From the sequence record OL631484.1: a DNA stretch of 64,000 nt. One strand, written 5' to 3'. Shown piece after piece: positions 1 through 64,000 of this stretch. Origin of the DNA: Escherichia phage ECML-606-1. Numbering within the stretch: the first letter of the stretch is position 1; every line of letters starts with the position of its first letter. The translations under genes were made by a program, and so were the position numbers. The notes under the pieces are model-generated. The model had not been told where the DNA came from and made no database searches. It saw only the letters and a list, made by a program, of their open reading frames with translations.

Positions 1-244
1 TCACATCTGGTTTCACTTCCTGCTTAATCTCCGGCACTGGCACCTTCGGAGTGTTTTCTTCCGGCTTCTTAGGCGCTTCCTCAGCGATAAAACCGGGAAT
101 GGTAAGGTAGCGTGCCACCTGCTCCTCAGTGAGGTCAGGGGACAGGTAACGGTACTCGCCTTCTGGCGCTTCCAGCTGAGTGAACGTCATCCCGTCAAGT
201 TTGCAGTCAGGGCCCATCTGGTGAATGTTAATTACTTTTGGCAT
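1..244 (-). CDS. hypothetical protein, 3' end truncated by window edge (gene downstream of capsid gene)
   Basis: ATG at 244-242 preceded by GAGGA; translation MPKVINIHQMGPDCKLDGMTF... runs off coordinate 1 without a stop; not in supplied ORF track. Confidence 0.4.
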   Translation of the reverse strand, partial: MPKVINIHQMGPDCKLDGMTFTQLEAPEGEYRYLSPDLTEEQVARYLTIPGFIAEEAPKKPEENTPKVPVPEIKQEVKPDV

Positions 245-257
245 GGTTGGAATCCTC

Positions 258-290
258 AATTTTCAGAAACAAAAGGGCCCCGTAGGGCCC
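258..290 (-). terminator. rho-independent terminator after capsid gene (GGGCCC-CGTA-GGGCCC hairpin + U-run on minus strand)
   Basis: GC hairpin 275-290 followed on minus strand by TTTTGTTT. Confidence 0.55.
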
Positions 291-307
291 TTCAAATCGC
301 CTACTGG

Positions 308-1840
308 TTATTCGCCAGTATGCGGACGCCATTTTGCCTGAGTAGGCAGAATGTTTTTGATGTAGCCATGGTGTTTCGGCTTGGTAATACGCAGATAACC
401 AAACAGGAACTGGAACCATGACATTACAGGCATCCCGCCTACACCGAATGGCAGAGGGATCTTGGTCATCGGTTGGAACTGACGCCAGCCGATTGCATCC
501 GCGCCAGCGCCAAGGTTCAGCATTGGTACACAGATGGTGCCCGGCAGAGTGCGGTTGTCGTCGTGGAACTTGGTCTTACCACCAGCGGAGCTAGAGGTAT
601 CAATTTTCACGTAACCGACCAGACGCATATCGCGCAGGGTGTCCAGATCATCAGCAGCTTTCGCCACGTCCTGACGACCACGATAGATGGCGAAGCCGCC
701 GCAATCAGTGGATGCCGGGTTGGTGATGGACAGCACGATTTCTTCGCCAGAGGCAACAGTAACCTGATCCACGATCACCGCTTCGGACAGGCCAGCGCCG
801 GAGGTGCTGATACCTGCGATAGCGTAGACGTACTTACCAGCACGTTTGCCAGTGAAGCGAGCCGCGCCGTTGGTAGCCGCTGCGCCAGTTGTCGCGCCCG
901 GTTTCAGTGCGGAGTTTTTCGCCGCCAGATCCGGGTTGGTCAGCTGGAACACATGCACCATCGGGTTGGTCTCGTCATGGATAAAGGTATCCATGTGAGT
1001 TTTCAGGATGCCAGTAGTCAGGCGGATCCCGTTAACATGACCACCGATAGTTGGTGTGTTCTGGCCTTCTGGCATCCAGCGGAATGCTGGATCTAAGCCC
1101 ATGTTCAGATCGTTCTGAACAGAGTTAGGCAGGAAGATATCGGTTGACTGGCCCCAGTTGCCGTAGGAGTTAACTTCTACGTTAATCTGAGACATCGGCT
1201 CAACGCTGTTCAGCGCGGTACCGTTCAGGTCAACGATGTGCTCCGGTGCCATTTTCCCCGCAGCCACTTCTTTGTCGATCTGGGTAAAGATACCGTCAAA
1301 CTGCGTACTAACAACGTCAGCGTTACCATGATAAAGCAGGTAGTTGGCGTCGGTCAGCAGTTGCAGTGCGCCGTTACGTTCTTCGACCGCAATCGGCTCA
1401 GCGATGTTTTTACCGATGTTCAGGACATAGCCGACCTGACGCAGAGACATCAGGAATTTGACCAGACCTACTTCACGGCTGTATTCGCCCTGTGCGGCAC
1501 GTACAACGCCCATCTGGGTGTTGGTAGAACCACCAAGGAAACCACCGACAGATGACTGGCGGCTGTATTCGTCAACGATGTTGATCGCGTTGGACTGCTG
1601 CAACATGTTGAACAGCGTAAAGTGCTTGTTCTCCTGAATCGTGGTCTTCATCGCAGTATCAAGAGACTGCACGCCTAACGCGCCGCCGCCCTGCAATTTG
1701 CTCACGTCAGTCTGATAGTCCGAAGCCTGAAGCGCTTTGGTCAGCTCCTCAAACTGGGCCATATTACCGCCCAGAGAGCCGCCAAGAGCAGCTGCGCCGC
1801 CCGGCAATGCGTTCTGGAACAGTTGGGCGATGTTTTGCAT
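308..1840 (-). CDS. major capsid protein (putative)
   Basis: 510-aa ORF, ATG at 1840 with GGAGA SD; last gene of portal-MuF-scaffold-capsid order; shares motif with upstream head protein. Confidence 0.55.
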   Translation of the reverse strand: MQNIAQLFQNALPGGAAALGGSLGGNMAQFEELTKALQASDYQTDVSKLQGGGALGVQSLDTAMKTTIQENKHFTLFNMLQQSNAINIVDEYSRQSSVGGFLGGSTNTQMGVVRAAQGEYSREVGLVKFLMSLRQVGYVLNIGKNIAEPIAVEERNGALQLLTDANYLLYHGNADVVSTQFDGIFTQIDKEVAAGKMAPEHIVDLNGTALNSVEPMSQINVEVNSYGNWGQSTDIFLPNSVQNDLNMGLDPAFRWMPEGQNTPTIGGHVNGIRLTTGILKTHMDTFIHDETNPMVHVFQLTNPDLAAKNSALKPGATTGAAATNGAARFTGKRAGKYVYAIAGISTSGAGLSEAVIVDQVTVASGEEIVLSITNPASTDCGGFAIYRGRQDVAKAADDLDTLRDMRLVGYVKIDTSSSAGGKTKFHDDNRTLPGTICVPMLNLGAGADAIGWRQFQPMTKIPLPFGVGGMPVMSWFQFLFGYLRITKPKHHGYIKNILPTQAKWRPHTGE

Positions 1841-1901
1841 CGTTTACTCTCCTGAGTAGTTAAAGTATTCCCGACCGTAGAGCGGCGGGAGTCGGGAAAA
1901 A

Positions 1902-2591
1902 TTACAGGCCAGTGCCCAGCACTTTCGCCAGAATCGCCGGATCAGGCTGATAACCGTTGCGCAGTGCGCAGTCGATCATGTTCAGCTGCACGCCAGTGAT
2001 CTTGCCTTCGTTGTATGCAACGTTGGACTTAATCATCAGGTCAGCGCCAGTGATCTGGGTATCTTCCGGCTGCTCAGTCGTTGCCTGAGTACCTGCCATG
2101 GATTTTGCCATCACGACAACCTGAGATTTACGCCCGGCACCCTGAGCGCCTGCATTAATCTGGTTCTGCTGCAATGATTTGATCAGCTCGCCCTGAGCCG
2201 CGATGGTGTTGCCCATGCGCTCCATCATCTGCATCATCAGCGGGAAACCAGTATTCAGCGCTTCGTTGGTGCTGTTTACGGATTTTTGCAGGGTTTCCAG
2301 CACTTCGGTGGCGTCGATCATCTGCTCACCATTTGCGCCTTCTACCGCAGGCAGAGATTTAGTCAGCTCGGTGTTTTCGCCCTGACCTTTGGTCTCGCCG
2401 TTCTCGTCTTTGTTTTCTTCGGTGTTTTCACCGGAACCAGCGCCAGCGCCTTCGCCGTTGTTGGCAGGGGATTCACCCGCAGCCGCCTGGATATTTTTGT
2501 CATCCTGAGCGGCTGGAATTGATTTCGCTAAAGTCTCTTTCTGCGAAGCATCGAGAGTCTGGAGCGTTTCCAGCAGATTTTTAAAGGACAT
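1902..2591 (-). CDS. scaffolding protein (putative)
   Basis: 229 aa, acidic low-complexity Glu/Gly/Asn-rich centre, located directly upstream of capsid gene. Confidence 0.45.
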   Translation of the reverse strand: MSFKNLLETLQTLDASQKETLAKSIPAAQDDKNIQAAAGESPANNGEGAGAGSGENTEENKDENGETKGQGENTELTKSLPAVEGANGEQMIDATEVLETLQKSVNSTNEALNTGFPLMMQMMERMGNTIAAQGELIKSLQQNQINAGAQGAGRKSQVVVMAKSMAGTQATTEQPEDTQITGADLMIKSNVAYNEGKITGVQLNMIDCALRNGYQPDPAILAKVLGTGL

Positions 2592-2594
2592 AAT

Positions 2595-3479
2595 TTAGCC
2601 TCTTTGTTGTAAGGAAATATCGCTCAGAAAGCGATGCACCCAAGCAGCCGCCTCGGATGGCGACATACTAAAGTTTGCGGCGCAGTATTGCGCCAGACCT
2701 TCTTCTGAGGTCAGGTAATCGGCGGTGATAGCACCGGAGATTAACGCGACGCTCAGCTGGTCACGGAACTCGTAATAGCTGATCGGCTGGTTGCCGCCCG
2801 TATCAAGCGACTGCACACCAAAGGCACCGCCACCAGTCAGCTGGCTCATATCGCTGCAATAAGACGCCTCCAGCGCCTTGCTCAGCACGATCCCGCCCAT
2901 GGATTTGGTCAGGGTGCCGATAGGAGACAGGGAGGCTGTGCGCAGATGTTGGTTAACTGGCGTCTGGGACAGGGCGATATTCGTCCAGCGGACTTTATCG
3001 ACCATTGTGACTTTTTGCTGGGTTTCCGGGTCTACCTGCACGCTTTTAGCGAGCACGGCACCACCGACAGAAGGGTACCAGCGCTGAGGCGGATTAAGCT
3101 GCGTCATTGATTCCCAGACCATGTTTGCATTCTCAGCCATCGGGCCAGTGCCCTCATACAGCTGCGCTTTTACAAACGTGGTGTTGCCATCGATCTTGAC
3201 ATCGACCGGGCGACCAATTTCGTAGCTTTTGGCTTCTTTGAGCGACATCCCCAGCTTTTGCCCGATAACGGTAAAGTGGTCAATGTCGATGTTACCGAAC
3301 TTTAAAAACAGGTCGGTACTCTCAGCGAGGGCCTTAGCCATGATCTTCTCATTCGTCTGGTCGAGCCCTTCATTGGACGCCTCCAGAAAGATAAAACGCT
3401 TCCCGCCCTCGGCTTTCGCGTGGGCTTTGAGCATCATATCCATACGGATAAGGTTGTCGGTATTCTCGGTGTCGATCAT
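2595..3479 (-). CDS. head-associated protein of unknown function
   Basis: 294 aa; C-terminal segment DMSQLTGGGAFGVQSLDTG echoes capsid residues 47-62; ATG at 3479. Confidence 0.4.
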   Translation of the reverse strand: MIDTENTDNLIRMDMMLKAHAKAEGGKRFIFLEASNEGLDQTNEKIMAKALAESTDLFLKFGNIDIDHFTVIGQKLGMSLKEAKSYEIGRPVDVKIDGNTTFVKAQLYEGTGPMAENANMVWESMTQLNPPQRWYPSVGGAVLAKSVQVDPETQQKVTMVDKVRWTNIALSQTPVNQHLRTASLSPIGTLTKSMGGIVLSKALEASYCSDMSQLTGGGAFGVQSLDTGGNQPISYYEFRDQLSVALISGAITADYLTSEEGLAQYCAANFSMSPSEAAAWVHRFLSDISLQQRG

Positions 3480-3532
3480 GGGGTTTGCCCTTTCAAAACA
3501 TGCTTAAATTCTGCCGTCACGACGCAAATACG

Positions 3533-4636
3533 TCATGCAAGGATTTTTTCGAGCAGCGCCGCAAAATCAGGATCGTCACCCGGTTGCGCTTTCGTGGTGG
3601 CCACCCAGCGCCCCCGGCAGTGTGGATGCGCCAGCCCGGCAGGAAGTTGCCAGAGCTCGTCCTCAGTCCGCTTCACCAGCTTCCCGGCGACGCGCTTATA
3701 TGGCGACGCTGAGCGCCCGATATTGTTTTTACCGGGCCAGATCATCGTCGCGGGATCTTTGTTGGGGTAATCAGCCGGAACCACCGTGGCGATCTTCCCG
3801 TGAATCTTTTTACAGAATGGGCAGGCGGTGCCGTACATTTCGACACGCTCCACTTTTGACATCGGCTCGCACGCGGCGATAAAGCCCTGTAGCTGGCACT
3901 CTCCAGCCTCTGTGACGGCGATTCGACGCCAGTCCCTGTTCAGCTGCGCGAAGTTGTCAAAAAGCTCCTGCTGGAGCGCCTGCTGCGTTCCCGGCTCCCC
4001 CAGCTGTTTGCGCTCCTCGCTGCGCATGATCACGCCCCGCATCATCTTCCGGGTGTTGTCCGCCAGATTGACCACGTTCTCAGCCGCGCGAGCGCTGGCA
4101 AAGTCCAGCGTGGTCTTTTCGATTTTGGTCAGCGGTACGCCCCCGGACTCCTCTTTGGTGTTGGGCAGAGCCATCAGCAGCTTGGCGGCGTCGTTAGCCG
4201 TCAGCTCTTTTTCCCAGTTAGCCTGGACTTTTCCCAGCAGCGTGGCTTTGGTCGCCAGCCAGTCGGCTTCTGCGATCAGGACATCCTTCGGCATGTAGGT
4301 TTGCACCGTCAGCTCGACGGCGAGAAAATGATCGTCCAGTGTCCACTGGTCGAACGGCAGCACGCGCAGGTACAGATCCACCAGCTCGCGCTCCTCCTCA
4401 GTCCAGACCTGCATCATGCCCACCTGCGGCTTTGGCTGCGGTTTTCCTGCCTTCTGGTTCTTCCCCAGCTCCCACGCCTCAATCGCCTTTCTGACGTTGC
4501 CCAGATGCAGCAGGCCGCGCTGGGTGAACAGCTCCACCAGCTTGCGGATAAGCGGGCTTTCGTGCGGACGCCAGATATCGCCATCTTCGCCACCGCGAAT
4601 GGCTTTGTGCATGGTCTCCAGCACTTCATTTGTCAC
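3533..4636 (-). CDS. head morphogenesis protein, Mu gpF / SPP1 gp7 family (putative)
   Basis: 367 aa with C-terminal AHPHCRGRW resembling the HPNCRC motif of MuF-family proteins; follows portal gene; GTG at 4636, alternative ATG at 4612. Confidence 0.6.
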   Translation of the reverse strand: MTNEVLETMHKAIRGGEDGDIWRPHESPLIRKLVELFTQRGLLHLGNVRKAIEAWELGKNQKAGKPQPKPQVGMMQVWTEEERELVDLYLRVLPFDQWTLDDHFLAVELTVQTYMPKDVLIAEADWLATKATLLGKVQANWEKELTANDAAKLLMALPNTKEESGGVPLTKIEKTTLDFASARAAENVVNLADNTRKMMRGVIMRSEERKQLGEPGTQQALQQELFDNFAQLNRDWRRIAVTEAGECQLQGFIAACEPMSKVERVEMYGTACPFCKKIHGKIATVVPADYPNKDPATMIWPGKNNIGRSASPYKRVAGKLVKRTEDELWQLPAGLAHPHCRGRWVATTKAQPGDDPDFAALLEKILA

Positions 4637-4898
4637 GTATGGCGTGAGCGATGTCAGATCGAGCGTAATGATGGCGTAGTCTCCTTAAATTAGGTGCCCC
4701 CCTTCTGGGAGGGGCGTGCAACCATTCGGCTACCCTTGCGGGCTGGTTGCTGCGTTCGCTGGCACAGTCACGCAGAGGCCCATCAGCCTCACCCTCAGTC
4801 AGCGTGAGGGAGGATTCCCCGGAGGCTCAACCTCCTCCAAGCCCCGGCGACTAGCGGGGAATGCACAGGTTTGCTTTCGCAATCGGAGCACCAAAAAC

Positions 4899-6653
4899 TT
4901 ACAGGTCGGGCAGACCAAACGATTTGTAGAGCCCTTCCTCGTCGAGGTTCTGCAATGTGTTATGCAGCTCATCGAATTTTTTCTTATTGTCGGCTTGCAG
5001 CTGCTCCTGCTCGGCCTGCTGCTGTGCAGCTGCGTCGGCGTCGTCAGGGTTGGCAGGATCAGCGCCCAGCTCCTCGCCCGGCTGCTGTAGCTCGGCCTGC
5101 TGCGCCATCTGCTCGGCCTGAATATCAGCGTTGACCTTAGCCATATAAGGCTGCATCGAAACGCTGTTAAGCGGGGAGTTGGCCCAGTCTTCTTTGATTT
5201 CTTCCCAGTTGCGAGCGCGGCGTGCTTCGTTGACGGTAAGGAGCGTTTTCTCCTCGTCCCACGCCTGCTTCGGATCCTTCTCATCCAGACCTGTCCAGCG
5301 GAACACGTACTTATCTGAGAAGTCGGAAATGATGTAATCGGTGAATAAGTCCTCAAAGTGCGACAGCAGCGGTCGCAGGCCCTTATCCTTCGAGTTGATC
5401 AGCTTCTCCTCCGTGTCACTGCCGGACAGCGAACTGGTACCAGCAGTGAAGGATTCGAAGTTGATCTCGTCCGGGGCGATGCCATAAATAGCGCAGATGA
5501 TCGCGGTTAAGAACGTCATCCATTTGGCAAACATGATCTCGTTAACGTCTACGCCAAAGTTTTCAAATTTCGCCGTGGATTCCGAAGTTTTGGAAACCAT
5601 GACGGGCAATGTCCATGCGTTATTGATGCCCTTCACCATGCTATTCCAGTACCGCTTAAAGGAGTTGAGATCCTCGGTAGAATAGTCGCCGGAGAGATGG
5701 AGCAGACCTTTCGGGATGGCGTTCGAGTCGAAATACTTCTGGTTGTACGTCATGGCGTTCAGGAAGCCCGTGACGGTGTTTACCAGCAGCTCAGTTTCGC
5801 TCATCCCGTAACCTCCGTTCAGCACATCGGTGCGGGTGTTGCGCGGAACATAGATCAGGTCGTTGTAGGTGTAAGCGGTGCGGATGTTCCCCTGCACCAC
5901 CTGTAAAGCAAAAATCTCATCATCGCCCTTGTAGCCGTCCTCAGTACAGAGGCGGATCGTGGCACCATCGACGGCATAAAGCCCGTCCATGCCTAGCGAG
6001 CGGTTTTTCTTGAATTCGGTCTCAATCGGCGCGGAGTCCATCACCAGCGAGTCGCGCACCAGCTTGCTCATGAAGCCTGAGAAGTTATCGCGCTTGAGGC
6101 GAGCACGCACGCGGGGGTTACTCTCCCAGCCGCAGTTTTGCATGAACATTTGCAGCGCGTTGATGGAGTCCTGCTCAGGCTTCGCCAGCCGCTGTGAGCC
6201 ATTCTGCTCTTTCAAGCGAATCTGGAAGCCGGGGCCCACGCCTTTCTCACTGGCGCGGCAGAAGCGTTTGATCTGGCGGATGCGGGTCATCACCACCGCC
6301 GACAGGATTGGCGTCTTGTCCACCATGTAGCGCATGGCATCAAAGCCAAAGTTTGTCGGACGCTCATACCAGTCTCCCAGAATCTGCACCTGACGGTCAT
6401 CCAGCCAGACAGACTGCATACCTTCTTTCTTGCCCTCGCGGACAGCCTGAGAAGGGTAATCGACCAGTGTATTTTTCTGGAGGGACTTGTAAAATTCCTG
6501 ATCAGCATATGACTGGGCAATATGCTGAATCAGCGGAGCCAGATCCGGCACGCTGGAAGGCATTGCAGCTTTCTGCGCTTGCGCCATCGCATCCTGCTGT
6601 TCGTCGGCAGGCGCGGCAGGGTTGTGCGCGGTTTGGATGGCGTTGTCAGACAT
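4899..6653 (-). CDS. portal protein (putative)
   Basis: about 585 aa between terminase and MuF-like gene; ATG at 6653 has AAAGG SD; longest ORF extends to TTG at 6710. Confidence 0.5.
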   Translation of the reverse strand: MSDNAIQTAHNPAAPADEQQDAMAQAQKAAMPSSVPDLAPLIQHIAQSYADQEFYKSLQKNTLVDYPSQAVREGKKEGMQSVWLDDRQVQILGDWYERPTNFGFDAMRYMVDKTPILSAVVMTRIRQIKRFCRASEKGVGPGFQIRLKEQNGSQRLAKPEQDSINALQMFMQNCGWESNPRVRARLKRDNFSGFMSKLVRDSLVMDSAPIETEFKKNRSLGMDGLYAVDGATIRLCTEDGYKGDDEIFALQVVQGNIRTAYTYNDLIYVPRNTRTDVLNGGYGMSETELLVNTVTGFLNAMTYNQKYFDSNAIPKGLLHLSGDYSTEDLNSFKRYWNSMVKGINNAWTLPVMVSKTSESTAKFENFGVDVNEIMFAKWMTFLTAIICAIYGIAPDEINFESFTAGTSSLSGSDTEEKLINSKDKGLRPLLSHFEDLFTDYIISDFSDKYVFRWTGLDEKDPKQAWDEEKTLLTVNEARRARNWEEIKEDWANSPLNSVSMQPYMAKVNADIQAEQMAQQAELQQPGEELGADPANPDDADAAAQQQAEQEQLQADNKKKFDELHNTLQNLDEEGLYKSFGLPDL

Positions 6654-6728
6654 ACGGTTAACCTTTGCAAAGTAGTTCGCAGAGAGTGACATCACGACAT
6701 CACGACGCAAAATAATTTAAATACCCTC

Positions 6729-6757
6729 TTGCTATCATCTTTTTTGCGTGCTTTAAT
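6729..6757 (+). promoter_or_regulatory. sigma70-like promoter TTGCTA-N17-TTTAAT driving the plus-strand tRNA island
   Basis: hexamers at 6729-6734 and 6752-6757 with 17-nt spacer. Confidence 0.4.
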
Positions 6758-7098
6758 CCATCCCGTAGCGCTGATTGGGATGTCTTTCGAAATTGCGTTT
6801 TCATTTTCTGTCAATGTCAGTTATGGGACGGAAGACATCAACCAATGAGCGCTTGGCTTTGACTACTCAATACGGATTTGTCGTTATTTCGCGTATACGG
6901 TTGTCAAGTGCTCAGCCATGTTCTAACCCGCGCAGTATTGCTAAAGCCCAAGTGGGGCCGTCTTCAATACTCGCGGCAGTGAACGGCGAATGGCAAGCTA
7001 CTGGCCTGACTTTCCTTCTTTCAAAGCAAAGATTGAAGTGGGCGGCGTCGGCTCATTGAAACAACGGCGCAATCGGGTGAAAATCCCGTTCAAATTCT

Positions 7099-7228
7099 AC
7101 CGATTAGTGACGATGAAAGGGGCCTTCGCGATCCCCAAGTAATTGGCAGGTTGCCTTAGGTCACAAGCCGCAGCGGAGATTGCAAGCGAAGCTGTAGGAT
7201 AGAGGTTCGACTCCTCTGATCGGTGCCA
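7099..7228 (+). ncRNA. atypically long tRNA-like element (about 130 nt)
   Basis: 7-bp acceptor pairing ACCGATT/GATCGGT, T-arm AGAGG-TTCGACT-CCTCT, discriminator and CCA at 7226-7228; about 55 nt too long for a tRNA. Confidence 0.3.
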
Positions 7229-7370
7229 TTTTTGCGGTTACACAAGTGTGCAGATAGCATGACGAGGAAAGGCGTTCCGTGCGACGCTGGAGGCGATGGT
7301 AGGGTAAGCACCCTCTCCTATGACTCACGACTCAACCTCTCCGGGTAACGACCGGAGCCGCAAAACAGAT

Positions 7371-7494
7371 TGAAGCGTAGCTCATTGGCAGAGCAGCACA
7401 CGGATGCGGATCCGCGCCAGCACAAGGCTCCTTCGGGGTGTGCCGCTGGCTCCAGAAGTGTATGTAACTGGTTCGATCCCAGTCGCTTCAACCA
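7371..7494 (+). ncRNA. atypically long tRNA-like element (about 124 nt)
   Basis: perfect acceptor stem TGAAGCG/CGCTTCA, canonical D-arm (GCTC-ATTGGCA-GAGC), T-arm ACTGG-TTCGATC-CCAGT and CCA; candidate anticodon stem halves GCACA/TGTGC separated by 38 nt. Confidence 0.35.
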
Positions 7495-7498
7495 TTTT

Positions 7499-7574
7499 GA
7501 TTCTGTAGCTACAGCGGTAGAGCGGCGCACTGTTAATGCGCGGGTCGCTGGTTCGAATCCAGCCAGAATCGCCA
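7499..7574 (+). tRNA. tRNA-Asn (anticodon GTT)
   Basis: hand-folded 76-nt cloverleaf: acceptor GATTCTG/CAGAATC, anticodon stem GCGCA/TGCGC with loop CTGTTAA, T-loop TTCGAAT, encoded CCA. Confidence 0.9.
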
Positions 7575-7740
7575 GAGTAATCATGGGTTGGTTACAAGCC
7601 TGTCAGAAGGCAATCCCGCCCCGGCTTCTCCTCAGGTCGCCGGGGCACCTTCCCAGAATTAAGGGCAGTCCCTTACTTCTGCGTCGGTAAGAGCGGAGAA
7701 TCAGGAAATTTCGACCGTAGTACCAAAACATTGCTTCCTT

Positions 7741-7766
7741 GCCGCCCCCGTGGGCGGCTTTTTTTT
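7741..7766 (+). terminator. rho-independent terminator after tRNA island
   Basis: GCCGCCCCCGTGGGCGGC hairpin followed by T8. Confidence 0.7.
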
Positions 7767-7783
7767 AGCCTGAGGAGTAACCC

Positions 7784-8299
7784 ATGAATATCTTTCGCCG
7801 CATCCTGAATAAAATCTTTGGCATCCCACCAGTGCCACCAGAGCCGAAGATCGAGCCGCCAAAGTTCGGCGGTGATTTCCCGCGCCCGGTCTCCGTCACC
7901 ATGAAGGCTACCCAGACCGTCAAGCAGGATCCGATGGCTGCGGCGGTCGCCCGTGCAAAAAGGGACGCGGAGAAAACTGCCGTAAAAGGCAACGTCAGCA
8001 GCGCGAGCAGCAGCTCAACACAGCGCCCATTTATATCCCTGTTAGATCCGACTCATCCGCTCTATCCTTTTAATGGCGTGCGGGATGATGATGCAGCCAC
8101 TCAGCACCGCGTACAGCATCAGGACGCGACGACGATCAGCGATACCACGCACCGACACGTCGCCAGCCATTCTGAGCCAGTGCGTAGCCATAGCTCGCAC
8201 AGCAGCAGCCATTCAAGCCCAAGCTATGACCATAGCCCCAGCCATGACAGCAGCCCATCCTATGACAGCTCACCGTCACACCACGACAGCAGCTGGTAA
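7784..8299 (+). CDS. hypothetical protein with Ser/His-rich repetitive C-terminus
   Basis: 171 aa, GAGGAG SD, C-terminal SPSYD/SPSHD repeats; only plus-strand gene inside the structural module. Confidence 0.5.
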   Translation: MNIFRRILNKIFGIPPVPPEPKIEPPKFGGDFPRPVSVTMKATQTVKQDPMAAAVARAKRDAEKTAVKGNVSSASSSSTQRPFISLLDPTHPLYPFNGVRDDDAATQHRVQHQDATTISDTTHRHVASHSEPVRSHSSHSSSHSSPSYDHSPSHDSSPSYDSSPSHHDSSW

Positions 8300-10915
8300 T
8301 TAATCGTCACCTTTCGAAATGAAGCCGGAGCAGCCAATATCCTCCGGCTTCACCTGCATCATGATCTCATGGCAGGATCTGGTCTCCGGGTCGTAGTTCA
8401 CACAGCGCCCGCAAACATCCCCGCGATACTTCACGTTGTTCACCTCATCCATGTAGCTCACCAGCGTCTGATCGACGCCGATATCCAGCGGGCTCAGTCG
8501 CTCGATCTTCACCTGCGGGGCATCCGGCAGAATAAACGTACTGGTGCCATGGGCGCGACTCCATGCGACATCGCACAGCAGGTTTGCGTAGGAGAAGTGG
8601 GGATCGATGCCGATTTTCTTCACGCTGCGCTTGTACTGGTTCGTTTCCTCGTCCTTCTCAGCCACCAGCGCCGTTTTGGTGAAGTGCGTGAACATTACCG
8701 GGGCCACGGCTTCCACGCGCGTGACGCCCTTCTCACGAATCTCCTGCACCAACCCCTGAGGGTCTGGGATGAGGCAGATTGGCTCGTCGGCAGTGAAGCG
8801 GGCCATTGAGACCTGCATACACTTATACTGGTCAATGCGGACGGTGTAGCGATCCTGTTCGTTCTCGTCGGTGCGCACATCGGACTTGTCCAGCTTCATG
8901 CTGTCATTCCACTGGATCATGCCATCCGCCACGGTGCCGAAGCTGTTACAGATGAATACCCGGCCTTTGTGACGGTTGGCGAAGCGCTTGGCGTCGTTGT
9001 AGTTCGGGTTGATTTCCACCACGCAGCAAGCCACGCCGTACTGGTTCATCAGCTCGCTACAGCGGGCAAACGGATCCTCGCTGTAAATCATTTCGATGTG
9101 GACAATTGCTTGGTGGCCGGAGGGCAGTCGCTCCTTGATAACCACCACGTTAAACTGGCCCATCTGGTCAATACCCATGTAGCAGTTATCCGCGCGGGAC
9201 TTCCACTGCACGCCAAAACGCAGGCCATGCTTAACGCAATTCGCCAGGTGTTCCAGCGTTACCGGAACCAGCGACGGATCGAGGAACGGCTTGCCCAGCT
9301 TACGGTTATAGAAGTTTTTCATATCCGTAGCGTTGTTGAAGGCGGAAATAATCTCGCCGGGGCTGATTGTCGGTGACAGGAACTGCGGGAAGTGCGCCGA
9401 CCGGATGCACATTTCCCCTTCCTCATTCTCCGGCGCATCCGGGATCCATTCCCCGCGCTGCGTGTCCTCAATCCATCCTCCGCAGCTGTAGCAGACATAT
9501 CGGTGGCGTCTGGTGTCCGGGTCGTACTTAATGCACTGCGGGAAATAGTCATCCAGCGGTTTCTTTTCGAGGCAGTGCGGGCATTCGGTATGGAAACGGT
9601 ACTGGGATCCCAGCTTGTACCAGTGGTGGATATCGGAGTCGGGCCAGTTGGCGGTGGAGCCCATCAGGCTGTAACGGATCGGGGATGCAGATAGACGCTC
9701 GCGCGTTTTCTCCATCTGCTCCAGTGACATTTCCTGCACCTCATCGAAGCTCAGGACATCCATCGGGATGGATTCGGTAGTCGCGCGGCCCGATGTCCAG
9801 CTGAATACAAACATCGCCTCACCGATGCGACGGGTACGCACGTTACCCTCACCTTTCTTGCGACCGCCGCCTTTCTCATCGTCCTGCACCATCAGCGCAT
9901 GTACCTCAGGTACGGTGCGCACAATCGGCATGAAGCGCTCGGAGGACTTGATCCCCGCCAGCGCGGCATCCGGCAAGAACATGCCGATAGTCATCGGCTG
10001 GAAGCGCAGGCCAAGGTAAATAACAGCGAGCATTTCCATGACGGTAAAGCCCACCTGCGCACACTTCATCAGCACCAGCGTTTTGCGGTATGCCTCCTCG
10101 ACGGTGCTGGGGATCTGGTCATAAATCCACGCCATCGCCGGGCGGTTGTCCAGCTTGAACGGGCGACCATCCACTTTGAGGCCCGTTTCGCCCAGCCGGA
10201 TGCACCACTCCAGAAAGGTCTCGTTTGGCTTGAGGATTTTCTGCGAGGCGGTCAGGACAAAGGTCGTATCGAGGAATTCAGCATCGTAGCGCTGGCGCTT
10301 CTCATCCCCGGTCGTGTTGTCCATTTTCTCCAGGAATGCCGCGTCGAGATTATGGCGGTTGGTCTCGGTCGGCACGCGGCGTCGGAACCAGTCAGGATCC
10401 AGCTCGGCCTCCATCCACAGGCGATAAAAGTCGTGATTCTTCCCGTAGGCACCGGACAGGAACCATGCACTGCCGTGGTACTCGCGCAGGCACTCAGCCA
10501 GCGTGTCACCCCAGATCTGCATGAAGTTGTAAATCTCGCGCACGTCATCAATGATCATCAGGCCATACTGCCCATTAACCTCTTTCAGGCTGTCAGCCGC
10601 GTAAAGGTCAATGTACTGGCCCGATAGCAGCGTGATGCGCCTGCTGGTTGAGCTCTTGATGAGGGGATCGATGGCCTGTACGATCCGCGTGCGAACCTCC
10701 ATAAGGTCTTTGTACGTAGCGCTCATCCACATCGCCGGGGCAGGGTTATTCATGATGCCCTGTTTCCCAGCCACCAGCGCCTCTATGCCAAGCGTTGTTT
10801 TTCCTGCCTTCTCGCCCATGGCAATAACGTTAAAACGCGCCGCACGGTCGATACAGACCTGCAACGCGTCATTGAGAATGGGCAGCTTAATTTTAACGGT
10901 CTTTTGGCGTGCCAT
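8300..10915 (-). CDS. terminase large subunit, lambda GpA-like, with N-terminal P-loop extension
   Basis: 871 aa; KCAQVGFT (res 284-291) resembles the gpA KSARVGYS P-loop; additional Walker A GEKAGKTT (34-41) and Walker B LMIIDDV (119-125); C-terminal Cys clusters; ATG at 10915 with AAGGA SD. Confidence 0.65.
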   Translation of the reverse strand: MARQKTVKIKLPILNDALQVCIDRAARFNVIAMGEKAGKTTLGIEALVAGKQGIMNNPAPAMWMSATYKDLMEVRTRIVQAIDPLIKSSTSRRITLLSGQYIDLYAADSLKEVNGQYGLMIIDDVREIYNFMQIWGDTLAECLREYHGSAWFLSGAYGKNHDFYRLWMEAELDPDWFRRRVPTETNRHNLDAAFLEKMDNTTGDEKRQRYDAEFLDTTFVLTASQKILKPNETFLEWCIRLGETGLKVDGRPFKLDNRPAMAWIYDQIPSTVEEAYRKTLVLMKCAQVGFTVMEMLAVIYLGLRFQPMTIGMFLPDAALAGIKSSERFMPIVRTVPEVHALMVQDDEKGGGRKKGEGNVRTRRIGEAMFVFSWTSGRATTESIPMDVLSFDEVQEMSLEQMEKTRERLSASPIRYSLMGSTANWPDSDIHHWYKLGSQYRFHTECPHCLEKKPLDDYFPQCIKYDPDTRRHRYVCYSCGGWIEDTQRGEWIPDAPENEEGEMCIRSAHFPQFLSPTISPGEIISAFNNATDMKNFYNRKLGKPFLDPSLVPVTLEHLANCVKHGLRFGVQWKSRADNCYMGIDQMGQFNVVVIKERLPSGHQAIVHIEMIYSEDPFARCSELMNQYGVACCVVEINPNYNDAKRFANRHKGRVFICNSFGTVADGMIQWNDSMKLDKSDVRTDENEQDRYTVRIDQYKCMQVSMARFTADEPICLIPDPQGLVQEIREKGVTRVEAVAPVMFTHFTKTALVAEKDEETNQYKRSVKKIGIDPHFSYANLLCDVAWSRAHGTSTFILPDAPQVKIERLSPLDIGVDQTLVSYMDEVNNVKYRGDVCGRCVNYDPETRSCHEIMMQVKPEDIGCSGFISKGDD

Positions 10916-10927
10916 TGTGAATCCTTT

Positions 10928-10950
10928 GGTAAAAGGGCCCCGAAGGGCCC
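10928..10950 (-). terminator. terminator between tail fibre and terminase genes (GGGCCC-CGAA-GGGCCC hairpin)
   Basis: GC hairpin 10935-10950 followed on minus strand by TTTTAC. Confidence 0.5.
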
Positions 10951-10960
10951 TGAATGGGGG

Positions 10961-13810
10961 TTATGCTTTGAGTCGGTCTACTTCATCCGCCAGCGTTTTG
11001 ACGGATTCGATCAGGTCTGCGATGAGCGCGTTTTGAGACACGTTCAGCACCCCGTTAACCTCATAGGTATAGATCGGGTCAATCTTCTGGAGCTCCTGCG
11101 CGATGTAGCCACGGTCATGGCGTCCGTCATGCTTCCAGTCGAATTCCCGCGCAACAATCTCACGGATGCGAGACAGTGCGCCCGGCTTGGCATCCTCCGC
11201 ATTATCTTTCAGCGCGATATCGGAGGCATTAAACTGAACTGTGCCCAAAGGCCCGGTAATATCACCGTTAGCTTGGAAAGCCCAGTCTTTATTTACCCCT
11301 CCTGAGTTTTGCTGGAGGGTGATTTGGTAAGCGAGAAGATCCGTACTGGCTCCTCGGACAGCGCCAGTCTGAACAAAGCCATTACACCATTGGTAGCTTG
11401 TCCATCCCGTCCAACCATTCGGGATGCTGCTCTTTCTGTTATTGAGCTCGACTCTGTTTTGCTCACCTGCTCGCACCCCACAACCACCACCCGCAGCGGT
11501 ATGCAGATCATTACAGGTGACGAGCGCGGAGATATCCAGCGCGTTTCCTGTCCATGGCTTGATGTTATTCGCCAGCAAATAACGTGGCACCGTCAAGTCA
11601 CCATTGGTATCAAAGATGAAGTTTTGGAAGGCCCCGGAAACCTCATTTTTTGCCTGAATGACAGCCATGCCCACGATAGATGATTCAGTGGTGGCATATC
11701 TTCCGCTGGCTACCAGCGAGGCCGAAAGTTTATCCGCGCCACCGATGGTATAGCGGGAATAGACCATCCCGCCCAGCACGCTCGTATTAGCACCCGGCGC
11801 GGTAGCATCACCAGAGATCACGCTGAAATTGGTGTTCGCTGACTGGAAGGCACCAGAGGCTCGGATGATCCAGATGCCCACAACCGAGTTCGGGCGCACC
11901 TCAGTACCACGTCCATACGCGGGGTTAGATCGGCTAGCATTAAATTTAAACCCGTTATAGGTTCCCGCTACAACTGGACCGGGTTGAATATTGTTAGGGA
12001 ATGAGTCCCCTTGATAAACGGCGCTTTGAGGGTCGTTAACCGCCGCGAATGCACCAGCACCTGAGTTGCCGATAAGACCCGTAATATTCGGCGCGGCGTT
12101 GTATTTAATCGCGCCTACGCCGCCGATCTCGCTAGTAAAATGACCACCACCATCACCACGCAGGAAGTTAGCCCCCGGAGTAAATCCATCAGCGTATGCG
12201 CCATTAAGATCAGGCACACGGAATTTCCCTGTACTTGATTGCTTAACATATGCGCCTCGGTTTTCACCTTTCCGCAGACCGTCAGCGCTACCGCTGTTTT
12301 GCCAAAGGGCTTCCGTTACCGTGACAACCCTGCCAGAATTCACCAAAGCATACAGATCTGCGGTTGCAGGATCTGTTTGGCTGCATTCCTGACCGTCGGC
12401 GGGGATATATCCAACGGGTAAGCTGGCACGCGATCCGTTCCACCATTCCACCGCGCCAACAAAGTTATTAAGCACGCCATTCATCGTTGGGCCAGAGCCG
12501 CCTGAGTTTGCTTTCAGCTGGCGCAGCGTAACTGCGTCATAATCTCCTGCTGCGTCGGCATTCAGCGTAAGCGGGCCTTGCAGACCTGTCAGCTGGGTGA
12601 TGTCACTATTAACACCAGACTGTGCCCCTTTTCTCCAGTCGGTGAATACGCTGCCATCATAGCTGCGCGAAGCAATACGCCCACTTTTAGCGATGTAAAC
12701 CTGAGTGACGCCACCAGATGCGCCGAACGGGAATACAGTCAGCTGACCGGGCTCATCAAACGGGAAGTTGTTGGCTGCAACAGCACCAGCAGCACTGGTC
12801 AGAGATACCACGCCATAATGCGCCGGGAGAATGCGGTCATTCAGGTTGATAACCGTTGAAATGCCATCCATCTGGGCGACGGCTTTCACTTCGGATGCCG
12901 CAGGCGGGTTATCGCTGGTATACATCCGGCGTGGTGCGCTCCAGTTGGTCGTCGTGCGCGTGATGCGATAAACCCACGTTGGCGTCGCGCCCTCAGACGC
13001 GAAGATGAAGACAGTCGATGTGCGATCCTCGTTGATGCCCTCACAGTGGATGCGCCACGCTGTAGCACCAGCGCCAGTGATGGTCGCCGGGAAGCCATTG
13101 GCAGTAATCGCATCGGCGGCCTTCACGCGCATAGTTTCACCTACGCGCCAAACGTGCGAGGTGATCGTGTCTCCGGTGGCAGCGAAGTCGAAGTAAGGCA
13201 GTTTGATGCCCATAAGTCCAGCATAACCCGCTGTGAGCACCGCCCCGTCGCGGGTGATGGTTGGACTGGCGATCTCCTGATCGGTCAGGGAGCGGGCGAT
13301 ATTCAGCGCTACGCCTCCGGTCGGCTGAGCACCGCTGCTGTGTGTCCAGTCGATTGTTGCACCGTTACCCGCGATCAGTAGGCCAGTCCATTTGCGCGGT
13401 GCAGTGCTCGGTGCGATGTTAAACCAGATCTCATAGGTGTCGGCTGCGACCTCCACCAGCTTACCGCCAAGGATGGTCGCTGAATTCGCGCCAAGATTGG
13501 TCTGAGCAGTAACGGTGATGCGTGCCGGATCACCGACAGTGGTCACAGAGCCGTCGCCTGTCTGCATGACAATGTTGGCGAAGCCAGTACCAGTCACCAC
13601 CATCAGCGTAATGGCAATTTTGCCCTGCGCGAGATTGGAGATCTTGCCCATCTTCTGCCAGCTATCTGACGTGATATCCCAGTCAGTGAGCATCACGGCA
13701 TTTTTATCCAGCATGGTCAGAGCATCGGTCAGCTTGCCCACATCAATTTTTAACGGGTTGGTCAGGTATGGGACAGGAAGCCCAAGCCGGGGAGTAGTTT
13801 TGTCCACCAT
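10961..13810 (-). CDS. tail fibre / tailspike protein with C-terminal intramolecular chaperone (peptidase S74-like) domain
   Basis: 949 aa; Gly/Thr/Ser/Asn-rich beta-type sequence; C-terminus NASDIALKDN...IAQELQKIDP matches the autoproteolytic chaperone signature of tail fibres. Confidence 0.65.
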   Translation of the reverse strand: MVDKTTPRLGLPVPYLTNPLKIDVGKLTDALTMLDKNAVMLTDWDITSDSWQKMGKISNLAQGKIAITLMVVTGTGFANIVMQTGDGSVTTVGDPARITVTAQTNLGANSATILGGKLVEVAADTYEIWFNIAPSTAPRKWTGLLIAGNGATIDWTHSSGAQPTGGVALNIARSLTDQEIASPTITRDGAVLTAGYAGLMGIKLPYFDFAATGDTITSHVWRVGETMRVKAADAITANGFPATITGAGATAWRIHCEGINEDRTSTVFIFASEGATPTWVYRITRTTTNWSAPRRMYTSDNPPAASEVKAVAQMDGISTVINLNDRILPAHYGVVSLTSAAGAVAANNFPFDEPGQLTVFPFGASGGVTQVYIAKSGRIASRSYDGSVFTDWRKGAQSGVNSDITQLTGLQGPLTLNADAAGDYDAVTLRQLKANSGGSGPTMNGVLNNFVGAVEWWNGSRASLPVGYIPADGQECSQTDPATADLYALVNSGRVVTVTEALWQNSGSADGLRKGENRGAYVKQSSTGKFRVPDLNGAYADGFTPGANFLRGDGGGHFTSEIGGVGAIKYNAAPNITGLIGNSGAGAFAAVNDPQSAVYQGDSFPNNIQPGPVVAGTYNGFKFNASRSNPAYGRGTEVRPNSVVGIWIIRASGAFQSANTNFSVISGDATAPGANTSVLGGMVYSRYTIGGADKLSASLVASGRYATTESSIVGMAVIQAKNEVSGAFQNFIFDTNGDLTVPRYLLANNIKPWTGNALDISALVTCNDLHTAAGGGCGVRAGEQNRVELNNRKSSIPNGWTGWTSYQWCNGFVQTGAVRGASTDLLAYQITLQQNSGGVNKDWAFQANGDITGPLGTVQFNASDIALKDNAEDAKPGALSRIREIVAREFDWKHDGRHDRGYIAQELQKIDPIYTYEVNGVLNVSQNALIADLIESVKTLADEVDRLKA

Positions 13811-13860
13811 TTCCGGGATCTCTCTTGTTCAGGAATAGCGGATATTCTGGAATCACTACG

Positions 13861-13890
13861 GGGAAATAAAAAGCCCGGACAGTACCGGGC
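13861..13890 (-). terminator. rho-independent terminator
   Basis: GCCCGG-ACAGTA-CCGGGC hairpin followed on minus strand by TTTTTATTT. Confidence 0.5.
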
Positions 13891-13898
13891 TGGAAGGT

Positions 13899-14153
13899 TT
13901 ACCACTTGAATTGTCGCTGATCGTCCTCGCAAAACTCGAACAGCTTATGCACGCCCCAGTAAACAGCCCCGGCGGCGACGACCACCATCACAAGGCCCAT
14001 CAGCATGGATCCGAATCCCAGAGCCGCGAGGCCAGAAGTGATGCCTGCTGCACTCAATCCTGAAACCTTCCCCAGAAGGCTGATCAGCAGGATAGGCGTT
14101 CCTGCCGCTGCTGCACCTGCTGTGACTTGTTTTGCCACTGTGTACCCGTTCAT
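13899..14153 (-). CDS. small membrane protein (two predicted TM helices; holin-like topology)
   Basis: 84 aa, two hydrophobic segments, charged C-terminus. Confidence 0.4.
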   Translation of the reverse strand: MNGYTVAKQVTAGAAAAGTPILLISLLGKVSGLSAAGITSGLAALGFGSMLMGLVMVVVAAGAVYWGVHKLFEFCEDDQRQFKW

Positions 14154-14581
14154 TACCGCCCCTTTTTATGTGTCGCTGAGCGGTGCTGTCCGCTGTAGCG
14201 ATGGTTTCCGTATGCCTGCTCGTCACGCCAGTTAATCTGCTGCTGACGCTTACCGGAATAAGCGGAGTAAGGCGGTTTTGGCTGGAGTTTAGCCATTACA
14301 TGCCAAACGTCATAGCAGGCATCATGGAAACGGCGATCCGTTGTCGAGTCCTTGAAATTGCTGTACATCATTTCCGCGACGTACTGCGCCAGCATGGATT
14401 GCAGCTCCTCGCGGTTGACGAACACTCGGAACTGGTAATCGCGGTGATCGTGCGTGACCACTTCTTTGGTCGGGAAGTATTTGTTCAGATGCTCTTTACG
14501 GCGAGCACGTACTTGGATCACTTCCGGGTCTTGTTTGTCTACGACAGCAGACAGGAAGCCATCAGATAAAATCAGCCACAT
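14153..14581 (-). CDS. hypothetical protein
   Basis: 142 aa; ATG at 14581 with GAGGA SD; promoter immediately upstream. Confidence 0.45.
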   Translation of the reverse strand: MWLILSDGFLSAVVDKQDPEVIQVRARRKEHLNKYFPTKEVVTHDHRDYQFRVFVNREELQSMLAQYVAEMMYSNFKDSTTDRRFHDACYDVWHVMAKLQPKPPYSAYSGKRQQQINWRDEQAYGNHRYSGQHRSATHKKGR

Positions 14582-14617
14582 GGCGTATTCCTCAGGTTGG
14601 ATTGGTTAACGGCTGAG

Positions 14618-14646
14618 ATAATACGTCATGCGTGCCGTATGGTCAA
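14618..14646 (-). promoter_or_regulatory. sigma70-like promoter TTGACC-N17-TATTAT with palindromic operator in spacer
   Basis: minus-strand hexamers; spacer contains ACGGCACGCATGACGT. Confidence 0.45.
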
Positions 14647-15507
14647 TCTTTTTTCTTACCTAAATACGCGTCAAGCACCATTTGGTCGGGCTTCATGTTC
14701 ATTAGCTCGCGCAGCTTGTTTTTTGGTACCAGCTGGACGGCCTGCGTTTCCCAGCCCATCGCTACCGGGGAACCACCGACGCGCTTCGCCAGATACATGC
14801 GAGAAACAGACGTGGTGCGCTCAAAGTCACCCAGCACGCCAGTGATCTCGATCTGTAGCCCGGACTCCTCCCATGTCTCTTTGATGGCGTTCTGCTGGAG
14901 CGTGAGCCCCGGCTCAGTGCCACCCTTCGGGAAAGTGTTCTGGTAGCCGCCGAAAGCGTTGGTCGGGCTGATAATCCACACGCGACCGTCAGGCTCCTCA
15001 ATGATGACGCCGGACGCTGGACGCTTCCCGGCTGGTACCATTAACGGCTGCTCGGTCATCTGTTTGGTGCCCTTCACAAAGGCCCAGCCCGCGTCGGTTT
15101 TCGGTGCGCCAGTCCACGGCGCGACCGGGACGCCATTCAGCTCCTGCGGTGCTGCACCATTAGGCGTGAAGGTGGCCACCTCGTTGCTCGCGGCCCACGT
15201 TGGCGCTTCGGTCGGTTTGCTCGGATGGTTAACCACGACGCGGTTGCCCTTCTCACCCAGTCGCGGATGGTGGACAATCTTCGTCGGTAGTCCTTTGCTG
15301 GCGGTAGTCCTGTGCGTGCCATACGGCGTCGTGGGCAGCGCTGGCTTGCGGTAATAGGCTTTCTTGGCCTGAGGCTTCGCAGGCGCTTTGGGGGCCGCAG
15401 GCGCATCAGGTTTGGCTGCTGCCTTCCCGTTGTCGTGCGGCTTCACCCATACGCCATCGCTCCGGCGATAGCCCTTCACCTGCGCTTTCAGGAAAAGTTT
15501 AGTCATT
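14643..15507 (-). CDS. Nudix hydrolase (putative)
   Basis: Nudix box GGTEPGLTLQQNAIKETWEESGL (REx2EExGU with R to K); Pro/Ala/Lys-rich N-terminal region; ATG at 15507. Confidence 0.55.
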
Positions 15508-15981
15508 GCCTTCCACTCCCAGCATCCATTGCGCCATGGATTCGACGCTGGACTGCACGCGGGCGGCGATTTCTGCATCCTTCCCGCCCTTGTCAAATGC
15601 CTGGTAAATACTGATCGCAAAGCGGGCCATCGCGTGCGCGACGATCAGCGCGGGATCCGTTTCATCCTTCGCCAGCCCCTTCACGTTCTGGATCCAGCGC
15701 GGCAGCGCGAAGTCATTCCAGCCCGGCAGCACGCTAAAGCCTGCGGTGTTACCCACAAAGATGTTAGCGGTGTTCAGCGCCTGCGCACGGTCGGCCTCCA
15801 GCGCTTCTTTCTCAGTCATCTGGTTGGCCTGCACCTTAGCGATGCGTCCCACGATGTCCTTGGCGAAGTTATTCAGGATGGTGCGTGCCACGTTGATATC
15901 GCCCAGATAAACGCTGCCATCAGCAGCGTTCAGACCTTCGATAAACCACGTTGGATCAGTATGTCGGTTCAATTCAGCCAC
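15499..15981 (-). CDS. hypothetical protein
   Basis: 160 aa; GTG at 15981 with AAGGGGGC SD; overlaps Nudix start by 9 nt. Confidence 0.4.
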   Translation of the reverse strand: MAELNRHTDPTWFIEGLNAADGSVYLGDINVARTILNNFAKDIVGRIAKVQANQMTEKEALEADRAQALNTANIFVGNTAGFSVLPGWNDFALPRWIQNVKGLAKDETDPALIVAHAMARFAISIYQAFDKGGKDAEIAARVQSSVESMAQWMLGVEGND

Positions 15982-15990
15982 AGAGCCCCC

Positions 15991-18900
15991 TTATACGCTC
16001 GGCAGGATGATACATTCCACAACGGTCATGCCGCTGCCGCCAAAGCCATCGGCGTCCTTAGTCCCCGATTCGTTCACCTTAGTGATGAGTAGGCGGGTAT
16101 TAGGTGGCAGGATAATTTCTTTTTCCCCGGTATGGTGCGAGATAGATCCACCACTCGGAAGCGAGCCAGCGCCCGCATAGATACCTTTTACGCCGGGGCC
16201 TGCTGTCATTTTGAGGTGAATATTACCACTCCACACGTCTGGACTGATAGACGTGGACATAATTGCAGGCTCCATGATGACCTTGCCGACCGACGCTTTC
16301 AGCTTGGAGAGATCACCGCTGCCCAGACTGAATTTGCGCCCGAACGTGGTACCCGGCGAAATTTCATGGCCCATACCAGACAGCGCCTGCGCTGCTGCTT
16401 TCGCTTCTGCGCTTGGGTTGCCCTTCCACAGTCCGCTGTTCATCTGCTTATAACTGCTACCAGTATACGCCTGCACGGCCTGCTTTTGTGTCATCGGCAG
16501 CTTTTCCCACACTTCCTGTGCTGCTTTGGCATAAGTGTTTGTGGTCAGCGTGCCAGCCTTGAAAGTGGTTTTAGTAATGCCAAGGTCTTCCGGCTCAACA
16601 ATCCCCGGATGGCCCAGCACCAGCAGGTTCCCGATCTTGTCTGCATCGTTACCGCTCCAGTTTTCCGGCTTGTATTCTTCGTGCATCGAATACAGCGGGT
16701 GATCGCCGCCGATACGGAACTGCTCGGCTTCATGCCCGGTAAGCTGGCTCTTAATCTCGTTAATCGCCTGCATCGCGTAGCCTTTGATGTGCTGCGATGG
16801 GTGATCGAGCACTGGCACCTGTCCGGTAACAGCTCCGGTGTCTTTGTCAAAGGTTGGCGCGGTCAGGCCGCGAATGGCTTCCGGGTCTCCGGTCAGCGCC
16901 GCAGAATAAATGGCCTGCGCCGCGTCGTGGTTCCCTTTGTTCAGGAACTCTTTGGAGGACGGGCCGGATTTGCCAACGCCAGACCAGTTGAGGAAGTCAG
17001 GCGGGGTACTGATTTTCTCCGGCTTGAATTTCTGCATTTTGATGATCTGCTCGGCTTCCGGGTACTTCTCAGCCAGATACTCTTTGCGCTTGATGAGCGT
17101 TTCCACCAGCTCTTTTTTGGCCTTCTCATCGCCCGGCCCATACTGGTTGACCATGTGCGCGATTTTGGCGTCGGAGATAGCCAGCACCTTGGAGACAGAC
17201 GCGGCGATATCGGCCTCAGTCATGCCACCGAAGACGGCGGCGCTGTTCGCGTTCATCTTCGGATCCATCAGTGACTCCAGCTCCTTAACTACCGGGCCAA
17301 ATTCTTTCTTCGCACCCTGCGCACGGAACATCAGCGAGCCGCCCGCATCGACGCGGTGAATGGTGCCGTCATCTTTCAGCTGCACGTTGTCTTTCGCCAG
17401 CCCCACGACATCCCAGTTACCCAGCCACGCATCAACGGCAAAGCCTTCCAGCATACCCTTGGCCTTCGCCAGCGCTGCATGGGTTTTGGCCTTCTTGATG
17501 TTCTCCCACTTCGAGGCAATAGCCATTTTCCCGTCCTTGGTGACGATCATGGCGTCCTGCGCGGACAGGCCAGCGGCGCTATACAGTTTCGCTGCCAGCA
17601 CCTCAGCCTTGGCGTGCTCCTCGTTATCCGGGAACTTCACATACCATTCCTGCCCATCGGCGTCCTTCATTTTCATGCCTTCATTCGAACCGCCTTGGTT
17701 GCCCCCGGTCACTGTCCACTCATCGACGCTGATCGGCTCTTTCTTCTTCCACTGGTACTTTTTGACCTCCATCGGGCCATCAGCGGCAAGGCCATTCTCT
17801 GCCGGGTTGCTGGTCGCGGCGGTAGCATTCATCAGCTGCGCGACGCCATTCATAGCATAGGTGCCATTCACCTCAGGGTTATAACCGGACTTAACCTTGA
17901 TCCCATTAGCCATCAGCATCATCGACGCATATTGCGCCAGCGCCTTTTTACCCGGCGCGGTCGGGCCATACTCCGTTGAGACCTTAATTTTCATCCCAAA
18001 CTCGCCATAAATCAGCATCGAACCATCGGCTTTCTGCATGATGACGCCTTTGGTGCCGCCGCCTTTGGTCAGCTTGGCTTTGAGGTTATCTACATATTTC
18101 ATGTAGTGATCCTGCTGCCAAGCGCTCAGGCCAAGCGCAGCGAAGTCAGGTGCTGGGATCTCGTCAGGATTGGCCCTAACCCAGCGCCCGTTTTTCAGGA
18201 TCAGCATCCCATTGGCACCCGGCTTCATGTCGCCTTCTTTCGGGCCATCGCCTTCTTTCTGGCCCTCGTCGGCTTTCTTAGCATCTTCTTCGGCTACGGT
18301 GTTTTTGATAGCCGTCAGGATCCCTTCGATAGCCACAGGAGTAAAGTCGTTGATGATAAGCACGCTCTTAATGGTGCTGACCGCATCCACTTTGTCCGGG
18401 TTGGCGTCGTAGTATTCCTTGCACGCCACCGACGCCTTGACGACCTTTTGCAGCCCGGTTTTGGTCTCCGCGATGCTCTTGATGTCGTCCAGCAGTTTCA
18501 GGTCGATATTACCCAGCTCCGGCGCGGCAGGTTCAGGCGCAGGCGCAGGCTCCTCAGCTCCGGTGATCTGATCCTGTACAAAGGTCATGGTGCTGATCGC
18601 GTAATCCGTCATGCTCATCTTGACCACATCGGTGCCCTGATTCGCCATCAGCGCATACGCGGACTCTTTGACGCTGTTCAGCACGGCCTCTTTCATTTCC
18701 GGCGAGTCGGTGTACTTCGCCAGCATCGCCATCGCTGCCAGACCATCCAGCGCATCTGCATCCGCCATGCTATCGCCCTTGTAACTGGCTTTCGGGATCC
18801 CCTGCGGGACGCCGTGCATGTTGATGCTGTCTTTCAGTATGGACTGGAGGACAGGGATATGGGCCACGTTATCGCCTGCGGCCTTCACGATGTCCTGATA

Positions 18901-21900
18901 GGTGGCAGGGTTGTCGCCTTTCTTCGCCACGTAATCCTGTACAGCCATCAGCGTTTCGAGGTTGTCTTTGGCGTTGTTGAAGACCAGCCCAAGGTCATAC
19001 ATGTTTTTCGGCTTGCCCGGCGCAGCGGTCAGCTTGTCCAGCACCTCAGCCATGTACTCCTTGTACTTGGTACCGTTGATCGTGGTGCTCGGCGTCACGT
19101 TCTGCTCATATTTCATAGCCTCAATGAGCAGCTTTTTGCTGTTCTCATCCTTCGCCAGTGTTGCAGCGATGGCGTAGCCCTGAAAATCAGTTGCCTCGGT
19201 CGAGTAGAAACCAACGTCCGGCTTAATCGGCAGGTTGAGCGGCTTGCCATGCTTTTTGAAGTAAGCCTGACCGATTTCAGACGCAGCGTAGACGTGCCCG
19301 CTGTTCATTTTCAGGATATTGTCGATAACAGTCGTGTACGCGCCCTTATCGCCATGGTTATCCTTGATGAATTCCAGACCGATGCTGGTCGCATCATCGC
19401 CGTTCGCGCCAGCGAGGGCCTGTTTGAGCGCCACAATCTCGCTGCCCGCGCTGCCATTGGCTGAGGTCTCAGGCATATCCTGCTGTAAGATCCAGTGCCC
19501 ATTATGGAAGACCAGAATACCGCCTTTACCCTGCTTGGTATCACCTTCTTTCGGGCCATCCTCTACCAGCCACTTATTGACCTCCTGCTGGTACAGTTTA
19601 ACCTGCACAGCAGCTGGCTCTGAAAGGTGAAGCTCGCTCAGCTCATTAAAGTGCTTGGCGATCACATCAGGATCTGATTCTTTGCCTTTGTGAACTTCTT
19701 CGGCAATGACGTTATAGAGGGTCTGCACTTTCGTGCCATAGGTTTTCACCGTGTCGCTGGTTGGTGATACCAGCGGTTTTTCTGGCTCAGTCCCGTAAGT
19801 CTCACTCCACCACTTACCATAGGCTTTCTTGCCAGCGATAAAGAACTCATTCGCCAGCTCGTTAAACCCATTGTCCTTCATGGCCTCAGCCAGCACCACC
19901 AGCTGCGGCGCATCATGCCCATTCGCCGTCATCCAGTCGCCAGCAATCGCGTCGGCCTGTTTTTCGTCCTTGGCATCTGTCAGCGCATCAAAGGCGCTTT
20001 CCCACATGGCGTAATCATTCAGGATCGCTTTCTTCTCCTGCTTACGCTCATGTTTGGTGGCAATCTGCTCGGATTTCGCCGCAGCCTGAGACTTCTCGGC
20101 CCATGAATCGTACAGCTTCCCGACGCTGGACTCGGAGAAGGCCAGATCGCTACCGTAATAGGTAGACGCCTGCTCAATGAATGCCTCGCCTTTTGTCTTC
20201 GCCCACTCGTTGAACTCAGCCACATCGGCAAAATCCGGCAGCTGCGGCTCAGGGGTTGGCGCACGCTCCTGCTTGATCTGCGGTGGCGTCGGCAGGGATT
20301 TCACGGAGATATCGCCCAGCTCTTTCTTGGCGGCGGTCACGGCTTCGATGATCCACGCGGACAGATCAACCTTCTGGAAGGCATCAATCAGGTTCTGGTC
20401 ATCACGGATCACTGTCACCATGTCGTTGATGTTGTCCACAGCCAGCGCCCAGTTACCCGCGTTGAGGTCATTCTGGATGTCCTCACAGATGCCGTCGATA
20501 AACGCATCACCAGTCTGCGGAGGATTGGAGAAAGTCTTCACTCCCTCAGGCTTAGGCGCAGCAGCAAGGCCCAGAGACTCCGCCAGATTGACCGCAGGCT
20601 CTTTGCCAGCCATTACCTGCTGGTAAACCTCATTCTGCGTGTTGGAGAAGCCGGAGATATGGCCCCAGTCGCCCTTCTCGTTAACCCACATACCAGATCC
20701 CGGATTCTTCGGATCCGCGACGATGACTGCGCTGGTATTGGTCGGGTAAACGCCTGCGTCTGGAGTCGTGGACAGCACGCCATTCCACATGTTCTTGATG
20801 ACGTTTTGCTGCTTCTGGGTCAGGTGATTCGGCTTGCCCAGCTCCACCAGCTCGGTCGGGTACTCGCTATGGTGATAGTCGGAAATGTAGCCCAGATTGT
20901 CCGGGGTTTTGGTGTTGCCACCAAAGCCGATCAGTTTCAGGTACTGTCCCGCTTGGAACGGCTTAGCCAGCGGCTCACCCTTCTTGCTTATAGGCCATGC
21001 GGTCGCGTGCCCCATCAGCACTTTCAGGTACGGCTTACCGTCCTTGTCGTAGGTCTGGATGATTGAGCCTGCGGGCAGGTTCGGCATATCGGAGATCGAC
21101 AGCTTCTGGCCCTTTTTGAACTCACCAGCGACAGGCTGATCCTTGAGCGGCTCGCCAGTCTCCTGATTGTGCCAGCGACCGTCTTTGAAAACCTGCATCC
21201 CGTTTTTGCCCATGCGGGTATCACCTTCCTGCGGGCCTTCCTCAGCCCGGACGGTTTTCTGCTGCTCAACCTCTGCGCTGGCCTTCTGATCCTTTTCTGC
21301 CTGGCTAAACTGGCCCAGCATTGGATGCACGGCGTCTTTGCCGATAACCACTTTGATATCCGGGTAGCCCAGCGCTGCCAGCGCGTTATTCGCAGCCTTG
21401 GCGACTTTGAGCCCGTAGGTGTTTTTTCCGTATGTCATCGCCAGAATGCCGTTGATGTTGCCTACTTCGCCAGCGGCCTTGATAGCGGCGATCTGCGCGT
21501 TGTAGCTCTTGGCATTCTTAATGTTCTCCGCGACGGCGAACTGGCTCCAGTCGATAGCGTCCATGGCCTTCTTCGACACGGATGCTTTCGGGGCTGGCTT
21601 GCCTTCGGCGGTGTCCGGCTGCGCCGGGGAGGTAGCGATGATTTCAACCGCGCTCAATGGGCTCGGCTCCTCGGACTGCACCAGCGGCTTATTCGGATTC
21701 TCACCCGTCAGCAGCGCCAGCTTTTGCCCGTAGAGGTTCAGCAGCTTTTTGCTGTTCGGGGTGATGCCCTTCCAGCTTTTCGCCTTGCTCTTGATAGCTT
21801 CCAGCTCCGCCAGACTGGTGGCGTCGATGACCTTCTGAGCCTGCGCCTCATACGCGGTGCGCACGCCAGTGGAGTTTTTGCCGGATTCAAATTTAGGCAT

Positions 21901-22764
21901 GACGATTTCGCCTGGCTTCGGTGCTTCGGCAGCAGGTGTTGAGGCTTTCTGGACTTCTTCTTTAGCTGCGTTTTTTTTCTCAGGTGAAGGAGACGGCCCA
22001 TCTTTTGGCATAATAAGGCTTAGTTTTTTTGCTCCACCCGGTTCAGTTTTAAAGTATCCAAACTGCGTACCGTAATTCTCAATCGCGTGCAGCTGGTGCT
22101 GTTTTAAATCACCAATCTCAATAGTGATGACGTTATTTTTTACTTTGTATGCTTCAATCGGTGGCAGACCTAGGTAACTCTCAATTCCAGAAACAATGGC
22201 TTGTTGTTTGGCTGTCAAATTACCTGTAGCTGGTTTTGTTGCTGCCTTTGCCTCTTGCGCTACGGCTTCAATGGCCTGCTCAGCCATCTGATCGACGGTC
22301 TCAGGCTCTCTCTCGTATGTGGCGATGGCAGGGTGCTCACCCGCTTTCTGGCCCGCGCTGACCTTCTCCTGCGAGCCCATTTGCTCCAGCAGATAGTTGG
22401 CAATCGCCACCAGCTTTTTACCGTGGGTGTTCACGCCATAGGATGATCCCAGAATCGCCGCGATATCGCCGTTGGCAGCGTGCTGCAACAGGTTCGGGAC
22501 GTGTTTCTGGTTGAAATGCTTAATGTCTTTGTTGGTCGCCTCTTTCTCAGCAGGATAGAGCAGCTGGCTCGACTCCTCCTTAGGCATGGCGTAAGGCTTA
22601 TGGCCTTTGCCACCAGCTTTAGGGTGCGCGGCTTTCGGGGCGTTCTTGACGCCCTTCATGTCCGGCGTGGTTTTCTTCCAGCGCCCATTGATCAGAGCAT
22701 AGCCCGCTTGGTGGGCGAATTTTTGATTAAGTGCTTTTGCGAGGACAAGCATGGTGGCCACCAT
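15991..22764 (-). CDS. giant virion-associated protein with C-terminal ADP-ribosyltransferase-like domain
   Basis: 2257 aa; C-terminus has TFGRKF, IMSTSIS (STS) and GEKEIILPP (ExE); recurring internal motifs EGDTKxGxxGxxVFxNGRW and ILGSSYGVNTHG / ILAMTYGKNTYG. Confidence 0.65.
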   Translation of the reverse strand: MVATMLVLAKALNQKFAHQAGYALINGRWKKTTPDMKGVKNAPKAAHPKAGGKGHKPYAMPKEESSQLLYPAEKEATNKDIKHFNQKHVPNLLQHAANGDIAAILGSSYGVNTHGKKLVAIANYLLEQMGSQEKVSAGQKAGEHPAIATYEREPETVDQMAEQAIEAVAQEAKAATKPATGNLTAKQQAIVSGIESYLGLPPIEAYKVKNNVITIEIGDLKQHQLHAIENYGTQFGYFKTEPGGAKKLSLIMPKDGPSPSPEKKNAAKEEVQKASTPAAEAPKPGEIVMPKFESGKNSTGVRTAYEAQAQKVIDATSLAELEAIKSKAKSWKGITPNSKKLLNLYGQKLALLTGENPNKPLVQSEEPSPLSAVEIIATSPAQPDTAEGKPAPKASVSKKAMDAIDWSQFAVAENIKNAKSYNAQIAAIKAAGEVGNINGILAMTYGKNTYGLKVAKAANNALAALGYPDIKVVIGKDAVHPMLGQFSQAEKDQKASAEVEQQKTVRAEEGPQEGDTRMGKNGMQVFKDGRWHNQETGEPLKDQPVAGEFKKGQKLSISDMPNLPAGSIIQTYDKDGKPYLKVLMGHATAWPISKKGEPLAKPFQAGQYLKLIGFGGNTKTPDNLGYISDYHHSEYPTELVELGKPNHLTQKQQNVIKNMWNGVLSTTPDAGVYPTNTSAVIVADPKNPGSGMWVNEKGDWGHISGFSNTQNEVYQQVMAGKEPAVNLAESLGLAAAPKPEGVKTFSNPPQTGDAFIDGICEDIQNDLNAGNWALAVDNINDMVTVIRDDQNLIDAFQKVDLSAWIIEAVTAAKKELGDISVKSLPTPPQIKQERAPTPEPQLPDFADVAEFNEWAKTKGEAFIEQASTYYGSDLAFSESSVGKLYDSWAEKSQAAAKSEQIATKHERKQEKKAILNDYAMWESAFDALTDAKDEKQADAIAGDWMTANGHDAPQLVVLAEAMKDNGFNELANEFFIAGKKAYGKWWSETYGTEPEKPLVSPTSDTVKTYGTKVQTLYNVIAEEVHKGKESDPDVIAKHFNELSELHLSEPAAVQVKLYQQEVNKWLVEDGPKEGDTKQGKGGILVFHNGHWILQQDMPETSANGSAGSEIVALKQALAGANGDDATSIGLEFIKDNHGDKGAYTTVIDNILKMNSGHVYAASEIGQAYFKKHGKPLNLPIKPDVGFYSTEATDFQGYAIAATLAKDENSKKLLIEAMKYEQNVTPSTTINGTKYKEYMAEVLDKLTAAPGKPKNMYDLGLVFNNAKDNLETLMAVQDYVAKKGDNPATYQDIVKAAGDNVAHIPVLQSILKDSINMHGVPQGIPKASYKGDSMADADALDGLAAMAMLAKYTDSPEMKEAVLNSVKESAYALMANQGTDVVKMSMTDYAISTMTFVQDQITGAEEPAPAPEPAAPELGNIDLKLLDDIKSIAETKTGLQKVVKASVACKEYYDANPDKVDAVSTIKSVLIINDFTPVAIEGILTAIKNTVAEEDAKKADEGQKEGDGPKEGDMKPGANGMLILKNGRWVRANPDEIPAPDFAALGLSAWQQDHYMKYVDNLKAKLTKGGGTKGVIMQKADGSMLIYGEFGMKIKVSTEYGPTAPGKKALAQYASMMLMANGIKVKSGYNPEVNGTYAMNGVAQLMNATAATSNPAENGLAADGPMEVKKYQWKKKEPISVDEWTVTGGNQGGSNEGMKMKDADGQEWYVKFPDNEEHAKAEVLAAKLYSAAGLSAQDAMIVTKDGKMAIASKWENIKKAKTHAALAKAKGMLEGFAVDAWLGNWDVVGLAKDNVQLKDDGTIHRVDAGGSLMFRAQGAKKEFGPVVKELESLMDPKMNANSAAVFGGMTEADIAASVSKVLAISDAKIAHMVNQYGPGDEKAKKELVETLIKRKEYLAEKYPEAEQIIKMQKFKPEKISTPPDFLNWSGVGKSGPSSKEFLNKGNHDAAQAIYSAALTGDPEAIRGLTAPTFDKDTGAVTGQVPVLDHPSQHIKGYAMQAINEIKSQLTGHEAEQFRIGGDHPLYSMHEEYKPENWSGNDADKIGNLLVLGHPGIVEPEDLGITKTTFKAGTLTTNTYAKAAQEVWEKLPMTQKQAVQAYTGSSYKQMNSGLWKGNPSAEAKAAAQALSGMGHEISPGTTFGRKFSLGSGDLSKLKASVGKVIMEPAIMSTSISPDVWSGNIHLKMTAGPGVKGIYAGAGSLPSGGSISHHTGEKEIILPPNTRLLITKVNESGTKDADGFGGSGMTVVECIILPSV

Positions 22765-22796
22765 TCAACGAATAATGGCCCAGTGTGGCATCACGA

Positions 22797-23042
22797 CTAA
22801 TTAACGTCTTTCACCTTCCTACCGAAGCGCTCCACGCACGCGAGAAACGCCTCCTGTTTCGTGTGGCAATACTCCGACAGCATCGTGGAGTGTTTGCCGT
22901 CATGAAACTGGATCTCCCACTTCGCGGATCCGGTCTTTGGCGGGCCGGGCCAGTCAGCGGCGGCGTCGTATACCGCCTGCTGCTCCGGTGTCATCTGGAA
23001 ACTCAACGGCCTGCTGCCTTCTTGAGCTCCATGACGATGCAA
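22797..23042 (-). CDS. hypothetical protein
   Basis: small ORF in minus-strand gene chain; start uncertain. Confidence 0.3.
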   Translation of the reverse strand: MHRHGAQEGSRPLSFQMTPEQQAVYDAAADWPGPPKTGSAKWEIQFHDGKHSTMLSEYCHTKQEAFLACVERFGRKVKDVN

Positions 23043-23443
23043 TGAAGCGTGTCCAGCTGTTCATCGGTCGCATGACTCAGCAGCTGGCTCAGGCCAAATC
23101 CACCGCTCATTTCATTCTGGATAACGCTGCGCATCGCTGCCTTGCGCTGCTCGTAGGCAAAGTCAGCCTCGTCACGGTAAACGTCAAGCGCCGGATATCC
23201 ACTGGTCTGCGGGACGTGGTTACGATTCCCCCAGTCCTTAATGGCAATGCGCTCCTGCCAGCATTCCGGCACGCTATTGCTCTCTTTGGCGCGGTCAATG
23301 TCTGATTGCCGGGCGACGTAAAGCCATTTGGTTCCTTTGCGGACAACAATCATGATCCCGCGTGGAGGGCTGCGCCTATCGCGCGGGCCAATAAACAGGG
23401 TGTCGCCAGATTTCAGGGCTTTCAGGTCGGTTTCTTTCAGCAT
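23003..23443 (-). CDS. hypothetical protein
   Basis: 146 aa; ATG at 23443 with AAGGA SD. Confidence 0.45.
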   Translation of the reverse strand: MLKETDLKALKSGDTLFIGPRDRRSPPRGIMIVVRKGTKWLYVARQSDIDRAKESNSVPECWQERIAIKDWGNRNHVPQTSGYPALDVYRDEADFAYEQRKAAMRSVIQNEMSGGFGLSQLLSHATDEQLDTLHCIVMELKKAAGR

Positions 23444-23453
23444 GGGGGAATCC

Positions 23454-23786
23454 TTAAATTTTGATTAAATGGGCTTTGTGAATACGCACGGTGCCGTAAC
23501 TGTAGCGGCCTTTCTTGCGGATATTCAGCTCGTAATACTGCCGGAAGTCGATCCCCGGCTCATTCCAGTTAAGAGTCACGAAAATGCCATGGACGTGCAG
23601 GACATCCAGCGGGCGATCATTGCCACGGATAAATACGCGGTCGCCTGGCTTGAGCTCCTGCTTGGTGGATTGCATCACCTCCAGCGCAAGATCAGCGTCT
23701 ACCTCAGTCGCATGGTAGCCAGCCTGCCACGTATACCAGCCATTCGCGCCAGCTGCGCGGATATGGTTTTTAATTGAGTTGATCAT
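23454..23786 (-). CDS. hypothetical protein
   Basis: ATG at 23786 with AAGGA SD (track ORF extends to 23882). Confidence 0.4.
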   Translation of the reverse strand: MINSIKNHIRAAGANGWYTWQAGYHATEVDADLALEVMQSTKQELKPGDRVFIRGNDRPLDVLHVHGIFVTLNWNEPGIDFRQYYELNIRKKGRYSYGTVRIHKAHLIKI

Positions 23787-23826
23787 GGGTTGGTTCCTTA
23801 AATGCCGCATCCCTGCGGTGTGGTTA

Positions 23827-24432
23827 TTATGCTGCGATACCGCGCTGCCCGGTGCCGATTGCCAGACGAGCCTTGCGGTCATAGTGCCCGATCAGGCCCA
23901 TGGTGATCAGGATGCCAGCCGCCAGCGAAATAACGACGAGCAGAATGACCAGCTGCGCCTGCTTACTGTCTTTGCTGTCTCCGCCCTTGAATAGCTTGCT
24001 CACGCTATCCCACGCGCCGGACACTCCACCATTAGCCGCGTTGTAGATGTTGTGGGCGCTGGCGAATGTGTTCCATGCTGCTGCCCCCATGTTGGCCCAG
24101 TTGCGTTCCCGGTATGCCACGATCCAGCTATGTACAGTGATCAGCAGCCCTGTACCGATAGCCGGGATAATGATGCCCAGATACCAGAGGCTGATTGCCG
24201 CCTGCGCATATTTCTCGTCGAGGTGCCCGGTAAGGTACGCCGCGTATACTTCAATGAAGATAATCACGCTGGAAAAGCCGATTGCGGCCTGAATAGCTCC
24301 GCACCAGACCAGCACCCGGATCCAGCCGCCAAGGCGTTTGGACTCGGCCCACATCGTCCCGCAGGTCTTGCAGTTGAACCAGCTGATCAGCAGGTTGAGG
24401 GCCAGAATTCCCCACAGCATTAACATTCCCAT
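23827..24432 (-). CDS. multi-pass inner membrane protein
   Basis: about 200 aa with at least 5 hydrophobic helices; ATG at 24432 with AAGGA SD. Confidence 0.45.
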   Translation of the reverse strand: MGMLMLWGILALNLLISWFNCKTCGTMWAESKRLGGWIRVLVWCGAIQAAIGFSSVIIFIEVYAAYLTGHLDEKYAQAAISLWYLGIIIPAIGTGLLITVHSWIVAYRERNWANMGAAAWNTFASAHNIYNAANGGVSGAWDSVSKLFKGGDSKDSKQAQLVILLVVISLAAGILITMGLIGHYDRKARLAIGTGQRGIAA

Positions 24433-24475
24433 TTTGTTTCCTTTGAAAAGTGCCGGGAGCCGCCCGGCGCGGTTG

Positions 24476-24694
24476 TTATTTATCTTTCTCGCGGTTGTAG
24501 CGCTCATGGGTTAGCAGATCCCATGTATCGCCATTATCCCGGCTCAGCAAACGCCAGCGGATGCCGACCTTTAACGAGATACCACCGCTGCGCTTGAGGT
24601 GGGTTATTGCTGCCTCTCCGCGCTGCCACATTTCCAGAATCTGCCCGGCTTTTATCAGCGCCTGAGCGGGAATTCCTTTCATTGCCTTGAACAT
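24476..24694 (-). CDS. hypothetical protein
   Basis: 72 aa; ATG directly after hairpin/U-run carrying GGUGAGG SD. Confidence 0.4.
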   Translation of the reverse strand: MFKAMKGIPAQALIKAGQILEMWQRGEAAITHLKRSGGISLKVGIRWRLLSRDNGDTWDLLTHERYNREKDK

Positions 24695-24723
24695 AAAAAA
24701 GCCTCACCTTGGGTTGGTGAGGC
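24695..24723 (-). terminator. hairpin plus U-run whose 3' arm carries the SD of the next gene
   Basis: GCCUCACC-loop-GGUGAGGC then U6 then ATG at 24694. Confidence 0.45.
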
Positions 24724-24724
24724 T

Positions 24725-24753
24725 ATATTATTACGTCATGGGTGACGTGTCAA
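24725..24753 (-). promoter_or_regulatory. sigma70-like promoter TTGACA-N17-TAATAT with perfect palindrome ACGTCATGGGTGACGT in spacer
   Basis: minus-strand hexamers; palindrome at 24733-24748. Confidence 0.5.
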
Positions 24754-25115
24754 CGGGTCGGCACCACTTCTACACCACCGTTGTAGTAGTCGCAGCGCAC
24801 CCACATCTGAACATCCGGCCTGAACCGCGTCGGGCGCTGGGTTCGCCATCCCTGCCACGCCCCTGACTCACCTTTTGCGTAAATTTCCAGCTGCCCTACT
24901 TCAACCGTTGGCAGGTCACAGGCACGCATCCAGCGATAGTGTGGTTTGGTGCGACGAAGTGCCGGGCCGACCGCAGTATGCCAGTGGCGCAGCTGTGCCT
25001 CTGTCAGATGCTCAGGCCAGCGTGGCAAATCGGAATTCAGATGCTGAGGGTCAATCTGGAACAGGTACGCGTTATACGCTGCCTCGCCCAGAGTCATCGC
25101 TTTAGCTCGGCTCAT
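24750..25115 (-). CDS. hypothetical protein
   Basis: ATG at 25115 (MSRAKAMTLGE...); track ORF extends to 25160. Confidence 0.4.
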   Translation of the reverse strand: MSRAKAMTLGEAAYNAYLFQIDPQHLNSDLPRWPEHLTEAQLRHWHTAVGPALRRTKPHYRWMRACDLPTVEVGQLEIYAKGESGAWQGWRTQRPTRFRPDVQMWVRCDYYNGGVEVVPTR

Positions 25116-25116
25116 A

Positions 25117-25425
25117 TCAGTACGTCCTGAATCCGTTGCAGTTGCGCAGGAAGTCCACAAAGTCGGCCTTAAACTCTTTGGCCCGGTCGGCTTCGGAACT
25201 AAACCAGCCCGGCGTCGGCTCCCACGCTTCGATGATGTCAGCCATCTTGCCAGCAGTGCGCGGAGAGACCACCCACGGGTCAGTCGTTTTACGCTGCTCT
25301 ACCTGCGGCAGCTTCGCCATGCCCGGCAGAAATACCAGCGTCCACCATGTCCCGTTTGCGATTCCATAGCCCGGCAGACGGTTCGGGTCGCCTTTACGGC
25401 GGCGATCTTCAATCTCGATACTCAT
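25117..25425 (-). CDS. hypothetical protein
   Basis: 102 aa; ATG at 25425. Confidence 0.4.
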   Translation of the reverse strand: MSIEIEDRRRKGDPNRLPGYGIANGTWWTLVFLPGMAKLPQVEQRKTTDPWVVSPRTAGKMADIIEAWEPTPGWFSSEADRAKEFKADFVDFLRNCNGFRTY

Positions 25426-25688
25426 ACAGATTTATCCCCCGTGTAATCAGCCACTACCTTCCCGTTGTTGTCGAAATACTTGATCTGATACATCGGGTGG
25501 CAATTGTGTTTGTGCTTCCCATATTTCAGCTGGTTGGCAAATACCACATCCAGATTCGCGCTGCCGTTCACCCCGGCGATGGTACCGATATCGCCCTGCA
25601 CCTCAACCATCATCCCCAGCTTGGCAAACGTGATCCCACGAGTGCGGGCCATGCCTTCTTCGAACTGCTTCGCCTTATTCACCATCAT
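25422..25688 (-). CDS. hypothetical protein
   Basis: ATG at 25688; overlaps neighbours by a few nt. Confidence 0.35.
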   Translation of the reverse strand: MMVNKAKQFEEGMARTRGITFAKLGMMVEVQGDIGTIAGVNGSANLDVVFANQLKYGKHKHNCHPMYQIKYFDNNGKVVADYTGDKSV

Positions 25689-26127
25689 CCTGCTCCTTTG
25701 CTGGTTCGCGCAGGGCACGGGCGTAATGCTCCGCGCGGGCGCAGATGTTGTTCATGCTGCTGCGCTCTTTGTCGAGCCAGTCAGCCTTGAATGCCGCCTT
25801 TTCTCCATCAGGCAGGACGCTCAGGGCTTTCTCATATGCCCGGCGCTCAGCCATGCTACCGATCAGGAATGACTCGAATACCTCAGCCAGCGCCTCTTTG
25901 TCGCACTGTTCAAAGGATTCTCCGACCGTTTTACCGAAGGTATTCTGGAAAAACTCCTCGGTGCCGCCAAACAGGAACAGCGGGACTTTGCGCGGCTCAG
26001 TCTCGGCATCGAGCTCAGTCGCGCCATATTGACCGCCCATGATGCCCACGGCGATAGCCGCAAGCTCATGCGTCGGCGCTTTAAAGGTGATTTTGTCTGA
26101 CGGGTTGATCAGCTCCCAGAGGATCAT
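25675..26127 (-). CDS. hypothetical protein
   Basis: ATG at 26127 with GAGGAG SD, ATGA overlap with upstream gene. Confidence 0.4.
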   Translation of the reverse strand: MILWELINPSDKITFKAPTHELAAIAVGIMGGQYGATELDAETEPRKVPLFLFGGTEEFFQNTFGKTVGESFEQCDKEALAEVFESFLIGSMAERRAYEKALSVLPDGEKAAFKADWLDKERSSMNNICARAEHYARALREPAKEQDDGE

Positions 26128-26420
26128 GATGCTGACTCCTCTTTTGGTTTGCCTTCGAATTTCTTGCCGCAGAATGGGCAATAATTCATCGTCATAAACG
26201 AACTGCCATCAGTGCAGCGCTGGGCCAGCGAGCCATCTTTCTTGCGCTTGAGAAAGCGGAAGGTGTAAGGCACGGTGACGCTGGAGTGGTCGCCCTCAGC
26301 CAGGACAAACACGCTGTTTGTCCAGTTGGCTTCTTCGATCTCTCCAATTTGATCGCCAAAGCGCTTGGTCAGGTGCTCTTTGAACTGAGCTCCCAGCTTT
26401 TTGAAACAATCACAGGCCAT
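26124..26420 (-). CDS. small zinc-ribbon protein
   Basis: 98 aa with CDCF...CPFCGKKF Cys pairs; ATG at 26420. Confidence 0.4.
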   Translation of the reverse strand: MACDCFKKLGAQFKEHLTKRFGDQIGEIEEANWTNSVFVLAEGDHSSVTVPYTFRFLKRKKDGSLAQRCTDGSSFMTMNYCPFCGKKFEGKPKEESAS

Positions 26421-26496
26421 CAGGAATCCTTTTAGGGTTGGTTAAATAACCCGTAACGCACCGCGCTACGGGGCTTTATTGCTTGATGCGTGGTTG

Positions 26497-26524
26497 ATGA
26501 TACGTTATGCGTGACGTAATGCAA
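26497..26524 (-). promoter_or_regulatory. sigma70-like promoter TTGCAT-N16-TATCAT with operator-like palindrome ACGTTATGCGTGACGT
   Basis: minus-strand hexamers; palindrome at 26502-26517. Confidence 0.45.
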
Positions 26525-26556
26525 GTATTATTTACGCCACTGCTGACGCATGGAGT

Positions 26557-26577
26557 AAAAAAGGCCCCGTAGGGCCT
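26557..26577 (-). terminator. rho-independent terminator (GGCCC-CGTA-GGGCC hairpin + U-run)
   Basis: hairpin 26561-26577 followed on minus strand by U6. Confidence 0.55.
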
Positions 26578-26664
26578 TCGCTTATTTACTGTAAACGGGG
26601 CTCAGACCATGATCTGAGTGCCCGTGTCCTGCTCCCCCGGTCGGGGCATTCCATACCGGGGCTT

Positions 26665-28080
26665 TCACTTTGGGGCAGTGGTAGGCTTCGGCTCGACCGA
26701 CGCTGGTTTGCCTGGCTGATTGCGGATCGTGGTAGCCAGCGCTCCCGGTCGCGTCGCAAAGTAGGTGTAACGCCATTTCCCGGTCTGGGTCTCCCAGTAT
26801 TTCACGCGCCAGCCTGAATCCTGATCTTCCCACGCCTCAGAGTAATACGCGGGCTTAGAATCGTTATCAGCATTGCGCTGCGCGATAGCTGCGGCCTCTC
26901 CGGTCGGCTTCCAGCCGTGCAGGTTGATCTCCTCACCTCCACGGTTCTGGATATGGCGCTGGTATTCAGCGCGAAGGGTGTCCTCAATTCTCGCCAGCTC
27001 AGCGGTTGCCTTACGGCCTGCTGCCGTACAGTAGAAGTGTGTCAGCTGCTCGAAGCGGTCAAAGCCGTTGGTCATGTTCAGGAACACTTTGGCCTTGCGG
27101 TCATACATCAGCTGGAGGTGTGGCTCCATCCATCCCTGCGTCGGGCGCTCTTTCATGTGAATGTGATACTCAGCCGTTTCTGTCCGGTCGTGCGGGATCA
27201 CATCCAGACGGTACAGATAGCCATGACGCCAGCAGCGCTTGTCTGTACGCAGGGTGCCATCGCTCAGCTCCTCCTCCGCGAGCTCCAGACGTTTCTCGCT
27301 GCCCGGCTTCACATCGGACAGGCCCAGCGAAACACGGCGGTGGACTTCCGCGATCATGCGCTGCGTCGTGTAATGGGGTTGCAGGGTGATGACCAGACCG
27401 CTGATTTTGGCACGCAGCGGGGCCAGCGGGTGCAAGCGCTTCACCACGTCCTCAATGGTTTCATCGCGCTGCTGCAAATGCAGCTGCCCGGACTCCAGCG
27501 GCTCGTAATCATCAGGGGCGGCGTGATCCAGTGTCAGCGCATCGACGGTCTTACCCTGCACCATACGCATACCACGGCCCAGCTGCGGGGCATGTACTAC
27601 CTGACTAACAGCCTCTTTCTGCTGCTCGGTCAGCTCAGGCTCCTCTACCGCGCGGGCCATCAGCTTTTGCAGGTCTGGGGTTGGGTTGGCTGGCGCTTCC
27701 AGCACTTCCTGAGGCACGACTGGACGCGTGCCACGGCCTGCTAATTGTACCCAAGGCTCACCGCCAGAAGGGAATCGGTCATTCAGATTGAGCACGTACT
27801 CAGCGTGGGCGAAGGCATCAGCCAGAGTCATCACCGGATCGATGTGAATGGTCTTGCCGTCATAAATCAGGTCAATGGGTTGGTTTGCAGCGACGGCACG
27901 GCCTACGGCGTTCAGGAGCGCTTCACCTTCTGCGGCGTGGAGTTGAGGCACTTCTTGCTGCTGGGCTTTTACCATTTCCAGACAGGACATAAACGACTCA
28001 GCTTTTGCCTCAGTAAACTTCTCATTGTGCAGGGCGTTAAATACAGCAACAGCGCGGGCAATAACGGATAATTTCGACAT
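26665..28080 (-). CDS. hypothetical protein (471 aa)
   Basis: long ORF, ATG at 28080; no motif recognised. Confidence 0.5.
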   Translation of the reverse strand: MSKLSVIARAVAVFNALHNEKFTEAKAESFMSCLEMVKAQQQEVPQLHAAEGEALLNAVGRAVAANQPIDLIYDGKTIHIDPVMTLADAFAHAEYVLNLNDRFPSGGEPWVQLAGRGTRPVVPQEVLEAPANPTPDLQKLMARAVEEPELTEQQKEAVSQVVHAPQLGRGMRMVQGKTVDALTLDHAAPDDYEPLESGQLHLQQRDETIEDVVKRLHPLAPLRAKISGLVITLQPHYTTQRMIAEVHRRVSLGLSDVKPGSEKRLELAEEELSDGTLRTDKRCWRHGYLYRLDVIPHDRTETAEYHIHMKERPTQGWMEPHLQLMYDRKAKVFLNMTNGFDRFEQLTHFYCTAAGRKATAELARIEDTLRAEYQRHIQNRGGEEINLHGWKPTGEAAAIAQRNADNDSKPAYYSEAWEDQDSGWRVKYWETQTGKWRYTYFATRPGALATTIRNQPGKPASVEPKPTTAPK

Positions 28081-28099
28081 TAAAGCATCCTTTGTTCAA

Positions 28100-28501
28100 T
28101 TAATTTTCTTGAAACAGCTTGTTGATTTCCAGCATTGCGGTACGGATAAAATCGCAATGCGCTTTATTTCTTACCAGACTGACGTTATTTTGACGCTCTA
28201 ACTTTTTGGCTACCTCCATCACTAATTTCAGGCTTTCAACGTTTGCGTTAATCTCGCATTCACGTTCTGCGGTGATCTCTGCCCACTTCTGGCCTACCGG
28301 GCGAACATGACGGCGCTCATAACGGTTTCCGCCCTCATACTCCCCGTTATGTTTGTAAAACTTCACGCCAGCCACGACGAACGTGTTTTTATAGACACGA
28401 TCAACGTTTATTTTGCGGTACACGTTGAATGTGTGTGAGCCGGGAACATCCACGCGCTCAGTAATTAAAACAACATCACCTTTCTTAACATTCTCGAACA
28501 T
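28100..28501 (-). CDS. hypothetical protein
   Basis: 133 aa; ATG at 28501 immediately after hairpin/U-run carrying GGAGGA. Confidence 0.45.
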   Translation of the reverse strand: MFENVKKGDVVLITERVDVPGSHTFNVYRKINVDRVYKNTFVVAGVKFYKHNGEYEGGNRYERRHVRPVGQKWAEITAERECEINANVESLKLVMEVAKKLERQNNVSLVRNKAHCDFIRTAMLEINKLFQEN

Positions 28502-28531
28502 AAAAAAAGTCCTCCGCTTGTGGGGAGGACT
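28502..28531 (-). terminator. hairpin plus U-run carrying SD of downstream gene
   Basis: AGUCCUCC-loop-GGAGGACU then U7 then ATG. Confidence 0.45.
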
Positions 28532-28558
28532 TTAGCGCGTTATCTTTTTTGACGCAAG

Positions 28559-28587
28559 AATTATTTACGGCATACGTGACGCATCAA
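28559..28587 (-). promoter_or_regulatory. sigma70-like promoter TTGATG-N17-ATAATT with CGTCACGTATGCCG element in spacer
   Basis: minus-strand hexamers; overlaps stop codon of methyltransferase gene. Confidence 0.35.
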
Positions 28588-30095
28588 AAGGCATCGTCAT
28601 CTTCATCAGGATCCGGCAGGTGCCGATCCTCGGTCTCCTCCGGGAATTCCTCTCCGGTGTAGAAGTGGACGGCCTTACGCCCGGTCAGGTTCTGCCAGCG
28701 ACGAATCGCCACATCAGCAAAGCCCAGATCGAGCTCCATCACGCGTGCGCATACGCCCATTCGCTCGGCGGCCACCAGTGAAGTACCAGAGCCGGAGAAG
28801 GGATCCACCATGATGTCATTCAGGCGCACGGTGTTCTTCATCATGCGCTCCCACAGCTCCACGGGCTTCTGCGTCGGGTGCAGGTCGCTGCGGTCAGGAC
28901 GCGGCACGCTGACCACGCTGCCCAGCATTGACTCCACCTTGGCGTCGCCTTCCACCCGCATGATGAGATCGCCGTACTGGAAATACCAGTTACCCTCGGC
29001 ATCCTGTTTGAATGGGCTTGAGTCGCCAAACTCCGCGACGGTCGTTTGCTTCCTGCCACCGTGCCAGCGGTGCTTGGCACCCTTGCGCCAGCCGTACAGG
29101 ATTGGTTCATGGATGCTTTGGAAGTCAGCCATGCCCAGTGTCATGCTGTTCTTCTTCCAGATGACATTCTGGGAGAAGTGGAAACCGACCTTTTCAAACG
29201 CCCAGCGCAGGCCATGGGCCATCTTGTCGGAGTGGCTGATATAGGTCACGCCGCCCGGCTGCATCGCGTCATAGGCGCAGCTCAGGACATTGACGAGGAA
29301 CTGATTAAAGTCCTCCTCGTTTTTCCAGTCGTTAGCGATCCCGCCAGTGCGCGAGCGCTCGCCTCCGATGGCCTTATCCATGCGCTTATTCTTCTTGCCC
29401 ACATCGACGTTATACGGGGGATCGGTCAGCATCATGTTGGCCTTCTCGCCCTGCATCAGCGCCAGCCAGCTTTCCGGCTGCTCAGCATCGCCAACATACA
29501 GGCGATGAGCGCCCAGCACCCACAAGTCGCCCGGACGGCTCTTTGGCTCGTCAGGAAGCGGTGGCGCATCATCGGGATCGCTGTCACCTCCTCCTCCCTC
29601 CATCGGCGGCAGCTTCATGATCTCGTCCAGCTGCTCAGGGTCGAAGCCGATAACATCCAGATCGTAGTCCAGATCAGCCAGGGCATTCATTTCGATGCGC
29701 AGCATGTCCATGTTCCACTCGGACGCCCGGCCCAGCTGGTTATCCGCGATGATGTACGCGCGGCGCTTAGCCTCATCCCAGCCAGTGCAGTCCAGCGTCG
29801 GCACCATGCCAATAGGGATCGGTGTGCCATCCGGGAAAGCAATTTGCTTGCCCTCGCTGTACAGCTTCATCGCTGCCAGCTGGCGTCCATGGCCTGCCAC
29901 AATCCCTTGCTCATCGACGAGGATGGCGTTAGTCCACCCGAATTCAAGCATTGACGCGGCGACCTTCTGGACGTGCGCCGGGCTATGGTCGTTTGAGTTG
30001 TTCACGTAGGGGATGAGGCTATCAACCGGGCGCAGCCGGATCATCGGGGGGATCACGTCCAGCCCCAACATCTTGTTAAAATCTTTATCAGCCAC
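28584..30095 (-). CDS. DNA methyltransferase with N-terminal ParB-like nuclease domain
   Basis: ParB/Srx-like VAGHGRQLAA; methyltransferase motif IV LTDPPYNV before motif I VDPFSGSGTS (beta-class N6A/N4C order). Confidence 0.7.
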   Translation of the reverse strand: MADKDFNKMLGLDVIPPMIRLRPVDSLIPYVNNSNDHSPAHVQKVAASMLEFGWTNAILVDEQGIVAGHGRQLAAMKLYSEGKQIAFPDGTPIPIGMVPTLDCTGWDEAKRRAYIIADNQLGRASEWNMDMLRIEMNALADLDYDLDVIGFDPEQLDEIMKLPPMEGGGGDSDPDDAPPLPDEPKSRPGDLWVLGAHRLYVGDAEQPESWLALMQGEKANMMLTDPPYNVDVGKKNKRMDKAIGGERSRTGGIANDWKNEEDFNQFLVNVLSCAYDAMQPGGVTYISHSDKMAHGLRWAFEKVGFHFSQNVIWKKNSMTLGMADFQSIHEPILYGWRKGAKHRWHGGRKQTTVAEFGDSSPFKQDAEGNWYFQYGDLIMRVEGDAKVESMLGSVVSVPRPDRSDLHPTQKPVELWERMMKNTVRLNDIMVDPFSGSGTSLVAAERMGVCARVMELDLGFADVAIRRWQNLTGRKAVHFYTGEEFPEETEDRHLPDPDEDDDAF

Positions 30096-30630
30096 GTTCG
30101 ATCACCACTCTAATGTTGGTTTCATTGCCATTGCCCTTATCCAGCCCCCACGCCTTACGCTCCCCGTTCTGGGTATTGGTCAGCGTTTCGGAGGTGATTT
30201 TGGCGAGTTTAGCCAGATCAAAGTTTTTGTCTTTGATGGCCTGATAGGCGAGGGTGCGCGGGTAGTCCCATTCCTTCTGGTGCTTCTCCAGCAGGTTGGC
30301 GCGAGCCAGCGCAGCGAACTCGGCGGTAATCTCATCCGCCAGCGCGTTGAGCTCGTCCTCAGTGACTACGCCCAGTTTGGCCCGGCGCTTCTTGAACTCC
30401 TCCAGCGCCTCTTTGCTCATCCCGCTCAGGTTGGGATCCTGCTTGCACCAGCCCTCCACGCGGACTTTGCCAGAAATGGTGTCAGGCGCTACGTTAAATT
30501 CCTTGGCGAGAAGCGACGGCGTGGCTTCCGGGTCACTCTCGTAACGGATCCGCAGTGCCGTCCATGCCTCTGCCGACAGCTTGACGCGAGGCTTACGCCC
30601 CGTGGCTTTTGTCTTGCGTGGCGTCACCAT
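30088..30630 (-). CDS. putative DNA-binding protein (HTH-like)
   Basis: 180 aa, basic N-terminus, LAKEFNVAPDTIS helix-turn-helix-like segment. Confidence 0.35.
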   Translation of the reverse strand: MVTPRKTKATGRKPRVKLSAEAWTALRIRYESDPEATPSLLAKEFNVAPDTISGKVRVEGWCKQDPNLSGMSKEALEEFKKRRAKLGVVTEDELNALADEITAEFAALARANLLEKHQKEWDYPRTLAYQAIKDKNFDLAKLAKITSETLTNTQNGERKAWGLDKGNGNETNIRVVIERG

Positions 30631-30789
30631 GATTTCCTCCTTTAGCGCCGTCCTTGGCGCGGGTGTTAATGACTGGTTTCCTGACGTTTCTTTTCCTCTG
30701 CGGTGCAGAGGTCAAGCAGCGTCTGCGAGTGGGCAGCGAAAGACTGCGCCAGCGTTGAGAGGCTGTTTCTCAGGTTGTGCATGTTGCGA

Positions 30790-31194
30790 TCATCGGCCTG
30801 CACGGCTACATGCGTCAGATGAGCAGCGGTGTTTGCACTGTCCTTTGCCAGCTCCAGCAGGCTTGGGATCGGTGTGAACATCGAACAATTCAGCATCGAG
30901 GTTTCGGACATTTGGGGTCTCCTTGCGGACGAATAACTGGTGGAATCGTGCGGGCTGCAACAGGAGTGTGCCGCCTCGCGGTGCGGTAACGAGGTATTGC
31001 CCGGCCTGCGGGCGCATCAGGGTGGCCCACTCAGGATTCACTACCAGCGGCGCGATATCCTCATGGAACACGATGACCATGCCTGCGGTCGGGTGCAATT
31101 TCATATCCCGGATGCGGTGCGCTGTCACCATGGGCAGCTGGTACGGCACGCGGGGGCGATAATGGCTCAGGCCAAACGGGCTATTCTTCTGCAT
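30790..31194 (-). CDS. hypothetical protein
   Basis: 134 aa, ATG at 31194; overlaps a second small ORF (30666-30911), only one may be real. Confidence 0.3.
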   Translation of the reverse strand: MQKNSPFGLSHYRPRVPYQLPMVTAHRIRDMKLHPTAGMVIVFHEDIAPLVVNPEWATLMRPQAGQYLVTAPRGGTLLLQPARFHQLFVRKETPNVRNLDAELFDVHTDPKPAGAGKGQCKHRCSSDACSRAGR

Positions 31195-31582
31195 GACTTC
31201 CTACCCATCCAAACGGGGTTTTCACATAGCCAGCCGCAATCATGGAGGCGTCTGACAGCTCTTTGAGGCGGGCGTACAGCTCCGGCGCTTTCCCATCCGC
31301 GTTTCGCTTTCCGCGCTCGTACAGCAGGCAGAGATCTTCCCACTCATCCAGATAAGGCGCGATGCGCGGGCAGTTGGCTTTCATCTGCGGGAAGTAACCG
31401 CGCAGCTCAGGCACGGCTTTGATGAGGCGATAGCAGCGACCGAAGTCACTGGCATCATGCGGGATGTCGCCACCTTTCAGCGGGCGCAGGGCGGCTTTCA
31501 GCATGGTTTTCGATGATGCCCCGGTGTCGCTGCTCAGCGACCACTCCAGCATTTTAAACATCATATCGACGGGCATGGTCAT
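31181..31582 (-). CDS. hypothetical protein
   Basis: 133 aa ORF in gene chain. Confidence 0.4.
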   Translation of the reverse strand: MTMPVDMMFKMLEWSLSSDTGASSKTMLKAALRPLKGGDIPHDASDFGRCYRLIKAVPELRGYFPQMKANCPRIAPYLDEWEDLCLLYERGKRNADGKAPELYARLKELSDASMIAAGYVKTPFGWVGSHAEE

Positions 31583-31878
31583 GCGCCGGGCCCTCCAGCA
31601 ACGTGACGCGCCGGGCCATCCTCAGGCCATCCGCCATCAACGGGCGCTGGAATGGCTTTCGGGTATTGTACGGTGTCATTGTCATCGCGCAGGCAGGAGA
31701 TCGCCCGGTTGTTCGCTGTCCAGCAGGTTACGCCCAGCTCGCTGTCATGGATTCTGGTAATGACACTGGAGAGCACCTTTACGTTTGCGCGGGTACTATC
31801 CTCGGCAGGGTTCTGATCGTAGCAGGAGGCGACCAGAAACGGCACCAGCGCGGCGATCAGCAGTTTGGCCTTCATCAT
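31579..31878 (-). CDS. putative lipoprotein
   Basis: signal peptide MMKAKLLIAALVPFLVASC with lipobox-like LVASC. Confidence 0.5.
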   Translation of the reverse strand: MMKAKLLIAALVPFLVASCYDQNPAEDSTRANVKVLSSVITRIHDSELGVTCWTANNRAISCLRDDNDTVQYPKAIPAPVDGGWPEDGPARHVAGGPGA

Positions 31879-31950
31879 TGGGTTGTCCTTGTTAAAAAGC
31901 GCTCAGAGAGCGTCTGAGCGCGTTATGGTTGATTCTATTCTTTTTTGCGA

Positions 31951-32823
31951 CTACTCGCCAGAGCTAGGGCAGACGTGAACCGAATCACTGGCGTAGCACA
32001 GCAGGCATTTCGGGCAGTGCATCACATGGGATGTCTTATGGCTAACCAATGGCACCGCGCAGGTGTGAGGTGTCCCTGCTTGGTAAACAGCTCCACAGTG
32101 CTTGCAGCTTTCTGTGTGAACTGATCCCTGCCAGTGTTGCAGGTTGTTGTTTGGGTTCCACGGGCTCTTTGGATCCTTCCAGTCGAATGGCGTAACGAAC
32201 TCGCCGGGGCGCAGCTCAACAGCGTTTTTCGGTGCCTGATTTCCCCAGCTATCCCATCCCGGATAAGCGTCGCGCGCGAACAGCTCAATGCGCGGCACAT
32301 CGCCGTATAGCTCCTCGATGCGGTGGAAAATCTCTTTCGGCTTCTGGGAGTGCTCGCCCAGACAGGAGAAGATGATCTGGCGCACGCCGTTACTGACGCG
32401 CTCCAGACCTTTCCCGCGCACGGCGATCAGGCAGTCCTCGGAGTTGGCCCGGCTGTAGTTGCCACCGTTGATTTTTACCTCGGAATTCAGGAAGTCCAGC
32501 ATGTCCTCCCAGTCGAAGAATTCCGACTTGTCCAGCTTGCGGTTGAAGCGCTCCCCAGCGTTCTTGTTGAACTTCACCCACGTAAAGCCCTTCATGGTGC
32601 GCACATCGAAGCCCCACGCCTCAGCCAGCGCGATAGCCTCCTGCGCGTGGGTGGAGGTGTACCACATAATCAGCACAGCATCGTCATCAGCCAGCGACCA
32701 GACCGGGAGGCGCTTGATGTCCTCTTTCTTCATGGTCAGGTAGTGGTTTTCAGCGGCACCGTTGCTGATTGTGTTGTCGTAGTGCCATGGCGGATCAGCC
32801 AGGATAACTTTGTACTTAGCCAT
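31951..32823 (-). CDS. MT-A70-like adenine methyltransferase
   Basis: N-terminal ILADPPWHY (DPPW) motif; Cys-rich C-terminus. Confidence 0.6.
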   Translation of the reverse strand: MAKYKVILADPPWHYDNTISNGAAENHYLTMKKEDIKRLPVWSLADDDAVLIMWYTSTHAQEAIALAEAWGFDVRTMKGFTWVKFNKNAGERFNRKLDKSEFFDWEDMLDFLNSEVKINGGNYSRANSEDCLIAVRGKGLERVSNGVRQIIFSCLGEHSQKPKEIFHRIEELYGDVPRIELFARDAYPGWDSWGNQAPKNAVELRPGEFVTPFDWKDPKSPWNPNNNLQHWQGSVHTESCKHCGAVYQAGTPHTCAVPLVSHKTSHVMHCPKCLLCYASDSVHVCPSSGE

Positions 32824-33379
32824 GAGGCTTCTCCTGATTGGTGGCGTCCAGCGCGATTTCCAGCGCTGCCATTGTTTCTTGCTTGGTCATATCCCCACGC
32901 TTCCCGGTGAAGACGGCAAGCACGTTATGCGCAGCCTCGCGCAGGTTATCGACGTATGTCACCAGCGAGCCCCCCTCAGGGATGCCGCACTCCTCGACCA
33001 GCTGATAATAAATATCACCAGCGGCGCGGTAAGCTGTTTGCCCGGTGCCCGGATTAATCAGCAGCTCCTCACGCAGAGCATCGCGCTCGCGGTTGGTTCT
33101 GCCCAGCACGGCGATCAGGCGGGCCAGCTCTTTATCCTTCTCGGACAGCTTCACTTCCTGCTGTTCCAGCAGCGTGGTCAGCTCAGCGTTGGCGTCGCGC
33201 TGGCTGTCCACTTCGCCGGGGCTCATTCTGCCCAGCTGGGAGAGCAGGCCAGCGACCTCGCCACGGGTGAGCACCAAACAGTTAACATTGGCGTTATGCA
33301 GTCGCACCAGTGATTTGAACTGCTGGAGCAGGGTTTTGTAATCGCCTGCTGGTTCAGGGTTAAATTCGACGATAGCCAT
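32816..33379 (-). CDS. hypothetical protein
   Basis: 187 aa, coiled-coil-like middle. Confidence 0.4.
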   Translation of the reverse strand: MAIVEFNPEPAGDYKTLLQQFKSLVRLHNANVNCLVLTRGEVAGLLSQLGRMSPGEVDSQRDANAELTTLLEQQEVKLSEKDKELARLIAVLGRTNRERDALREELLINPGTGQTAYRAAGDIYYQLVEECGIPEGGSLVTYVDNLREAAHNVLAVFTGKRGDMTKQETMAALEIALDATNQEKPHG

Positions 33380-33381
33380 GG

Positions 33382-33858
33382 TTAATCCTTGAAAAAAGTT
33401 ACCCAGTGGGTGTTGGCCCGGATGCCGGACGGATGACCAAAGGCGGGCTTCATTTCCGCCAGTTTAAGCAGCTCGCGGGTTGGCACATGCAGCTCATTCC
33501 ACTTGAAGATCAGCGTGCCGTGTGGCTTGAGCACGCGCCATGCCTCAGCGAATCCGGCGCGGATGTCCTCGCGCCATGTCTTTTTGTTCAGGATGCCGTA
33601 CTTCTTGCCCTGCCAGCCATTAGGGCCGCACTTGAGCAGATGAGGCGGGTCGAACACGATGAGGCTAAACGTGGCGTCGGCAAACGGCAGCGCCCGGAAG
33701 TCAGCCACGATGTCGGGATGGATTTTCAGCTCCCGGTCATCGCATAAGATATGCTCCTCGTCCCTGATATCCATGAAGACGACGCGAGGATCCTCCCGGT
33801 CGAACCAAAACATGCGCGAACCGCAGCACATGTCGAGAATGGGTTTGTTAGTGGTCAT
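33382..33858 (-). CDS. putative SAM-dependent DNA methyltransferase
   Basis: ILDMCCGSRMF (motif I-like) and LIVFDPPHLL (DPPH). Confidence 0.5.
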   Translation of the reverse strand: MTTNKPILDMCCGSRMFWFDREDPRVVFMDIRDEEHILCDDRELKIHPDIVADFRALPFADATFSLIVFDPPHLLKCGPNGWQGKKYGILNKKTWREDIRAGFAEAWRVLKPHGTLIFKWNELHVPTRELLKLAEMKPAFGHPSGIRANTHWVTFFKD

Positions 33859-34091
33859 GCGGCCTTCTTTTTGGTTTTGTGGTACACGGCCCAGCTCAGG
33901 GCGTTCAGCTTATCCATCCCTTTGCGGTCATACATGAAGATGGTCGGTACGCCGCGCTCAGTCAGGCGTCCATCCTCGTTGCGCGGGTTGGCGTGCTCCT
34001 CTTTGACCTGCCGCTCCAGCTCGGCAAGGTCATCGAAAGAGTGCTGGGCCAGCAAGTGCGCTTTCCAGCCGTAATTACGAATTTTCGCCAT
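33855..34091 (-). CDS. hypothetical protein
   Basis: 78 aa ORF, ATGA-type coupling. Confidence 0.35.
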   Translation of the reverse strand: MAKIRNYGWKAHLLAQHSFDDLAELERQVKEEHANPRNEDGRLTERGVPTIFMYDRKGMDKLNALSWAVYHKTKKKAA

Positions 34092-34509
34092 CTTCCGGCT
34101 CCACGTACTTGAATACGCGATAGCGAAGCATATTCACGCCATCAGCTTGGAAGCGGCTGGACTGAGAGCCCAGATATGGATCCACGTACCAGCCCGGTTC
34201 CTGACAGTTGTCCAGCAGCCATTGCTCCAGCTGCTCACGGTTCAGATAGCCATCCGGCTCAGCAACGCGACGATCCTCGCATACGCGATGCTTCCCAACG
34301 TGGGCCAGCCCGCGAACGGTAAAGGTGCAGTCGATACGGGCCTGCCCGCTAATCGCGCGGGTGAAGTCTTCCAGCGACAGCTCCACTTCTAAAAACTGCC
34401 CTTTGCTCGCATCATCAATCATCGTGATGGTCATGCACTCTTTGCCGTCGCCGCGCGAAGGGCGTCCCATGGTAATTTTGCCTTTATGCTTCACGTTCTC
34501 TCTCCTCAT
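34075..34509 (-). CDS. hypothetical protein
   Basis: 144 aa ORF in gene chain. Confidence 0.4.
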   Translation of the reverse strand: MRRENVKHKGKITMGRPSRGDGKECMTITMIDDASKGQFLEVELSLEDFTRAISGQARIDCTFTVRGLAHVGKHRVCEDRRVAEPDGYLNREQLEQWLLDNCQEPGWYVDPYLGSQSSRFQADGVNMLRYRVFKYVEPEDGENS

Positions 34510-34975
34510 GCGCTACGCCGGAATCGCGCAGCAGCTCGGTCGCATCATCGACAGTGGTCACGATCACCCATGAATCGGGGTTCATCATGTCTTCCATCGT
34601 GCGCCCGTTGGTTGCCAGCTTGCGGGCCAGCTTCTTCTCCATCTGGTGATTCTCGTCCTCGATCACCTTGATGAAAGACTCAGGGAAAAAGCTGGTCGCC
34701 ATCTGCTCCAGCGTCTTGCGCAGGCGCGGGGATTCAACAGAGCGCAGGCGGTAGCGGGCGCAGCCATTCAGCGCTTGGCGCACGCTGCGCTTGTCATACT
34801 TGGCGGCGGCACGGCACAGGTTGAGGATGTCCAGCGTGTCCGGGAACTCAGCATACTGGCTGAGGCGGATCATCTGCTGGACGGGGCTCAGTTTCATGGG
34901 TCGGTTATCCTTGCGTTGGTTATTCTTCGAGTACAGCAGCCAGCTTCTTCCTGGCATCTTTGAGTTGTTGCGCAT
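34484..34975 (-). CDS. hypothetical protein
   Basis: 163 aa ORF; start may be internal. Confidence 0.35.
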   Translation of the reverse strand: MRNNSKMPGRSWLLYSKNNQRKDNRPMKLSPVQQMIRLSQYAEFPDTLDILNLCRAAAKYDKRSVRQALNGCARYRLRSVESPRLRKTLEQMATSFFPESFIKVIEDENHQMEKKLARKLATNGRTMEDMMNPDSWVIVTTVDDATELLRDSGVAHEEREREA

Positions 34976-35144
34976 ACATCCAGTCAGTGCCCCCGTACTC
35001 GCGGCGAATGGTGATATCTACAGTCCGCCCATCGTCGAGGCGGCGGCGCAGGTAATACCCGCCATACGGGAAATGCTCATCGGCTGGAATGGGCATATTG
35101 GTGATTTTCTTAGCCATAGCGGGCCTCTCTCTCTTTGGTGGCAA
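34920..35144 (-). CDS. hypothetical protein
   Basis: 74 aa ORF. Confidence 0.3.
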   Translation of the reverse strand: MPPKRERPAMAKKITNMPIPADEHFPYGGYYLRRRLDDGRTVDITIRREYGGTDWMYAQQLKDARKKLAAVLEE

Positions 35145-35367
35145 AGTGCAGTTTCATTACACGTTCGTGTAACTCCATTCTGGCATCACGGCCTCGCTTT
35201 TTCTCGATGGCATCAAGCAGCGCGTAACGGTCTGCCTTGCTAGGCAGGTTCAGCACGTACCGGGCTTCACATTCCAGTAACCACTCGCGGGAATCGCTTG
35301 GCACCTGCCGACCGTCCACCAGCTCCACCAGTGGGGCCTTCCAGCTGCACGCGTTTCTCGTTTCCAT
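35110..35367 (-). CDS. hypothetical protein
   Basis: 85 aa; AAGGAG SD before ATG 35367; promoter upstream. Confidence 0.45.
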   Translation of the reverse strand: METRNACSWKAPLVELVDGRQVPSDSREWLLECEARYVLNLPSKADRYALLDAIEKKRGRDARMELHERVMKLHFATKEREARYG

Positions 35368-35397
35368 GGCTCGCTCCTTACGTCATTGACGCCGTTG

Positions 35398-35425
35398 ATA
35401 ATACATCATTTATGATGCGACGCAA
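35398..35425 (-). promoter_or_regulatory. sigma70-like promoter TTGCGT-N16-TATTAT with CATCAT-AA-ATGATG palindrome in spacer
   Basis: minus-strand hexamers; ACGTCA-TTGACG element in 5' UTR. Confidence 0.45.
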
Positions 35426-35468
35426 ACAAAAAAGGCCCGCGTTAGCGAGCCTTATCAAGATCTGGAAG

Positions 35469-35939
35469 TTATCGGATGGTGTGGAATGTTGCGCCAGATT
35501 CATTCATCACAAAAACTTCATCACCCGGATAGAGCAGCTGATACATCGTGCCGGACAGCCACTTATTGTCAGCGTGATGCGGGCGGTCAGGGCTTTCGGT
35601 GTTAGAAAGCAAGATCCCGATACAATTGGCGAGGCACTGGAACGGACGGCGTGCGGTGTAATGCTCCTCAGGGCAATCAGGCTGTGTACACTCGGCGTCT
35701 TTCCAAGTCTGGCAGAAATATTCCAGGTAATCGTAAGCCGGGCAATCAGTCCATTTTTCAGCTGGTGGCATGAATCTTGTGCCTGTCACGGCTTCCTCGT
35801 TTTTGTCTGCGGCTTCGCGGTTGTAGCATTCAAGAAGCATTTCCATGCACTGCTCGAACTGCGCAGAGTCTGGCAAGGCAATGCCGATGATATCAGTAGG
35901 GAAGCTGATAAAGTTTTGGATCTTGGTCTTGTAAATCAT
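35469..35939 (-). CDS. hypothetical protein (Cys-rich)
   Basis: 156 aa. Confidence 0.4.
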   Translation of the reverse strand: MIYKTKIQNFISFPTDIIGIALPDSAQFEQCMEMLLECYNREAADKNEEAVTGTRFMPPAEKWTDCPAYDYLEYFCQTWKDAECTQPDCPEEHYTARRPFQCLANCIGILLSNTESPDRPHHADNKWLSGTMYQLLYPGDEVFVMNESGATFHTIR

Positions 35940-36005
35940 GGTAAGTCTCCTGAGTCGTATCGAAGTCGATTAAAGCCGCATCGCTGCGGCATCAGGAGAA
36001 TACTG

Positions 36006-36251
36006 TCACGACGCGGACTTAATCAGCCCCACTTTGGAATCAGCGCCGATCATCAGATCGTGACTACCGCAGAGAATGCGGTCGTGGTTCACAATCCCGA
36101 TAGCCCGGCAAAGCAGCTGGCGTCTACGGGCCCGATTGATGCGCTTAGGGAAGTTCAGGGGAATGACGCTTATTTGCCCATCGTAGAATGCTGCTTCGGC
36201 CTCCTCGTCCAGCAGTGCGATATGAGCGGTAATTACTCTCAGCAGGTTCAT
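36006..36251 (-). CDS. hypothetical protein
   Basis: 81 aa ORF. Confidence 0.3.
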   Translation of the reverse strand: MNLLRVITAHIALLDEEAEAAFYDGQISVIPLNFPKRINRARRRQLLCRAIGIVNHDRILCGSHDLMIGADSKVGLIKSAS

Positions 36252-36556
36252 TTCGGTCTCCTTGCTAACCAGAGAAGCTCAGCCGCCAGACACAGAATGT
36301 CAGCCGTAGACTCAGGCATCTTGAGGCAGGGCTGCATTGGCACCTTGCGCGTCCAGATGTCATGGGGCTGCGTAGCCCAGCGCTGAATGGAGTTAAACGG
36401 GACGCCAGTCATTTCGCTGATAGCCTCAACGTCATGCCCGGCCTGAAACAGCTTGCGGCAGATAGCGATGACCGCAGACGGGTACTGGTCATGCCGGACG
36501 GCACGCCCTCCGGTCAGCTCCGCGATCCGCTTGTAGAGTGGGGTGCGGCGTTTCAT
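36248..36556 (-). CDS. hypothetical protein, possible HTH
   Basis: 102 aa; EAISEMTGVPFNSIQRW helix-turn-helix-like. Confidence 0.35.
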   Translation of the reverse strand: MKRRTPLYKRIAELTGGRAVRHDQYPSAVIAICRKLFQAGHDVEAISEMTGVPFNSIQRWATQPHDIWTRKVPMQPCLKMPESTADILCLAAELLWLARRPK

Positions 36557-36837
36557 TCGCCTGCACCTTTGACAACCTCGCGCAACAGCGGGACAAGCGT
36601 CTTGAGACCGCCCTGCTCGACAATCTTTTTCAGATGGTCGTTATCGAGCCCCTCGCAGATTTTAAGGGCCAGATACTGCCGCTCAGCGATGAATGTCACC
36701 ACTTCTTCGGTAACAGGTTGGTCTGGGCCACCTTTAAGCACCATGGGTTGATTCCTTGCGTAATAGCCGGACGTAATAGACCAGCCATGATTTCGGGGTG
36801 ATGGTGCCGGGCAACATAGCCGGAAGTTGGGCCACAT
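36553..36837 (-). CDS. hypothetical protein
   Basis: 94 aa ORF. Confidence 0.35.
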   Translation of the reverse strand: MWPNFRLCCPAPSPRNHGWSITSGYYARNQPMVLKGGPDQPVTEEVVTFIAERQYLALKICEGLDNDHLKKIVEQGGLKTLVPLLREVVKGAGE

Positions 36838-36970
36838 GCTTATCCAGCACCTCAGTGATTATGGCGTCCCGCGAAGCGGCGGGATCAGCCTCAATGCGTT
36901 GCAGCATTTCAGCCCGGCATAACCGGGCGCGTTGCCGCAGCGCATTTTTCAGCTCCTGCGGCAGTGCCAT
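36734..36970 (-). CDS. hypothetical protein
   Basis: 78 aa ORF overlapping neighbour. Confidence 0.25.
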   Translation of the reverse strand: MALPQELKNALRQRARLCRAEMLQRIEADPAASRDAIITEVLDKHVAQLPAMLPGTITPKSWLVYYVRLLRKESTHGA

Positions 36971-37518
36971 TAGCCAGCCGCGGCCTGCTCGTCACCATTA
37001 AGCGGGTGCCCAGCATCAGGCTCAGCGGTCGCGCCAGCTCCTACCAGCTCGTTTTCCGGCCCAGCCACTTCCGGCTTTGGGGTGGCAACATCTGCCGGGT
37101 TAGCCTGCCAGCGACGATAGAGATCCATCGCTTTGGCCTGCTCCTCAGCACGGCGCTGGAAATTCTCACCAAACTCACGCGGATAGAACCAGACATCATC
37201 GATCAGGTTGCCGATGCCCAGAATCTGATTGCCCTGAATGGCGATACGGCACGCCTGACCATTCAGGGCTTCCCACGTAGCCACTCCAACGGTGCTCAGC
37301 ACGCGACCGATGTACGCGATACCGAAAGCGGTCTGCTGGTCTTCCTGCTCCATTGACTGAGGATCGACGTGCAGGATGTAGCCGCCAAAGTTAACGCCCA
37401 GATGCTGCGCTTTCAGCTGGATTGAGGAATTGATGGTTGCGCCATCCCATCCCAGCTGGGTGTTAGCAATACGCGCATTGAGCACCTCAACCGGGCGCTG
37501 TTCAGTGGTTTGTTCCAT
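36970..37518 (-). CDS. hypothetical protein
   Basis: 182 aa ORF. Confidence 0.4.
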   Translation of the reverse strand: MEQTTEQRPVEVLNARIANTQLGWDGATINSSIQLKAQHLGVNFGGYILHVDPQSMEQEDQQTAFGIAYIGRVLSTVGVATWEALNGQACRIAIQGNQILGIGNLIDDVWFYPREFGENFQRRAEEQAKAMDLYRRWQANPADVATPKPEVAGPENELVGAGATAEPDAGHPLNGDEQAAAG

Positions 37519-37527
37519 GGTGAATCC

Positions 37528-37893
37528 TTATCGGGTTTGTTTTGAATGGTCGAGCTCGGCGAGTGCCTGCTCCATGTTGTTTACGACTGTCACGAAACGC
37601 GGGTTAGCGCTTGGATCGCGAGCAAGGTCTGCGGTGTGTTTCAGCAGAGCGCGGGCAGCATTCACCGTCTTGGTGATAGCTGGCAGCGTGCCGATAGACA
37701 GCATCTGCATGAAGTAGAACTCCCCCGGCATGATGGTTGACAGCATTTCGCCGCTACCTGCCGGATCCCTGCGGCCTTCCTCCTTGCGCTGGTAATTGCG
37801 AAGGGTATGGCCCAGCAGGTCAGCCATTGCCTGCTGCGTCATGCCTGCGGCAATGCGGGCCTCACGTACTTCTGCCCCGGTGATTTTAATCAT
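37528..37893 (-). CDS. XRE-family HTH transcriptional regulator
   Basis: AEVREARIAAGMTQQAMADLLGHTLRNYQRKEEG helix-turn-helix; perfect palindrome just upstream. Confidence 0.6.
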   Translation of the reverse strand: MIKITGAEVREARIAAGMTQQAMADLLGHTLRNYQRKEEGRRDPAGSGEMLSTIMPGEFYFMQMLSIGTLPAITKTVNAARALLKHTADLARDPSANPRFVTVVNNMEQALAELDHSKQTR

Positions 37894-37933
37894 TGGTGTT
37901 TCCTGCTTAGTTCAAAGGTACGGCAAGTGTAAC

Positions 37934-37949
37934 ACGTCATTATTGACGT
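37934..37949. promoter_or_regulatory. perfect palindromic operator candidate ACGTCATTATTGACGT
   Basis: 16-bp inverted repeat 45 nt upstream of the XRE regulator start codon. Confidence 0.5.
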
Positions 37950-38410
37950 AAGCCAGCATTCTGATAACTGGCATATCTGGCGTCGGTCGCCATTTCATCC
38001 AGCATCGCCCTCAGGCCGCTGACGCCGTGGCGCATGATCCCGAAGTGCAGGGCGGCGTGCAGAAACGCATCGGCGTTGTTGTCCCCCTGCTTGTTGATGC
38101 GCGGGATGATGGTTTTGCTGGTGGCTAATCCGGTATCAACCGGGATGATGACCTGACCTGCCAGCTGAGGGGCACGCTCGCCGGGAAGCATATCGCGCAG
38201 CCAGCGCTTACACATGATGGACTGCTCCAGTGCTTTCTCAGCCGTGCGGTGCTCGCTGACGGTGGCGGCGTGGCACAGTGCCCCGTTAACCATGCCGGAC
38301 AGGATGACGCGACGGCCTTTGGTCGCCACAATCAGATCCGCGTAGCCTTCGGCCTTGGCCTGCTTCACGCACGCGGCGAGGTGATGTTTGCTTGGTGCGC
38401 TCTTAGCCAT
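37940..38410 (-). CDS. hypothetical protein
   Basis: 156 aa ORF. Confidence 0.4.
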   Translation of the reverse strand: MAKSAPSKHHLAACVKQAKAEGYADLIVATKGRRVILSGMVNGALCHAATVSEHRTAEKALEQSIMCKRWLRDMLPGERAPQLAGQVIIPVDTGLATSKTIIPRINKQGDNNADAFLHAALHFGIMRHGVSGLRAMLDEMATDARYASYQNAGLRQ

Positions 38411-38696
38411 TTGCTTTCTTCCCTTTCATCAGGATGGTAGCGGCCTGAAAAGCAGAGGTGCAGTCTTTGACTGGCTCCAGATATGCGTCGGCTTTAGCCT
38501 GGTCATATTCATCAAACACCTTATCGCGCAGCGCGGTGCCTTCATCGGTATCAGGGAAGCAGATGCCCAGATCCATTTCGGCCTCCTCAAACTGGAGGAT
38601 AAGCGACAGCTTAGGCTGGTCTGACTGGTCATCAACGGACTTCTTAACGAGCAGCTGGCGACCGTGCGCCTCGAATACTTTTGCAAAACGTTCCAT
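38403..38696 (-). CDS. hypothetical protein (acidic)
   Basis: 97 aa ORF. Confidence 0.4.
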   Translation of the reverse strand: MERFAKVFEAHGRQLLVKKSVDDQSDQPKLSLILQFEEAEMDLGICFPDTDEGTALRDKVFDEYDQAKADAYLEPVKDCTSAFQAATILMKGKKANG

Positions 38697-38720
38697 GGGA
38701 TGATCCTTGCGTTAGATGGA

Positions 38721-38748
38721 ATAAAGGCCCCGATAGTGGGGCCTTTTG
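38721..38748. terminator. bidirectional hairpin terminator downstream of YadA-like gene
   Basis: AGGCCCC-GATAGT-GGGGCCT flanked by A/T runs. Confidence 0.5.
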
Positions 38749-38771
38749 ATTGTAGCGCGATTCTTTACGTC

Positions 38772-40067
38772 TTACCAGCCGTAAGACACGCCAGCGCCGA
38801 TCACAAAGTTATGCTGGGTGTCGTTGGACACGGACGCCTTCACAACGGTGTTCTGAGAGGCGCGGGCAGAGAAGCCCACAGCCAGCGCAGACTCACCATC
38901 AGTGTTACCAGCACCAGCGCCGATAGCAAAGGTCTGGTGCTCCAGTACCTGCGGGATGTTAGCCATGGCGGCGACGCCTGCGATACCAGCCGACGCACGT
39001 TTGCGGTTGTCATCGATCTGTTTGTTCAGGTCGGCAAACTTGCTATTGGTCTGCGATTCCAGCCCCTGAATGCGCTGCTCATGGTTGGCAATATCGGCGG
39101 TGTTCTGGGCTACGCGCTTATTGGTCGCATCCAGAGCCTGACGGTTCGCCTCAGAGTGGGCATATGCCGAATCAGCGCGAGACTGCGCATACGCGCCAGT
39201 GTCCTGCGCCTGCTTCACGCCAGCGCTCAGCGTGGTGAACTGGCTTGAGCGGGTGGAGGTCTCAGCCGCCAGAGCAGCATCCTGACGCTTCTGATCATCG
39301 CTAAACACGCTGGTGGTCACACGGTCGTTAACCTGAGCCTGCAAATCAGCATCAGCGGCTTTGCGGTCGTTGGTTTCGTTGGTGATAGCCACGCCGTTAT
39401 TCACCACGCCAGCCAGTGCCGCATCGGATTTGGTGTTGCTTTCGGTGATCGCGGTGTCTTGACGGGCCTGATCCGCTACAAAGTCAGTCGCATTGACTTT
39501 GGTCGCCAGACCAGCATCCAGCTCCGGCTTGGTGGCAAAGGTTCCAGCCTTAGTTTGCAGGTCGATGATGGCAGAGCCATTGGTGGCTACGCCTGCCAGT
39601 GCGGCATCCGCTTTATCACTATTCGTGGAGATCAGCGCATCCTGATCGTTGTCGCGGACTGCCTGCGCAGCCTTATCGGCATCATACGCGGTCTGGTCAA
39701 CCTTATCAGCCAGGCCATTCAGTGCCGCCTGCGCATCGGTCTTGGCAGAGCCAGCCATATCCAGCGCGGAGCTCGCTTCCTGCTGCGCGGCATCCGCTTT
39801 CTGGTCAACGGCGATCACACCCAGCTTGGTGCTTTGCAGGTCGGCATCCACACTGGTGATGCGGTCGCCCAGTTGAGTATCGCGGGTCTCAGAGTCCAGT
39901 TTGTTCTGGGTGATTTGGTTCTGGTGATCGTTGATCAGGTCGCTGGTTACATTTGCGCGGGCGTCCTGAATGCGGTCGTATGCAGACGGGGACGGCGCAG
40001 CGATTGCAACAGAAGCGGTGGAGGTCAGTGCCAGTGCCAGTGCGATTTTGGTCAGTTTCATCATCAT
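38772..40067 (-). CDS. YadA/Eib-like trimeric autotransporter adhesin
   Basis: signal peptide MKLTKIALALALTSTASVAIA, coiled-coil stalk, C-terminal anchor ...GIAGVAAMANIPQ...FVIGAGVSYGW; start among ATGs 40061-40067. Confidence 0.65.
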   Translation of the reverse strand: MMMKLTKIALALALTSTASVAIAAPSPSAYDRIQDARANVTSDLINDHQNQITQNKLDSETRDTQLGDRITSVDADLQSTKLGVIAVDQKADAAQQEASSALDMAGSAKTDAQAALNGLADKVDQTAYDADKAAQAVRDNDQDALISTNSDKADAALAGVATNGSAIIDLQTKAGTFATKPELDAGLATKVNATDFVADQARQDTAITESNTKSDAALAGVVNNGVAITNETNDRKAADADLQAQVNDRVTTSVFSDDQKRQDAALAAETSTRSSQFTTLSAGVKQAQDTGAYAQSRADSAYAHSEANRQALDATNKRVAQNTADIANHEQRIQGLESQTNSKFADLNKQIDDNRKRASAGIAGVAAMANIPQVLEHQTFAIGAGAGNTDGESALAVGFSARASQNTVVKASVSNDTQHNFVIGAGVSYGW

Positions 40068-40115
40068 TATCTCGTTAAGTACCATTTAAAGGGGTTTTGT
40101 GTTGGAACGAGGCTA

Positions 40116-40144
40116 ACTATACGGCACAGGTGACGCGTCCGCAA
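40116..40144 (-). promoter_or_regulatory. sigma70-like promoter TTGCGG-N17-TATAGT with operator-like palindrome in spacer
   Basis: minus-strand hexamers; spacer contains ACGGCACAGGTGACGC. Confidence 0.45.
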
Positions 40145-40244
40145 TAGCGCAATAATAAATATTTCGTATTATTTGGCTGGAATGATTCAGGGGACTGATT
40201 GGAAAGGATATTTATTTTAGCCCCCGTGGGCTGGGGGCTAAATA

Positions 40245-40505
40245 TTAGCGCGGGATGAATGGCTTCTGGGTAAAGACCTCAGCCTGCGGGAAGTCAAAAG
40301 AGACATCCGGTGCCATTGCCTGAGAAGGCAGTGACTTGATGTGCTGGGATCCATCAGGCAGGAATACGCCAGCAAGGTAACGCGGCACCTGAATGACGTT
40401 TGCAGCCAGTGCATAGCCCGGTGGTGCTGCGGGATTAACGGTATCGTCGATTGTAGCCATGGGTAAAAGCCCTCGTTGTGTCTGAGGGCTCCAGTATGCC
40501 GTCAC
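40245..40505 (-). CDS. hypothetical protein
   Basis: 86 aa ORF. Confidence 0.3.
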   Translation of the reverse strand: MTAYWSPQTQRGLLPMATIDDTVNPAAPPGYALAANVIQVPRYLAGVFLPDGSQHIKSLPSQAMAPDVSFDFPQAEVFTQKPFIPR

Positions 40506-40720
40506 TACCTCCGGCGATTAATCTCATGGTACAGCGCAGCCATGAAAATACCGATGGCGACGGGCCAGCACAGCATGACCATAACCAGCGTCTGGGGCGG
40601 CATGTTCTTGCCACCGATCCCCATCCTGCCTGAGATAAAGTCAATCAGGATGACTGCCGCACCGATCAGCAGTGCGACAGCGCCGTAAAATTGCAGCTTC
40701 TCCAGCCAGAAGTCACTCAT
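40505..40720 (-). CDS. small membrane protein
   Basis: 71 aa with two hydrophobic helices. Confidence 0.4.
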   Translation of the reverse strand: MSDFWLEKLQFYGAVALLIGAAVILIDFISGRMGIGGKNMPPQTLVMVMLCWPVAIGIFMAALYHEINRRR

Positions 40721-40914
40721 TGGCCCGGCTCCTCATACCAGCAAGATAGCGCGATGTATGCAGTGACAGGCCAGAGCGCAGCCTGCACCAGCAGATAGCC
40801 CAGCGCCTTACGCTTGGGGTGCATACGCGGCACCCATTTGCGCAGGCCCAGCAGCAGCACCACTAAAAAGCCAGCCCAGTACAGGGCCAGCGATAAGATG
40901 ATTTCAGTCTGCAT
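40717..40914 (-). CDS. small membrane protein
   Basis: 65 aa with two hydrophobic helices; ATGA overlap. Confidence 0.4.
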   Translation of the reverse strand: MQTEIILSLALYWAGFLVVLLLGLRKWVPRMHPKRKALGYLLVQAALWPVTAYIALSCWYEEPGQ

Positions 40915-41191
40915 TGTGCAATGCCTTCCCGATCCGCTCGATGCCTTTCAGCGCCTGCTCCAGATTGTCAAAGCCTGCGGACTTCACCATCTGGTCGATG
41001 CGCTCAACGGCGTCTGTCATCTGGTTGCCCATGTCCAGCAGCAGGATAACCAGCTCAGGCCGGACGATATCGACAAATTGCCGCACCGCAGCACGCCCGG
41101 CTAACGTGTCCTGCCAGTCGCCGTGGATGGATGACAGCACGGTGGCCGCCACGCGCATCTTCACCTCATGCTCCGGCGTGATGTCGGTCAT
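40904..41191 (-). CDS. hypothetical protein
   Basis: start at internal ATG 41191 (MTDITPEHEV...) overlapping upstream stop. Confidence 0.35.
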   Translation of the reverse strand: MTDITPEHEVKMRVAATVLSSIHGDWQDTLAGRAAVRQFVDIVRPELVILLLDMGNQMTDAVERIDQMVKSAGFDNLEQALKGIERIGKALHNAD

Positions 41192-41709
41192 CGGCGCACG
41201 GGGTTCAGCTTTGTGAATCGGTCGCGCGGCTTCGCGTTGTCCACGATGTCCAAAACCTTTTGCGCGGCCCGCTTGACTGGATCCCCGCCCTCTCCCCGTT
41301 CTCTGAATTGTTCGCAAAGCAGCTCCTCCATGTGTTTCATAAGCAGATCACGCTGGGCTTCCAGCAGGTCGATTTTGTCTTGTTGTTTTTGGTGGCGCTG
41401 GTACGAGTGCCAGTTACCGCCTTGGCGCATACTCAGCTGGATATCGCGCACCTCATCCGGCGTCAGCACAGTCAGCGGCTGAGCCGGGGTGAGGATCATG
41501 CAGTTGTTTTCCCAGTCATTGCCGCGCATCAGGGCCTGCGCGGTGACGTGAGGAATGACGCCAGCAGTGCTATCGCGCGGGATGACAGGGATGATCAGGC
41601 GCTCAGCCGGGTTAGGGCTGCGGGCATTGTCCGCCAGTGCTTCGAGGGCTTTGGCGGCGGTAATCGGTTCAAGCGGTCGGGCCATACCAGTGCTCCATGT
41701 GTTGCTCAT
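41188..41709 (-). CDS. hypothetical protein
   Basis: ATG at 41709 with GAGGA SD. Confidence 0.4.
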   Translation of the reverse strand: MSNTWSTGMARPLEPITAAKALEALADNARSPNPAERLIIPVIPRDSTAGVIPHVTAQALMRGNDWENNCMILTPAQPLTVLTPDEVRDIQLSMRQGGNWHSYQRHQKQQDKIDLLEAQRDLLMKHMEELLCEQFRERGEGGDPVKRAAQKVLDIVDNAKPRDRFTKLNPVRR

Positions 41710-42061
41710 ATGTTTTCTCATCCTCATCCCAGATCGGGGTGATGGTGAGGCCATTATCTTTTGCGTAGGCCAGCGCCTCATCCTTGGCGTCTCGGCTGAA
41801 TACCCGATCCCCAACAGCAAGGCGGGAAGCCACGCGCGAAACAAAAGCGTGCTGCTTCCATTCGCAGGCGAGCTCAGTGACATTTTTCAGCTCATCCAGC
41901 AGGGACTTGATGCGCTCGGCGTTCCATTCCTCATCGGTCTGGTCGTACAGCTTGCACGCGCCCATGTAGTCGCCGGGGCTGTTTTTCTTGTGCTCGATGA
42001 TCTCCACGGCGAGGTCATACATGCGCTGCTTGTCAGCCTGGCTGATTCTGCTCATCGGCAT
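41669..42061 (-). CDS. hypothetical protein
   Basis: 130 aa ORF. Confidence 0.4.
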   Translation of the reverse strand: MPMSRISQADKQRMYDLAVEIIEHKKNSPGDYMGACKLYDQTDEEWNAERIKSLLDELKNVTELACEWKQHAFVSRVASRLAVGDRVFSRDAKDEALAYAKDNGLTITPIWDEDEKTYEQHMEHWYGPTA

Positions 42062-42533
42062 AGCTCCAGTAAGTTACGGTATTCGAGTCGATGCTGCGAT
42101 CCTCCAGCTGGATGCCGACGCCAGAAAGCGCGGTCTCTACTGATTTACCAACGCCCAGATATTTATCGGTCTCGTCCCATACGTGAACCTGACGATTCTC
42201 TACCGGGCGCGTTACCGGGAACTTGGCGCGGTGCAGCTGGTGCCGGGTGTATTTCGGATTGCCTTTGTCGATGGTGACAAGGTTGCCATGCTGGTTTGTG
42301 ACATACAGGCCCATAGGCAGGAAAACGCGTTTAAACAGGTCGTGCCATTTACCTTCGGTAATGGTCGGACGCCCGCCTTTGAGGTGCGTCGGGCCGCAGG
42401 CGCTGCACAGCTTCATGCCTTCGCGCTCCGGCGCATAGCTCCAGTCAAACGAGCTCGGCGCGTGGTAGAACATGCCGACGCCATAGGCGGTATTATCAAC
42501 GCAGCCGCAGCGCTCACATTGGAAGATGCTCAC
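42033..42533 (-). CDS. hypothetical protein with N-terminal zinc ribbon
   Basis: CERCGC...CSACG Cys pairs. Confidence 0.4.
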   Translation of the reverse strand: MSIFQCERCGCVDNTAYGVGMFYHAPSSFDWSYAPEREGMKLCSACGPTHLKGGRPTITEGKWHDLFKRVFLPMGLYVTNQHGNLVTIDKGNPKYTRHQLHRAKFPVTRPVENRQVHVWDETDKYLGVGKSVETALSGVGIQLEDRSIDSNTVTYWSYADEQNQPG

Positions 42534-42814
42534 AGTGATTTCTCCAGCTTAGCCCCCTGACGGCGCTCCCACTTCCCGCGTTTCAGTTTGGAAATAGCGG
42601 AACAGGCTTCCAGCGTGCCGCTGCGAAACGGACAGTCTTTGCTATCACGGAACTTGTTAAACTCGCGCTCCATGATGCGACGGCAGGCTTTTCCGCGTGG
42701 CTCGAAGTCCTTCGCGGTGTAACGCTGATCGGCGTCGATAGGGCATTTGTTGGAACAAACAGCCTGGATAAAGTAGCTCATCACCAGCTGCTTGAGATTT
42801 GATGCTTTACTCAT
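42530..42814 (-). CDS. hypothetical Cys-containing protein
   Basis: 94 aa ORF. Confidence 0.35.
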   Translation of the reverse strand: MSKASNLKQLVMSYFIQAVCSNKCPIDADQRYTAKDFEPRGKACRRIMEREFNKFRDSKDCPFRSGTLEACSAISKLKRGKWERRQGAKLEKSL

Positions 42815-43053
42815 CAGTAAGCTCCCAGAATCAAAATCGGTCGCAGCTTCGCCAGCACGGCAAAGCCGATAATAAAATAAGCCAGCAGCCAGCGGACATC
42901 AGCCCAGCTGATTGTATGCCGCCCGGCGACGTGCCAGCGGTGAGCCTGCCAGACAGGCAGCGCCACAAAGCAGATGATCAGCGCCAGCATGACGCTTTGG
43001 CCTGTCATTCCGGCATCTGCACAGTGACGAGGTGAGTCACCTCTTTCATGCAC
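42814..43053 (-). CDS. small membrane protein
   Basis: 79 aa, two hydrophobic helices. Confidence 0.4.
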   Translation of the reverse strand: MHERGDSPRHCADAGMTGQSVMLALIICFVALPVWQAHRWHVAGRHTISWADVRWLLAYFIIGFAVLAKLRPILILGAY

Positions 43054-43238
43054 TGCGAGCAGTAGACGGCCTTGCCACCAGACACTCGATCCCCGGTCTC
43101 ACCGCTGTCATAGGTGCCATCCCAGTCGAAAATATGGGTGTACTTGATAACGGACTTAACCACTACGCCAAACTTGCCTCCGCAGTGCGGGCAGCGATCA
43201 GGATTTGCCACGGCGTTCCTCCTCCAGAATTTCCTCAA
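43005..43238 (-). CDS. small zinc-ribbon protein
   Basis: CPHCGG...CSQC motif. Confidence 0.4.
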   Translation of the reverse strand: MRKFWRRNAVANPDRCPHCGGKFGVVVKSVIKYTHIFDWDGTYDSGETGDRVSGGKAVYCSQCMKEVTHLVTVQMPE

Positions 43239-43569
43239 TGATGCGCCCGGCTACCCAGTTGCTCAGGGTGCTGCGCGACGGCAGGCGCTTATAGCGGCCT
43301 TTGCGCCCATTGCGTTGCCCGCGCTGAGCATTCCAGCGGCGCAGGGTTGGCGCGTTGATTTTGGGCGGCAGCTTGGGCTGCTCGTCCTGCTTCATGAAGG
43401 CGTGCAGGTACAGGGCACAGCTGGCTTCGATGAAGTCAGTGGGCAGCACGTTGAGCCCGGTTTCGTTGTTCAGCACCTTGCGCACCAGCTCCGGTGGCAT
43501 GTTGGCGATGCGTGCCGCCAGCTCCGGGCGGTGCTCATTGAGCCACGCGGTCAGGATTGCGCGGCTCAT
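43198..43569 (-). CDS. hypothetical basic protein
   Basis: 123 aa, Arg/Lys-rich C-terminus. Confidence 0.4.
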   Translation of the reverse strand: MSRAILTAWLNEHRPELAARIANMPPELVRKVLNNETGLNVLPTDFIEASCALYLHAFMKQDEQPKLPPKINAPTLRRWNAQRGQRNGRKGRYKRLPSRSTLSNWVAGRIIEEILEEERRGKS

Positions 43570-44036
43570 GCTGGTCTGTCCAGTGTGTCGATGACTTTGC
43601 TCATGGCCTGCTCCAGCGAACGGAACGGAGGAACATCACCGATCCGGTGCTCCGGCAGGCTGATAAACCAGCCATCGCAGGCGTTATAAATCAGGCCGAT
43701 CAGCAGCTCACCGCGATAGACCTCAACGCGCAGCTCATCCACGCGCCGGAACGTGCAGCGCGGGAAACTCACCAGCGCAGGATTGTGCTGCGGCTCGACG
43801 AACAGCGGAATGTTGCGGCCTTGGTCAGCAGTCGGGAAACCGCGCAGATAAAGCCCGGTCGCCTGCATGTTAGTGATCTCGCAGGTCTCGGTGAAGGCGA
43901 TAGGCTGCGATGCCTCAGACAGCTTTTTGCAGCGGTCGAACAGCTCAGCCCATGCGTCGGACATTGGCACGCCGTCCTCTTGCATCAGTGCGGCAAGCCG
44001 CTCATGAATGGCGATGCCTTTCTCTAAATCGGTCAT
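43566..44036 (-). CDS. hypothetical protein
   Basis: ATG at 44036 (MTDLEKGIAIHERL...) with AAGGA SD; track ORF extends upstream. Confidence 0.4.
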   Translation of the reverse strand: MTDLEKGIAIHERLAALMQEDGVPMSDAWAELFDRCKKLSEASQPIAFTETCEITNMQATGLYLRGFPTADQGRNIPLFVEPQHNPALVSFPRCTFRRVDELRVEVYRGELLIGLIYNACDGWFISLPEHRIGDVPPFRSLEQAMSKVIDTLDRPA

Positions 44037-44121
44037 CGTGGGAATCCTTGGGTAACGTGCCGGGCGGTGTGCCAGGCCTTGATGAGACAATAGCTGATTG
44101 TTTACGTCATGTAAAGCGTAA

Positions 44122-44565
44122 TTATGCGCGGTACAAAACAGCCTGGTATTTCGTGAATTCTTTGTGACCGGGCTCGCAACAATCGCAGCTGGTGATCTGG
44201 TCGGTGTACAGGTGTCCGCAGCCGTGGCACTCCCAGAGCTCGGCAGTCTTGGCATTGGTGCCACCCTCGCGCAGCCACAGTGGCACCGCGCAGATCCGGC
44301 TGTGAAGCTCGACAGCCTCCTCACAGCACACGTTGTGCGCCATCGCCTCATTGCGCATGTCTTCCTCGGAACCAACGCAGCTCTCGGAGTAGTAAACCTT
44401 TCCGGTGTCCACGAACATCAGGCCCCACGTAAACGGCTCAGGCTTGTCAGCAGCAGTGCAGCGAGCCGCAAGCGCCTCGGCTTCCTCGGCAATGCGCTCG
44501 GCGTTGAGCAGGTGCTCGGACTTCTCGCGGGGTTTCAGCAGCTCCTCAGCGGCGGTATTTTTCAT
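44122..44565 (-). CDS. hypothetical Cys-rich protein
   Basis: ATG at 44565 in ATGA overlap with upstream gene; many Cys/His. Confidence 0.4.
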   Translation of the reverse strand: MKNTAAEELLKPREKSEHLLNAERIAEEAEALAARCTAADKPEPFTWGLMFVDTGKVYYSESCVGSEEDMRNEAMAHNVCCEEAVELHSRICAVPLWLREGGTNAKTAELWECHGCGHLYTDQITSCDCCEPGHKEFTKYQAVLYRA

Positions 44566-45845
44566 TTGGCAGTCCTCAGTTGGTTGATGACCTCCAGCAC
44601 ATCCTCCAGCGCGATGTGGGAAGTGGTGTACTTCTGCGGCAGCGCCTTGAGGTTGGAGATCAGGCGGTTCACTTCCACCACGTCCGACTCCGGCGCGAGG
44701 CGGCACATCACCTCAGGCAGCTTGCAGTTGATCGGCTCGCCTGCGAACAGCGGCAGGACGTACAGCCCGCCAGTCTCGTTGCAGTGCTTCACCGCGTCTT
44801 CTTCGCTCCACAGGAGATAGGTCTGATATCCGTGAACATCCACCCAGAAGCGCGGGCGCGGGCGCAGGGCTTCGGCAATGGCGCGGATCAGGCAAATGGC
44901 GTTGTCCTCGGTCGTGTCGCCCATCAGGTTCTGGATGGCTTCGTGAACATCGGCGCGGTCGCTGATCCCCTTGTAGTCCTGCCAGCTCAGGCCAGTGTTG
45001 ATGGGTGGCTGCTGAGTCCGGCGCTCGATTCCATCCAGCGCGATACGCATCGCTTGGATTGCCGCTTGCCCGTCTGGCAGCGTGCCATAGCGCTCGAAAC
45101 AGTCCAGGTGATTTCGCATGAATTGCGGCGTCAGGGTTTTGTAGGCGTACTCCAGCGGGCCAGTGATACCAGCGGGAAGTGGCTCAGGTGCCTTCTTGGG
45201 CTGATTGTAGGCGTAGTGCTTGAGCAGCCCGATGGTTGTGGTGGCAGCGTGAGCAGGGTGATTAATCGCCCCCAGAGCAGCGCCCAGCAATCCACGCGGG
45301 ATAACAATCGGGTCGTTGTCATCCTCCAGAGACTGCACAGCAGAGGCGATCACCTTCTCGTCAGCCGCAGACTCAGGGCGCGATGTCTTCCAGCCGTGAT
45401 AGTGCATAAACGCGGCATAGGCCATCACATCGCGCGGGTCGCCTTTGTCGATGTGGTGCATCAGCCCGGCGCGGCAATCGTCCTCCCAGTCGTGGCGCAT
45501 CCAGCCTACCGGGTCGGCCTTGCGCTTGTTCTGCGCGGAGAGCAGCTTATTGCCCAGCGCCTGCGCAGTATCGACGATCAGATACTGCGTCGAGCGGGCC
45601 AGCCCATCCGGCAGTTTGACGGTGAAGTGCTCCATGCCATCCGGCCCCATAGCGGGCTCGGCTTTGCGGTTGGCATCGCGCAGCTGGTCAATCAGCACGC
45701 GGATAAGTCCGCCGTAGTTCGGGGCCAGCTTGAGCATTTCCTCGTCCAGCTCAAATCCCGGCCCGCTCAGGCTGTCCCCTTCGGCTTCAGCGCTAATTGC
45801 TTTCTCGTACAGGTCAGCCAGTTGTTGTTCGGTGTAGGTGCTCAT
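44562..45845 (-). CDS. hypothetical protein (427 aa)
   Basis: long ORF, no motif recognised. Confidence 0.5.
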   Translation of the reverse strand: MSTYTEQQLADLYEKAISAEAEGDSLSGPGFELDEEMLKLAPNYGGLIRVLIDQLRDANRKAEPAMGPDGMEHFTVKLPDGLARSTQYLIVDTAQALGNKLLSAQNKRKADPVGWMRHDWEDDCRAGLMHHIDKGDPRDVMAYAAFMHYHGWKTSRPESAADEKVIASAVQSLEDDNDPIVIPRGLLGAALGAINHPAHAATTTIGLLKHYAYNQPKKAPEPLPAGITGPLEYAYKTLTPQFMRNHLDCFERYGTLPDGQAAIQAMRIALDGIERRTQQPPINTGLSWQDYKGISDRADVHEAIQNLMGDTTEDNAICLIRAIAEALRPRPRFWVDVHGYQTYLLWSEEDAVKHCNETGGLYVLPLFAGEPINCKLPEVMCRLAPESDVVEVNRLISNLKALPQKYTTSHIALEDVLEVINQLRTAK

Positions 45846-46147
45846 TCGGTTCGATCCTTTGTCAGTTTGAGGATAATCAGCCCGGTGTCAGTCAGCTTGA
45901 TGCGGTAGAACTTCGTTGCCTCCTGCCCCCGGTCGATGTTGAAAGCAATCAGGCCCAGACGGAACAGCACCGGGATGCTTGGCGCGTTGAATGGCGTCGT
46001 GGTGCGGAACCATTGCCCACGGCGCACGCCGATATCAGGGCGATTCTCGATCCCCTTCTTGCCATCACCGCGCAGGCTGTAGCTGGTACCGGACGCGATA
46101 CGGCGCAGGGTGTAAACCTGCGCCATGGTCAGCTTAGGGGCTTTCAT
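45842..46147 (-). CDS. hypothetical protein
   Basis: 101 aa, ATGA overlap. Confidence 0.4.
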   Translation of the reverse strand: MKAPKLTMAQVYTLRRIASGTSYSLRGDGKKGIENRPDIGVRRGQWFRTTTPFNAPSIPVLFRLGLIAFNIDRGQEATKFYRIKLTDTGLIILKLTKDRTE

Positions 46148-47760
46148 CAGCTGCGCTCGGTAGCGATGAGGTGAGAGCGCACCAGCGCACGGACAGCCGC
46201 CAGTACAGGAACAGGCGGGCGGTTCAGCTTATCGCTGCAAAGGTCATCAATCGCGCCGATGATAGCCCGGTCGGCGTTGCGCTCGGTCAGCAGGGTTTGC
46301 AGCTGCTTATCATGCTGGAATTGCGCGACGCTCAGGCCCTTGATGTAGTGGTAAATGGCTGCGACCGCATCAGAGTAATGCTCGCTATCACGCTCCAGCT
46401 CAAAGTTATCAGCCATTGCGATGATGGCATTGCGCGGGCCATTGAATTCAGCTTTCAGGTGCTCAGCCAGCACATCCCACGGCACATTGGCATAAGGCTC
46501 GGCGTCTGTAGCCGGGATCTCGCGACCTACCAGCTGGCAGGCGAGGTCATGCAGGATCATCGCACCGCCGCGATAGCGGGTGATGGTGTTCACGTAGTCC
46601 CGGACGCCGATCAGCAGCTCAGGGAATGACGGCAGCATGTCAGGTGTTGACGGCGTAATCATGCAGAGCGCCATCACTTCGCGTTTGAATGGGTCAAGTG
46701 TGGTCTGCGATGACCGGACGCTGGTCAGGTCATTAGCCAGCTTGGTGACGAGGGCCGGAAGCTCTTTCGGCTCAGCGGTCACGCCCAGCACGCGCTGAAT
46801 GTCTTTGAGGTAGCGGTACGCCTCGTCACGGTCGCCGCGAGTGGTAGCCAGCGCCTGATCAGCCTTAGCAAGCTGGCCTGCGGTCTCTTTGTTGGCTTCG
46901 CGGGACTGTTTCAGGTTCTCGAACAGCTCCGCCGCGATGGCAGGCAGGTCGCCGTATTCGTAGTCCGGGTCAACCTCCAGAGCGGTGCGGATGTCGTGGA
47001 GGATGGTTTTATAGTCAGCCAGATCGACGGTCGCATTTGCCAGCGCGTTGGTGCGCTCGGTCAGCAGGTCGGCATTCTCTTTGAAGTTGCGGACGTATAC
47101 CAGCAGGCCGCTTGGTGCAGCATGAGGAGCGCCAGTAATACTGCGCAGCTCGTTGATGATTTTGGCGTGCTCGCTGGCAATCTTGGCGCTTTCGTCAGCC
47201 TTGACCTTAACCGCCATAGCGACAGCCACCGGGCCGCTGCTGGTCGGGATCATGAATTGCTCGCGCAGCTGGCTGATTGCTTCGCTGTGCTCATTCAGGC
47301 TGCGATCCGCCTGGCTGAATTTGTCCCACATCTGGTCATACTCACCCATAACCTTTTCCGCGATCAGCTCAGGGTCGGAAGACTTGACGCCGAACTTGAG
47401 CCCGATGGTTTTGAGTGCGCGGCGCAGCGAATCGCAGGTATCGCGGAGGTCTTTCTCGCGGTCGGTCATTTCAGCAGGCGCTACGGCTTCGCTGAATGTT
47501 TGCAGCTTGAGCGTTGCCCCCTTGATAAACAGGTCTTCGGTGTCGATGTGGGCGCTCATGTTGAGCAGGGCGCAGACGCGGCGTGCAATGGTCTCCTCAG
47601 CGGGAGCAGCACCACCGTTCTCGGTGATGAGGAGGATCTGCTCAATGGTGTCGCCACCGTAGGCTTTGTGAGGGATGCGCATTGTAATATCCCAAGTACC
47701 GCCAATGTCACGGGCTTCGAACGTTGGCAGCGCCGGGTTAGGCTTGCTGACTGTAGTCAT
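46147..47760 (-). CDS. hypothetical protein (537 aa, coiled-coil-rich)
   Basis: long ORF; AAGGAG SD before ATG 47760. Confidence 0.5.
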   Translation of the reverse strand: MTTVSKPNPALPTFEARDIGGTWDITMRIPHKAYGGDTIEQILLITENGGAAPAEETIARRVCALLNMSAHIDTEDLFIKGATLKLQTFSEAVAPAEMTDREKDLRDTCDSLRRALKTIGLKFGVKSSDPELIAEKVMGEYDQMWDKFSQADRSLNEHSEAISQLREQFMIPTSSGPVAVAMAVKVKADESAKIASEHAKIINELRSITGAPHAAPSGLLVYVRNFKENADLLTERTNALANATVDLADYKTILHDIRTALEVDPDYEYGDLPAIAAELFENLKQSREANKETAGQLAKADQALATTRGDRDEAYRYLKDIQRVLGVTAEPKELPALVTKLANDLTSVRSSQTTLDPFKREVMALCMITPSTPDMLPSFPELLIGVRDYVNTITRYRGGAMILHDLACQLVGREIPATDAEPYANVPWDVLAEHLKAEFNGPRNAIIAMADNFELERDSEHYSDAVAAIYHYIKGLSVAQFQHDKQLQTLLTERNADRAIIGAIDDLCSDKLNRPPVPVLAAVRALVRSHLIATERS

Positions 47761-47786
47761 GATGGGCTCCTTTTGAATGAGCCCCC

Positions 47787-47815
47787 ACGATACAGCGTCT
47801 TATGGTCATTCGCAA
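47787..47815 (-). promoter_or_regulatory. sigma70-like promoter candidate TTGCGA-N17-TATCGT
   Basis: minus-strand hexamers; ACGTCATTATTG half-site upstream. Confidence 0.3.
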
Positions 47816-47843
47816 CGCATTTTTGCGGCAATAATGACGTAAA

Positions 47844-48185
47844 TCACTTCGGTAGCTCGGTGGCCACAATCTCAGCCGGGAAGTCAGGGGAGGGGTGCGG
47901 ATTCACCACGCAGCGGATCCCCATATTGACCGGGGCTGCTGATTTGGCACGGTTTCGGGGCTTGCCCATGATACCGCAGCAGCAGAGCACGCTGGCGTCG
48001 CGTCCATATGCCACAGCGCCGCAGTGGGTGCAGCGGTAGTTCCGGTCTTTGCCCTCTCCCTCAGAGCTCACGATACGCCCAAAACACTTCTTGCAGATGT
48101 GGGGCTCAAGCGCCCACAGGTCTGAGGTCTTTTTTTTATGTTGCGAGTCTGTCATTGGCTCGCTGTTTTTGGGTGATGCGCACAT
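47844..48185 (-). CDS. zinc-finger protein
   Basis: CKKCFG...CTHCG plus CCCG motifs. Confidence 0.4.
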   Translation of the reverse strand: MCASPKNSEPMTDSQHKKKTSDLWALEPHICKKCFGRIVSSEGEGKDRNYRCTHCGAVAYGRDASVLCCCGIMGKPRNRAKSAAPVNMGIRCVVNPHPSPDFPAEIVATELPK

Positions 48186-48730
48186 TAAAACAATTCTCCT
48201 TGCACTGGAACGACTCCGTAGCCATCTGGTCTGACCACTCGAAGCCCAAAATATACCTGCCGCGTGTTGTCCCGTAGTGCCCCGATAATCAGCTCATCGA
48301 CTGACACAGCGCGTTGCTTACGAACCGTCACCACGTTCCCCCCGGTCATGACCGTAACGGCATGAGGCACCAGAGGTGGATGGTTGAGGGGCTTGCGACC
48401 ACGGGCATTCTTGCCGATGACGCATTCCCTCTCACGGTTCCAGCAGCTAACGCAGATGTCGTGCCCGATGAGCCTGAGGCCAGTACGTTGACAGCGTGAA
48501 CAGATGGGGATTCCGCACAGTGAAGACTGAGCAATATCACCCTCTCCGGCGTGATGGGCACCGATGGGGCATGATTTGCACAGCTGGGAGCATTCAGGAG
48601 ACTTGTTGTTATTGGTTTGAGACCAAAGGGCGGCACAGGACGAGACCTGCAAGGAGGCGCTGCGTCTGGTGCAATGAAACATCGGTTTACCGGGTAGTTC
48701 CGGCACTGTGAAGTATTCGATTGGCTCCAT
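48185..48730 (-). CDS. Cys-rich hypothetical protein
   Basis: 181 aa with multiple CxxC pairs. Confidence 0.4.
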   Translation of the reverse strand: MEPIEYFTVPELPGKPMFHCTRRSASLQVSSCAALWSQTNNNKSPECSQLCKSCPIGAHHAGEGDIAQSSLCGIPICSRCQRTGLRLIGHDICVSCWNRERECVIGKNARGRKPLNHPPLVPHAVTVMTGGNVVTVRKQRAVSVDELIIGALRDNTRQVYFGLRVVRPDGYGVVPVQGELF

Positions 48731-48805
48731 GAGAAAAATCTCACCCGTTCGGCTTAGTCGAGCAGAGTATAACGCTTTTTTGCGGCGACTCCAGTAAATC
48801 GCTAA

Positions 48806-49173
48806 CCGTTCCAGCGTTCCGGGGCTGCGGAACGGTCTGCGGAACGGTTTTTACCCCCTAAAATGGCACCACAAATAATAAATAATAATAATAATATCAA
48901 TAGATTAGTAAGTAGTAGTAGTAAGTAGTATATGTCACCGTTCCACCGTTCCGCACTTTGCGGTGTCATATACATAGCGCAAGGAAATTTCGATTATTAT
49001 GTAATGTATCTATTACTATCATATTCATTACACTGTATGTCTGTTTCTTTATTCCTATATATCTCTCGCGCCAAAATAGCGGAACGGTGGAACGGTGGCG
49101 CTTTTCTTATGTTTATCAAACAGATAACCGTTCCGCTACCCGTTCCGCAGTGTTCCACCGTTCCACGGAACGG
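48806..49173. repeat. array of at least 11 GGAACGG/CCGTTCC heptamer iterons in both orientations
   Basis: copies at 48806, 48829, 48841, 48938, 48946, 49081, 49089, 49128, 49140, 49158, 49167. Confidence 0.8.
48875..48930. repeat. trinucleotide microsatellites (AAT)n and (AGT)n
   Basis: AATAATAAATAATAATAATAAT and AGTAAGTAGTAGTAGTAAGTAGTA. Confidence 0.8.
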
Positions 49174-49236
49174 CTGAGAATGGACAAAAAAAAGCCAGCT
49201 ATGCGCTGGCTTATTTATTACGGTGTAATTAATTCA

Positions 49237-49662
49237 TTAGAAATATCCATCAGCATCAGGGCGGACGGCAAGGCGGATTTTTTCGAGGGCGTCGGTAGCG
49301 ATGTGTAACTGATTAATTACGTCATCACGAATCTCTTTCACCTTACCCGGCTGCACATCATCCATCATGCTGAACATGGCGAAAGCGCCGCGCACAAATT
49401 TATCGGTGTAGCCCTTCTCGTCTTTATCCAGCGGAATGGATTTATTGAGCGCCGTCACGGTGCGCTCGAAGTCCTCATAAATATCAGCGCGTGGCGTTTC
49501 AGGTGCCGGAATGGGGCGGGAGCTCGTCACCAGTTTGCCGCCAATGATCTCGGCGTCGCCATTAATCCACTGGTGAACCTGCGGGGCGTGGACGCCCATA
49601 GCGGTGGCGAAAGCGGTTTTATTGCCCGCGTAATACAGCTCAATATAGGTGACTAATTTCAT
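49237..49662 (-). CDS. HTH DNA-binding protein (Cro/CI-type)
   Basis: TAFATAMGVHAPQVHQWINGD helix-turn-helix; ATG 49662 with GAGGA SD (track ORF starts at TTG 49701); iteron array lies directly downstream. Confidence 0.55.
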   Translation of the reverse strand: MKLVTYIELYYAGNKTAFATAMGVHAPQVHQWINGDAEIIGGKLVTSSRPIPAPETPRADIYEDFERTVTALNKSIPLDKDEKGYTDKFVRGAFAMFSMMDDVQPGKVKEIRDDVINQLHIATDALEKIRLAVRPDADGYF

Positions 49663-49664
49663 CA

Positions 49665-49865
49665 CTATTTCCTCAGAATAAACGCCCGGAACACGGGCCA
49701 AAACAGAATGTCGTACATCAGCCAGAACACCAGCAGAGCGCAGGCCAGATACCAGAGATCGCGGTTGCCAGCCGCGTCATAAATCATGTAGCCGGGGAAG
49801 GCGAGCAGGCAGAAACAAATCAGCACGCTCAGCAGCTCACAGGCGCGGTTGATTGCCTTAATCAC
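49665..49865 (-). CDS. small membrane protein
   Basis: 66 aa, two hydrophobic helices. Confidence 0.4.
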   Translation of the reverse strand: MIKAINRACELLSVLICFCLLAFPGYMIYDAAGNRDLWYLACALLVFWLMYDILFWPVFRAFILRK

Positions 49866-50262
49866 CGTATCGCCCCCCGTTATACGTTGCGCCTTTCGGC
49901 AGGACGGTGCAGGGCTCGGTCTTGTAACTCTGCGTGCTGCGGTCGTAATGCGGAATGCTGGCGGTCAGCTTGGCGCACTCGCGCTCGGCGTCGGCGGGAT
50001 CCGTGAACACTGCCAGCAGGGTATCGCAGGCATCATCGTTGCCGTAGTCCGTGTGGAAATACAGCGCGGTGGCCGGAATGACTTCTGCCATGATTGCCGG
50101 GCGTGCAGCCGCCAGAAGGCGCAGGCAATCGGGGCAGGTCACTTCACCTTCTTCCACCTCATGCTTGGCGCGGAATGACTTCCAGCCGCACAGGGTCACA
50201 GTGGTGCCCATTCCCTCGGTGTAGAGGTGATTGAGGTCGTTGGTCATCTGGATGACTTTCAT
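49858..50262 (-). CDS. hypothetical protein
   Basis: 134 aa. Confidence 0.4.
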   Translation of the reverse strand: MKVIQMTNDLNHLYTEGMGTTVTLCGWKSFRAKHEVEEGEVTCPDCLRLLAAARPAIMAEVIPATALYFHTDYGNDDACDTLLAVFTDPADAERECAKLTASIPHYDRSTQSYKTEPCTVLPKGATYNGGRYGD

Positions 50263-50266
50263 GATT

Positions 50267-50545
50267 TCATTCCCACGATTTTGACTTGCGCTCTACTTCA
50301 TCAAACAGGGCGTTAGCCTCTGCTTCCTTACGGGCTTTCGCCATTTTAAGCTGGTCATTCAGCCCGGCAGACGCGCCATAACACCAGCCGGAGATAATGG
50401 CGCACACCACGCCAGCGAACGGGGCCAGCGGATAATCTTCGCCACCCAGACCACGCGCAGAGAGCCACATTGAGGCCAGCATAAGCACGGCAAACAGAGC
50501 AGTCACAAAGCGCAGGCAGTTACGAACTTCACGAATTCTTTCCAC
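50267..50545 (-). CDS. small membrane protein
   Basis: 92 aa with hydrophobic helices. Confidence 0.4.
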   Translation of the reverse strand: MERIREVRNCLRFVTALFAVLMLASMWLSARGLGGEDYPLAPFAGVVCAIISGWCYGASAGLNDQLKMAKARKEAEANALFDEVERKSKSWE

Positions 50546-50546
50546 G

Positions 50547-51167
50547 TTATTCTCCTTTATAAAACTCGTTAATCACATCAATTTTGCAGTGCTGCTCTAC
50601 CTCGCGCAGCTGCTGCTTGTAGCGTGCAGGCATCCCGTCTTTCATGCGGTGCCATTTCAGATCGGTGAGGAGGCTATACCACTGCCCGCCACACTCGACG
50701 AATTGCCCGGCATCGCACGCATAGCGGGTGCCTTCGATCAGGTAATACTGCGGCGTTTTCTCGCCTTTCGCCGGGTCGCCCAGCTTGGTGGCCCGTGCAG
50801 GCGATTTGCCGTAGCCTACCGCCGCAATGCAGCGTCGGGTCAGGTGCTCAGCGGCAGGATACCAGTACCCGTCATCGTGCAGTTTCAGCGGGTGCGCCTG
50901 CGGGTCATCCGGGATCAGGAAGGCATCACCGTGATAGTTGTACATCGTGCCGAAAACGGCAGGCTTGGTCGGCTCACGGTCGGCAATGAAGCGCTTAACC
51001 TTGAAGCCTTCCATCACGTCAGGCGTAACACCGTGGCGTGCGCAGATGTCAGCCAGTGCGGCCTCAGCCTCAGCGCGGAATGATTCAAACGCGGCATCCG
51101 GCAGGCGTACCATTGTCCAGTCGATAGCCTCAGCAGCCGGGCCAGTGAGCATGGTGTATTTGGACAT
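50547..51167 (-). CDS. hypothetical protein
   Basis: 206 aa. Confidence 0.45.
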   Translation of the reverse strand: MSKYTMLTGPAAEAIDWTMVRLPDAAFESFRAEAEAALADICARHGVTPDVMEGFKVKRFIADREPTKPAVFGTMYNYHGDAFLIPDDPQAHPLKLHDDGYWYPAAEHLTRRCIAAVGYGKSPARATKLGDPAKGEKTPQYYLIEGTRYACDAGQFVECGGQWYSLLTDLKWHRMKDGMPARYKQQLREVEQHCKIDVINEFYKGE

Positions 51168-51169
51168 AA

Positions 51170-51448
51170 TTAAAATCCTCCTGGTGCATTAGCAACGCGT
51201 TTCAGATGGTCGCGGTATTGCGCTTTGGTTTCGGTCATCAGCTCAGCCGGAACCTTACGGATCAGGGTGAATTGCTCGCCTGCGAGGTTGTAGCAGATGA
51301 AGCCGATCCCGTGGGAGCCGTCGCCAAACTGGCGACCGGACACGCGAACATTGATAGTCCCAGAGCCTTTCCCATTGGTGGCTTGCGCCACCGCTTTTTT
51401 GAGGATATCAGCGAAGGCTTTCGCCTCCGCACCTGATAAAGTTTTCAT
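51170..51448 (-). CDS. hypothetical protein
   Basis: 92 aa. Confidence 0.4.
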   Translation of the reverse strand: MKTLSGAEAKAFADILKKAVAQATNGKGSGTINVRVSGRQFGDGSHGIGFICYNLAGEQFTLIRKVPAELMTETKAQYRDHLKRVANAPGGF

Positions 51449-51909
51449 TAGCGATCCCCTTCGTGGGTTGCATCTTCAATTTCACGGAGGCTTTTGCCTT
51501 CCGCCATCGCTTTGGCCTGCCAGTAGTCGAGGCACCCCATACGCGCTTCCATTTCGTCCTGGTGCGCCTGATCCATCCAGCCTGCATTCTCCAGATGACG
51601 CTCATATGCCGCGTCCGGGTCGCCGTGGTCAGCGAACTGCTCATACAGGTGGTCTTCGGTCTCTTTCTTCCACTCGGTAAAAGAGGCCAGCGCGGCGTTG
51701 AGCATTACCGGAGAGTTGGAGAAGAACAGCGCCTTTTTCTCGGTGCGCTCAGCGCTGCCAGTCAGGGCCCAGCGAAGTACAACCACTTTGCCTTCACCGC
51801 CGATTTCGACGCTCAGGTTATGAGCCGGGGAAACCATGATCAGCTCGGTTAACAGCAGCTCAAATTCGGCCTTGGTCATGCGCGGTGCAGTGCGTTTTAT
51901 GTTGGTCAT
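51448..51909 (-). CDS. hypothetical protein
   Basis: 153 aa; promoter/operator just upstream. Confidence 0.45.
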   Translation of the reverse strand: MTNIKRTAPRMTKAEFELLLTELIMVSPAHNLSVEIGGEGKVVVLRWALTGSAERTEKKALFFSNSPVMLNAALASFTEWKKETEDHLYEQFADHGDPDAAYERHLENAGWMDQAHQDEMEARMGCLDYWQAKAMAEGKSLREIEDATHEGDR

Positions 51910-51943
51910 TTCGTTTATCTCGTTACCTTGGGTTGGTGAGATA

Positions 51944-51972
51944 AATATACGTCATGGGTGACGGGTGCGCAA
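51944..51972 (-). promoter_or_regulatory. sigma70-like promoter TTGCGC-N17-TATATT with palindrome ACGTCATGGGTGACGG in spacer
   Basis: minus-strand hexamers; palindrome 51949-51964. Confidence 0.45.
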
Positions 51973-52038
51973 GGAGAAAATTACACAATAACGAAAATAT
52001 TATTGTTTGTTTGGCCCCATGGTTAGGGGCCGGAGAGA

Positions 52039-52377
52039 TTAGTTACAGCGGACGGTGCCAAACGAATCGCGTCGGCAGGTGCTGCCATCGCTTCCCCGCG
52101 TCGTGCCGAAGCTGTCAGTGCGCCAGCTGTTTCCGTGGTTGTCACGGGTGGTGCCGAAGCTGTCCGTGCGGTACACGGAGCCATCGCTGCCGCGCGTGGT
52201 GCCAAACGAATCGGTGCGCCAGCTATTGCCATGGTTATCGCGCGTTGTCCCAAAGGAATCCGTGCGGTAGGTGGTGCCGTCATCACAGCGCGTGGTGCCG
52301 AAGGAGTCAGAGCGGCAGGTCAGCGCGGAGGCGTTAAAGCTGGCGGCGAGCGCCAGCAGGAGGATCAGTTTTTTCAT
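52039..52377 (-). CDS. secreted tandem-repeat protein
   Basis: signal peptide MKKLILLLALAASFNASA, then six 16-aa repeats of RTDSFGTTR(D/G)NHGNSW type with Cys at both ends. Confidence 0.6.
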   Translation of the reverse strand: MKKLILLLALAASFNASALTCRSDSFGTTRCDDGTTYRTDSFGTTRDNHGNSWRTDSFGTTRGSDGSVYRTDSFGTTRDNHGNSWRTDSFGTTRGSDGSTCRRDSFGTVRCN

Positions 52378-52784
52378 GCTTCGTTTACCTTTGCTACGTA
52401 AATTTCGTACCGTTCCGGGTCAAGCCCGTTAACGACCTTCATGGCGAGATCATGGCGACTGCTCCAGCCGATAGCGTTCCAGCTGTTACGCTTCTGCACC
52501 GTTTCCAGATGTGTCGCGTATTCATCCTGGTATTGCTCAGCTGTCATGGCGCAGATGCGCTCTATTTCGGCGTTGCCCAAGCTGTTTTGCTGCTCAGGAT
52601 GCGCCTTGCAGTGCTTAGCCCACGCGTAATTCGATTTAGCGGCCTTCACGTACTGGTCGCGGACGATCTCCCAGTGCTTAGCCTTGCCGCGAACCACGAC
52701 AACAAATTTATAGTCGCGGTGAGTGGTGCGGGTAACAAGCAGACCATCAGGTGTGGTCGCGGTCAGTTTGCGTTTAGCTGGCAT
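52374..52784 (-). CDS. hypothetical protein
   Basis: 136 aa; ATG at 52784. Confidence 0.45.
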   Translation of the reverse strand: MPAKRKLTATTPDGLLVTRTTHRDYKFVVVVRGKAKHWEIVRDQYVKAAKSNYAWAKHCKAHPEQQNSLGNAEIERICAMTAEQYQDEYATHLETVQKRNSWNAIGWSSRHDLAMKVVNGLDPERYEIYVAKVNEA

Positions 52785-52857
52785 AATTAAGCCCCCATAG
52801 CTCTTTCGGAAACAGCCTAGCGGTTAAGCTGGGCCATAATATCGGGTTGATGAAATG

Positions 52858-52885
52858 ATTGTACGTCACTAGTGACGTAATGCAA
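52858..52885 (-). promoter_or_regulatory. sigma70-like promoter TTGCAT-N16-TACAAT with perfect palindrome ACGTCACTAGTGACGT in spacer
   Basis: minus-strand hexamers; palindrome 52863-52878. Confidence 0.5.
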
Positions 52886-52896
52886 TACCCGGACAT

Positions 52897-52926
52897 AAAA
52901 AAAGCCCCGATTAGTGGGGCTTTTTA
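52897..52926. terminator. bidirectional rho-independent terminator
   Basis: AGCCCCGATTAGTGGGGCT hairpin flanked by A7 and T5. Confidence 0.6.
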
Positions 52927-53445
52927 CTATTCTGCTTTCAGATGTTCAATCTGCCGTTTCAACGCGGCGATCTCCCAGTCCTTTTCCTCAATCGCCCGGT
53001 TTTTATCGGTCAGGGCCTGACGACACATATCATTCAGTTTCAGGACATCCTGCCGGACGCCTTCGATTCTGGCGTCGCGCTCGGCTACCTTGCAGCGTTC
53101 GAGGTGCAAAGCCTCGCAAGTTTTGCTGTGAGCATCAATCTCAGCTTTATAGGCCAGCTTAGTGGTCTGGTGATCTTCCTCAGATTTGGTCAGAGCCAGC
53201 CGCAGACGCATCAATTCCAGCGCGTCATTACCGCCGAAACTAAACGGATCCTGATAGGTGCGCTGCGTGCGGCGATACTCGCGCTGCTCAGGCTGAGCCT
53301 TTGCGCCGGGCACGTTGATAGTGCGCAGGTCGATCCCGGCCTGATTGGCATAAGCCACGGCACGACCGAAAGCCGTTGCGGCTTCCTCTTTGTTCGTGGT
53401 GCCGTAGGCCAGTGCCAGCAGCTTTTCAATTTTCGCCCTACTCAT
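52927..53445 (-). CDS. hypothetical coiled-coil protein
   Basis: 172 aa; GAGGAAG SD. Confidence 0.45.
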   Translation of the reverse strand: MSRAKIEKLLALAYGTTNKEEAATAFGRAVAYANQAGIDLRTINVPGAKAQPEQREYRRTQRTYQDPFSFGGNDALELMRLRLALTKSEEDHQTTKLAYKAEIDAHSKTCEALHLERCKVAERDARIEGVRQDVLKLNDMCRQALTDKNRAIEEKDWEIAALKRQIEHLKAE

Positions 53446-53484
53446 AAAAACTTCCTCAGGTTGTATCTTGGGTTGTTGCGCCGG

Positions 53485-53503
53485 ATTATAATCAAAAAAG
53501 AGG
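53485..53503 (+). promoter_or_regulatory. promoter-like element TTATAATCAAAAAAGAGG (first copy)
   Basis: TATAAT -10-like hexamer plus A-tract and SD; near-identical copy at 53738-53756. Confidence 0.35.
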
Positions 53504-53516
53504 AGATTGGAAGCAT

Positions 53517-53744
53517 ATGAAAAAACATTATTCCGAAATAAACCCCCATGAGGAGGACTTTCTTTATCGTCGCCTCGCTGCTGTCTGCCCGGTCACACAG
53601 AACGGCAGAAACATGGATATCGCTCTCCAGTGTGACGGCGACACGCAGAGCGTTACCAGCGTCGCCTATGGTTATGGCCCGGTGATTGGAAAATGGGACA
53701 CGCCAGAACTCAGCGACGGACGGGTGAAGATTCCGCGCTCATAA
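53517..53744 (+). CDS. hypothetical protein
   Basis: 75 aa; GAGGAG SD. Confidence 0.45.
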   Translation: MKKHYSEINPHEEDFLYRRLAAVCPVTQNGRNMDIALQCDGDTQSVTSVAYGYGPVIGKWDTPELSDGRVKIPRS

Positions 53745-53812
53745 TCAAAAAAGAGGTTGCGCCACGTATGCCGTAAGGCTATTATTCAGCCATCTACTAA
53801 GAGGGACGGAAT

Positions 53813-54154
53813 ATGAAAAAGGTACTCATCGCGGCGCTGCTGGTTTCAGCCAGCGCGGCAGCAACAGAAACACCCGCAATGTCGTTTATCTGCCCGATGA
53901 GCGACGGCTCTCAGATGGTGATGCGCGTCTATGGCAATGACACCATTGACCTCTTTGAGGAGGGCACCGAACCGGGCGACCGTAAGATGCTGGTTAAGGT
54001 CAGCGAAACGCCTCAGGATGTGATGCTGCAAGTGTTTGACCGCAGCTCTCACCAGCTGGTTGGTACCGTCGCGGTTATCAATGGCAAAACCTCCCTGCTG
54101 GCTAACGACGCGGACGGCGATTGCAACATTACTCAGCGCCGGGGCTCACAATGA
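53813..54154 (+). CDS. secreted/periplasmic small protein
   Basis: signal peptide MKKVLIAALLVSASAAA; two Cys. Confidence 0.5.
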   Translation: MKKVLIAALLVSASAAATETPAMSFICPMSDGSQMVMRVYGNDTIDLFEEGTEPGDRKMLVKVSETPQDVMLQVFDRSSHQLVGTVAVINGKTSLLANDADGDCNITQRRGSQ

Positions 54155-54522
54155 AAACTGTAGCAGCCATTGCGCTGATCATGCTCTCCGGCGCTGTGCA
54201 GGCCAAAAGCACCGCAGGCGAGCAGCATTACCCGAAGGGGATCTACCATTGCGTTGATGAAAAAGCGGGTAACTACCTGCTGCAAATCGGCCCCGGCAAC
54301 GTGGCGGCGATGGTTGACGCTGAGGATATTGGCGAGCTCAGGCTGGCGTACATTACCGCCCGCGACAAGATCAATAACTTCACGGCTACAATGAACGTTG
54401 AAGGCGATTACATTGGCAAAGTCACCGTAACACCGACGACCGCGCTGATTTCTTTCCCTGATAACACCGTGGCGAAGTGCGATAATAAGCGCCCGGTAAA
54501 CGCTGAGGAGTACCCGGAATGA
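54151..54522 (+). CDS. secreted/periplasmic small protein
   Basis: ATG 54151 in ATGA overlap; signal peptide MKTVAAIALIMLSGAVQA; two Cys. Confidence 0.5.
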   Translation: MKTVAAIALIMLSGAVQAKSTAGEQHYPKGIYHCVDEKAGNYLLQIGPGNVAAMVDAEDIGELRLAYITARDKINNFTATMNVEGDYIGKVTVTPTTALISFPDNTVAKCDNKRPVNAEEYPE

Positions 54523-54701
54523 GAGTATTGGTAACGCACGATCACCCTAACCCGGCATCAGCTGCGTCGCATTGCTGGACGCTGGTAAACGGTGGATGGC
54601 AGGCTCGCACCGTGCAGCGCGACGGTAAACATTTCGTTGAAGTGGGAGCATGGGTTGGCTATGCAAAAAACGCCCCGGCAGCAGGCCGTGGAAATAGCTG
54701 A
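54519..54701 (+). CDS. hypothetical protein
   Basis: 60 aa, ATGA overlap; conflicts in part with next ORF. Confidence 0.3.
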   Translation: MRVLVTHDHPNPASAASHCWTLVNGGWQARTVQRDGKHFVEVGAWVGYAKNAPAAGRGNS

Positions 54702-54933
54702 GCAGGCATATGAGGCGCTGTTAGCCTCCCGGCGCGGTGAAACTCATCCACGGTTAATAAATTACATGGAGCGCAGCATTAGCGAGCGCCTGCAACGTGC
54801 GCAGGCATACGCTGAGGCGAAAGCTCTCGAACCGCAGCGCGAAGCTGTTAAACCTACCGCCAGCAGTGAGCCGCTTGGCCCGGTCGATGAAACGATCCAC
54901 CATGGCCCCGGCTGGTCTCGCAGGAGTGACTAA
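54661..54933 (+). CDS. hypothetical protein
   Basis: internal ATG of track ORF 54592-54933. Confidence 0.3.
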   Translation: MQKTPRQQAVEIAEQAYEALLASRRGETHPRLINYMERSISERLQRAQAYAEAKALEPQREAVKPTASSEPLGPVDETIHHGPGWSRRSD

Positions 54934-55142
54934 TGACTGAAAAAGTAGCTGGAATGACCGCTGAGGAGATCGTGCGTTTCCTCAAAGAGTCCATCGAGAA
55001 ACGTTGCGGCGAACTGCCGTCATGTTCGGAAGTGGTCTGGGACTGCGATAACTTCCTGATCAATTCGCATCAGGTTGTTGGCGATATCTGCGAGAAGTTT
55101 GGCCTGTACTCCAAGCCAGACGAGGACTGGAAAGACGAATAA
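54933..55142 (+). CDS. hypothetical acidic protein
   Basis: 69 aa, ATGA overlap. Confidence 0.4.
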   Translation: MTEKVAGMTAEEIVRFLKESIEKRCGELPSCSEVVWDCDNFLINSHQVVGDICEKFGLYSKPDEDWKDE

Positions 55143-55498
55143 TGGCAATGCGCGTCACTGAACCAAACACCAACGGGCGCGGAGGTAAACGCGCTCAGTA
55201 TAACAAGCTGGAATCGCGGCAGCGTGCCATTGAGAATGGCGATAACACTTACTGGTCGCCGTACCCGTGCAAGCGGGCTGGTCATATTGGCCTGCGTCGC
55301 ACCAGCAGCGGAAAATGTATCGAATGTGAGCGGATGCGCAGCACTGAGCGCAAGAAGAAGCGCCACGATGATTTCAGAGCCAGCATCACCCCAGCACCGC
55401 GCAGCCTTGGCGCTTATGCCCTTATGCGCGGTACCGACTTAACCCCGAACACCAAAAAAATGGAGCCGCAATGTCAGCCAAAGACGAAAAACAAGTGA
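55142..55498 (+). CDS. hypothetical basic protein
   Basis: 118 aa; CKRAG...CIEC Cys pairs. Confidence 0.4.
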   Translation: MAMRVTEPNTNGRGGKRAQYNKLESRQRAIENGDNTYWSPYPCKRAGHIGLRRTSSGKCIECERMRSTERKKKRHDDFRASITPAPRSLGAYALMRGTDLTPNTKKMEPQCQPKTKNK

Positions 55499-55758
55499 TT
55501 ACCCAAGGGGCCGAAGGCCAGATCAATCCGGTCTCCGGTCAGCGGGTTAAATTATTCGTTGATGGTCAGGAGGTGCAGCCGATTGACGCCGACAGCCTGA
55601 GCGTCGAGGTGCCTGCCAAAGAGACCAAACCGACCGATCCGCAGCCGGGCGAGACCAAAAGTAAGCACTTTATCCGCCTGTTCCGTGGCGCGTTCTTCGG
55701 GCCAAACGCCATGCGTAACCACTCCGGCCTTAAATTGAAGAAAGGGAAGCGCAAATGA
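55471..55758 (+). CDS. hypothetical protein
   Basis: 95 aa. Confidence 0.35.
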   Translation: MSAKDEKQVITQGAEGQINPVSGQRVKLFVDGQEVQPIDADSLSVEVPAKETKPTDPQPGETKSKHFIRLFRGAFFGPNAMRNHSGLKLKKGKRK

Positions 55759-56033
55759 GCGACAAATGCAAAGTCATCGGCAATAAACTGACGCCGTGTA
55801 AGCACCTGCAATCTGCTATCCAGCCCGGAAACCCCAGCTCGATTTCTCGCGGTATTTATATTCCTTCACGGGTGAATCTTACTACCGGGGAGCCGGGAAC
55901 TGACATTGTGCAAATCCATTCCGGCGATCATTCCGTGCGCGGTGTAGCCGCTAATTTTTGCCCATTCTGCGGCACGGCGATCAATACATGGGATGCGCCT
56001 GAAAGCGCTGTAAAGGTCAACCATGAAAATTGA
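55755..56033 (+). CDS. small zinc-ribbon protein
   Basis: CK...CKH and CPFCG motifs. Confidence 0.4.
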   Translation: MSDKCKVIGNKLTPCKHLQSAIQPGNPSSISRGIYIPSRVNLTTGEPGTDIVQIHSGDHSVRGVAANFCPFCGTAINTWDAPESAVKVNHEN

Positions 56034-56580
56034 AGACACCCAGACGCGCACCATCAAGATCTGGGATCTGCCGGAATACTTCGACATCATCCTGGTGAAT
56101 ATCAGCAACACTTATCCCGGTGCCGGGCGTCTGACGCTTACCGCCGACAGCGACAGCTGGAGCCACTACTGGAGTGCTATGGGTGAGGATCGCCCGCTGG
56201 AGCAATTCCTGCTGGACACCAACGTGGATTACATCGTCATGAAGCTGGGGAACGGCATCAGCAGCACGCTGGATGAGCGCGACGATGAGCAGTGCGCCAA
56301 AGCCATCCAGCGCGCGATCCTCAAAGCTCGTCGGCGTGGAGACATCACGGCGGCAGAAGCGCATCAGGCTTACTTCGACATCGAAGGTTGCGAGAATATT
56401 TATAACCGCTGGGTGTATACCGATGATTTTTATGCCTGCGGTCGCGTTGACGATGACGATATCAAATGGCCTGAGCCACCATCTAACCCGGCATATGAGC
56501 GTCTGGAGTATGCCGTCACCAAAATGCGCGAAGCGCTTACCCAGTTGAAGGAGAAAACCGATGCCACTGCCACCGTTTAA
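56023..56580 (+). CDS. hypothetical acidic protein
   Basis: 185 aa. Confidence 0.45.
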   Translation: MKIEDTQTRTIKIWDLPEYFDIILVNISNTYPGAGRLTLTADSDSWSHYWSAMGEDRPLEQFLLDTNVDYIVMKLGNGISSTLDERDDEQCAKAIQRAILKARRRGDITAAEAHQAYFDIEGCENIYNRWVYTDDFYACGRVDDDDIKWPEPPSNPAYERLEYAVTKMREALTQLKEKTDATATV

Positions 56581-56980
56581 TGACACATTCCCTCGCGTAT
56601 CAGTTGAGGTCAGAGAACTGAATCAGCTGCGGGCCATCAGGGACGCCGCCATGCAGCTGCTGCGCTGCAAAGGTCGCTACCACTCCGAACTCAATTACAA
56701 AGCGCTGGCTGAGGCGCTGGGCGTTACCTCAATCCCTGACGTTAGCCCGTGGCATGACCGAAATAAAATTCAGCCGCTCCTCCCGGAATCGCAGGTGGCC
56801 GGAGATAATATTTTTGAGCACGTTGCGGTACTGACTCGCTGGGAAGGTGATCAGCATCCTTGCGTCGGCTACTACATCGGCAATAACCAATTCCAGCACG
56901 CTGACGGCACAATGGAAGGTCGGATCGGTTGGGGCGGTAAAAAGTATCGCTGCATCGAATGGATGGAGTTGCCAGTATGA
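56561..56980 (+). CDS. hypothetical protein
   Basis: 139 aa. Confidence 0.45.
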   Translation: MPLPPFNDTFPRVSVEVRELNQLRAIRDAAMQLLRCKGRYHSELNYKALAEALGVTSIPDVSPWHDRNKIQPLLPESQVAGDNIFEHVAVLTRWEGDQHPCVGYYIGNNQFQHADGTMEGRIGWGGKKYRCIEWMELPV

Positions 56981-57216
56981 CCGCGCGTGCGTACATGGGG
57001 CCAAAGCGCCGGGATCAGTTTATCGATCCGCTGCCGGGCGCAATCATGAAGGCACGCCAGATGAACATGGACGATCCGAACCACGCGCATTTCTGCGTCG
57101 TGCAGTGTCATGGGGAGGTGCAGGTGCTCCGGCATATCGACAGCAGCTGGCGAGTGCTTTACAGCACGCGGCATGACGAGGAAAAGAAGACGTTTCTCCG
57201 GCAAAAGTACCATTAA
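56977..57216 (+). CDS. hypothetical protein
   Basis: ATG 56977 in ATGA overlap (track ORF from 56959). Confidence 0.35.
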   Translation: MTARAYMGPKRRDQFIDPLPGAIMKARQMNMDDPNHAHFCVVQCHGEVQVLRHIDSSWRVLYSTRHDEEKKTFLRQKYH

Positions 57217-57246
57217 AAATAAAGCCCCTTACGGGGCTTTTTTTAT
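57217..57246. terminator. bidirectional terminator at convergence of plus-strand operon and primase gene
   Basis: AAAGCCCC-TTAC-GGGGCTTT hairpin flanked by A-run and T8. Confidence 0.65.
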
Positions 57247-60128
57247 AGCGGTAAATCTTCCTGAATCGCGCCTACATCGAGGCATTCATGGATTGGAATG
57301 GCTACGCACGCCTTGGCACCGTCGCCGCGCACTACGCGCCGTTTAGTGCGCTCAGCGCCGGGGATTCGCATCAGCTGGCCCGGCAAGTTGGTAGAGAATG
57401 ACTGCTCAGCGATCATCTTTTTAAGCTGACCGGGCATACTGACAAGCACCAGCACGCGCCCGTCAAACTCATCGTATTTCATGCCCAGATAGCTCAGCGC
57501 CGTGATGGCGTCATTCATCTGGATGCTGCCCGGAATATCCAGCTTGGCGTTATGCTTCCCGGCATAGACGCGAGCCAGCAGGTCACGCACGGAATACTCA
57601 ATCGTGTTGTATTTAACGAGACTTGAGAGCAGGAAGGATAGCGCCTGCTGGGCATCATCATCTTCTTTCTCCGGCAGGGAATCCGACCAGTCGAATTGTT
57701 CCAGGTATGCCAGAGCCACTTCCTCAGACGGCGCGACATCATGATCCAGCATGTAGTCACCCGCCATAAGAGTACCCAGCTGGTCAGTGTTACGCTGCGA
57801 GCCAAAGGCTTTCAGGCCGATGCGCCGGAACACGTTCACAGCTTTCAGGATCTCAGGCATCAGCATGACGCTGCGTGATACCCAGCGATCAGAGAATGAT
57901 TCATCCTCAAGCTGGAGGCGCATTTCGTACTCGGTATCAAGCCAGACTTGCTTTGCTGCTGCGTCGGTTGGGTCGGAGGCGTTGAGCTCCAGCAGGGTAA
58001 AGCGGTCGCTATCGGCTTTCTTGTCGATTTGCGGGTTGATGGAGCCGAACATAAACATGCTGCTGATTAGATAGCTTTGCTCGTCACCTGAGGCTGAGCC
58101 TTTCGCAGTTTTAGCGCGGGACAGGCTGGACGCCTGCCGGGCCATCGTCATGACCGCAGCCATGCTTTCCTTGCTCTTACGGTCGTTACTTTCCGCCTCA
58201 TCCATCCCTACTGGCTGCGACTTATTACGCAGCGTCTGACGGATCCCCGCCTCTGACGAGTTACCCTGGAAATACAGCATCGAATCGCCAAGAATCCCGG
58301 CGTAATGGTTGAGCACGGTGGATTTACCGGAGCCTGCTGGCCCTGTGATCCAGATGTGCGGACGCCACGGGAGGATCCCGCAGATAGGCGCGAGGAATGT
58401 CCAGCCACAAAGCAGGTTGGCGAACTGCGGACGCCGCCAGCGCAGGCGGTTGGCAATATTCCGCACTTCCCGCGCCTGCACATCCGTTAAGGCCGTCATA
58501 ATCTTCACCAGTGGCTTGGTGATGGTGTAGACGTAATTGCCGGGGATGAAGCGCAGCGGGTGATCTTTTCCGTTGTAAATCGCCCCGGTGCCATAATGGA
58601 AAATCAGCGCGTCACCATCACGCCACGCGCCCGGCGCTCGCACCTTGGCCTCGTCGAACGGGCCAACGATGTGGGAGATTTTGATCAGGTCGTTTTGCGC
58701 GGTGGCAATCTCGAACTGATCTTTAGAATTGAGGTAATGATCATCCCACCACTCCTTTGGAGCCAGCATATAGAGGTTGCTGGCCTGCATCTGGTTGGTT
58801 TTCAGGTTCACGACTTCTTTCATCGCGTTGACGTAGAAGAAGTAATGGAGGCTGCGGTGCCCCAGAAAACGGAAATGCGGGTTATTGGAGTAAATAGCCC
58901 GGTCAATGCTGGCATTCTGGTTCATTTTCTCAGTGTCGAGAGCCTTGGCCCATGGGGCTGGCTCCTCTCCTGAGGCGTCGGCTGGCTCCTCGTCTTCATC
59001 GTCATCCAGAGGGCTTGGCAGCACTGGCGGAGGAGGATTAAGCACGATATCAAACTGAGCAGCTACCACGTCCAGACCTTCACGGCAGTGCAGATCGTTG
59101 AAGTCGGTAGGCTCGCCTTCCAGTGACGCGAACTGCGGGAAGATAGCCTGACCGCCCAGAATCTCAGCAGCCTCTTTCCCCTTTTTACGCCCGGCGTTGT
59201 TAGGAACGGATTTAACAAAGGTGAACTGGTCATTGTCGCCGCCGATCAGGAAGCGGGGATTTTTCCCAGACTTTTTCAGCTTCTCTTTGAGGGCCTTGGC
59301 GACGTTGACAAGGTTCCCGGCATCCAGACAGACGATAACGGCGTGCCCGGTCGCTTCATGGATAGAGGCCCCGGTGGCGTAGCCCTCGCACAGGATGAAA
59401 ACCATGCGGTCATTGATGGTCTTCGGCTTGCCGATCATGTGATAGCGGCCCATCTTCGCGCCGCCCGGTAAAAATAGCTTGTTGGTCGCGTCCTCAGGCA
59501 CCGATGAAGGCGGTACGATGGCTTGCAGTGACCAGATTTTTTTCGGGTTGAACACATCCACCAGCGGCATCAGCAGCGCGGTATCTGTCAGCTTTTTCCA
59601 ATATCCTCGGTCTTCTTTCTCTACCGGAGGCACCCAGACCGACCACGGGCCAACGCGGAGCCCGTAGGCTTTAACCTGCTTGGCTTTCAGATAGTCATGG
59701 TCTGCTGGCACATCTTCACTGGCAGCATCCCAGATATTCGTTGCGATGACGGATTTCTTTTCTTCCTTCTCGGCACGCTCTTTCTGGCGCAACGCATCAC
59801 GCGCAGCGCACTCAGCTTTAAACTTAGCCTTTTCCTCAGCCGACAGCGGGGCAAAGTTGCCTTCCATCTGCCATTTAATGCCTTCGGGAGAAGTTTTGCG
59901 GTGATCGCCAAAGACACCAGCCGGGCGATCATCGTAATAGAATTTGAACCATCCGGGCTCGCCATGGTTGGCATCCTCAGGACGGAAGCGATCAGGCGGT
60001 GAGCCTGCGAGAGAAGGTAAAATTTCGCCGTGGTATTCAATACCAGCATCGAACATAGCAGCGCGAAAGGCTTCGGTAGCGTCTGCTAGTGTTGGTCTTT
60101 CTGAATAGTTATTAGATTCGTTAGCCAC
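57243..60128 (-). CDS. DNA primase-helicase (TOPRIM + P-loop NTPase)
   Basis: 961 aa; TOPRIM-like ILCEGYATG and FLIGGDNDQ; Walker A ITGPAGSGKST; GTG start at 60128 with AAGGA SD. Confidence 0.6.
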   Translation of the reverse strand: MANESNNYSERPTLADATEAFRAAMFDAGIEYHGEILPSLAGSPPDRFRPEDANHGEPGWFKFYYDDRPAGVFGDHRKTSPEGIKWQMEGNFAPLSAEEKAKFKAECAARDALRQKERAEKEEKKSVIATNIWDAASEDVPADHDYLKAKQVKAYGLRVGPWSVWVPPVEKEDRGYWKKLTDTALLMPLVDVFNPKKIWSLQAIVPPSSVPEDATNKLFLPGGAKMGRYHMIGKPKTINDRMVFILCEGYATGASIHEATGHAVIVCLDAGNLVNVAKALKEKLKKSGKNPRFLIGGDNDQFTFVKSVPNNAGRKKGKEAAEILGGQAIFPQFASLEGEPTDFNDLHCREGLDVVAAQFDIVLNPPPPVLPSPLDDDEDEEPADASGEEPAPWAKALDTEKMNQNASIDRAIYSNNPHFRFLGHRSLHYFFYVNAMKEVVNLKTNQMQASNLYMLAPKEWWDDHYLNSKDQFEIATAQNDLIKISHIVGPFDEAKVRAPGAWRDGDALIFHYGTGAIYNGKDHPLRFIPGNYVYTITKPLVKIMTALTDVQAREVRNIANRLRWRRPQFANLLCGWTFLAPICGILPWRPHIWITGPAGSGKSTVLNHYAGILGDSMLYFQGNSSEAGIRQTLRNKSQPVGMDEAESNDRKSKESMAAVMTMARQASSLSRAKTAKGSASGDEQSYLISSMFMFGSINPQIDKKADSDRFTLLELNASDPTDAAAKQVWLDTEYEMRLQLEDESFSDRWVSRSVMLMPEILKAVNVFRRIGLKAFGSQRNTDQLGTLMAGDYMLDHDVAPSEEVALAYLEQFDWSDSLPEKEDDDAQQALSFLLSSLVKYNTIEYSVRDLLARVYAGKHNAKLDIPGSIQMNDAITALSYLGMKYDEFDGRVLVLVSMPGQLKKMIAEQSFSTNLPGQLMRIPGAERTKRRVVRGDGAKACVAIPIHECLDVGAIQEDLPL

Positions 60129-60296
60129 GTCTGTTCCTTAACAAATATCTAACATGAGCCCGCTCCGTTGTTTTAAGGATGCCGGGAGAAGGGTAAAGGA
60201 ACGGAAACCCCGCTACCCGGTAGCTAATCGGGCAGTCTCCCGGCATTTGTCATGACGACGCGTGCTAATTTAAGCCGCTTCGCTCAGACTGTCTAA

Positions 60297-60746
60297 TCAT
60301 TTTTGCACTTTTTTCTTATTGACGAACCACTCTTTAACGACTAACTCAGCCTCCTCCGGGCTGTTAGCGAAGCCTGCGATTCCCCCGGCTGCATTCACTC
60401 GGTCAATGGTTTCCTGCTGCTCCTGAGTGCGCTTGCCGCCCTCTGATCGCTTGGCATCAAAGACGCTGTAAACCGCGATTTTGCTCCCCACCATTTCCGG
60501 CGTGATTTCTACAGTGATATACCCGTTGAGGTCAAGCGTGCCCGTAACGGATTCGCCTGAGGTTGTGGAGAAGCCCAGCGCGATGCTGCGAGGCTGTTTG
60601 ATTAGCATCCCCTGCGGCGTCTTCGTGCAGCCGCGAGGGCCCAGCGAGGAGAGCCATGCACGCCCGGTGTTGATGCGGAAGAAGCGCCCGCCAAGTTTCG
60701 ACAGCTTGGCCCAGATCTGTTTTTGCGTTTCGTTTTCTAATGCCAT
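60297..60746 (-). CDS. VRR-NUC domain nuclease (putative)
   Basis: GTLDLNGYI ... VFDAKRSEGGKRTQEQQETIDRVNAAGGIAGF fits the PD-(D/E)XK VRR-NUC pattern. Confidence 0.5.
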   Translation of the reverse strand: MALENETQKQIWAKLSKLGGRFFRINTGRAWLSSLGPRGCTKTPQGMLIKQPRSIALGFSTTSGESVTGTLDLNGYITVEITPEMVGSKIAVYSVFDAKRSEGGKRTQEQQETIDRVNAAGGIAGFANSPEEAELVVKEWFVNKKKVQK

Positions 60747-60812
60747 TGGATTGTCCTCTTGTAAAAAAGCGCCGGGGTCGGCGCTTTGGAGTTTTATGCT
60801 GTGAAGGTCAGA

Positions 60813-61334
60813 TTAGAACGGGATATCATCATCGAAGTCCATCGGTGGCTCAGAGCCTTGTCCGCCTTGTTGCTGGTTTTGTGGTGGACGCTGCTGCTGG
60901 CGTGGCTGCTGATTGCCCTTAGGCTGCTGAGGCTGGCCCCAGCCCCCTTGTTGCTGGCCTCCGCCTTGGCCTTGTCCGCCCTGCTGGCCTTTGCTGTTCG
61001 GGCCCTTCTCACCAAACTGGAAGGTATTAGCAAGGATCTCGGTCGTGTATTTCTTCACGCCGTCCTGCTCCCACTCGCGCGTCTGGAGTTTTCCATGCAC
61101 TAAGATCTCATCGCCTTTGCGCATGTACTCGCCAACTACCTCAGCGGCTTTGTTCCATAATACAACGCGGTGCCACTCAGTTTTTTCTTTCTGTTCGCCC
61201 GTGTTCTTGTCGCGCCAGCGCTCGGAAGTCGCCACGCTCAGGGTACAGGTGGCAGCGCCGCCTGCGGTGTAACGTACCTCAGGATCCGCACCTAAGCGGC
61301 CCTGAACAATAACCATGTTAATTGATGCGCCCAT
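60813..61334 (-). CDS. ssb: single-stranded DNA-binding protein
   Basis: OB-fold N-terminus ([17 protein letters not shown]), Gly/Gln-rich linker, acidic tail DFDDDIPF. Confidence 0.85.
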
Positions 61335-61347
61335 TTATCGTTCCTCG

Positions 61348-63078
61348 TTAGAAATATTGCGGCTCGTCGCCGTTTTGTTGCGGTTTGAAATAATCCAGCA
61401 CGCTGGCACCATTTTTGATAGCTGAATAGACAACGCGCATGGCGCTGATATCGTCCATAGTGAAGTTGCCGACCGGGATCCCCATGTGGGCTTCCAGCTG
61501 CTCCTCGTTGACGCCAAAGGCTGCAAACGCGGTAATAAGGCGCTCGCAGCGGTCTTTGAGCATCTGCTGCTCCTGCTCGATCTGGAGATAAACTTTCTTC
61601 ATGCGGGCTTCCAGCATACGGTGAGCCCACTGCGGCTTATAGCCACGCTCAGCAGCCAGCGCCAGCAGCTCGTCAAGTGTTTCAGCTCGCGCGGTCTCTT
61701 TGCGCTTCTGCGCGGACACGCGACGGGCTTCCTCCTTGGCGGCTTCCTTCTGGCGCTTCTTCATCATTTCCGGCGTCAGCTCCAGCATGTTCTCGTCGGA
61801 GTGATCCAGCTTGAGGGCGACCGCACGCTCAATCTCCGCGCCGCAGTCCGGGCAGACCATATCGACGCCGGACGCCGGGTTATTGAGGCGGTGGATGCGC
61901 CCGGCTTCTTTGCCCTCGCCGCGATAGAAGACATAGAAGCATTTACCGCACTGCACCAGCGCACTGCTCGCGGTGCTTTTCTTCTCGGTAAAGTCCATAT
62001 CGCTGTCCAGCGACCATTCCCTTTCCATTTCTGCCGGGCCGTGCTCGAAGATCATCCCGGCATGGTCGAGGACGTAGCAGCATTCTTTGCCCGGTGCCGG
62101 GCGCAGGCCGCGTCCGATAACCTGCAAATAGCTGGAGAGGGACATGGAGAGGCGCAGGAGGATAATCACCTCGATCTCCGGCACATCCACGCCCTCGATC
62201 AGGATGCCGACGAAAGCGACCATCAGCAGCTCGCGCCGGGCCAGTCTGCCTAGCACGTCAGCGCGGCGCTCGTCGTCATCCTCACCGCAGAGCACTTCTG
62301 CCGGAATGCCTGCCCGGCTGAATTCATCCGCTACGTGAGTGGCGTGCGCGATGGTGACGCACCATGCGATCCCCGGCTTGCCATAGCACTTCGCCCGGTA
62401 CTGCTTAACGGCGTCGCCGTTGAGCGCTGGCGTGTCCATGGCCTCCTCAACCTGCTGCTGGTTGTAGTCGCCCATCTTCGTGGTGAACTGCGAGGTATTG
62501 ACGCGGGTCTCACCGACGAAATAGCGCGGACGTACCAGGAATCCGCGACGAATCAGCTCACCAATAGAGATAACCTGAATCAGGCGATCAAAGTGCCCGC
62601 CATACTCGCGGCCCAGCGGCTTGTTATCCAGACGGCAAGGGGAGCCAGTAACGCCCAGCACTTTGGCGTTAGGCCAGTGGGACAGAATTTTATGGTAGGT
62701 CGCTGCCGCCGACAGATGCGATTCGTCGATAACGATGATGTCAGGCGTGAAGGGGCATTTTTTGAGGCGGCGAGCCAGCGACTGAATAGACGCCACCTGC
62801 ACCAGATGATGATACTGCTCACGGTTCCCAGCCATGATAATGCCGTGGGGAATACCGAAAGCGGACATTTTAGCCGACGCCTGCTTAATCAACAGATCGC
62901 GGTGCGCCAGCACCAGCACGCGTCGGCCTTTTAATGCCGCGTTTTTGGCTATCTCGCAGAAAACTACAGTCTTACCTGCACCTGTAGCCATGACCAAAAG
63001 CACACCGCGAACCTCGCGGAAGGCGACGCGTGTCGCGCTGACAGCATCGCCCTGATAATCACGCAGCTCAAACGCCAT
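61348..63078 (-). CDS. DEAH-box (SF2) helicase
   Basis: Walker A LVMATGAGKT, motif II VIDESH, C-terminal zinc-ribbon CGKC...CPDCG. Confidence 0.7.
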   Translation of the reverse strand: MAFELRDYQGDAVSATRVAFREVRGVLLVMATGAGKTVVFCEIAKNAALKGRRVLVLAHRDLLIKQASAKMSAFGIPHGIIMAGNREQYHHLVQVASIQSLARRLKKCPFTPDIIVIDESHLSAAATYHKILSHWPNAKVLGVTGSPCRLDNKPLGREYGGHFDRLIQVISIGELIRRGFLVRPRYFVGETRVNTSQFTTKMGDYNQQQVEEAMDTPALNGDAVKQYRAKCYGKPGIAWCVTIAHATHVADEFSRAGIPAEVLCGEDDDERRADVLGRLARRELLMVAFVGILIEGVDVPEIEVIILLRLSMSLSSYLQVIGRGLRPAPGKECCYVLDHAGMIFEHGPAEMEREWSLDSDMDFTEKKSTASSALVQCGKCFYVFYRGEGKEAGRIHRLNNPASGVDMVCPDCGAEIERAVALKLDHSDENMLELTPEMMKKRQKEAAKEEARRVSAQKRKETARAETLDELLALAAERGYKPQWAHRMLEARMKKVYLQIEQEQQMLKDRCERLITAFAAFGVNEEQLEAHMGIPVGNFTMDDISAMRVVYSAIKNGASVLDYFKPQQNGDEPQYF

Positions 63079-63132
63079 TTCTCTCTCCGTGAACGTGTGC
63101 GGAATAAAGGTTGAAGGGGCCGCACCCGTAAA

Positions 63133-63486
63133 TTATTTGGCTTTCTTTTCTTCTCGCTCTTGGCGCAGGAATTCCCCGCGCTGTTCGTCGGTCATGCTTT
63201 CCAGCATATCCCGGCGCTCCTGCTGAGCGGCTTCTACTTTTACCAGCTCGTCGATAAAGAGATCAACGACCATGATGGATTTGGGGATGCGCTCGAACCA
63301 GCGATCCGGTGTTGAGCGGCTAACGCCAGCTCGACGGCAGAGCTCAGCAATAGAGATACCGCAGGCATCAGCACGTTTGCGGATGTCTTTAATCCTCAGG
63401 TCGAAGTCCTCAGAAAACGAGCGTTCGAACTCAGGCGCTTTAACTGGGGGCTTAATGCCTTTTCGTGGTGCCATTTTACACTCCAT
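63133..63486 (-). CDS. HTH DNA-binding protein
   Basis: ISIAELCRRAGVSRSTPDRWF helix-turn-helix. Confidence 0.5.
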   Translation of the reverse strand: MECKMAPRKGIKPPVKAPEFERSFSEDFDLRIKDIRKRADACGISIAELCRRAGVSRSTPDRWFERIPKSIMVVDLFIDELVKVEAAQQERRDMLESMTDEQRGEFLRQEREEKKAK

Positions 63487-63602
63487 TTATAAATCGCCTC
63501 GATGTTATCTAATTTGCAGCGATTACGCCACAGGATTATCACTTGCAGCGTCCAAAATTTGCGTATAGAATCGCCGTCACACCCCAAACGATGGACGCTA
63601 AC

Positions 63603-64000
63603 ATGAAAACTATCGGATATTCAGAGCACCCGTTAGGCTTCGTTGATATTGATAACGACGCCTATCACGCAGGGCCGGGGGTCAGTAAATCACACCTTGA
63701 CCTGATTCGTCGTAAGTCACCGAAACATTACTGGCACCGTTACCTTAACCCAGAGCGCGAGCCTGAGGAGAAGACCGTACCCATGATCGTTGGGCAGGCA
63801 ACGCACTTTGCGATCCTCCAGCCTGAGCTCTTTGAGTCTCGCGTGGTCAAAGGGCTGGAACATGCCCGCCGTTCAAACGCAGAGAAGCAGGCATGGTCTG
63901 AGTTTGAGGCCGCTAACAAAGGCAATTACATCGTAAGCGCCGACATGTACGACCGGATCCGCTATATCCGCGACGCCGTTTGGTCAGAGCCTGAGTGCGC
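63603..64000 (+). CDS. PD-(D/E)XK-type exonuclease, RecE/exonuclease VIII-like (partial, runs off window end)
   Basis: ATG 63603; N-terminus ...DNDAYHAGPGVSKSHLDLIRRKSPKHYWHRY resembles PDDEXK exonuclease-8-like proteins; no stop before 64000. Confidence 0.45.
   Translation, partial: MKTIGYSEHPLGFVDIDNDAYHAGPGVSKSHLDLIRRKSPKHYWHRYLNPEREPEEKTVPMIVGQATHFAILQPELFESRVVKGLEHARRSNAEKQAWSEFEAANKGNYIVSADMYDRIRYIRDAVWSEPEC

Follow-up and report, generated by a model that had tools for sequence, protein, structure and literature searches.

A candidate iteron-type replication origin in Escherichia phage ECML-606-1, probably read by the phage's own primase-helicase

The alpha protein of P4 unites a Toprim primase, a helicase and a C-terminal origin-binding domain. 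The P4 origin needs two sites, ori and crr, and its octamer-type boxes are found both as direct and as inverted copies; this system was reportedly treated by Ziegelin and Lanka in 1995, a work cited in PMC7145576. In bacterial origins, the DnaA-trio is a run of TA(G/A) trinucleotides that adjoins the DnaA boxes, beside the region to be opened. Short repeats are also found at packaging sites of headful phages: known pac sites use them to flank the cut, as in the hexamer repeats of P1 pac, and SPP1 has pacL and pacR. In SaPI origins, six to twelve iterons of 5-6 nt surround an AT-rich centre, and two or more of them on either side of the centre point in opposite directions (PMC9371898). Their reader is a self-loading helicase, Rep or PriRep, which recognises the iterons through a winged-helix domain at its C-terminus and in SaPI5 (PriRep5) is fused to a primase; iteron specificity varies among related elements, following the C-terminal part of the helicase (PMC9371898).

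The locus compared here with these systems belongs to Escherichia phage ECML-606-1, called W below. The window is the whole stretch of its DNA that was analysed, 64,000 nt in length, and L-numbers (L004, L005, L026 and so on) denote the sequences or contigs of relatives that were compared with W. The window represents a tailed-phage genome, with genes for a major head protein (308-1840), a portal (4899-6710), a GpA-type large terminase (TerL, 8300-10915) and a tail fibre (10961-13810), as well as the replication genes for a primase (57243-60128), an SSB (60813-61334) and a helicase (61348-63078, 576 aa). The primase is a 961-aa protein that contains a Toprim_3 domain at residues 244-351 and a Walker-A motif (P-loop) at about 590-640, and it matches the PHROG 'DNA primase' at 1e-167.

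The only close annotated relative of W is Enterobacter phage phiT5282EW. More distant family members, of about 86-95 kb, comprise Yersinia fHe-Yen8-01, Aeromonas ST4, Pseudomonas Dolphis, Jeremy and Touem01, Bordetella PHB04 and Morganella Mecenats66. These relatives are myophages, and many metagenomic contigs also fall into the family. Further relatives are found on contigs of about 93-102 kb in assemblies of Salmonella and E. coli isolates (for example L023, E. coli, 99.9 kb). One of them, L028 (Salmonella GCA_032323975.1, 100.9 kb), is the only relative with a Rep_3-like gene, which it carries together with ParA (1532-2401 and 13597-14250), suggesting a phage-plasmid branch of the family. 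In L026, the helicase gene (4165-6957) encodes 930 aa, compared with 576 aa in W, with Hint and LAGLIDADG matches, which suggests that an intein has been inserted.

The minus-strand genes at 48185-48730 and 49237-49662 are separated by a noncoding gap of 506 bp (48731-49236). The ORFs called mechanically inside this gap are not kept in the closest divergent relative. The heptamer GGAACGG is present in 20 copies in the window, 11 of them within 368 nt (48806-49173) and the other 9 in the remaining 63.6 kb. Five of the exact boxes in the array lie on the plus strand and six on the minus strand. None of the shuffled windows reached 20 copies (shuffle mean 7.5) and, with 0.054 copies expected per 381 nt from the background rate, the Poisson probability of at least 11 is about 3e-22. 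The sequence-only reading had described a gap of about 500 bp with (AAT)n and (AGT)n runs, and in it an iteron array of at least 11 GGAACGG copies in both orientations; both descriptions were borne out.

In extended form, the box reads gYGGAACGGt. Tandem repeats detected by TRF include a 12-bp doublet, CTGCGGAACGGT x2, at 48825-48848, 8-bp tandem pairs at 48936-48952 and 49081-49098, and the trinucleotide runs (AAT)7.3 at 48874-48896 and (TAG)7.7 at 48906-48930. The array also contains nested inverted repeats (48936-48959/49074-49097 and 48825-48849/49126-49150). Each genome examined has one box cluster. No DnaA boxes (with up to one mismatch) and no GATC clusters were found in the array, a sigma-70 scan of the AT-rich cores gave no convincing promoter inside them, an Rfam scan of 48300-49700 returned sub-threshold terminator-like matches only, and a megablast search against plasmids gave no match. 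The GGAACGG copy at 60198, 70 nt upstream of the primase start, was discarded as an autoregulatory iteron because it is also conserved in phiT5282EW.

On the minus strand, the element runs from a terminator towards the p181 gene in the order cluster A, AT-rich spacer, pair B, core 1, inverted pair C, AT-rich tract, cluster D and promoter/leader. The features and their neighbours are the following:

57243-60128, minus strand: primase-helicase, 961 aa, with its C-terminal region at residues 716-961
49237-49662, minus strand: HTH-like protein, 141 aa, which rides along in the swapped block and does not track the box type
49188-49216, minus strand: hairpin terminator of the HTH-like gene, GCCAGC-loop-GCTGGC and then a T run; distal boundary of the element
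49126-49175: distal iteron cluster A, with boxes at 49128 (minus), 49140 (minus), 49150 (minus, degenerate, GGAACAC), 49158 (minus) and 49167 (plus)
49098-49125: AT-rich spacer, 68% AT, containing the quasi-palindrome TTATCAAACAGATAA
49079-49097, plus strand: iteron pair B, GGAACGGTGGAACGGT, with an 8-bp period; an arm of the 24-nt inverted repeat that flanks core 1
48956-49078: AT-rich core 1, 123 nt, 68% AT against 44% in the window, with ATATA motifs on its flanks; possibly the segment that unwinds
48936-48955, minus strand: iteron pair C, CCGTTCCACCGTTCC, inverted partner of pair B
48850-48935, minus strand: AT-rich tract, 86 nt, 76% AT, holding the (AAT)n and (TAG/AGT)n runs
48804-48849: promoter-proximal iteron cluster D, with boxes at 48806 (minus), 48814 (minus, degenerate, GGAACGC), 48829 (plus) and 48841 (plus)
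48731-48803, minus strand: leader and promoter stretch, with a -10-like TATACT at 48771-48766
48185-48730, minus strand: p181, a Cys-rich protein of 181 aa with several invariant CxxC motifs and a C-terminal QGELF
48175-48184, minus strand: putative packaging-initiation cut motif TGTGCGCATC, just 3' of the p181 stop, at the position homologous to the Mecenats66 and Touem01 termini

The 68% AT core is bracketed by the pairs at 49081/49089 (plus strand) and 48938/48946 (minus strand), and the 76% AT tract by pair C and cluster D. This combination of iterons and AT-rich cores supports the earlier proposal of a cis element recognised by a protein. The arrangement resembles SaPI/PICI origins in its many short iterons, its AT-rich centre, its two or more opposed boxes per side and the primase-helicase encoded by the element itself; here too, the boxes differ between related genomes and, in the close clade, change together with the C-terminal part of the proposed initiator. 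In contrast to SaPIs, where the origin lies immediately downstream of the helicase gene, the array is located 8 kb downstream of the primase-helicase gene, it has two AT-rich modules rather than one, its boxes measure 7-10 bp, and the proposed initiator has no detectable homology to SaPI Reps and is encoded by a myophage of about 95 kb, not by a satellite. With P4, the locus shares a Toprim primase-helicase with a C-terminal part, and direct and inverted boxes at a site apart from the gene. It differs from P4 in having a single cluster per genome, not ori plus crr, and in the lack of a P4-family HMM match.

The array (48804-49175) is probably the replication origin, of the iteron type, with the phage-encoded primase-helicase as its reader. 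Most likely, it is an origin of an already known kind, newly recognised in a little-studied group of phages of about 90 kb. According to the proposed mechanism, the 961-aa protein would bind the boxes, of about 10 bp in their extended form, via its C-terminal region. The oppositely oriented box pairs that bracket core 1 and the AT-rich tract would load helicase assemblies, which would melt both AT-rich segments, and the primase domain would then prime on the exposed strand, where the G-free (CTA)n(TTA)n strand may give start sites. The same protein probably also modulates the promoter of the p181 operon, since the promoter-proximal boxes lie about 45-90 nt upstream of the inferred transcription start. 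Cumulative GC skew along the complete phiT5282EW genome was uninformative, with a minimum 5-10 kb from the array, and the scanned window proteins include no Pfam match to a Rep_3 or lambda O-like initiator. If correct, this would be the first candidate origin for widespread, almost unannotated phages of about 90 kb in enterobacteria, Pseudomonas, Bordetella and Aeromonas, and it would extend to the phage-plasmid relatives in Salmonella and E. coli.

The architecture of the element is conserved across the family. Each p181 homologue with sequence available is preceded by a noncoding region of 0.4-0.85 kb with the same element order, in which the position of core 1 is conserved, and the p181 gene is always downstream of the array. 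The box itself changes from lineage to lineage:

GGAACGG: W and L004
GTSACAG: phiT5282EW and L005
TGGAACA: fHe-Yen8-01
CTGGACA: L026
CGTTACC: L027
TGTTACC: L023
GGTWACC: Dolphis, Touem01 and L007-L015
GGATACC: PHB04
CGCTACC: ST4
TGTAACA: Mecenats66 (weak array, 3 copies)

In relatives, the boxes are likewise concentrated in the array, with 11 copies inside against 1 outside in Dolphis and 22 against 6 in ST4. Within the close clade, their distances from the p181 start agree to within a few bases (about 350-379 for pair B, 201-236 for pair C and 70-125 for cluster D). The lineage boxes are variants of a yGTtaCC-like theme, and the copies in one genome all change together, as expected of sites for one protein with drifting specificity.

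The comparison of close relatives indicates which protein this might be. The DNA of W and phiT5282EW is 85-97% identical along the window, apart from a few blocks: the tail-fibre N-terminus, a few small indels, an array block (48788-49594) that comprises the array and the C-terminal 118 aa of the HTH protein, and part of the primase gene (57263-59050). The stretch 48731-48788 is nearly invariant in W, L004, phiT5282EW and L005, and the homology breakpoint at 48788 is the proximal edge of the swappable array. The swapped part of the primase (encoded by 57243-59050) is everything after the Toprim domain. When L026 is compared with W, the breakpoints 48788 and 59050 appear again, and its boxes and its primase C-terminal part are each of a third type. 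The L004/L016 contig has the W boxes, an HTH protein 100% identical to that of W and a primase 99% identical, and L005 combines phiT-type boxes with a primase whose last 239 aa are closely phiT5282EW-like and only 50% identical to W. Box type and primase C-terminal type, encoded in two unlinked blocks, change together, in three types each with identical breakpoints; the evidence for this co-variation is the three module types of a single close clade and a comparison that covers the 64-kb window, with about 31 kb (about a third of the genome) outside it. Such near-identical phages, differing in boxes and post-Toprim primase at the same breakpoints, offer a natural experiment on origin-initiator specificity.

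In the close clade, the last 131 residues of the primase are its most diverged ordered segment (33-46% identity versus 53-84% in the N-domain), and only a 60-residue linker diverges more. At long range, primase C-terminal identity does not predict the box type: ST4 and Dolphis, 55% identical in this part, have different boxes, and the boxes of phiT5282EW and fHe-Yen8-01, 60% identical, differ at two positions. In the p156 segment (35440-35975), W differs from phiT5282EW while phiT5282EW and the L005 phage agree, and this may be a further segment that co-varies with the boxes.

The gene next to the array (49237-49662) had been labelled a Cro/CI-type HTH gene and proposed as the source of the binding protein. 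The label can be kept tentatively, as HTH-like, from a Pfam YdaS_toxin match below the cut-off (E 0.0012) and a match to phrog_10103 (unknown function). As the box reader, the protein was rejected. Its recognition helix, compared in six genomes, falls into two classes only (APQVHQWI-like in W, L005, Yen8 and L027; QPN[VL]YPLI in phiT and L026) versus at least six box types, and the helix is identical in W and L005, the L005 protein being of the W class despite its phiT-type boxes. The p181, p113 and TerL proteins were likewise rejected as readers, since they are 97-99% identical across box types; between W and phiT5282EW, whose boxes are unrelated, identity is 98% for p181, 99% for p113 and 96.8% for the TerL region. 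Two W-lineage-only insertions, the mosaic segments p94 (42530-42814) and p144 (34075-34509), were also discarded as readers because phiT5282EW has no counterpart.

A role of p181 as a small terminase or regulator was considered and dropped, with no match in Pfam, PHROG or NCBIfam and an AF2 model (pLDDT 77) without a PDB fold match. Homologues of its N-terminal 120 aa or so, 36-40% identical, are found within larger ORFs of non-mobilizable enterobacterial plasmids of 10-13 kb, for example in pEC22-4 (NZ_CP060895 5279-6568, L024).

An AF2 model of the C-terminal region of the primase-helicase (residues 716-961), built from 18 homologues and with a pLDDT of 85, has a small alpha/beta domain after a helical bundle. 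The entries listed by Foldseek for this model, all of them non-significant, are the DNA-binding domain of vIRF-1 (E 0.25), a winged-helix regulator from an archaeon, Orc1/Cdc6 bound to origin DNA and complexes of RepE with iterons. The predicted fold is compatible with a winged-helix origin-binding domain. Sequence and profile searches of a solved-structure library with the whole primase and with the C-terminal region gave no significant match, nor did NCBIfam, including its P4-family HMM, match the primase. The C-terminal fragment alone found no homologues, whereas the full-length query did. In fHe-Yen8-01 (L018), the depositors marked the primase (440-3325) and the p113 homologue (11800-12144) as 'phage particle associated'; if this mark holds, the candidate initiator travels in the virion.

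The position of the boxes relative to the promoter could also mean that the array serves transcriptional control only, as an operator battery through which a phage regulator switches the long minus-strand operon from p181 onwards, with no origin function. The array does lie between a terminator and a conserved promoter-like TATACT that has no good -35 element, its boxes are placed at about -45 to -90, almost every gene between 53.4 kb and 0.3 kb is encoded downstream of the array on the minus strand, and in distant relatives it stands between divergent gene blocks. However, 370-700 bp with 11-22 boxes and two conserved AT-rich modules bracketed by inverted box pairs far exceed what a promoter needs and carry the signature of an origin. 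Besides, the only co-varying DNA-binding candidate found is a replication protein, and the HTH regulator beside the array does not follow the box type. We regard control of transcription alone as unlikely.

That the array is a centromere, used for plasmid-type partition of the prophage in an episomal state, is far less plausible and would be surprising. Centromeres are arrays of short repeats too, relatives occur on the Salmonella and E. coli contigs of about 93-102 kb described above, one of them with ParA and the Rep_3-like gene, and Touem01 encodes a ParA-like protein. Against this, no operon of ParA/ParB type is present among the scanned window proteins and none for partition adjoins the array, the only ParB-like domain being fused to a methyltransferase 19 kb from the array, and the array is present in all family members, with or without ParA. 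Moreover, AT-rich cores between inverted pairs are not a centromere feature, and the boxes co-vary with the primase-helicase.

One point against the origin reading is a packaging cut, validated in a relative, at a distance of only about 0.6 kb. PhageTerm, restriction fragments and Sanger run-off established that Mecenats66 is a headful packager with a preferred start (Zrelovs et al., PMC9503643). This start coincides with position 1 of the record and precedes by 14 nt the stop codon of the p181 homologue, ORF123. PhageTerm assigned Touem01, which encodes the ParA-like protein, to the 'Headful (pac)' type (PMC11256456); the record of this phage extends 12 nt past the p181 stop. A GCGCA motif is common to the termini of Mecenats66 (G/ATGCGCAC) and Touem01 (GGCG/CGCATTTC), with the slash at the terminus, and to W, where TGTGCGCATC follows the p181 stop. 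The pac cut of W is therefore probably located at the 3' end of p181, at about 48175-48184, some 0.6 kb from the nearest box.

It could be argued that the array is the recognition part of pac, such that a packaging protein binds the boxes and the terminase cuts about 0.6 kb downstream to start the headful series. The termini just described favour this, as does the use of short repeats around a cut at known pac sites such as that of P1. The array has in common with the pac sites of P1 and SPP1 and with the Mecenats66 start that short repeats stand in two flanks near the point where packaging begins. Unlike at those sites, the repeats here do not co-vary with the terminase or their neighbours, the cut is 0.5-1 kb off and the terminase gene is distant, 38 kb from the array. 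W and phiT5282EW, two phages with wholly different boxes, have TerL, p181 and p113 proteins that are conserved, and the segment that does co-vary with the boxes belongs to the primase-helicase. In Mecenats66, the cut is precise to one base and the array, with its three TGTAACA copies, is weak. The metagenomic contigs L006, L009 and L010 end inside or near the array, which would suit a packaging end, but assemblies commonly break at repeats. Pac recognition by the array is thus improbable. The sequence-only reading had offered a replication origin or a cos/pac packaging site; the origin stands as the best reading, and the array as the cos/pac site itself is not supported, given the distant TerL, the conservation of TerL, p181 and p113 across box types and the Mecenats66 cut at the 3' end of p181. 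The cos/pac suggestion does point to a real feature close by. Distinguishing the proposed origin from the packaging start beside it is of use for annotation and engineering in this phage group.

The contig parts that end in or at the array are L006 1-420, L009 1-315 and L010 1-495, and L006 seems chimeric exactly at the (TTA)n run. These ends are probably assembly breaks at the repeats; they may be physical ends.

The AT-rich tract (48850-48935) has a strong strand bias, with nearly no C on the plus strand and nearly no G on the minus strand. In the sense of p181, the tract is a (CTA)n(TTA)n sequence in which 60 nt contain 14 CTA/TTA. The AAT and TAG runs had been described as microsatellites that could mediate slipped-strand variation. 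They are identical in W and the near-identical L004 contig, the two such genomes available, and relatives have (CTAA)n(TTTA)n, (CTA)n(TTA)n or (TTA)n at the same position, in units of 3 or 4 nt. In the enterobacterial clade, the p181-sense strand contains 10-15 CTA/TTA per 60 nt versus 5-7 on the other strand, a value matched by 0 of 200 shuffles; in some distant family members, the tract is weaker or absent. Since the runs are unchanged between W and L004 and the CTA/TTA tract is kept in relatives, the 'microsatellites' are, on this comparative evidence, a conserved element and not a slippage switch. The sole exact match in the 64 kb to the IHF core consensus WATCAANNNNTTR is located at 48895-48907, between the (AAT)n and (TAG)n runs.

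The tract resembles the DnaA-trio in that a run of TA(G/A) on one strand directly adjoins the initiator boxes. It differs in that the array has no DnaA boxes, the units are of 3 or 4 nt depending on the phage, and the proposed initiator is the phage primase-helicase. Bacterial DnaG primases have both d(CTA) and d(TTA) among their documented start trinucleotides, and the gamma-proteobacterial enzymes also use d(CTA) (PMC2978363). Speculatively, this suggests that the tract may be a priming pad for the primase. A more tentative combination, to which we give only low credence, would make the tract a priming or loading track, or a helicase track like the DnaA-trio, and place the origin about 0.6 kb upstream of pac, with replication, priming and packaging coupled. 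If this coupled reading were true, the origin would lie at the last-packaged end of the first headful.

Elsewhere in the window, a 2257-aa protein is encoded at 15991-22764, and its C-terminal 100 residues or so resemble Alt-like ADP-ribosyltransferases of RNA polymerase. Three DNA methyltransferases are encoded at 28584-30095, 31951-32823 and 33382-33858: a ParB-domain/methylase fusion, an MT-A70 enzyme and a class I methyltransferase. Mecenats66 DNA is resistant to SmaI (PMC9503643), which is consistent with heavy genome methylation in the family.

Follow-up and report, generated by a model that had tools for sequence, protein, structure and literature searches.

The window analyzed here is a 64,000-nucleotide stretch of Escherichia phage ECML-606-1 (OL631484.1), read as a ~95-kb Enterobacter myophage. 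The locus under study is 98% identical to phiT5282EW and is a point at which transcription switches strand, as an earlier note on this DNA had recognized. A 71-bp gap separates a leftward gene for a 172-aa protein from a rightward gene for a 75-aa protein (Table 1). Behind the 75-aa gene come the genes for two small proteins with predicted signal peptides, of 113 aa and 123 aa, and then nine further small genes. The rightward block contains a single intergenic gap, which is 68 nt long and holds a predicted internal promoter that we call P2. The earlier note had the plus-strand operon open with the two exported-protein genes; these are indeed adjacent, but the 75-aa gene that lies between the two copies of a short repeat went unmentioned. 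On the other side of the gap, the 172-aa DUF2786 gene appears to be monocistronic. The terminator-like hairpin that follows it was read from the sequence and is absent from the output of a consensus scan covering that stretch.

Table 1. Features of the divergent locus and the adjoining rightward block (positions are those of the window; a dot marks features without a strand)
Feature	Position	Strand	Basis or remark
Next leftward promoter, TTGCAT-N16-TACAAT (predicted)	52858..52885	-	77 nt upstream of ATG at 52784
Intrinsic-terminator-like hairpin, AAAGCCCC-loop-GGGGCTTT, then T-run	52897..52923	-	Directly 3' of 172-aa gene; sequence reading
172-aa gene	52927..53445	-	ORF list; N-terminal DUF2786 match, Pfam E=1.8e-5
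10-bp palindrome GATTATAATC	53484..53493	.	Sequence; relaxed promoter scan
Repeat copy 1	53488..53503	+	Spans -10, start region, and GAGG Shine-Dalgarno of the predicted rightward promoter of the 75-aa gene
75-aa gene	53517..53744	+	ORF list; no signal peptide
Repeat copy 2	53741..53756	+	Overlaps TAA stop of 75-aa gene
Promoter P2 (candidate)	53757..53785	+	-35 TTGCGC 53757-53762, 17-nt spacer, -10 TATTAT 53780-53785
Imperfect palindrome CGCCAC-GTAT-GCCGTA, 16 nt	53760..53775	+	Phage-wide motif family; within P2
Mini-ORF ATG-CCG-TAA	53768..53776	+	In P2 spacer, inside the 16-nt palindrome
113-aa protein, exported (predicted)	53813..54154	+	Predicted 8-stranded beta-barrel, pLDDT 84
123-aa protein, exported (predicted)	54151..54522	+	Predicted 8-stranded beta-barrel, pLDDT 68
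Nine more small genes of the rightward unit, tightly packed	54519..57216	+	ORF list
Bidirectional terminator-like hairpin	57221..57240	.	Between rightward block and convergent primase gene

The 71-bp gap bears out the divergent control region that had been proposed here, and its salient feature is a palindromic double TATAAT. The palindrome GATTATAATC contains this hexamer on the plus strand at 53487-53492 and on the minus strand at 53490-53485. A -35-like hexamer, CTTCCA, lies at 53513-53508, 17 nt from the leftward -10, and no -35 is recognizable for the rightward TATAAT. A standard consensus scan returned zero promoters in 52800-54300. The palindrome is unchanged in seven of seven aligned sequences, a set that includes the window itself, and so is the whole gap; the neighboring genes show dS values of 0.3 to 1.4. 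Conservation reaches its maxima at 53377-53600 and 53707-53766. Transcription is predicted to start near 53499 rightward and near 53478 leftward, with ~21 bp between the two starts. The GATTATAATC region thus looks like a bidirectional sigma-70-type promoter. In lineage B, the -10 elements read as separate and back to back, with TTGTAA-N16-TATAAT leftward and a -10 of TATACT rightward. Sigma-54 and integration host factor (IHF) readings of the gap fit poorly on inspection by eye.

The 75-aa gene is conserved in all three phage lineages, with dN/dS of 0.16 to 0.36. Its product, like the 113-aa and 123-aa proteins, belongs to no family in Pfam, PHROGs, NCBIfam, or PADLOC, and PDB sequence searches with the small proteins produced spurious matches only. 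We could rule out that the gene was inserted between the repeat copies, because it occupies the same position in lineages that lack the repeat. Two other candidates in this interval were also dismissed: relatives carry only a truncated form, or none, of a signal-peptide-like ORF at 53548-53685 in another frame, and an AAAAAAG heptamer considered as a frameshift site lies outside any reading frame.

The repeat itself is real and consists of an exact 16-mer, ATAATCAAAAAAGAGG. Its two copies are the sole matches in the 64-kb window with up to two mismatches, where 0.06 were expected and none of 100 shuffles reached two. A related phage genome holds no further good copy outside its ~28.3- to 69.1-kb portion, which corresponds to the window DNA that was itself searched. 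None of the seven aligned sequences departs from the 16-mer at either copy, and a sequence related to copy 1, TATACTCAAAAAAGA, is retained in lineage B. The repeat had previously been described as a longer element at these two places, with coordinates off by one; the 18-mer is exact in copy 1 (53486-53503), but copy 2 reads TCATAATC..., with C for T. It had also been proposed that the copies are promoter elements. Both do lie in predicted promoter DNA, but at non-equivalent positions: in the rightward promoter, copy 1 runs from about -11 to +5, and in P2, copy 2 runs from about -51 to -36.

The exact 16-nt identity of two copies with apparently different jobs is not fully explained. They could together form a temporal switch in which one factor, phage-encoded or a host nucleoid protein, binds the 16-mer, shuts the bidirectional promoter, and activates or modulates P2 from about -44. 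Identity at 16 of 16 nt and the invariance of both copies are consistent with such a factor, as is a spacing of 253 bp, or ~24 helical turns. Differing promoter positions are expected of a dual repressor and activator, and copy 1 covers both -10s. We nevertheless regard this switch as unlikely: the 16-mer has just two genomic copies and no dyad symmetry, and lineages B and C do not preserve it in repeated form. Its WATCAA core reads like half of an IHF site from which the TTR part is missing, and 7 of the 16 positions are explicable by the stop codon, the -10, and chance.

We instead favor distinct roles for the two copies, the second of which adjoins P2. The hexamers of this candidate sigma-70 promoter lie 17 nt apart, inside the 16- to 18-nt range for such promoters, and its position is conserved among relatives. 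The pattern TTGCGY-N17-TAnnnT is common to the three lineages, with unrelated spacers, and follows the homologous gene in L014 and L015. P2 scores 8/12, which is below the threshold of the standard scan, and is predicted to initiate near 53792. Copy 2 contains an A-tract, AAAAAAGAG (53747-53755), just 5' of the P2 -35, that matches the consensus of the UP-element proximal subsite, AAAAAARNR (PMC4132738). The Yersinia phage carries CAAAAAAGACG-TTGCGT at the position equivalent to the A-tract and the P2 -35.

The spacer of P2 contains an imperfect palindrome that belongs to a phage-wide family. Its motif matches 13 times in the window (about 10 distinct sites) versus 0.85 expected, and none of 100 shuffles reached 13. 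Most matches fall inside predicted promoters, with the sites between or across the promoter hexamers, and 9 of 11 distinct matches sit 24 to 112 nt upstream of same-strand gene starts. A perfect 18-bp palindrome, TACGTCACTAGTGACGTA (52862-52879), is enclosed by the next leftward promoter. The motif core, ACGTC-N6-GACGT, is enriched. Lineage B carries it at the position corresponding to P2, and the Yersinia phage carries it in its divergent region. The predicted bidirectional promoter ahead of the 75-aa and 172-aa genes is free of such an operator-like site. The P2 palindrome is a weak copy, agreeing at 10 of 11 specified positions and having three mismatches to the 10-nt core, and only unspecified positions vary in relatives. 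We know of no nameable motif that matches (T)ACGTCAC-N2-GTGACGT(A), and a scan of 30 window proteins revealed none with a DNA-binding domain.

Dyad symmetry, several copies, and promoter overlap are all present in this family. Its sites most likely serve as operators bound by a phage regulator that acts as a dimer and is probably a repressor. They might alternatively be part of a phage-specific promoter that serves a phage-encoded sigma factor, activator, or RNA polymerase. Five sites indeed share a fixed register in which the motif's final TA opens the -10 hexamer and TTGNNN lies 2 to 3 nt upstream of the motif, and a conserved spacer sequence is unusual for plain sigma-70 promoters. The register moves by 3 to 7 nt at the P2, 24747, and 28581 sites, however, and the sites overlap good sigma-70 hexamers, such as TTGACA-17-TAATAT. 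A dyad such as that at 52862-52879 is moreover typical of dimeric repressors. A phage-specific promoter is thus possible but rather doubtful, and we retain the putative operator in what follows.

The operator also offers an account of the mini-ORF, which exists as described in the earlier note. The note had suggested that it could be a regulatory leader. Spelled out as a model, both repeat copies would be equivalent promoters, each a -10 with a start region, and the mini-ORF would be translated. Several details do agree with that model: copy 2 opens with a -10-like CATAAT that has a weak -35, CGGACG, at 17 nt; a GAGG stands 11 to 13 nt before an ATG at both copies; and six of the seven aligned sequences retain the mini-ORF. 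The comparison with relatives argues otherwise. In L002, the ATG is replaced by CTG, so that the mini-ORF start is lost while the motif becomes a perfect pattern match (CGTCAC-TCCT-GCCGTA); in L003, L004, and L006, the second codon is ACG; and in L014 and L015, the mini-ORF is missing. All of this variation falls precisely on positions that the palindromic motif leaves unspecified. Where copy 2 has CATAAT, the Yersinia phage reads GTGACG, and it has no comparable mini-ORF; both the mini-ORF and the A-tract are missing from lineage B. The 14-mer CACGTATGCCGTAA recurs on the minus strand at 28565-28578, in another promoter region, where it does not serve as a leader.

We consider the translated leader very unlikely. 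Since its ATG occupies positions under no constraint and one relative has lost it, the mini-ORF reads as a by-product of the palindrome and not as a leader peptide. It may serve as a cautionary case, being a very short ORF close to a Shine-Dalgarno sequence and yet putatively a by-product of a DNA-binding motif. Explanations based on RNA structure were rejected as well: folding gave z-scores of -0.5 and +0.8, Rfam returned no match, and a pairing predicted to hide the Shine-Dalgarno sequence of the 113-aa gene is not retained in relatives.

The two proteins encoded downstream of P2 agree with their earlier description as adjacent signal-peptide proteins of similar size with two Cys each. Their genes overlap as ATGA, the start of the second within the stop of the first, which predicts translational coupling, and they are always adjacent in the Enterobacter-phage lineage. 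Both N termini read as n-h-c signal peptides with AXA-type sites, ASA/AAA in the 113-aa protein and VQA before K in the 123-aa protein. The predicted peptides are MKKVLIAALLVSASAAA, followed by TE, and MKTVAAIALIMLSGAVQA, followed by KS, respectively. These features persist across homologs despite sequence divergence, and both proteins are thus predicted substrates of Sec export and signal peptidase I. The lipobox L-[AS]-[GA]-C is absent from both window proteins; a lipobox-like LASC occurs only in a 118-aa subfamily of the 123-aa protein (L002, L003, L004, and P0009). The cysteines are invariant in all homologs, as C27/C104 in the 113-aa protein and C34/C110 in the 123-aa protein. In both structural models, one Cys lies in the first strand and the other near the C terminus. 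The read-out of the 113-aa model by DSSP lists nine strand segments, and dN/dS for this protein is 0.16 to 0.42.

The earlier suggestion that the two proteins may be paralogs has no support at the sequence level. BLASTP found no alignment between them, and hhalign gave a probability of 8% that involved the signal peptide only. Both models match the same generic barrels; this shared predicted fold is the one point in favor of paralogy, and it is too common to prove common descent. Homologs of either protein are few, with five clusters for the 113-aa protein and five for the 123-aa protein among billions of proteins. A profile search with the 113-aa protein returned the same five clusters, and HMMER over 1.84 billion representatives added only one relative and one spurious repeat protein. 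A fold search of BFVD matched unnamed proteins only, and no matches were found in a plasmid collection (DNA and protein), GTDB genomes, or JGI metagenomes.

Homologs in other lineages show that the pair is not always arranged in this way. The 123-aa protein aligns with residues 121 to 215 of a 218-aa secreted protein of the Yersinia phage (hhalign 93.6%, E=2e-7), and the homology begins right after the predicted cleavage site. The second exported protein thus appears in the Yersinia phage as the C-terminal half of a single, larger secreted protein. The N-terminal half of that protein gave no significant match to the 113-aa protein without its signal peptide (E=0.17). Lineage B has, in the first slot, a secreted protein that is unrelated and that reads as helical from its composition. 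Aeromonas phage ST4 has a similar block that adjoins the primase gene, and no signal-peptide-like N terminus occurs among the first listed ORFs.

A role of the exported pair in superinfection exclusion or envelope modification, as the earlier note had put forward, is a guess. One specific version is that the two barrels are periplasmic inhibitors of lysozyme-like cell wall hydrolases of the MliC/PliC type. They would then block the tail lysozyme of a superinfecting phage in the manner of T4 Spackle or prevent lysis from without. The predicted periplasmic address, the similar size, and the placement of the two cysteines point in this direction. Unrelated and designed barrels match the models equally well or better, however, and neither protein nor its homologs match Pfam MliC at E up to 10. 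There is likewise no PDB sequence match. SxSGAxY and YxxxTKG are the lysozyme-contact motifs of MliC/PliC, and both are absent from the two proteins, which leaves an inhibitor of this type improbable. We tentatively propose, with low confidence, that the coupled pair represents a new family of phage periplasmic beta-barrels that forms an operator-controlled complex and blocks an envelope step. The target might be a superinfecting phage's cell wall hydrolase or its DNA entry machinery, or else an envelope protein of the host.

From the features read in the sequence, the conservation of those features, and the folds predicted for the two exported proteins, we infer promoter activity, repression, export, a disulfide, and a function that on balance probably combine as follows: a bidirectional promoter, an operator-bearing P2 with an A-tract, and an 11-gene unit led by the exported barrel pair. 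Leftward, the bidirectional promoter would transcribe a single gene, the DUF2786 gene, as far as its terminator, and rightward it would transcribe the 75-aa gene. Copy 1 of the repeat would be just the -10, start site, and Shine-Dalgarno sequence of the rightward promoter, and copy 2 would supply P2 with an A-tract of the UP-element type. The palindrome between the P2 hexamers would be the operator of a dimeric regulator, probably a repressor, with the mini-ORF as an accident of that operator. A set of 11 packed genes, closed by a terminator, would be transcribed both from P2 and by read-through from the first promoter. The 113-aa and 123-aa proteins would be exported by Sec and each fold into a barrel, probably with one disulfide that joins the first and last strands. 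Once in the periplasm, they probably act jointly by binding or inhibiting a partner stoichiometrically, possibly an envelope protein or a cell wall hydrolase.

This model provides a testable transcription map for the little-studied ~90- to 95-kb myophages, comprising a predicted bidirectional promoter, a predicted set of operator-bearing promoters, and predicted terminators. It also singles out two orphan, putatively exported proteins that may carry out a phage function directed at the envelope. The regulatory architecture is ordinary, the exported proteins are orphans, and current understanding is not overturned.

Each component can be set beside a known system. Bidirectional promoters are defined by divergent starts 7 to 25 bp apart, and the predicted 21-bp spacing falls inside this range (PMC10268837). 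As summarized in PMC10268837, the sigma-70 promoters of this class described by Warman et al. (2021) likewise combine divergent genes with a near-palindromic -10 that reads TATAAT on both strands. Their commonest spacing is 18 bp, however, with positions -7 and -11 reciprocally paired, whereas the hexamers here are offset the opposite way. The A-tract resembles an UP element in that AAAAAAGAG lies directly upstream of a weak -35 that could benefit from it, and the 14646 promoter likewise has a similar A-tract that touches the -35, as does the Yersinia phage. The UP proximal subsite canonically occupies -46 to -38; AAAAAAGAG is ~1 nt off this position, and the A-tract is missing in lineage B. 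The palindrome family recalls the phage operators lambda OR/OL and P22 Arc/Mnt, in that many promoters of one phage carry a short dyad that lies between the -35 and the -10 or extends across them, with a sequence that shifts together in related lineages. Unlike those operators, it is known from DNA sequence alone.

For the exported proteins, the resemblance to MliC/PliC is one of a small, modeled eight-stranded barrel and its cysteine placement. It does not extend to sequence family or signature motifs, and the fold match is no better than that to unrelated barrels. T4 Spackle, which is helical, would be a functional analog as a phage-made periplasmic protein that blocks a lysozyme. The T5 Llp and Cor exclusion lipoproteins differ in that the window proteins carry no lipobox and have no sequence or fold link to them. 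They are nonetheless alike as small, phage-made exported proteins that act, or here may act, at the envelope, and one subfamily of the 123-aa protein has the lipobox-like LASC motif.

The features at 53446-54522 are real and functional-looking. The earlier note had described a divergent control region, which is borne out: TATAAT occurs on both strands of the 71-bp gap (53446-53516) that separates the divergent genes, and when seven sequences, the window included, are aligned, neither copy of a repeated 16-mer varies and the gap is almost entirely unchanged. In the flanking genes, synonymous divergence is 0.3-1.4 and dN/dS 0.15-0.45, which marks all three small genes as genuine and subject to purifying selection. 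Conservation is highest at 53377-53600 and 53707-53766, and the 75-aa gene is unusually conserved at synonymous sites over its initial ~80 nt.

Over 52900-55200 the DNA shares 98% identity with Enterobacter phage phiT5282EW, whose 95.5-kb circular record has almost all its genes annotated as hypothetical. DNA and protein searches of a plasmid collection returned no match. Capsid and primase proteins assign the phage to a group of ~90-95-kb myophages, whose members include Yersinia fHe-Yen8-01, Aeromonas ST4, and Bordetella PHB04. The primase/helicase protein (57243-60128, minus strand) is only 59.5% identical to its phiT5282EW counterpart, compared with 98% for the DNA at 52900-55200, and a mosaic junction must therefore fall between them. 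Minus-strand genes dominate the window. They include one for a 2257-aa protein (15991-22764), residues 2076-2182 of which weakly match an Alt-like ADP-ribosyltransferase, and one for a 503-aa protein (28584-30095) in which a ParB-like N-terminal domain is joined to a DNA methyltransferase.

Homologues of the two exported proteins are very scarce, forming 5 (113-aa) and 4 (123-aa) clusters among 5.8 billion proteins. A single further relative came from a full HMMER scan of 1.84 billion representatives, and two contigs of ~95.5 kb from IMG/VR, while GTDB genomes and JGI metagenomes yielded none. Gene order is common to the contigs encoding them (L002-L008). Two more distant lineages were found via other genes. 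Yersinia phage fHe-Yen8-01 (L014) encodes a 75-aa protein 48% identical to that of the window, and L015 and L019 form a lineage of 78-86 kb (lineage B).

Features of the control region, its operator-like sites, and related genes
Feature	Coordinates	Strand	Remark
Plus-strand island	53517-57216	+	12 tightly packed small genes
Bidirectional terminator-like hairpin	57221-57240		end of plus-strand island
75-aa gene	53517-53744	+	omitted from the earlier note
P2 (predicted internal promoter)	53757-53762, 53780-53785	+	TTGCGC, 17-nt spacer, TATTAT
Exported-protein genes (113 aa, 123 aa)	53813-54154, 54151-54522	+	overlap as ATGA
172-aa leftward gene		-	DUF2786
Terminator-like hairpin	52897-52923		directly after 172-aa gene; read in sequence
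Motif site TTGCGC-acc-CGTCACccatGACG-TATATT			before ATG at 51909
Motif site TTGCGG-acg-CGTCACctgtGCCG-TATAGT			before ATG at 40085
Palindrome copies	14622-14639, 24732-24748, 26501-26548, 28565-28581, 37934-37950, 40120-40135, 51948-51964, 52862-52879		26501-26548: two in tandem, after a terminator
118-aa subfamily members	L002 5430-5786, L003 6339-6695, L004 6088-6444, P0009		homologues of second exported protein

The repeat itself needed redrawing. Its two copies are real (2 matches in the window at ≤2 mismatches, 0.06 expected), but the 18-mer originally quoted is exact in copy 1 only; what the copies share exactly is a 16-mer, ATAATCAAAAAAGAGG, at 53488-53503 (copy 1) and 53741-53756 (copy 2). 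No other good copy was found in phiT5282EW outside ~28.3-69.1 kb, and that interval corresponds to window DNA already searched. Copy 1 overlaps the 10-bp palindrome GATTATAATC (53484-53493), which yields TATAAT on the plus (53487-53492) and minus (53490-53485) strands. The leftward TATAAT has a -35-like CTTCCA at 17 nt; a relaxed promoter scan found no recognizable -35 for the rightward one, and a stricter consensus scan reported nothing at the gap. Starts are predicted near 53499 (rightward) and 53478 (leftward). Lineage B has two separate -10s, back to back, with a leftward promoter read as TTGTAA-N16-TATAAT and a rightward -10 read as TATACT, then CAAAAAAGA; the Yersinia phage is read as carrying TGGTATTAT, an extended -10. 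Copy 1 can thus be assigned to the putative rightward promoter, supplying its -10, the region of the start, and the ribosome site GAGG(AG). The gap holds no operator-like palindrome, and the DUF2786 gene is probably monocistronic. At L014 4984-5003 in the Yersinia phage, gene 057 is annotated as starting only 14 bp from the divergent 75-aa homologue and running through promoter-like DNA; this start is probably too far upstream.

Copy 2, which begins TCATAATC, overlaps the stop codon of the 75-aa gene and ends one base before the -35 of P2, the predicted promoter of the exported-protein genes. P2 lies in the sole gap within the plus-strand block, 68 nt that follow the 75-aa gene, and 27 nt separate its TATTAT from the ATG at 53813. 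After the homologous gene, the Yersinia phage has TTGCGT-N17-TATAGT and lineage B TTGCGT-N17-TAATGT, with spacers unrelated among all three. Lineage B retains the 9-nt core CAAAAAAGA at site 1 and the Yersinia phage retains it at site 2, suggesting that the A-tract is important in both places. The remaining seven positions belong to the -10 and ribosome site in copy 1 and to the stop codon and free bases in copy 2; a rough estimate puts the odds of such a chance coincidence near 1 in 800. The identity of the two 16-mers is explained in part, not fully, and a shared binding factor is a possible source of it, as is local gene conversion.

The mini-ORF ATG CCG TAA is present at 53768-53776, yet the suggestion that it is a regulatory leader fails; it belongs instead to an operator-like motif. 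With ≤1 mismatch, CGTCAC-N4-GNCGTA matches 13 times in the window against 0.85 expected, a count attained in 0/100 shuffles. Of the 11 distinct matches, nine are found 24-112 nt ahead of a gene start on the same strand. Most matches fall between a TTGNNN -35 and a -10, and the perfect 18-bp palindrome TACGTCACTAGTGACGTA is the copy at 52862-52879. The core ACGTC-N6-GACGT is also enriched (8 matches, 1.3 expected) and is present at the P2-equivalent position of lineage B and in the Yersinia phage divergent region. The P2 match (53760-53775) contains ATGCCGTAA and varies in the seven-sequence alignment (CGCCAC-GTAT-GCCGTA, as in the window, CGCCAT-GTAT-GCCGTA, CGCCAT-CCAT-GACGTA, and CGTCAC-TCCT-GCCGTA), mostly at unspecified positions. 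These positions hold the mini-ORF ATG, which L002 replaces by CTG while fitting the pattern without a mismatch; the leader-peptide reading was rejected on these grounds. The exact 14-mer CACGTATGCCGTAA also recurs at 28565-28578, in a different promoter region, and RNA structure and Rfam searches returned nothing accounting for the control region at 53446-54522. Motif register against the promoter hexamers varies by 3-7 nt across sites, which, with the dyad symmetry, favors an operator in its own right, serving a dimeric regulator, over a specialized part of the promoter.

Further copies of the palindrome (T)ACGTCAC-N2-GTGACGT(A) lie mostly in promoter-like sites upstream of genes. Downstream of one palindrome-bearing promoter (52858-52885) is a minus-strand gene (52039-52377) whose 112-aa product has a signal peptide, ~8 tandem R(T/R)DSFGTTR repeats, and Cys at both ends. 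An equal-length gene occupies the same place in L002, L003, L007, and L015, and family searches with the protein gave no match.

The adjacent secreted proteins were correctly recognized, each with a typical signal peptide and two cysteines, and the genes are adjacent in every contig having both. Their proposed paralogy is unsupported: BLASTP and profile-profile comparison detected no similarity beyond the signal peptides. AlphaFold2 models both as all-beta (113 aa, 9 strand segments, pLDDT 84; 123 aa, 8 strands, pLDDT 68). In each, one invariant cysteine lies in the first strand and one near the C terminus; a barrel-closing disulfide is plausible. Neither protein matches the MliC/PliC sequence model or carries the signature motifs of that family. 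In the same slot, the Yersinia phage encodes a single 218-aa secreted protein with four cysteines, which over residues 121-215 shows homology to the 123-aa protein in its mature form (hhalign 93.6%, E=2e-7); its N-terminal half has no significant similarity to the 113-aa protein when the signal peptide is left out. In lineage B the first slot is taken by an unrelated secreted protein without cysteines, which looks helical from its composition, followed by a homologue of the 123-aa protein. What is conserved is thus the 123-aa family, with a variable exported partner. A 118-aa subfamily of the second protein has a LASC lipobox-like motif (Cys14) in the signal peptide and, given this motif, may be lipoproteins; the window protein lacks Cys14. 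A signal-peptide-like 45-aa ORF (53548-53685, plus strand; begins MRRTFFIVASLLSA) in another frame of the 75-aa gene is truncated in L007 and L003 and missing from the Yersinia phage, and is thus probably incidental. We infer that the exported pair could have an exclusion or envelope role.

Read from sequence, the architecture is of an already known sort, a putative bidirectional promoter, a predicted operator-bearing internal promoter with an A-tract, and a coupled pair of orphan proteins with predicted export. Bidirectional promoters are defined by starts 7-25 bp apart, most commonly 18 bp (PMC10268837), and the predicted 21 bp falls inside this definition. The AAAAAAGAG of copy 2, replaced by CAAAAAAGACG in the Yersinia phage, fits the UP proximal-subsite consensus AAAAAARNR (PMC4132738), and AAAAAAGA abuts TTGACC at another window promoter.
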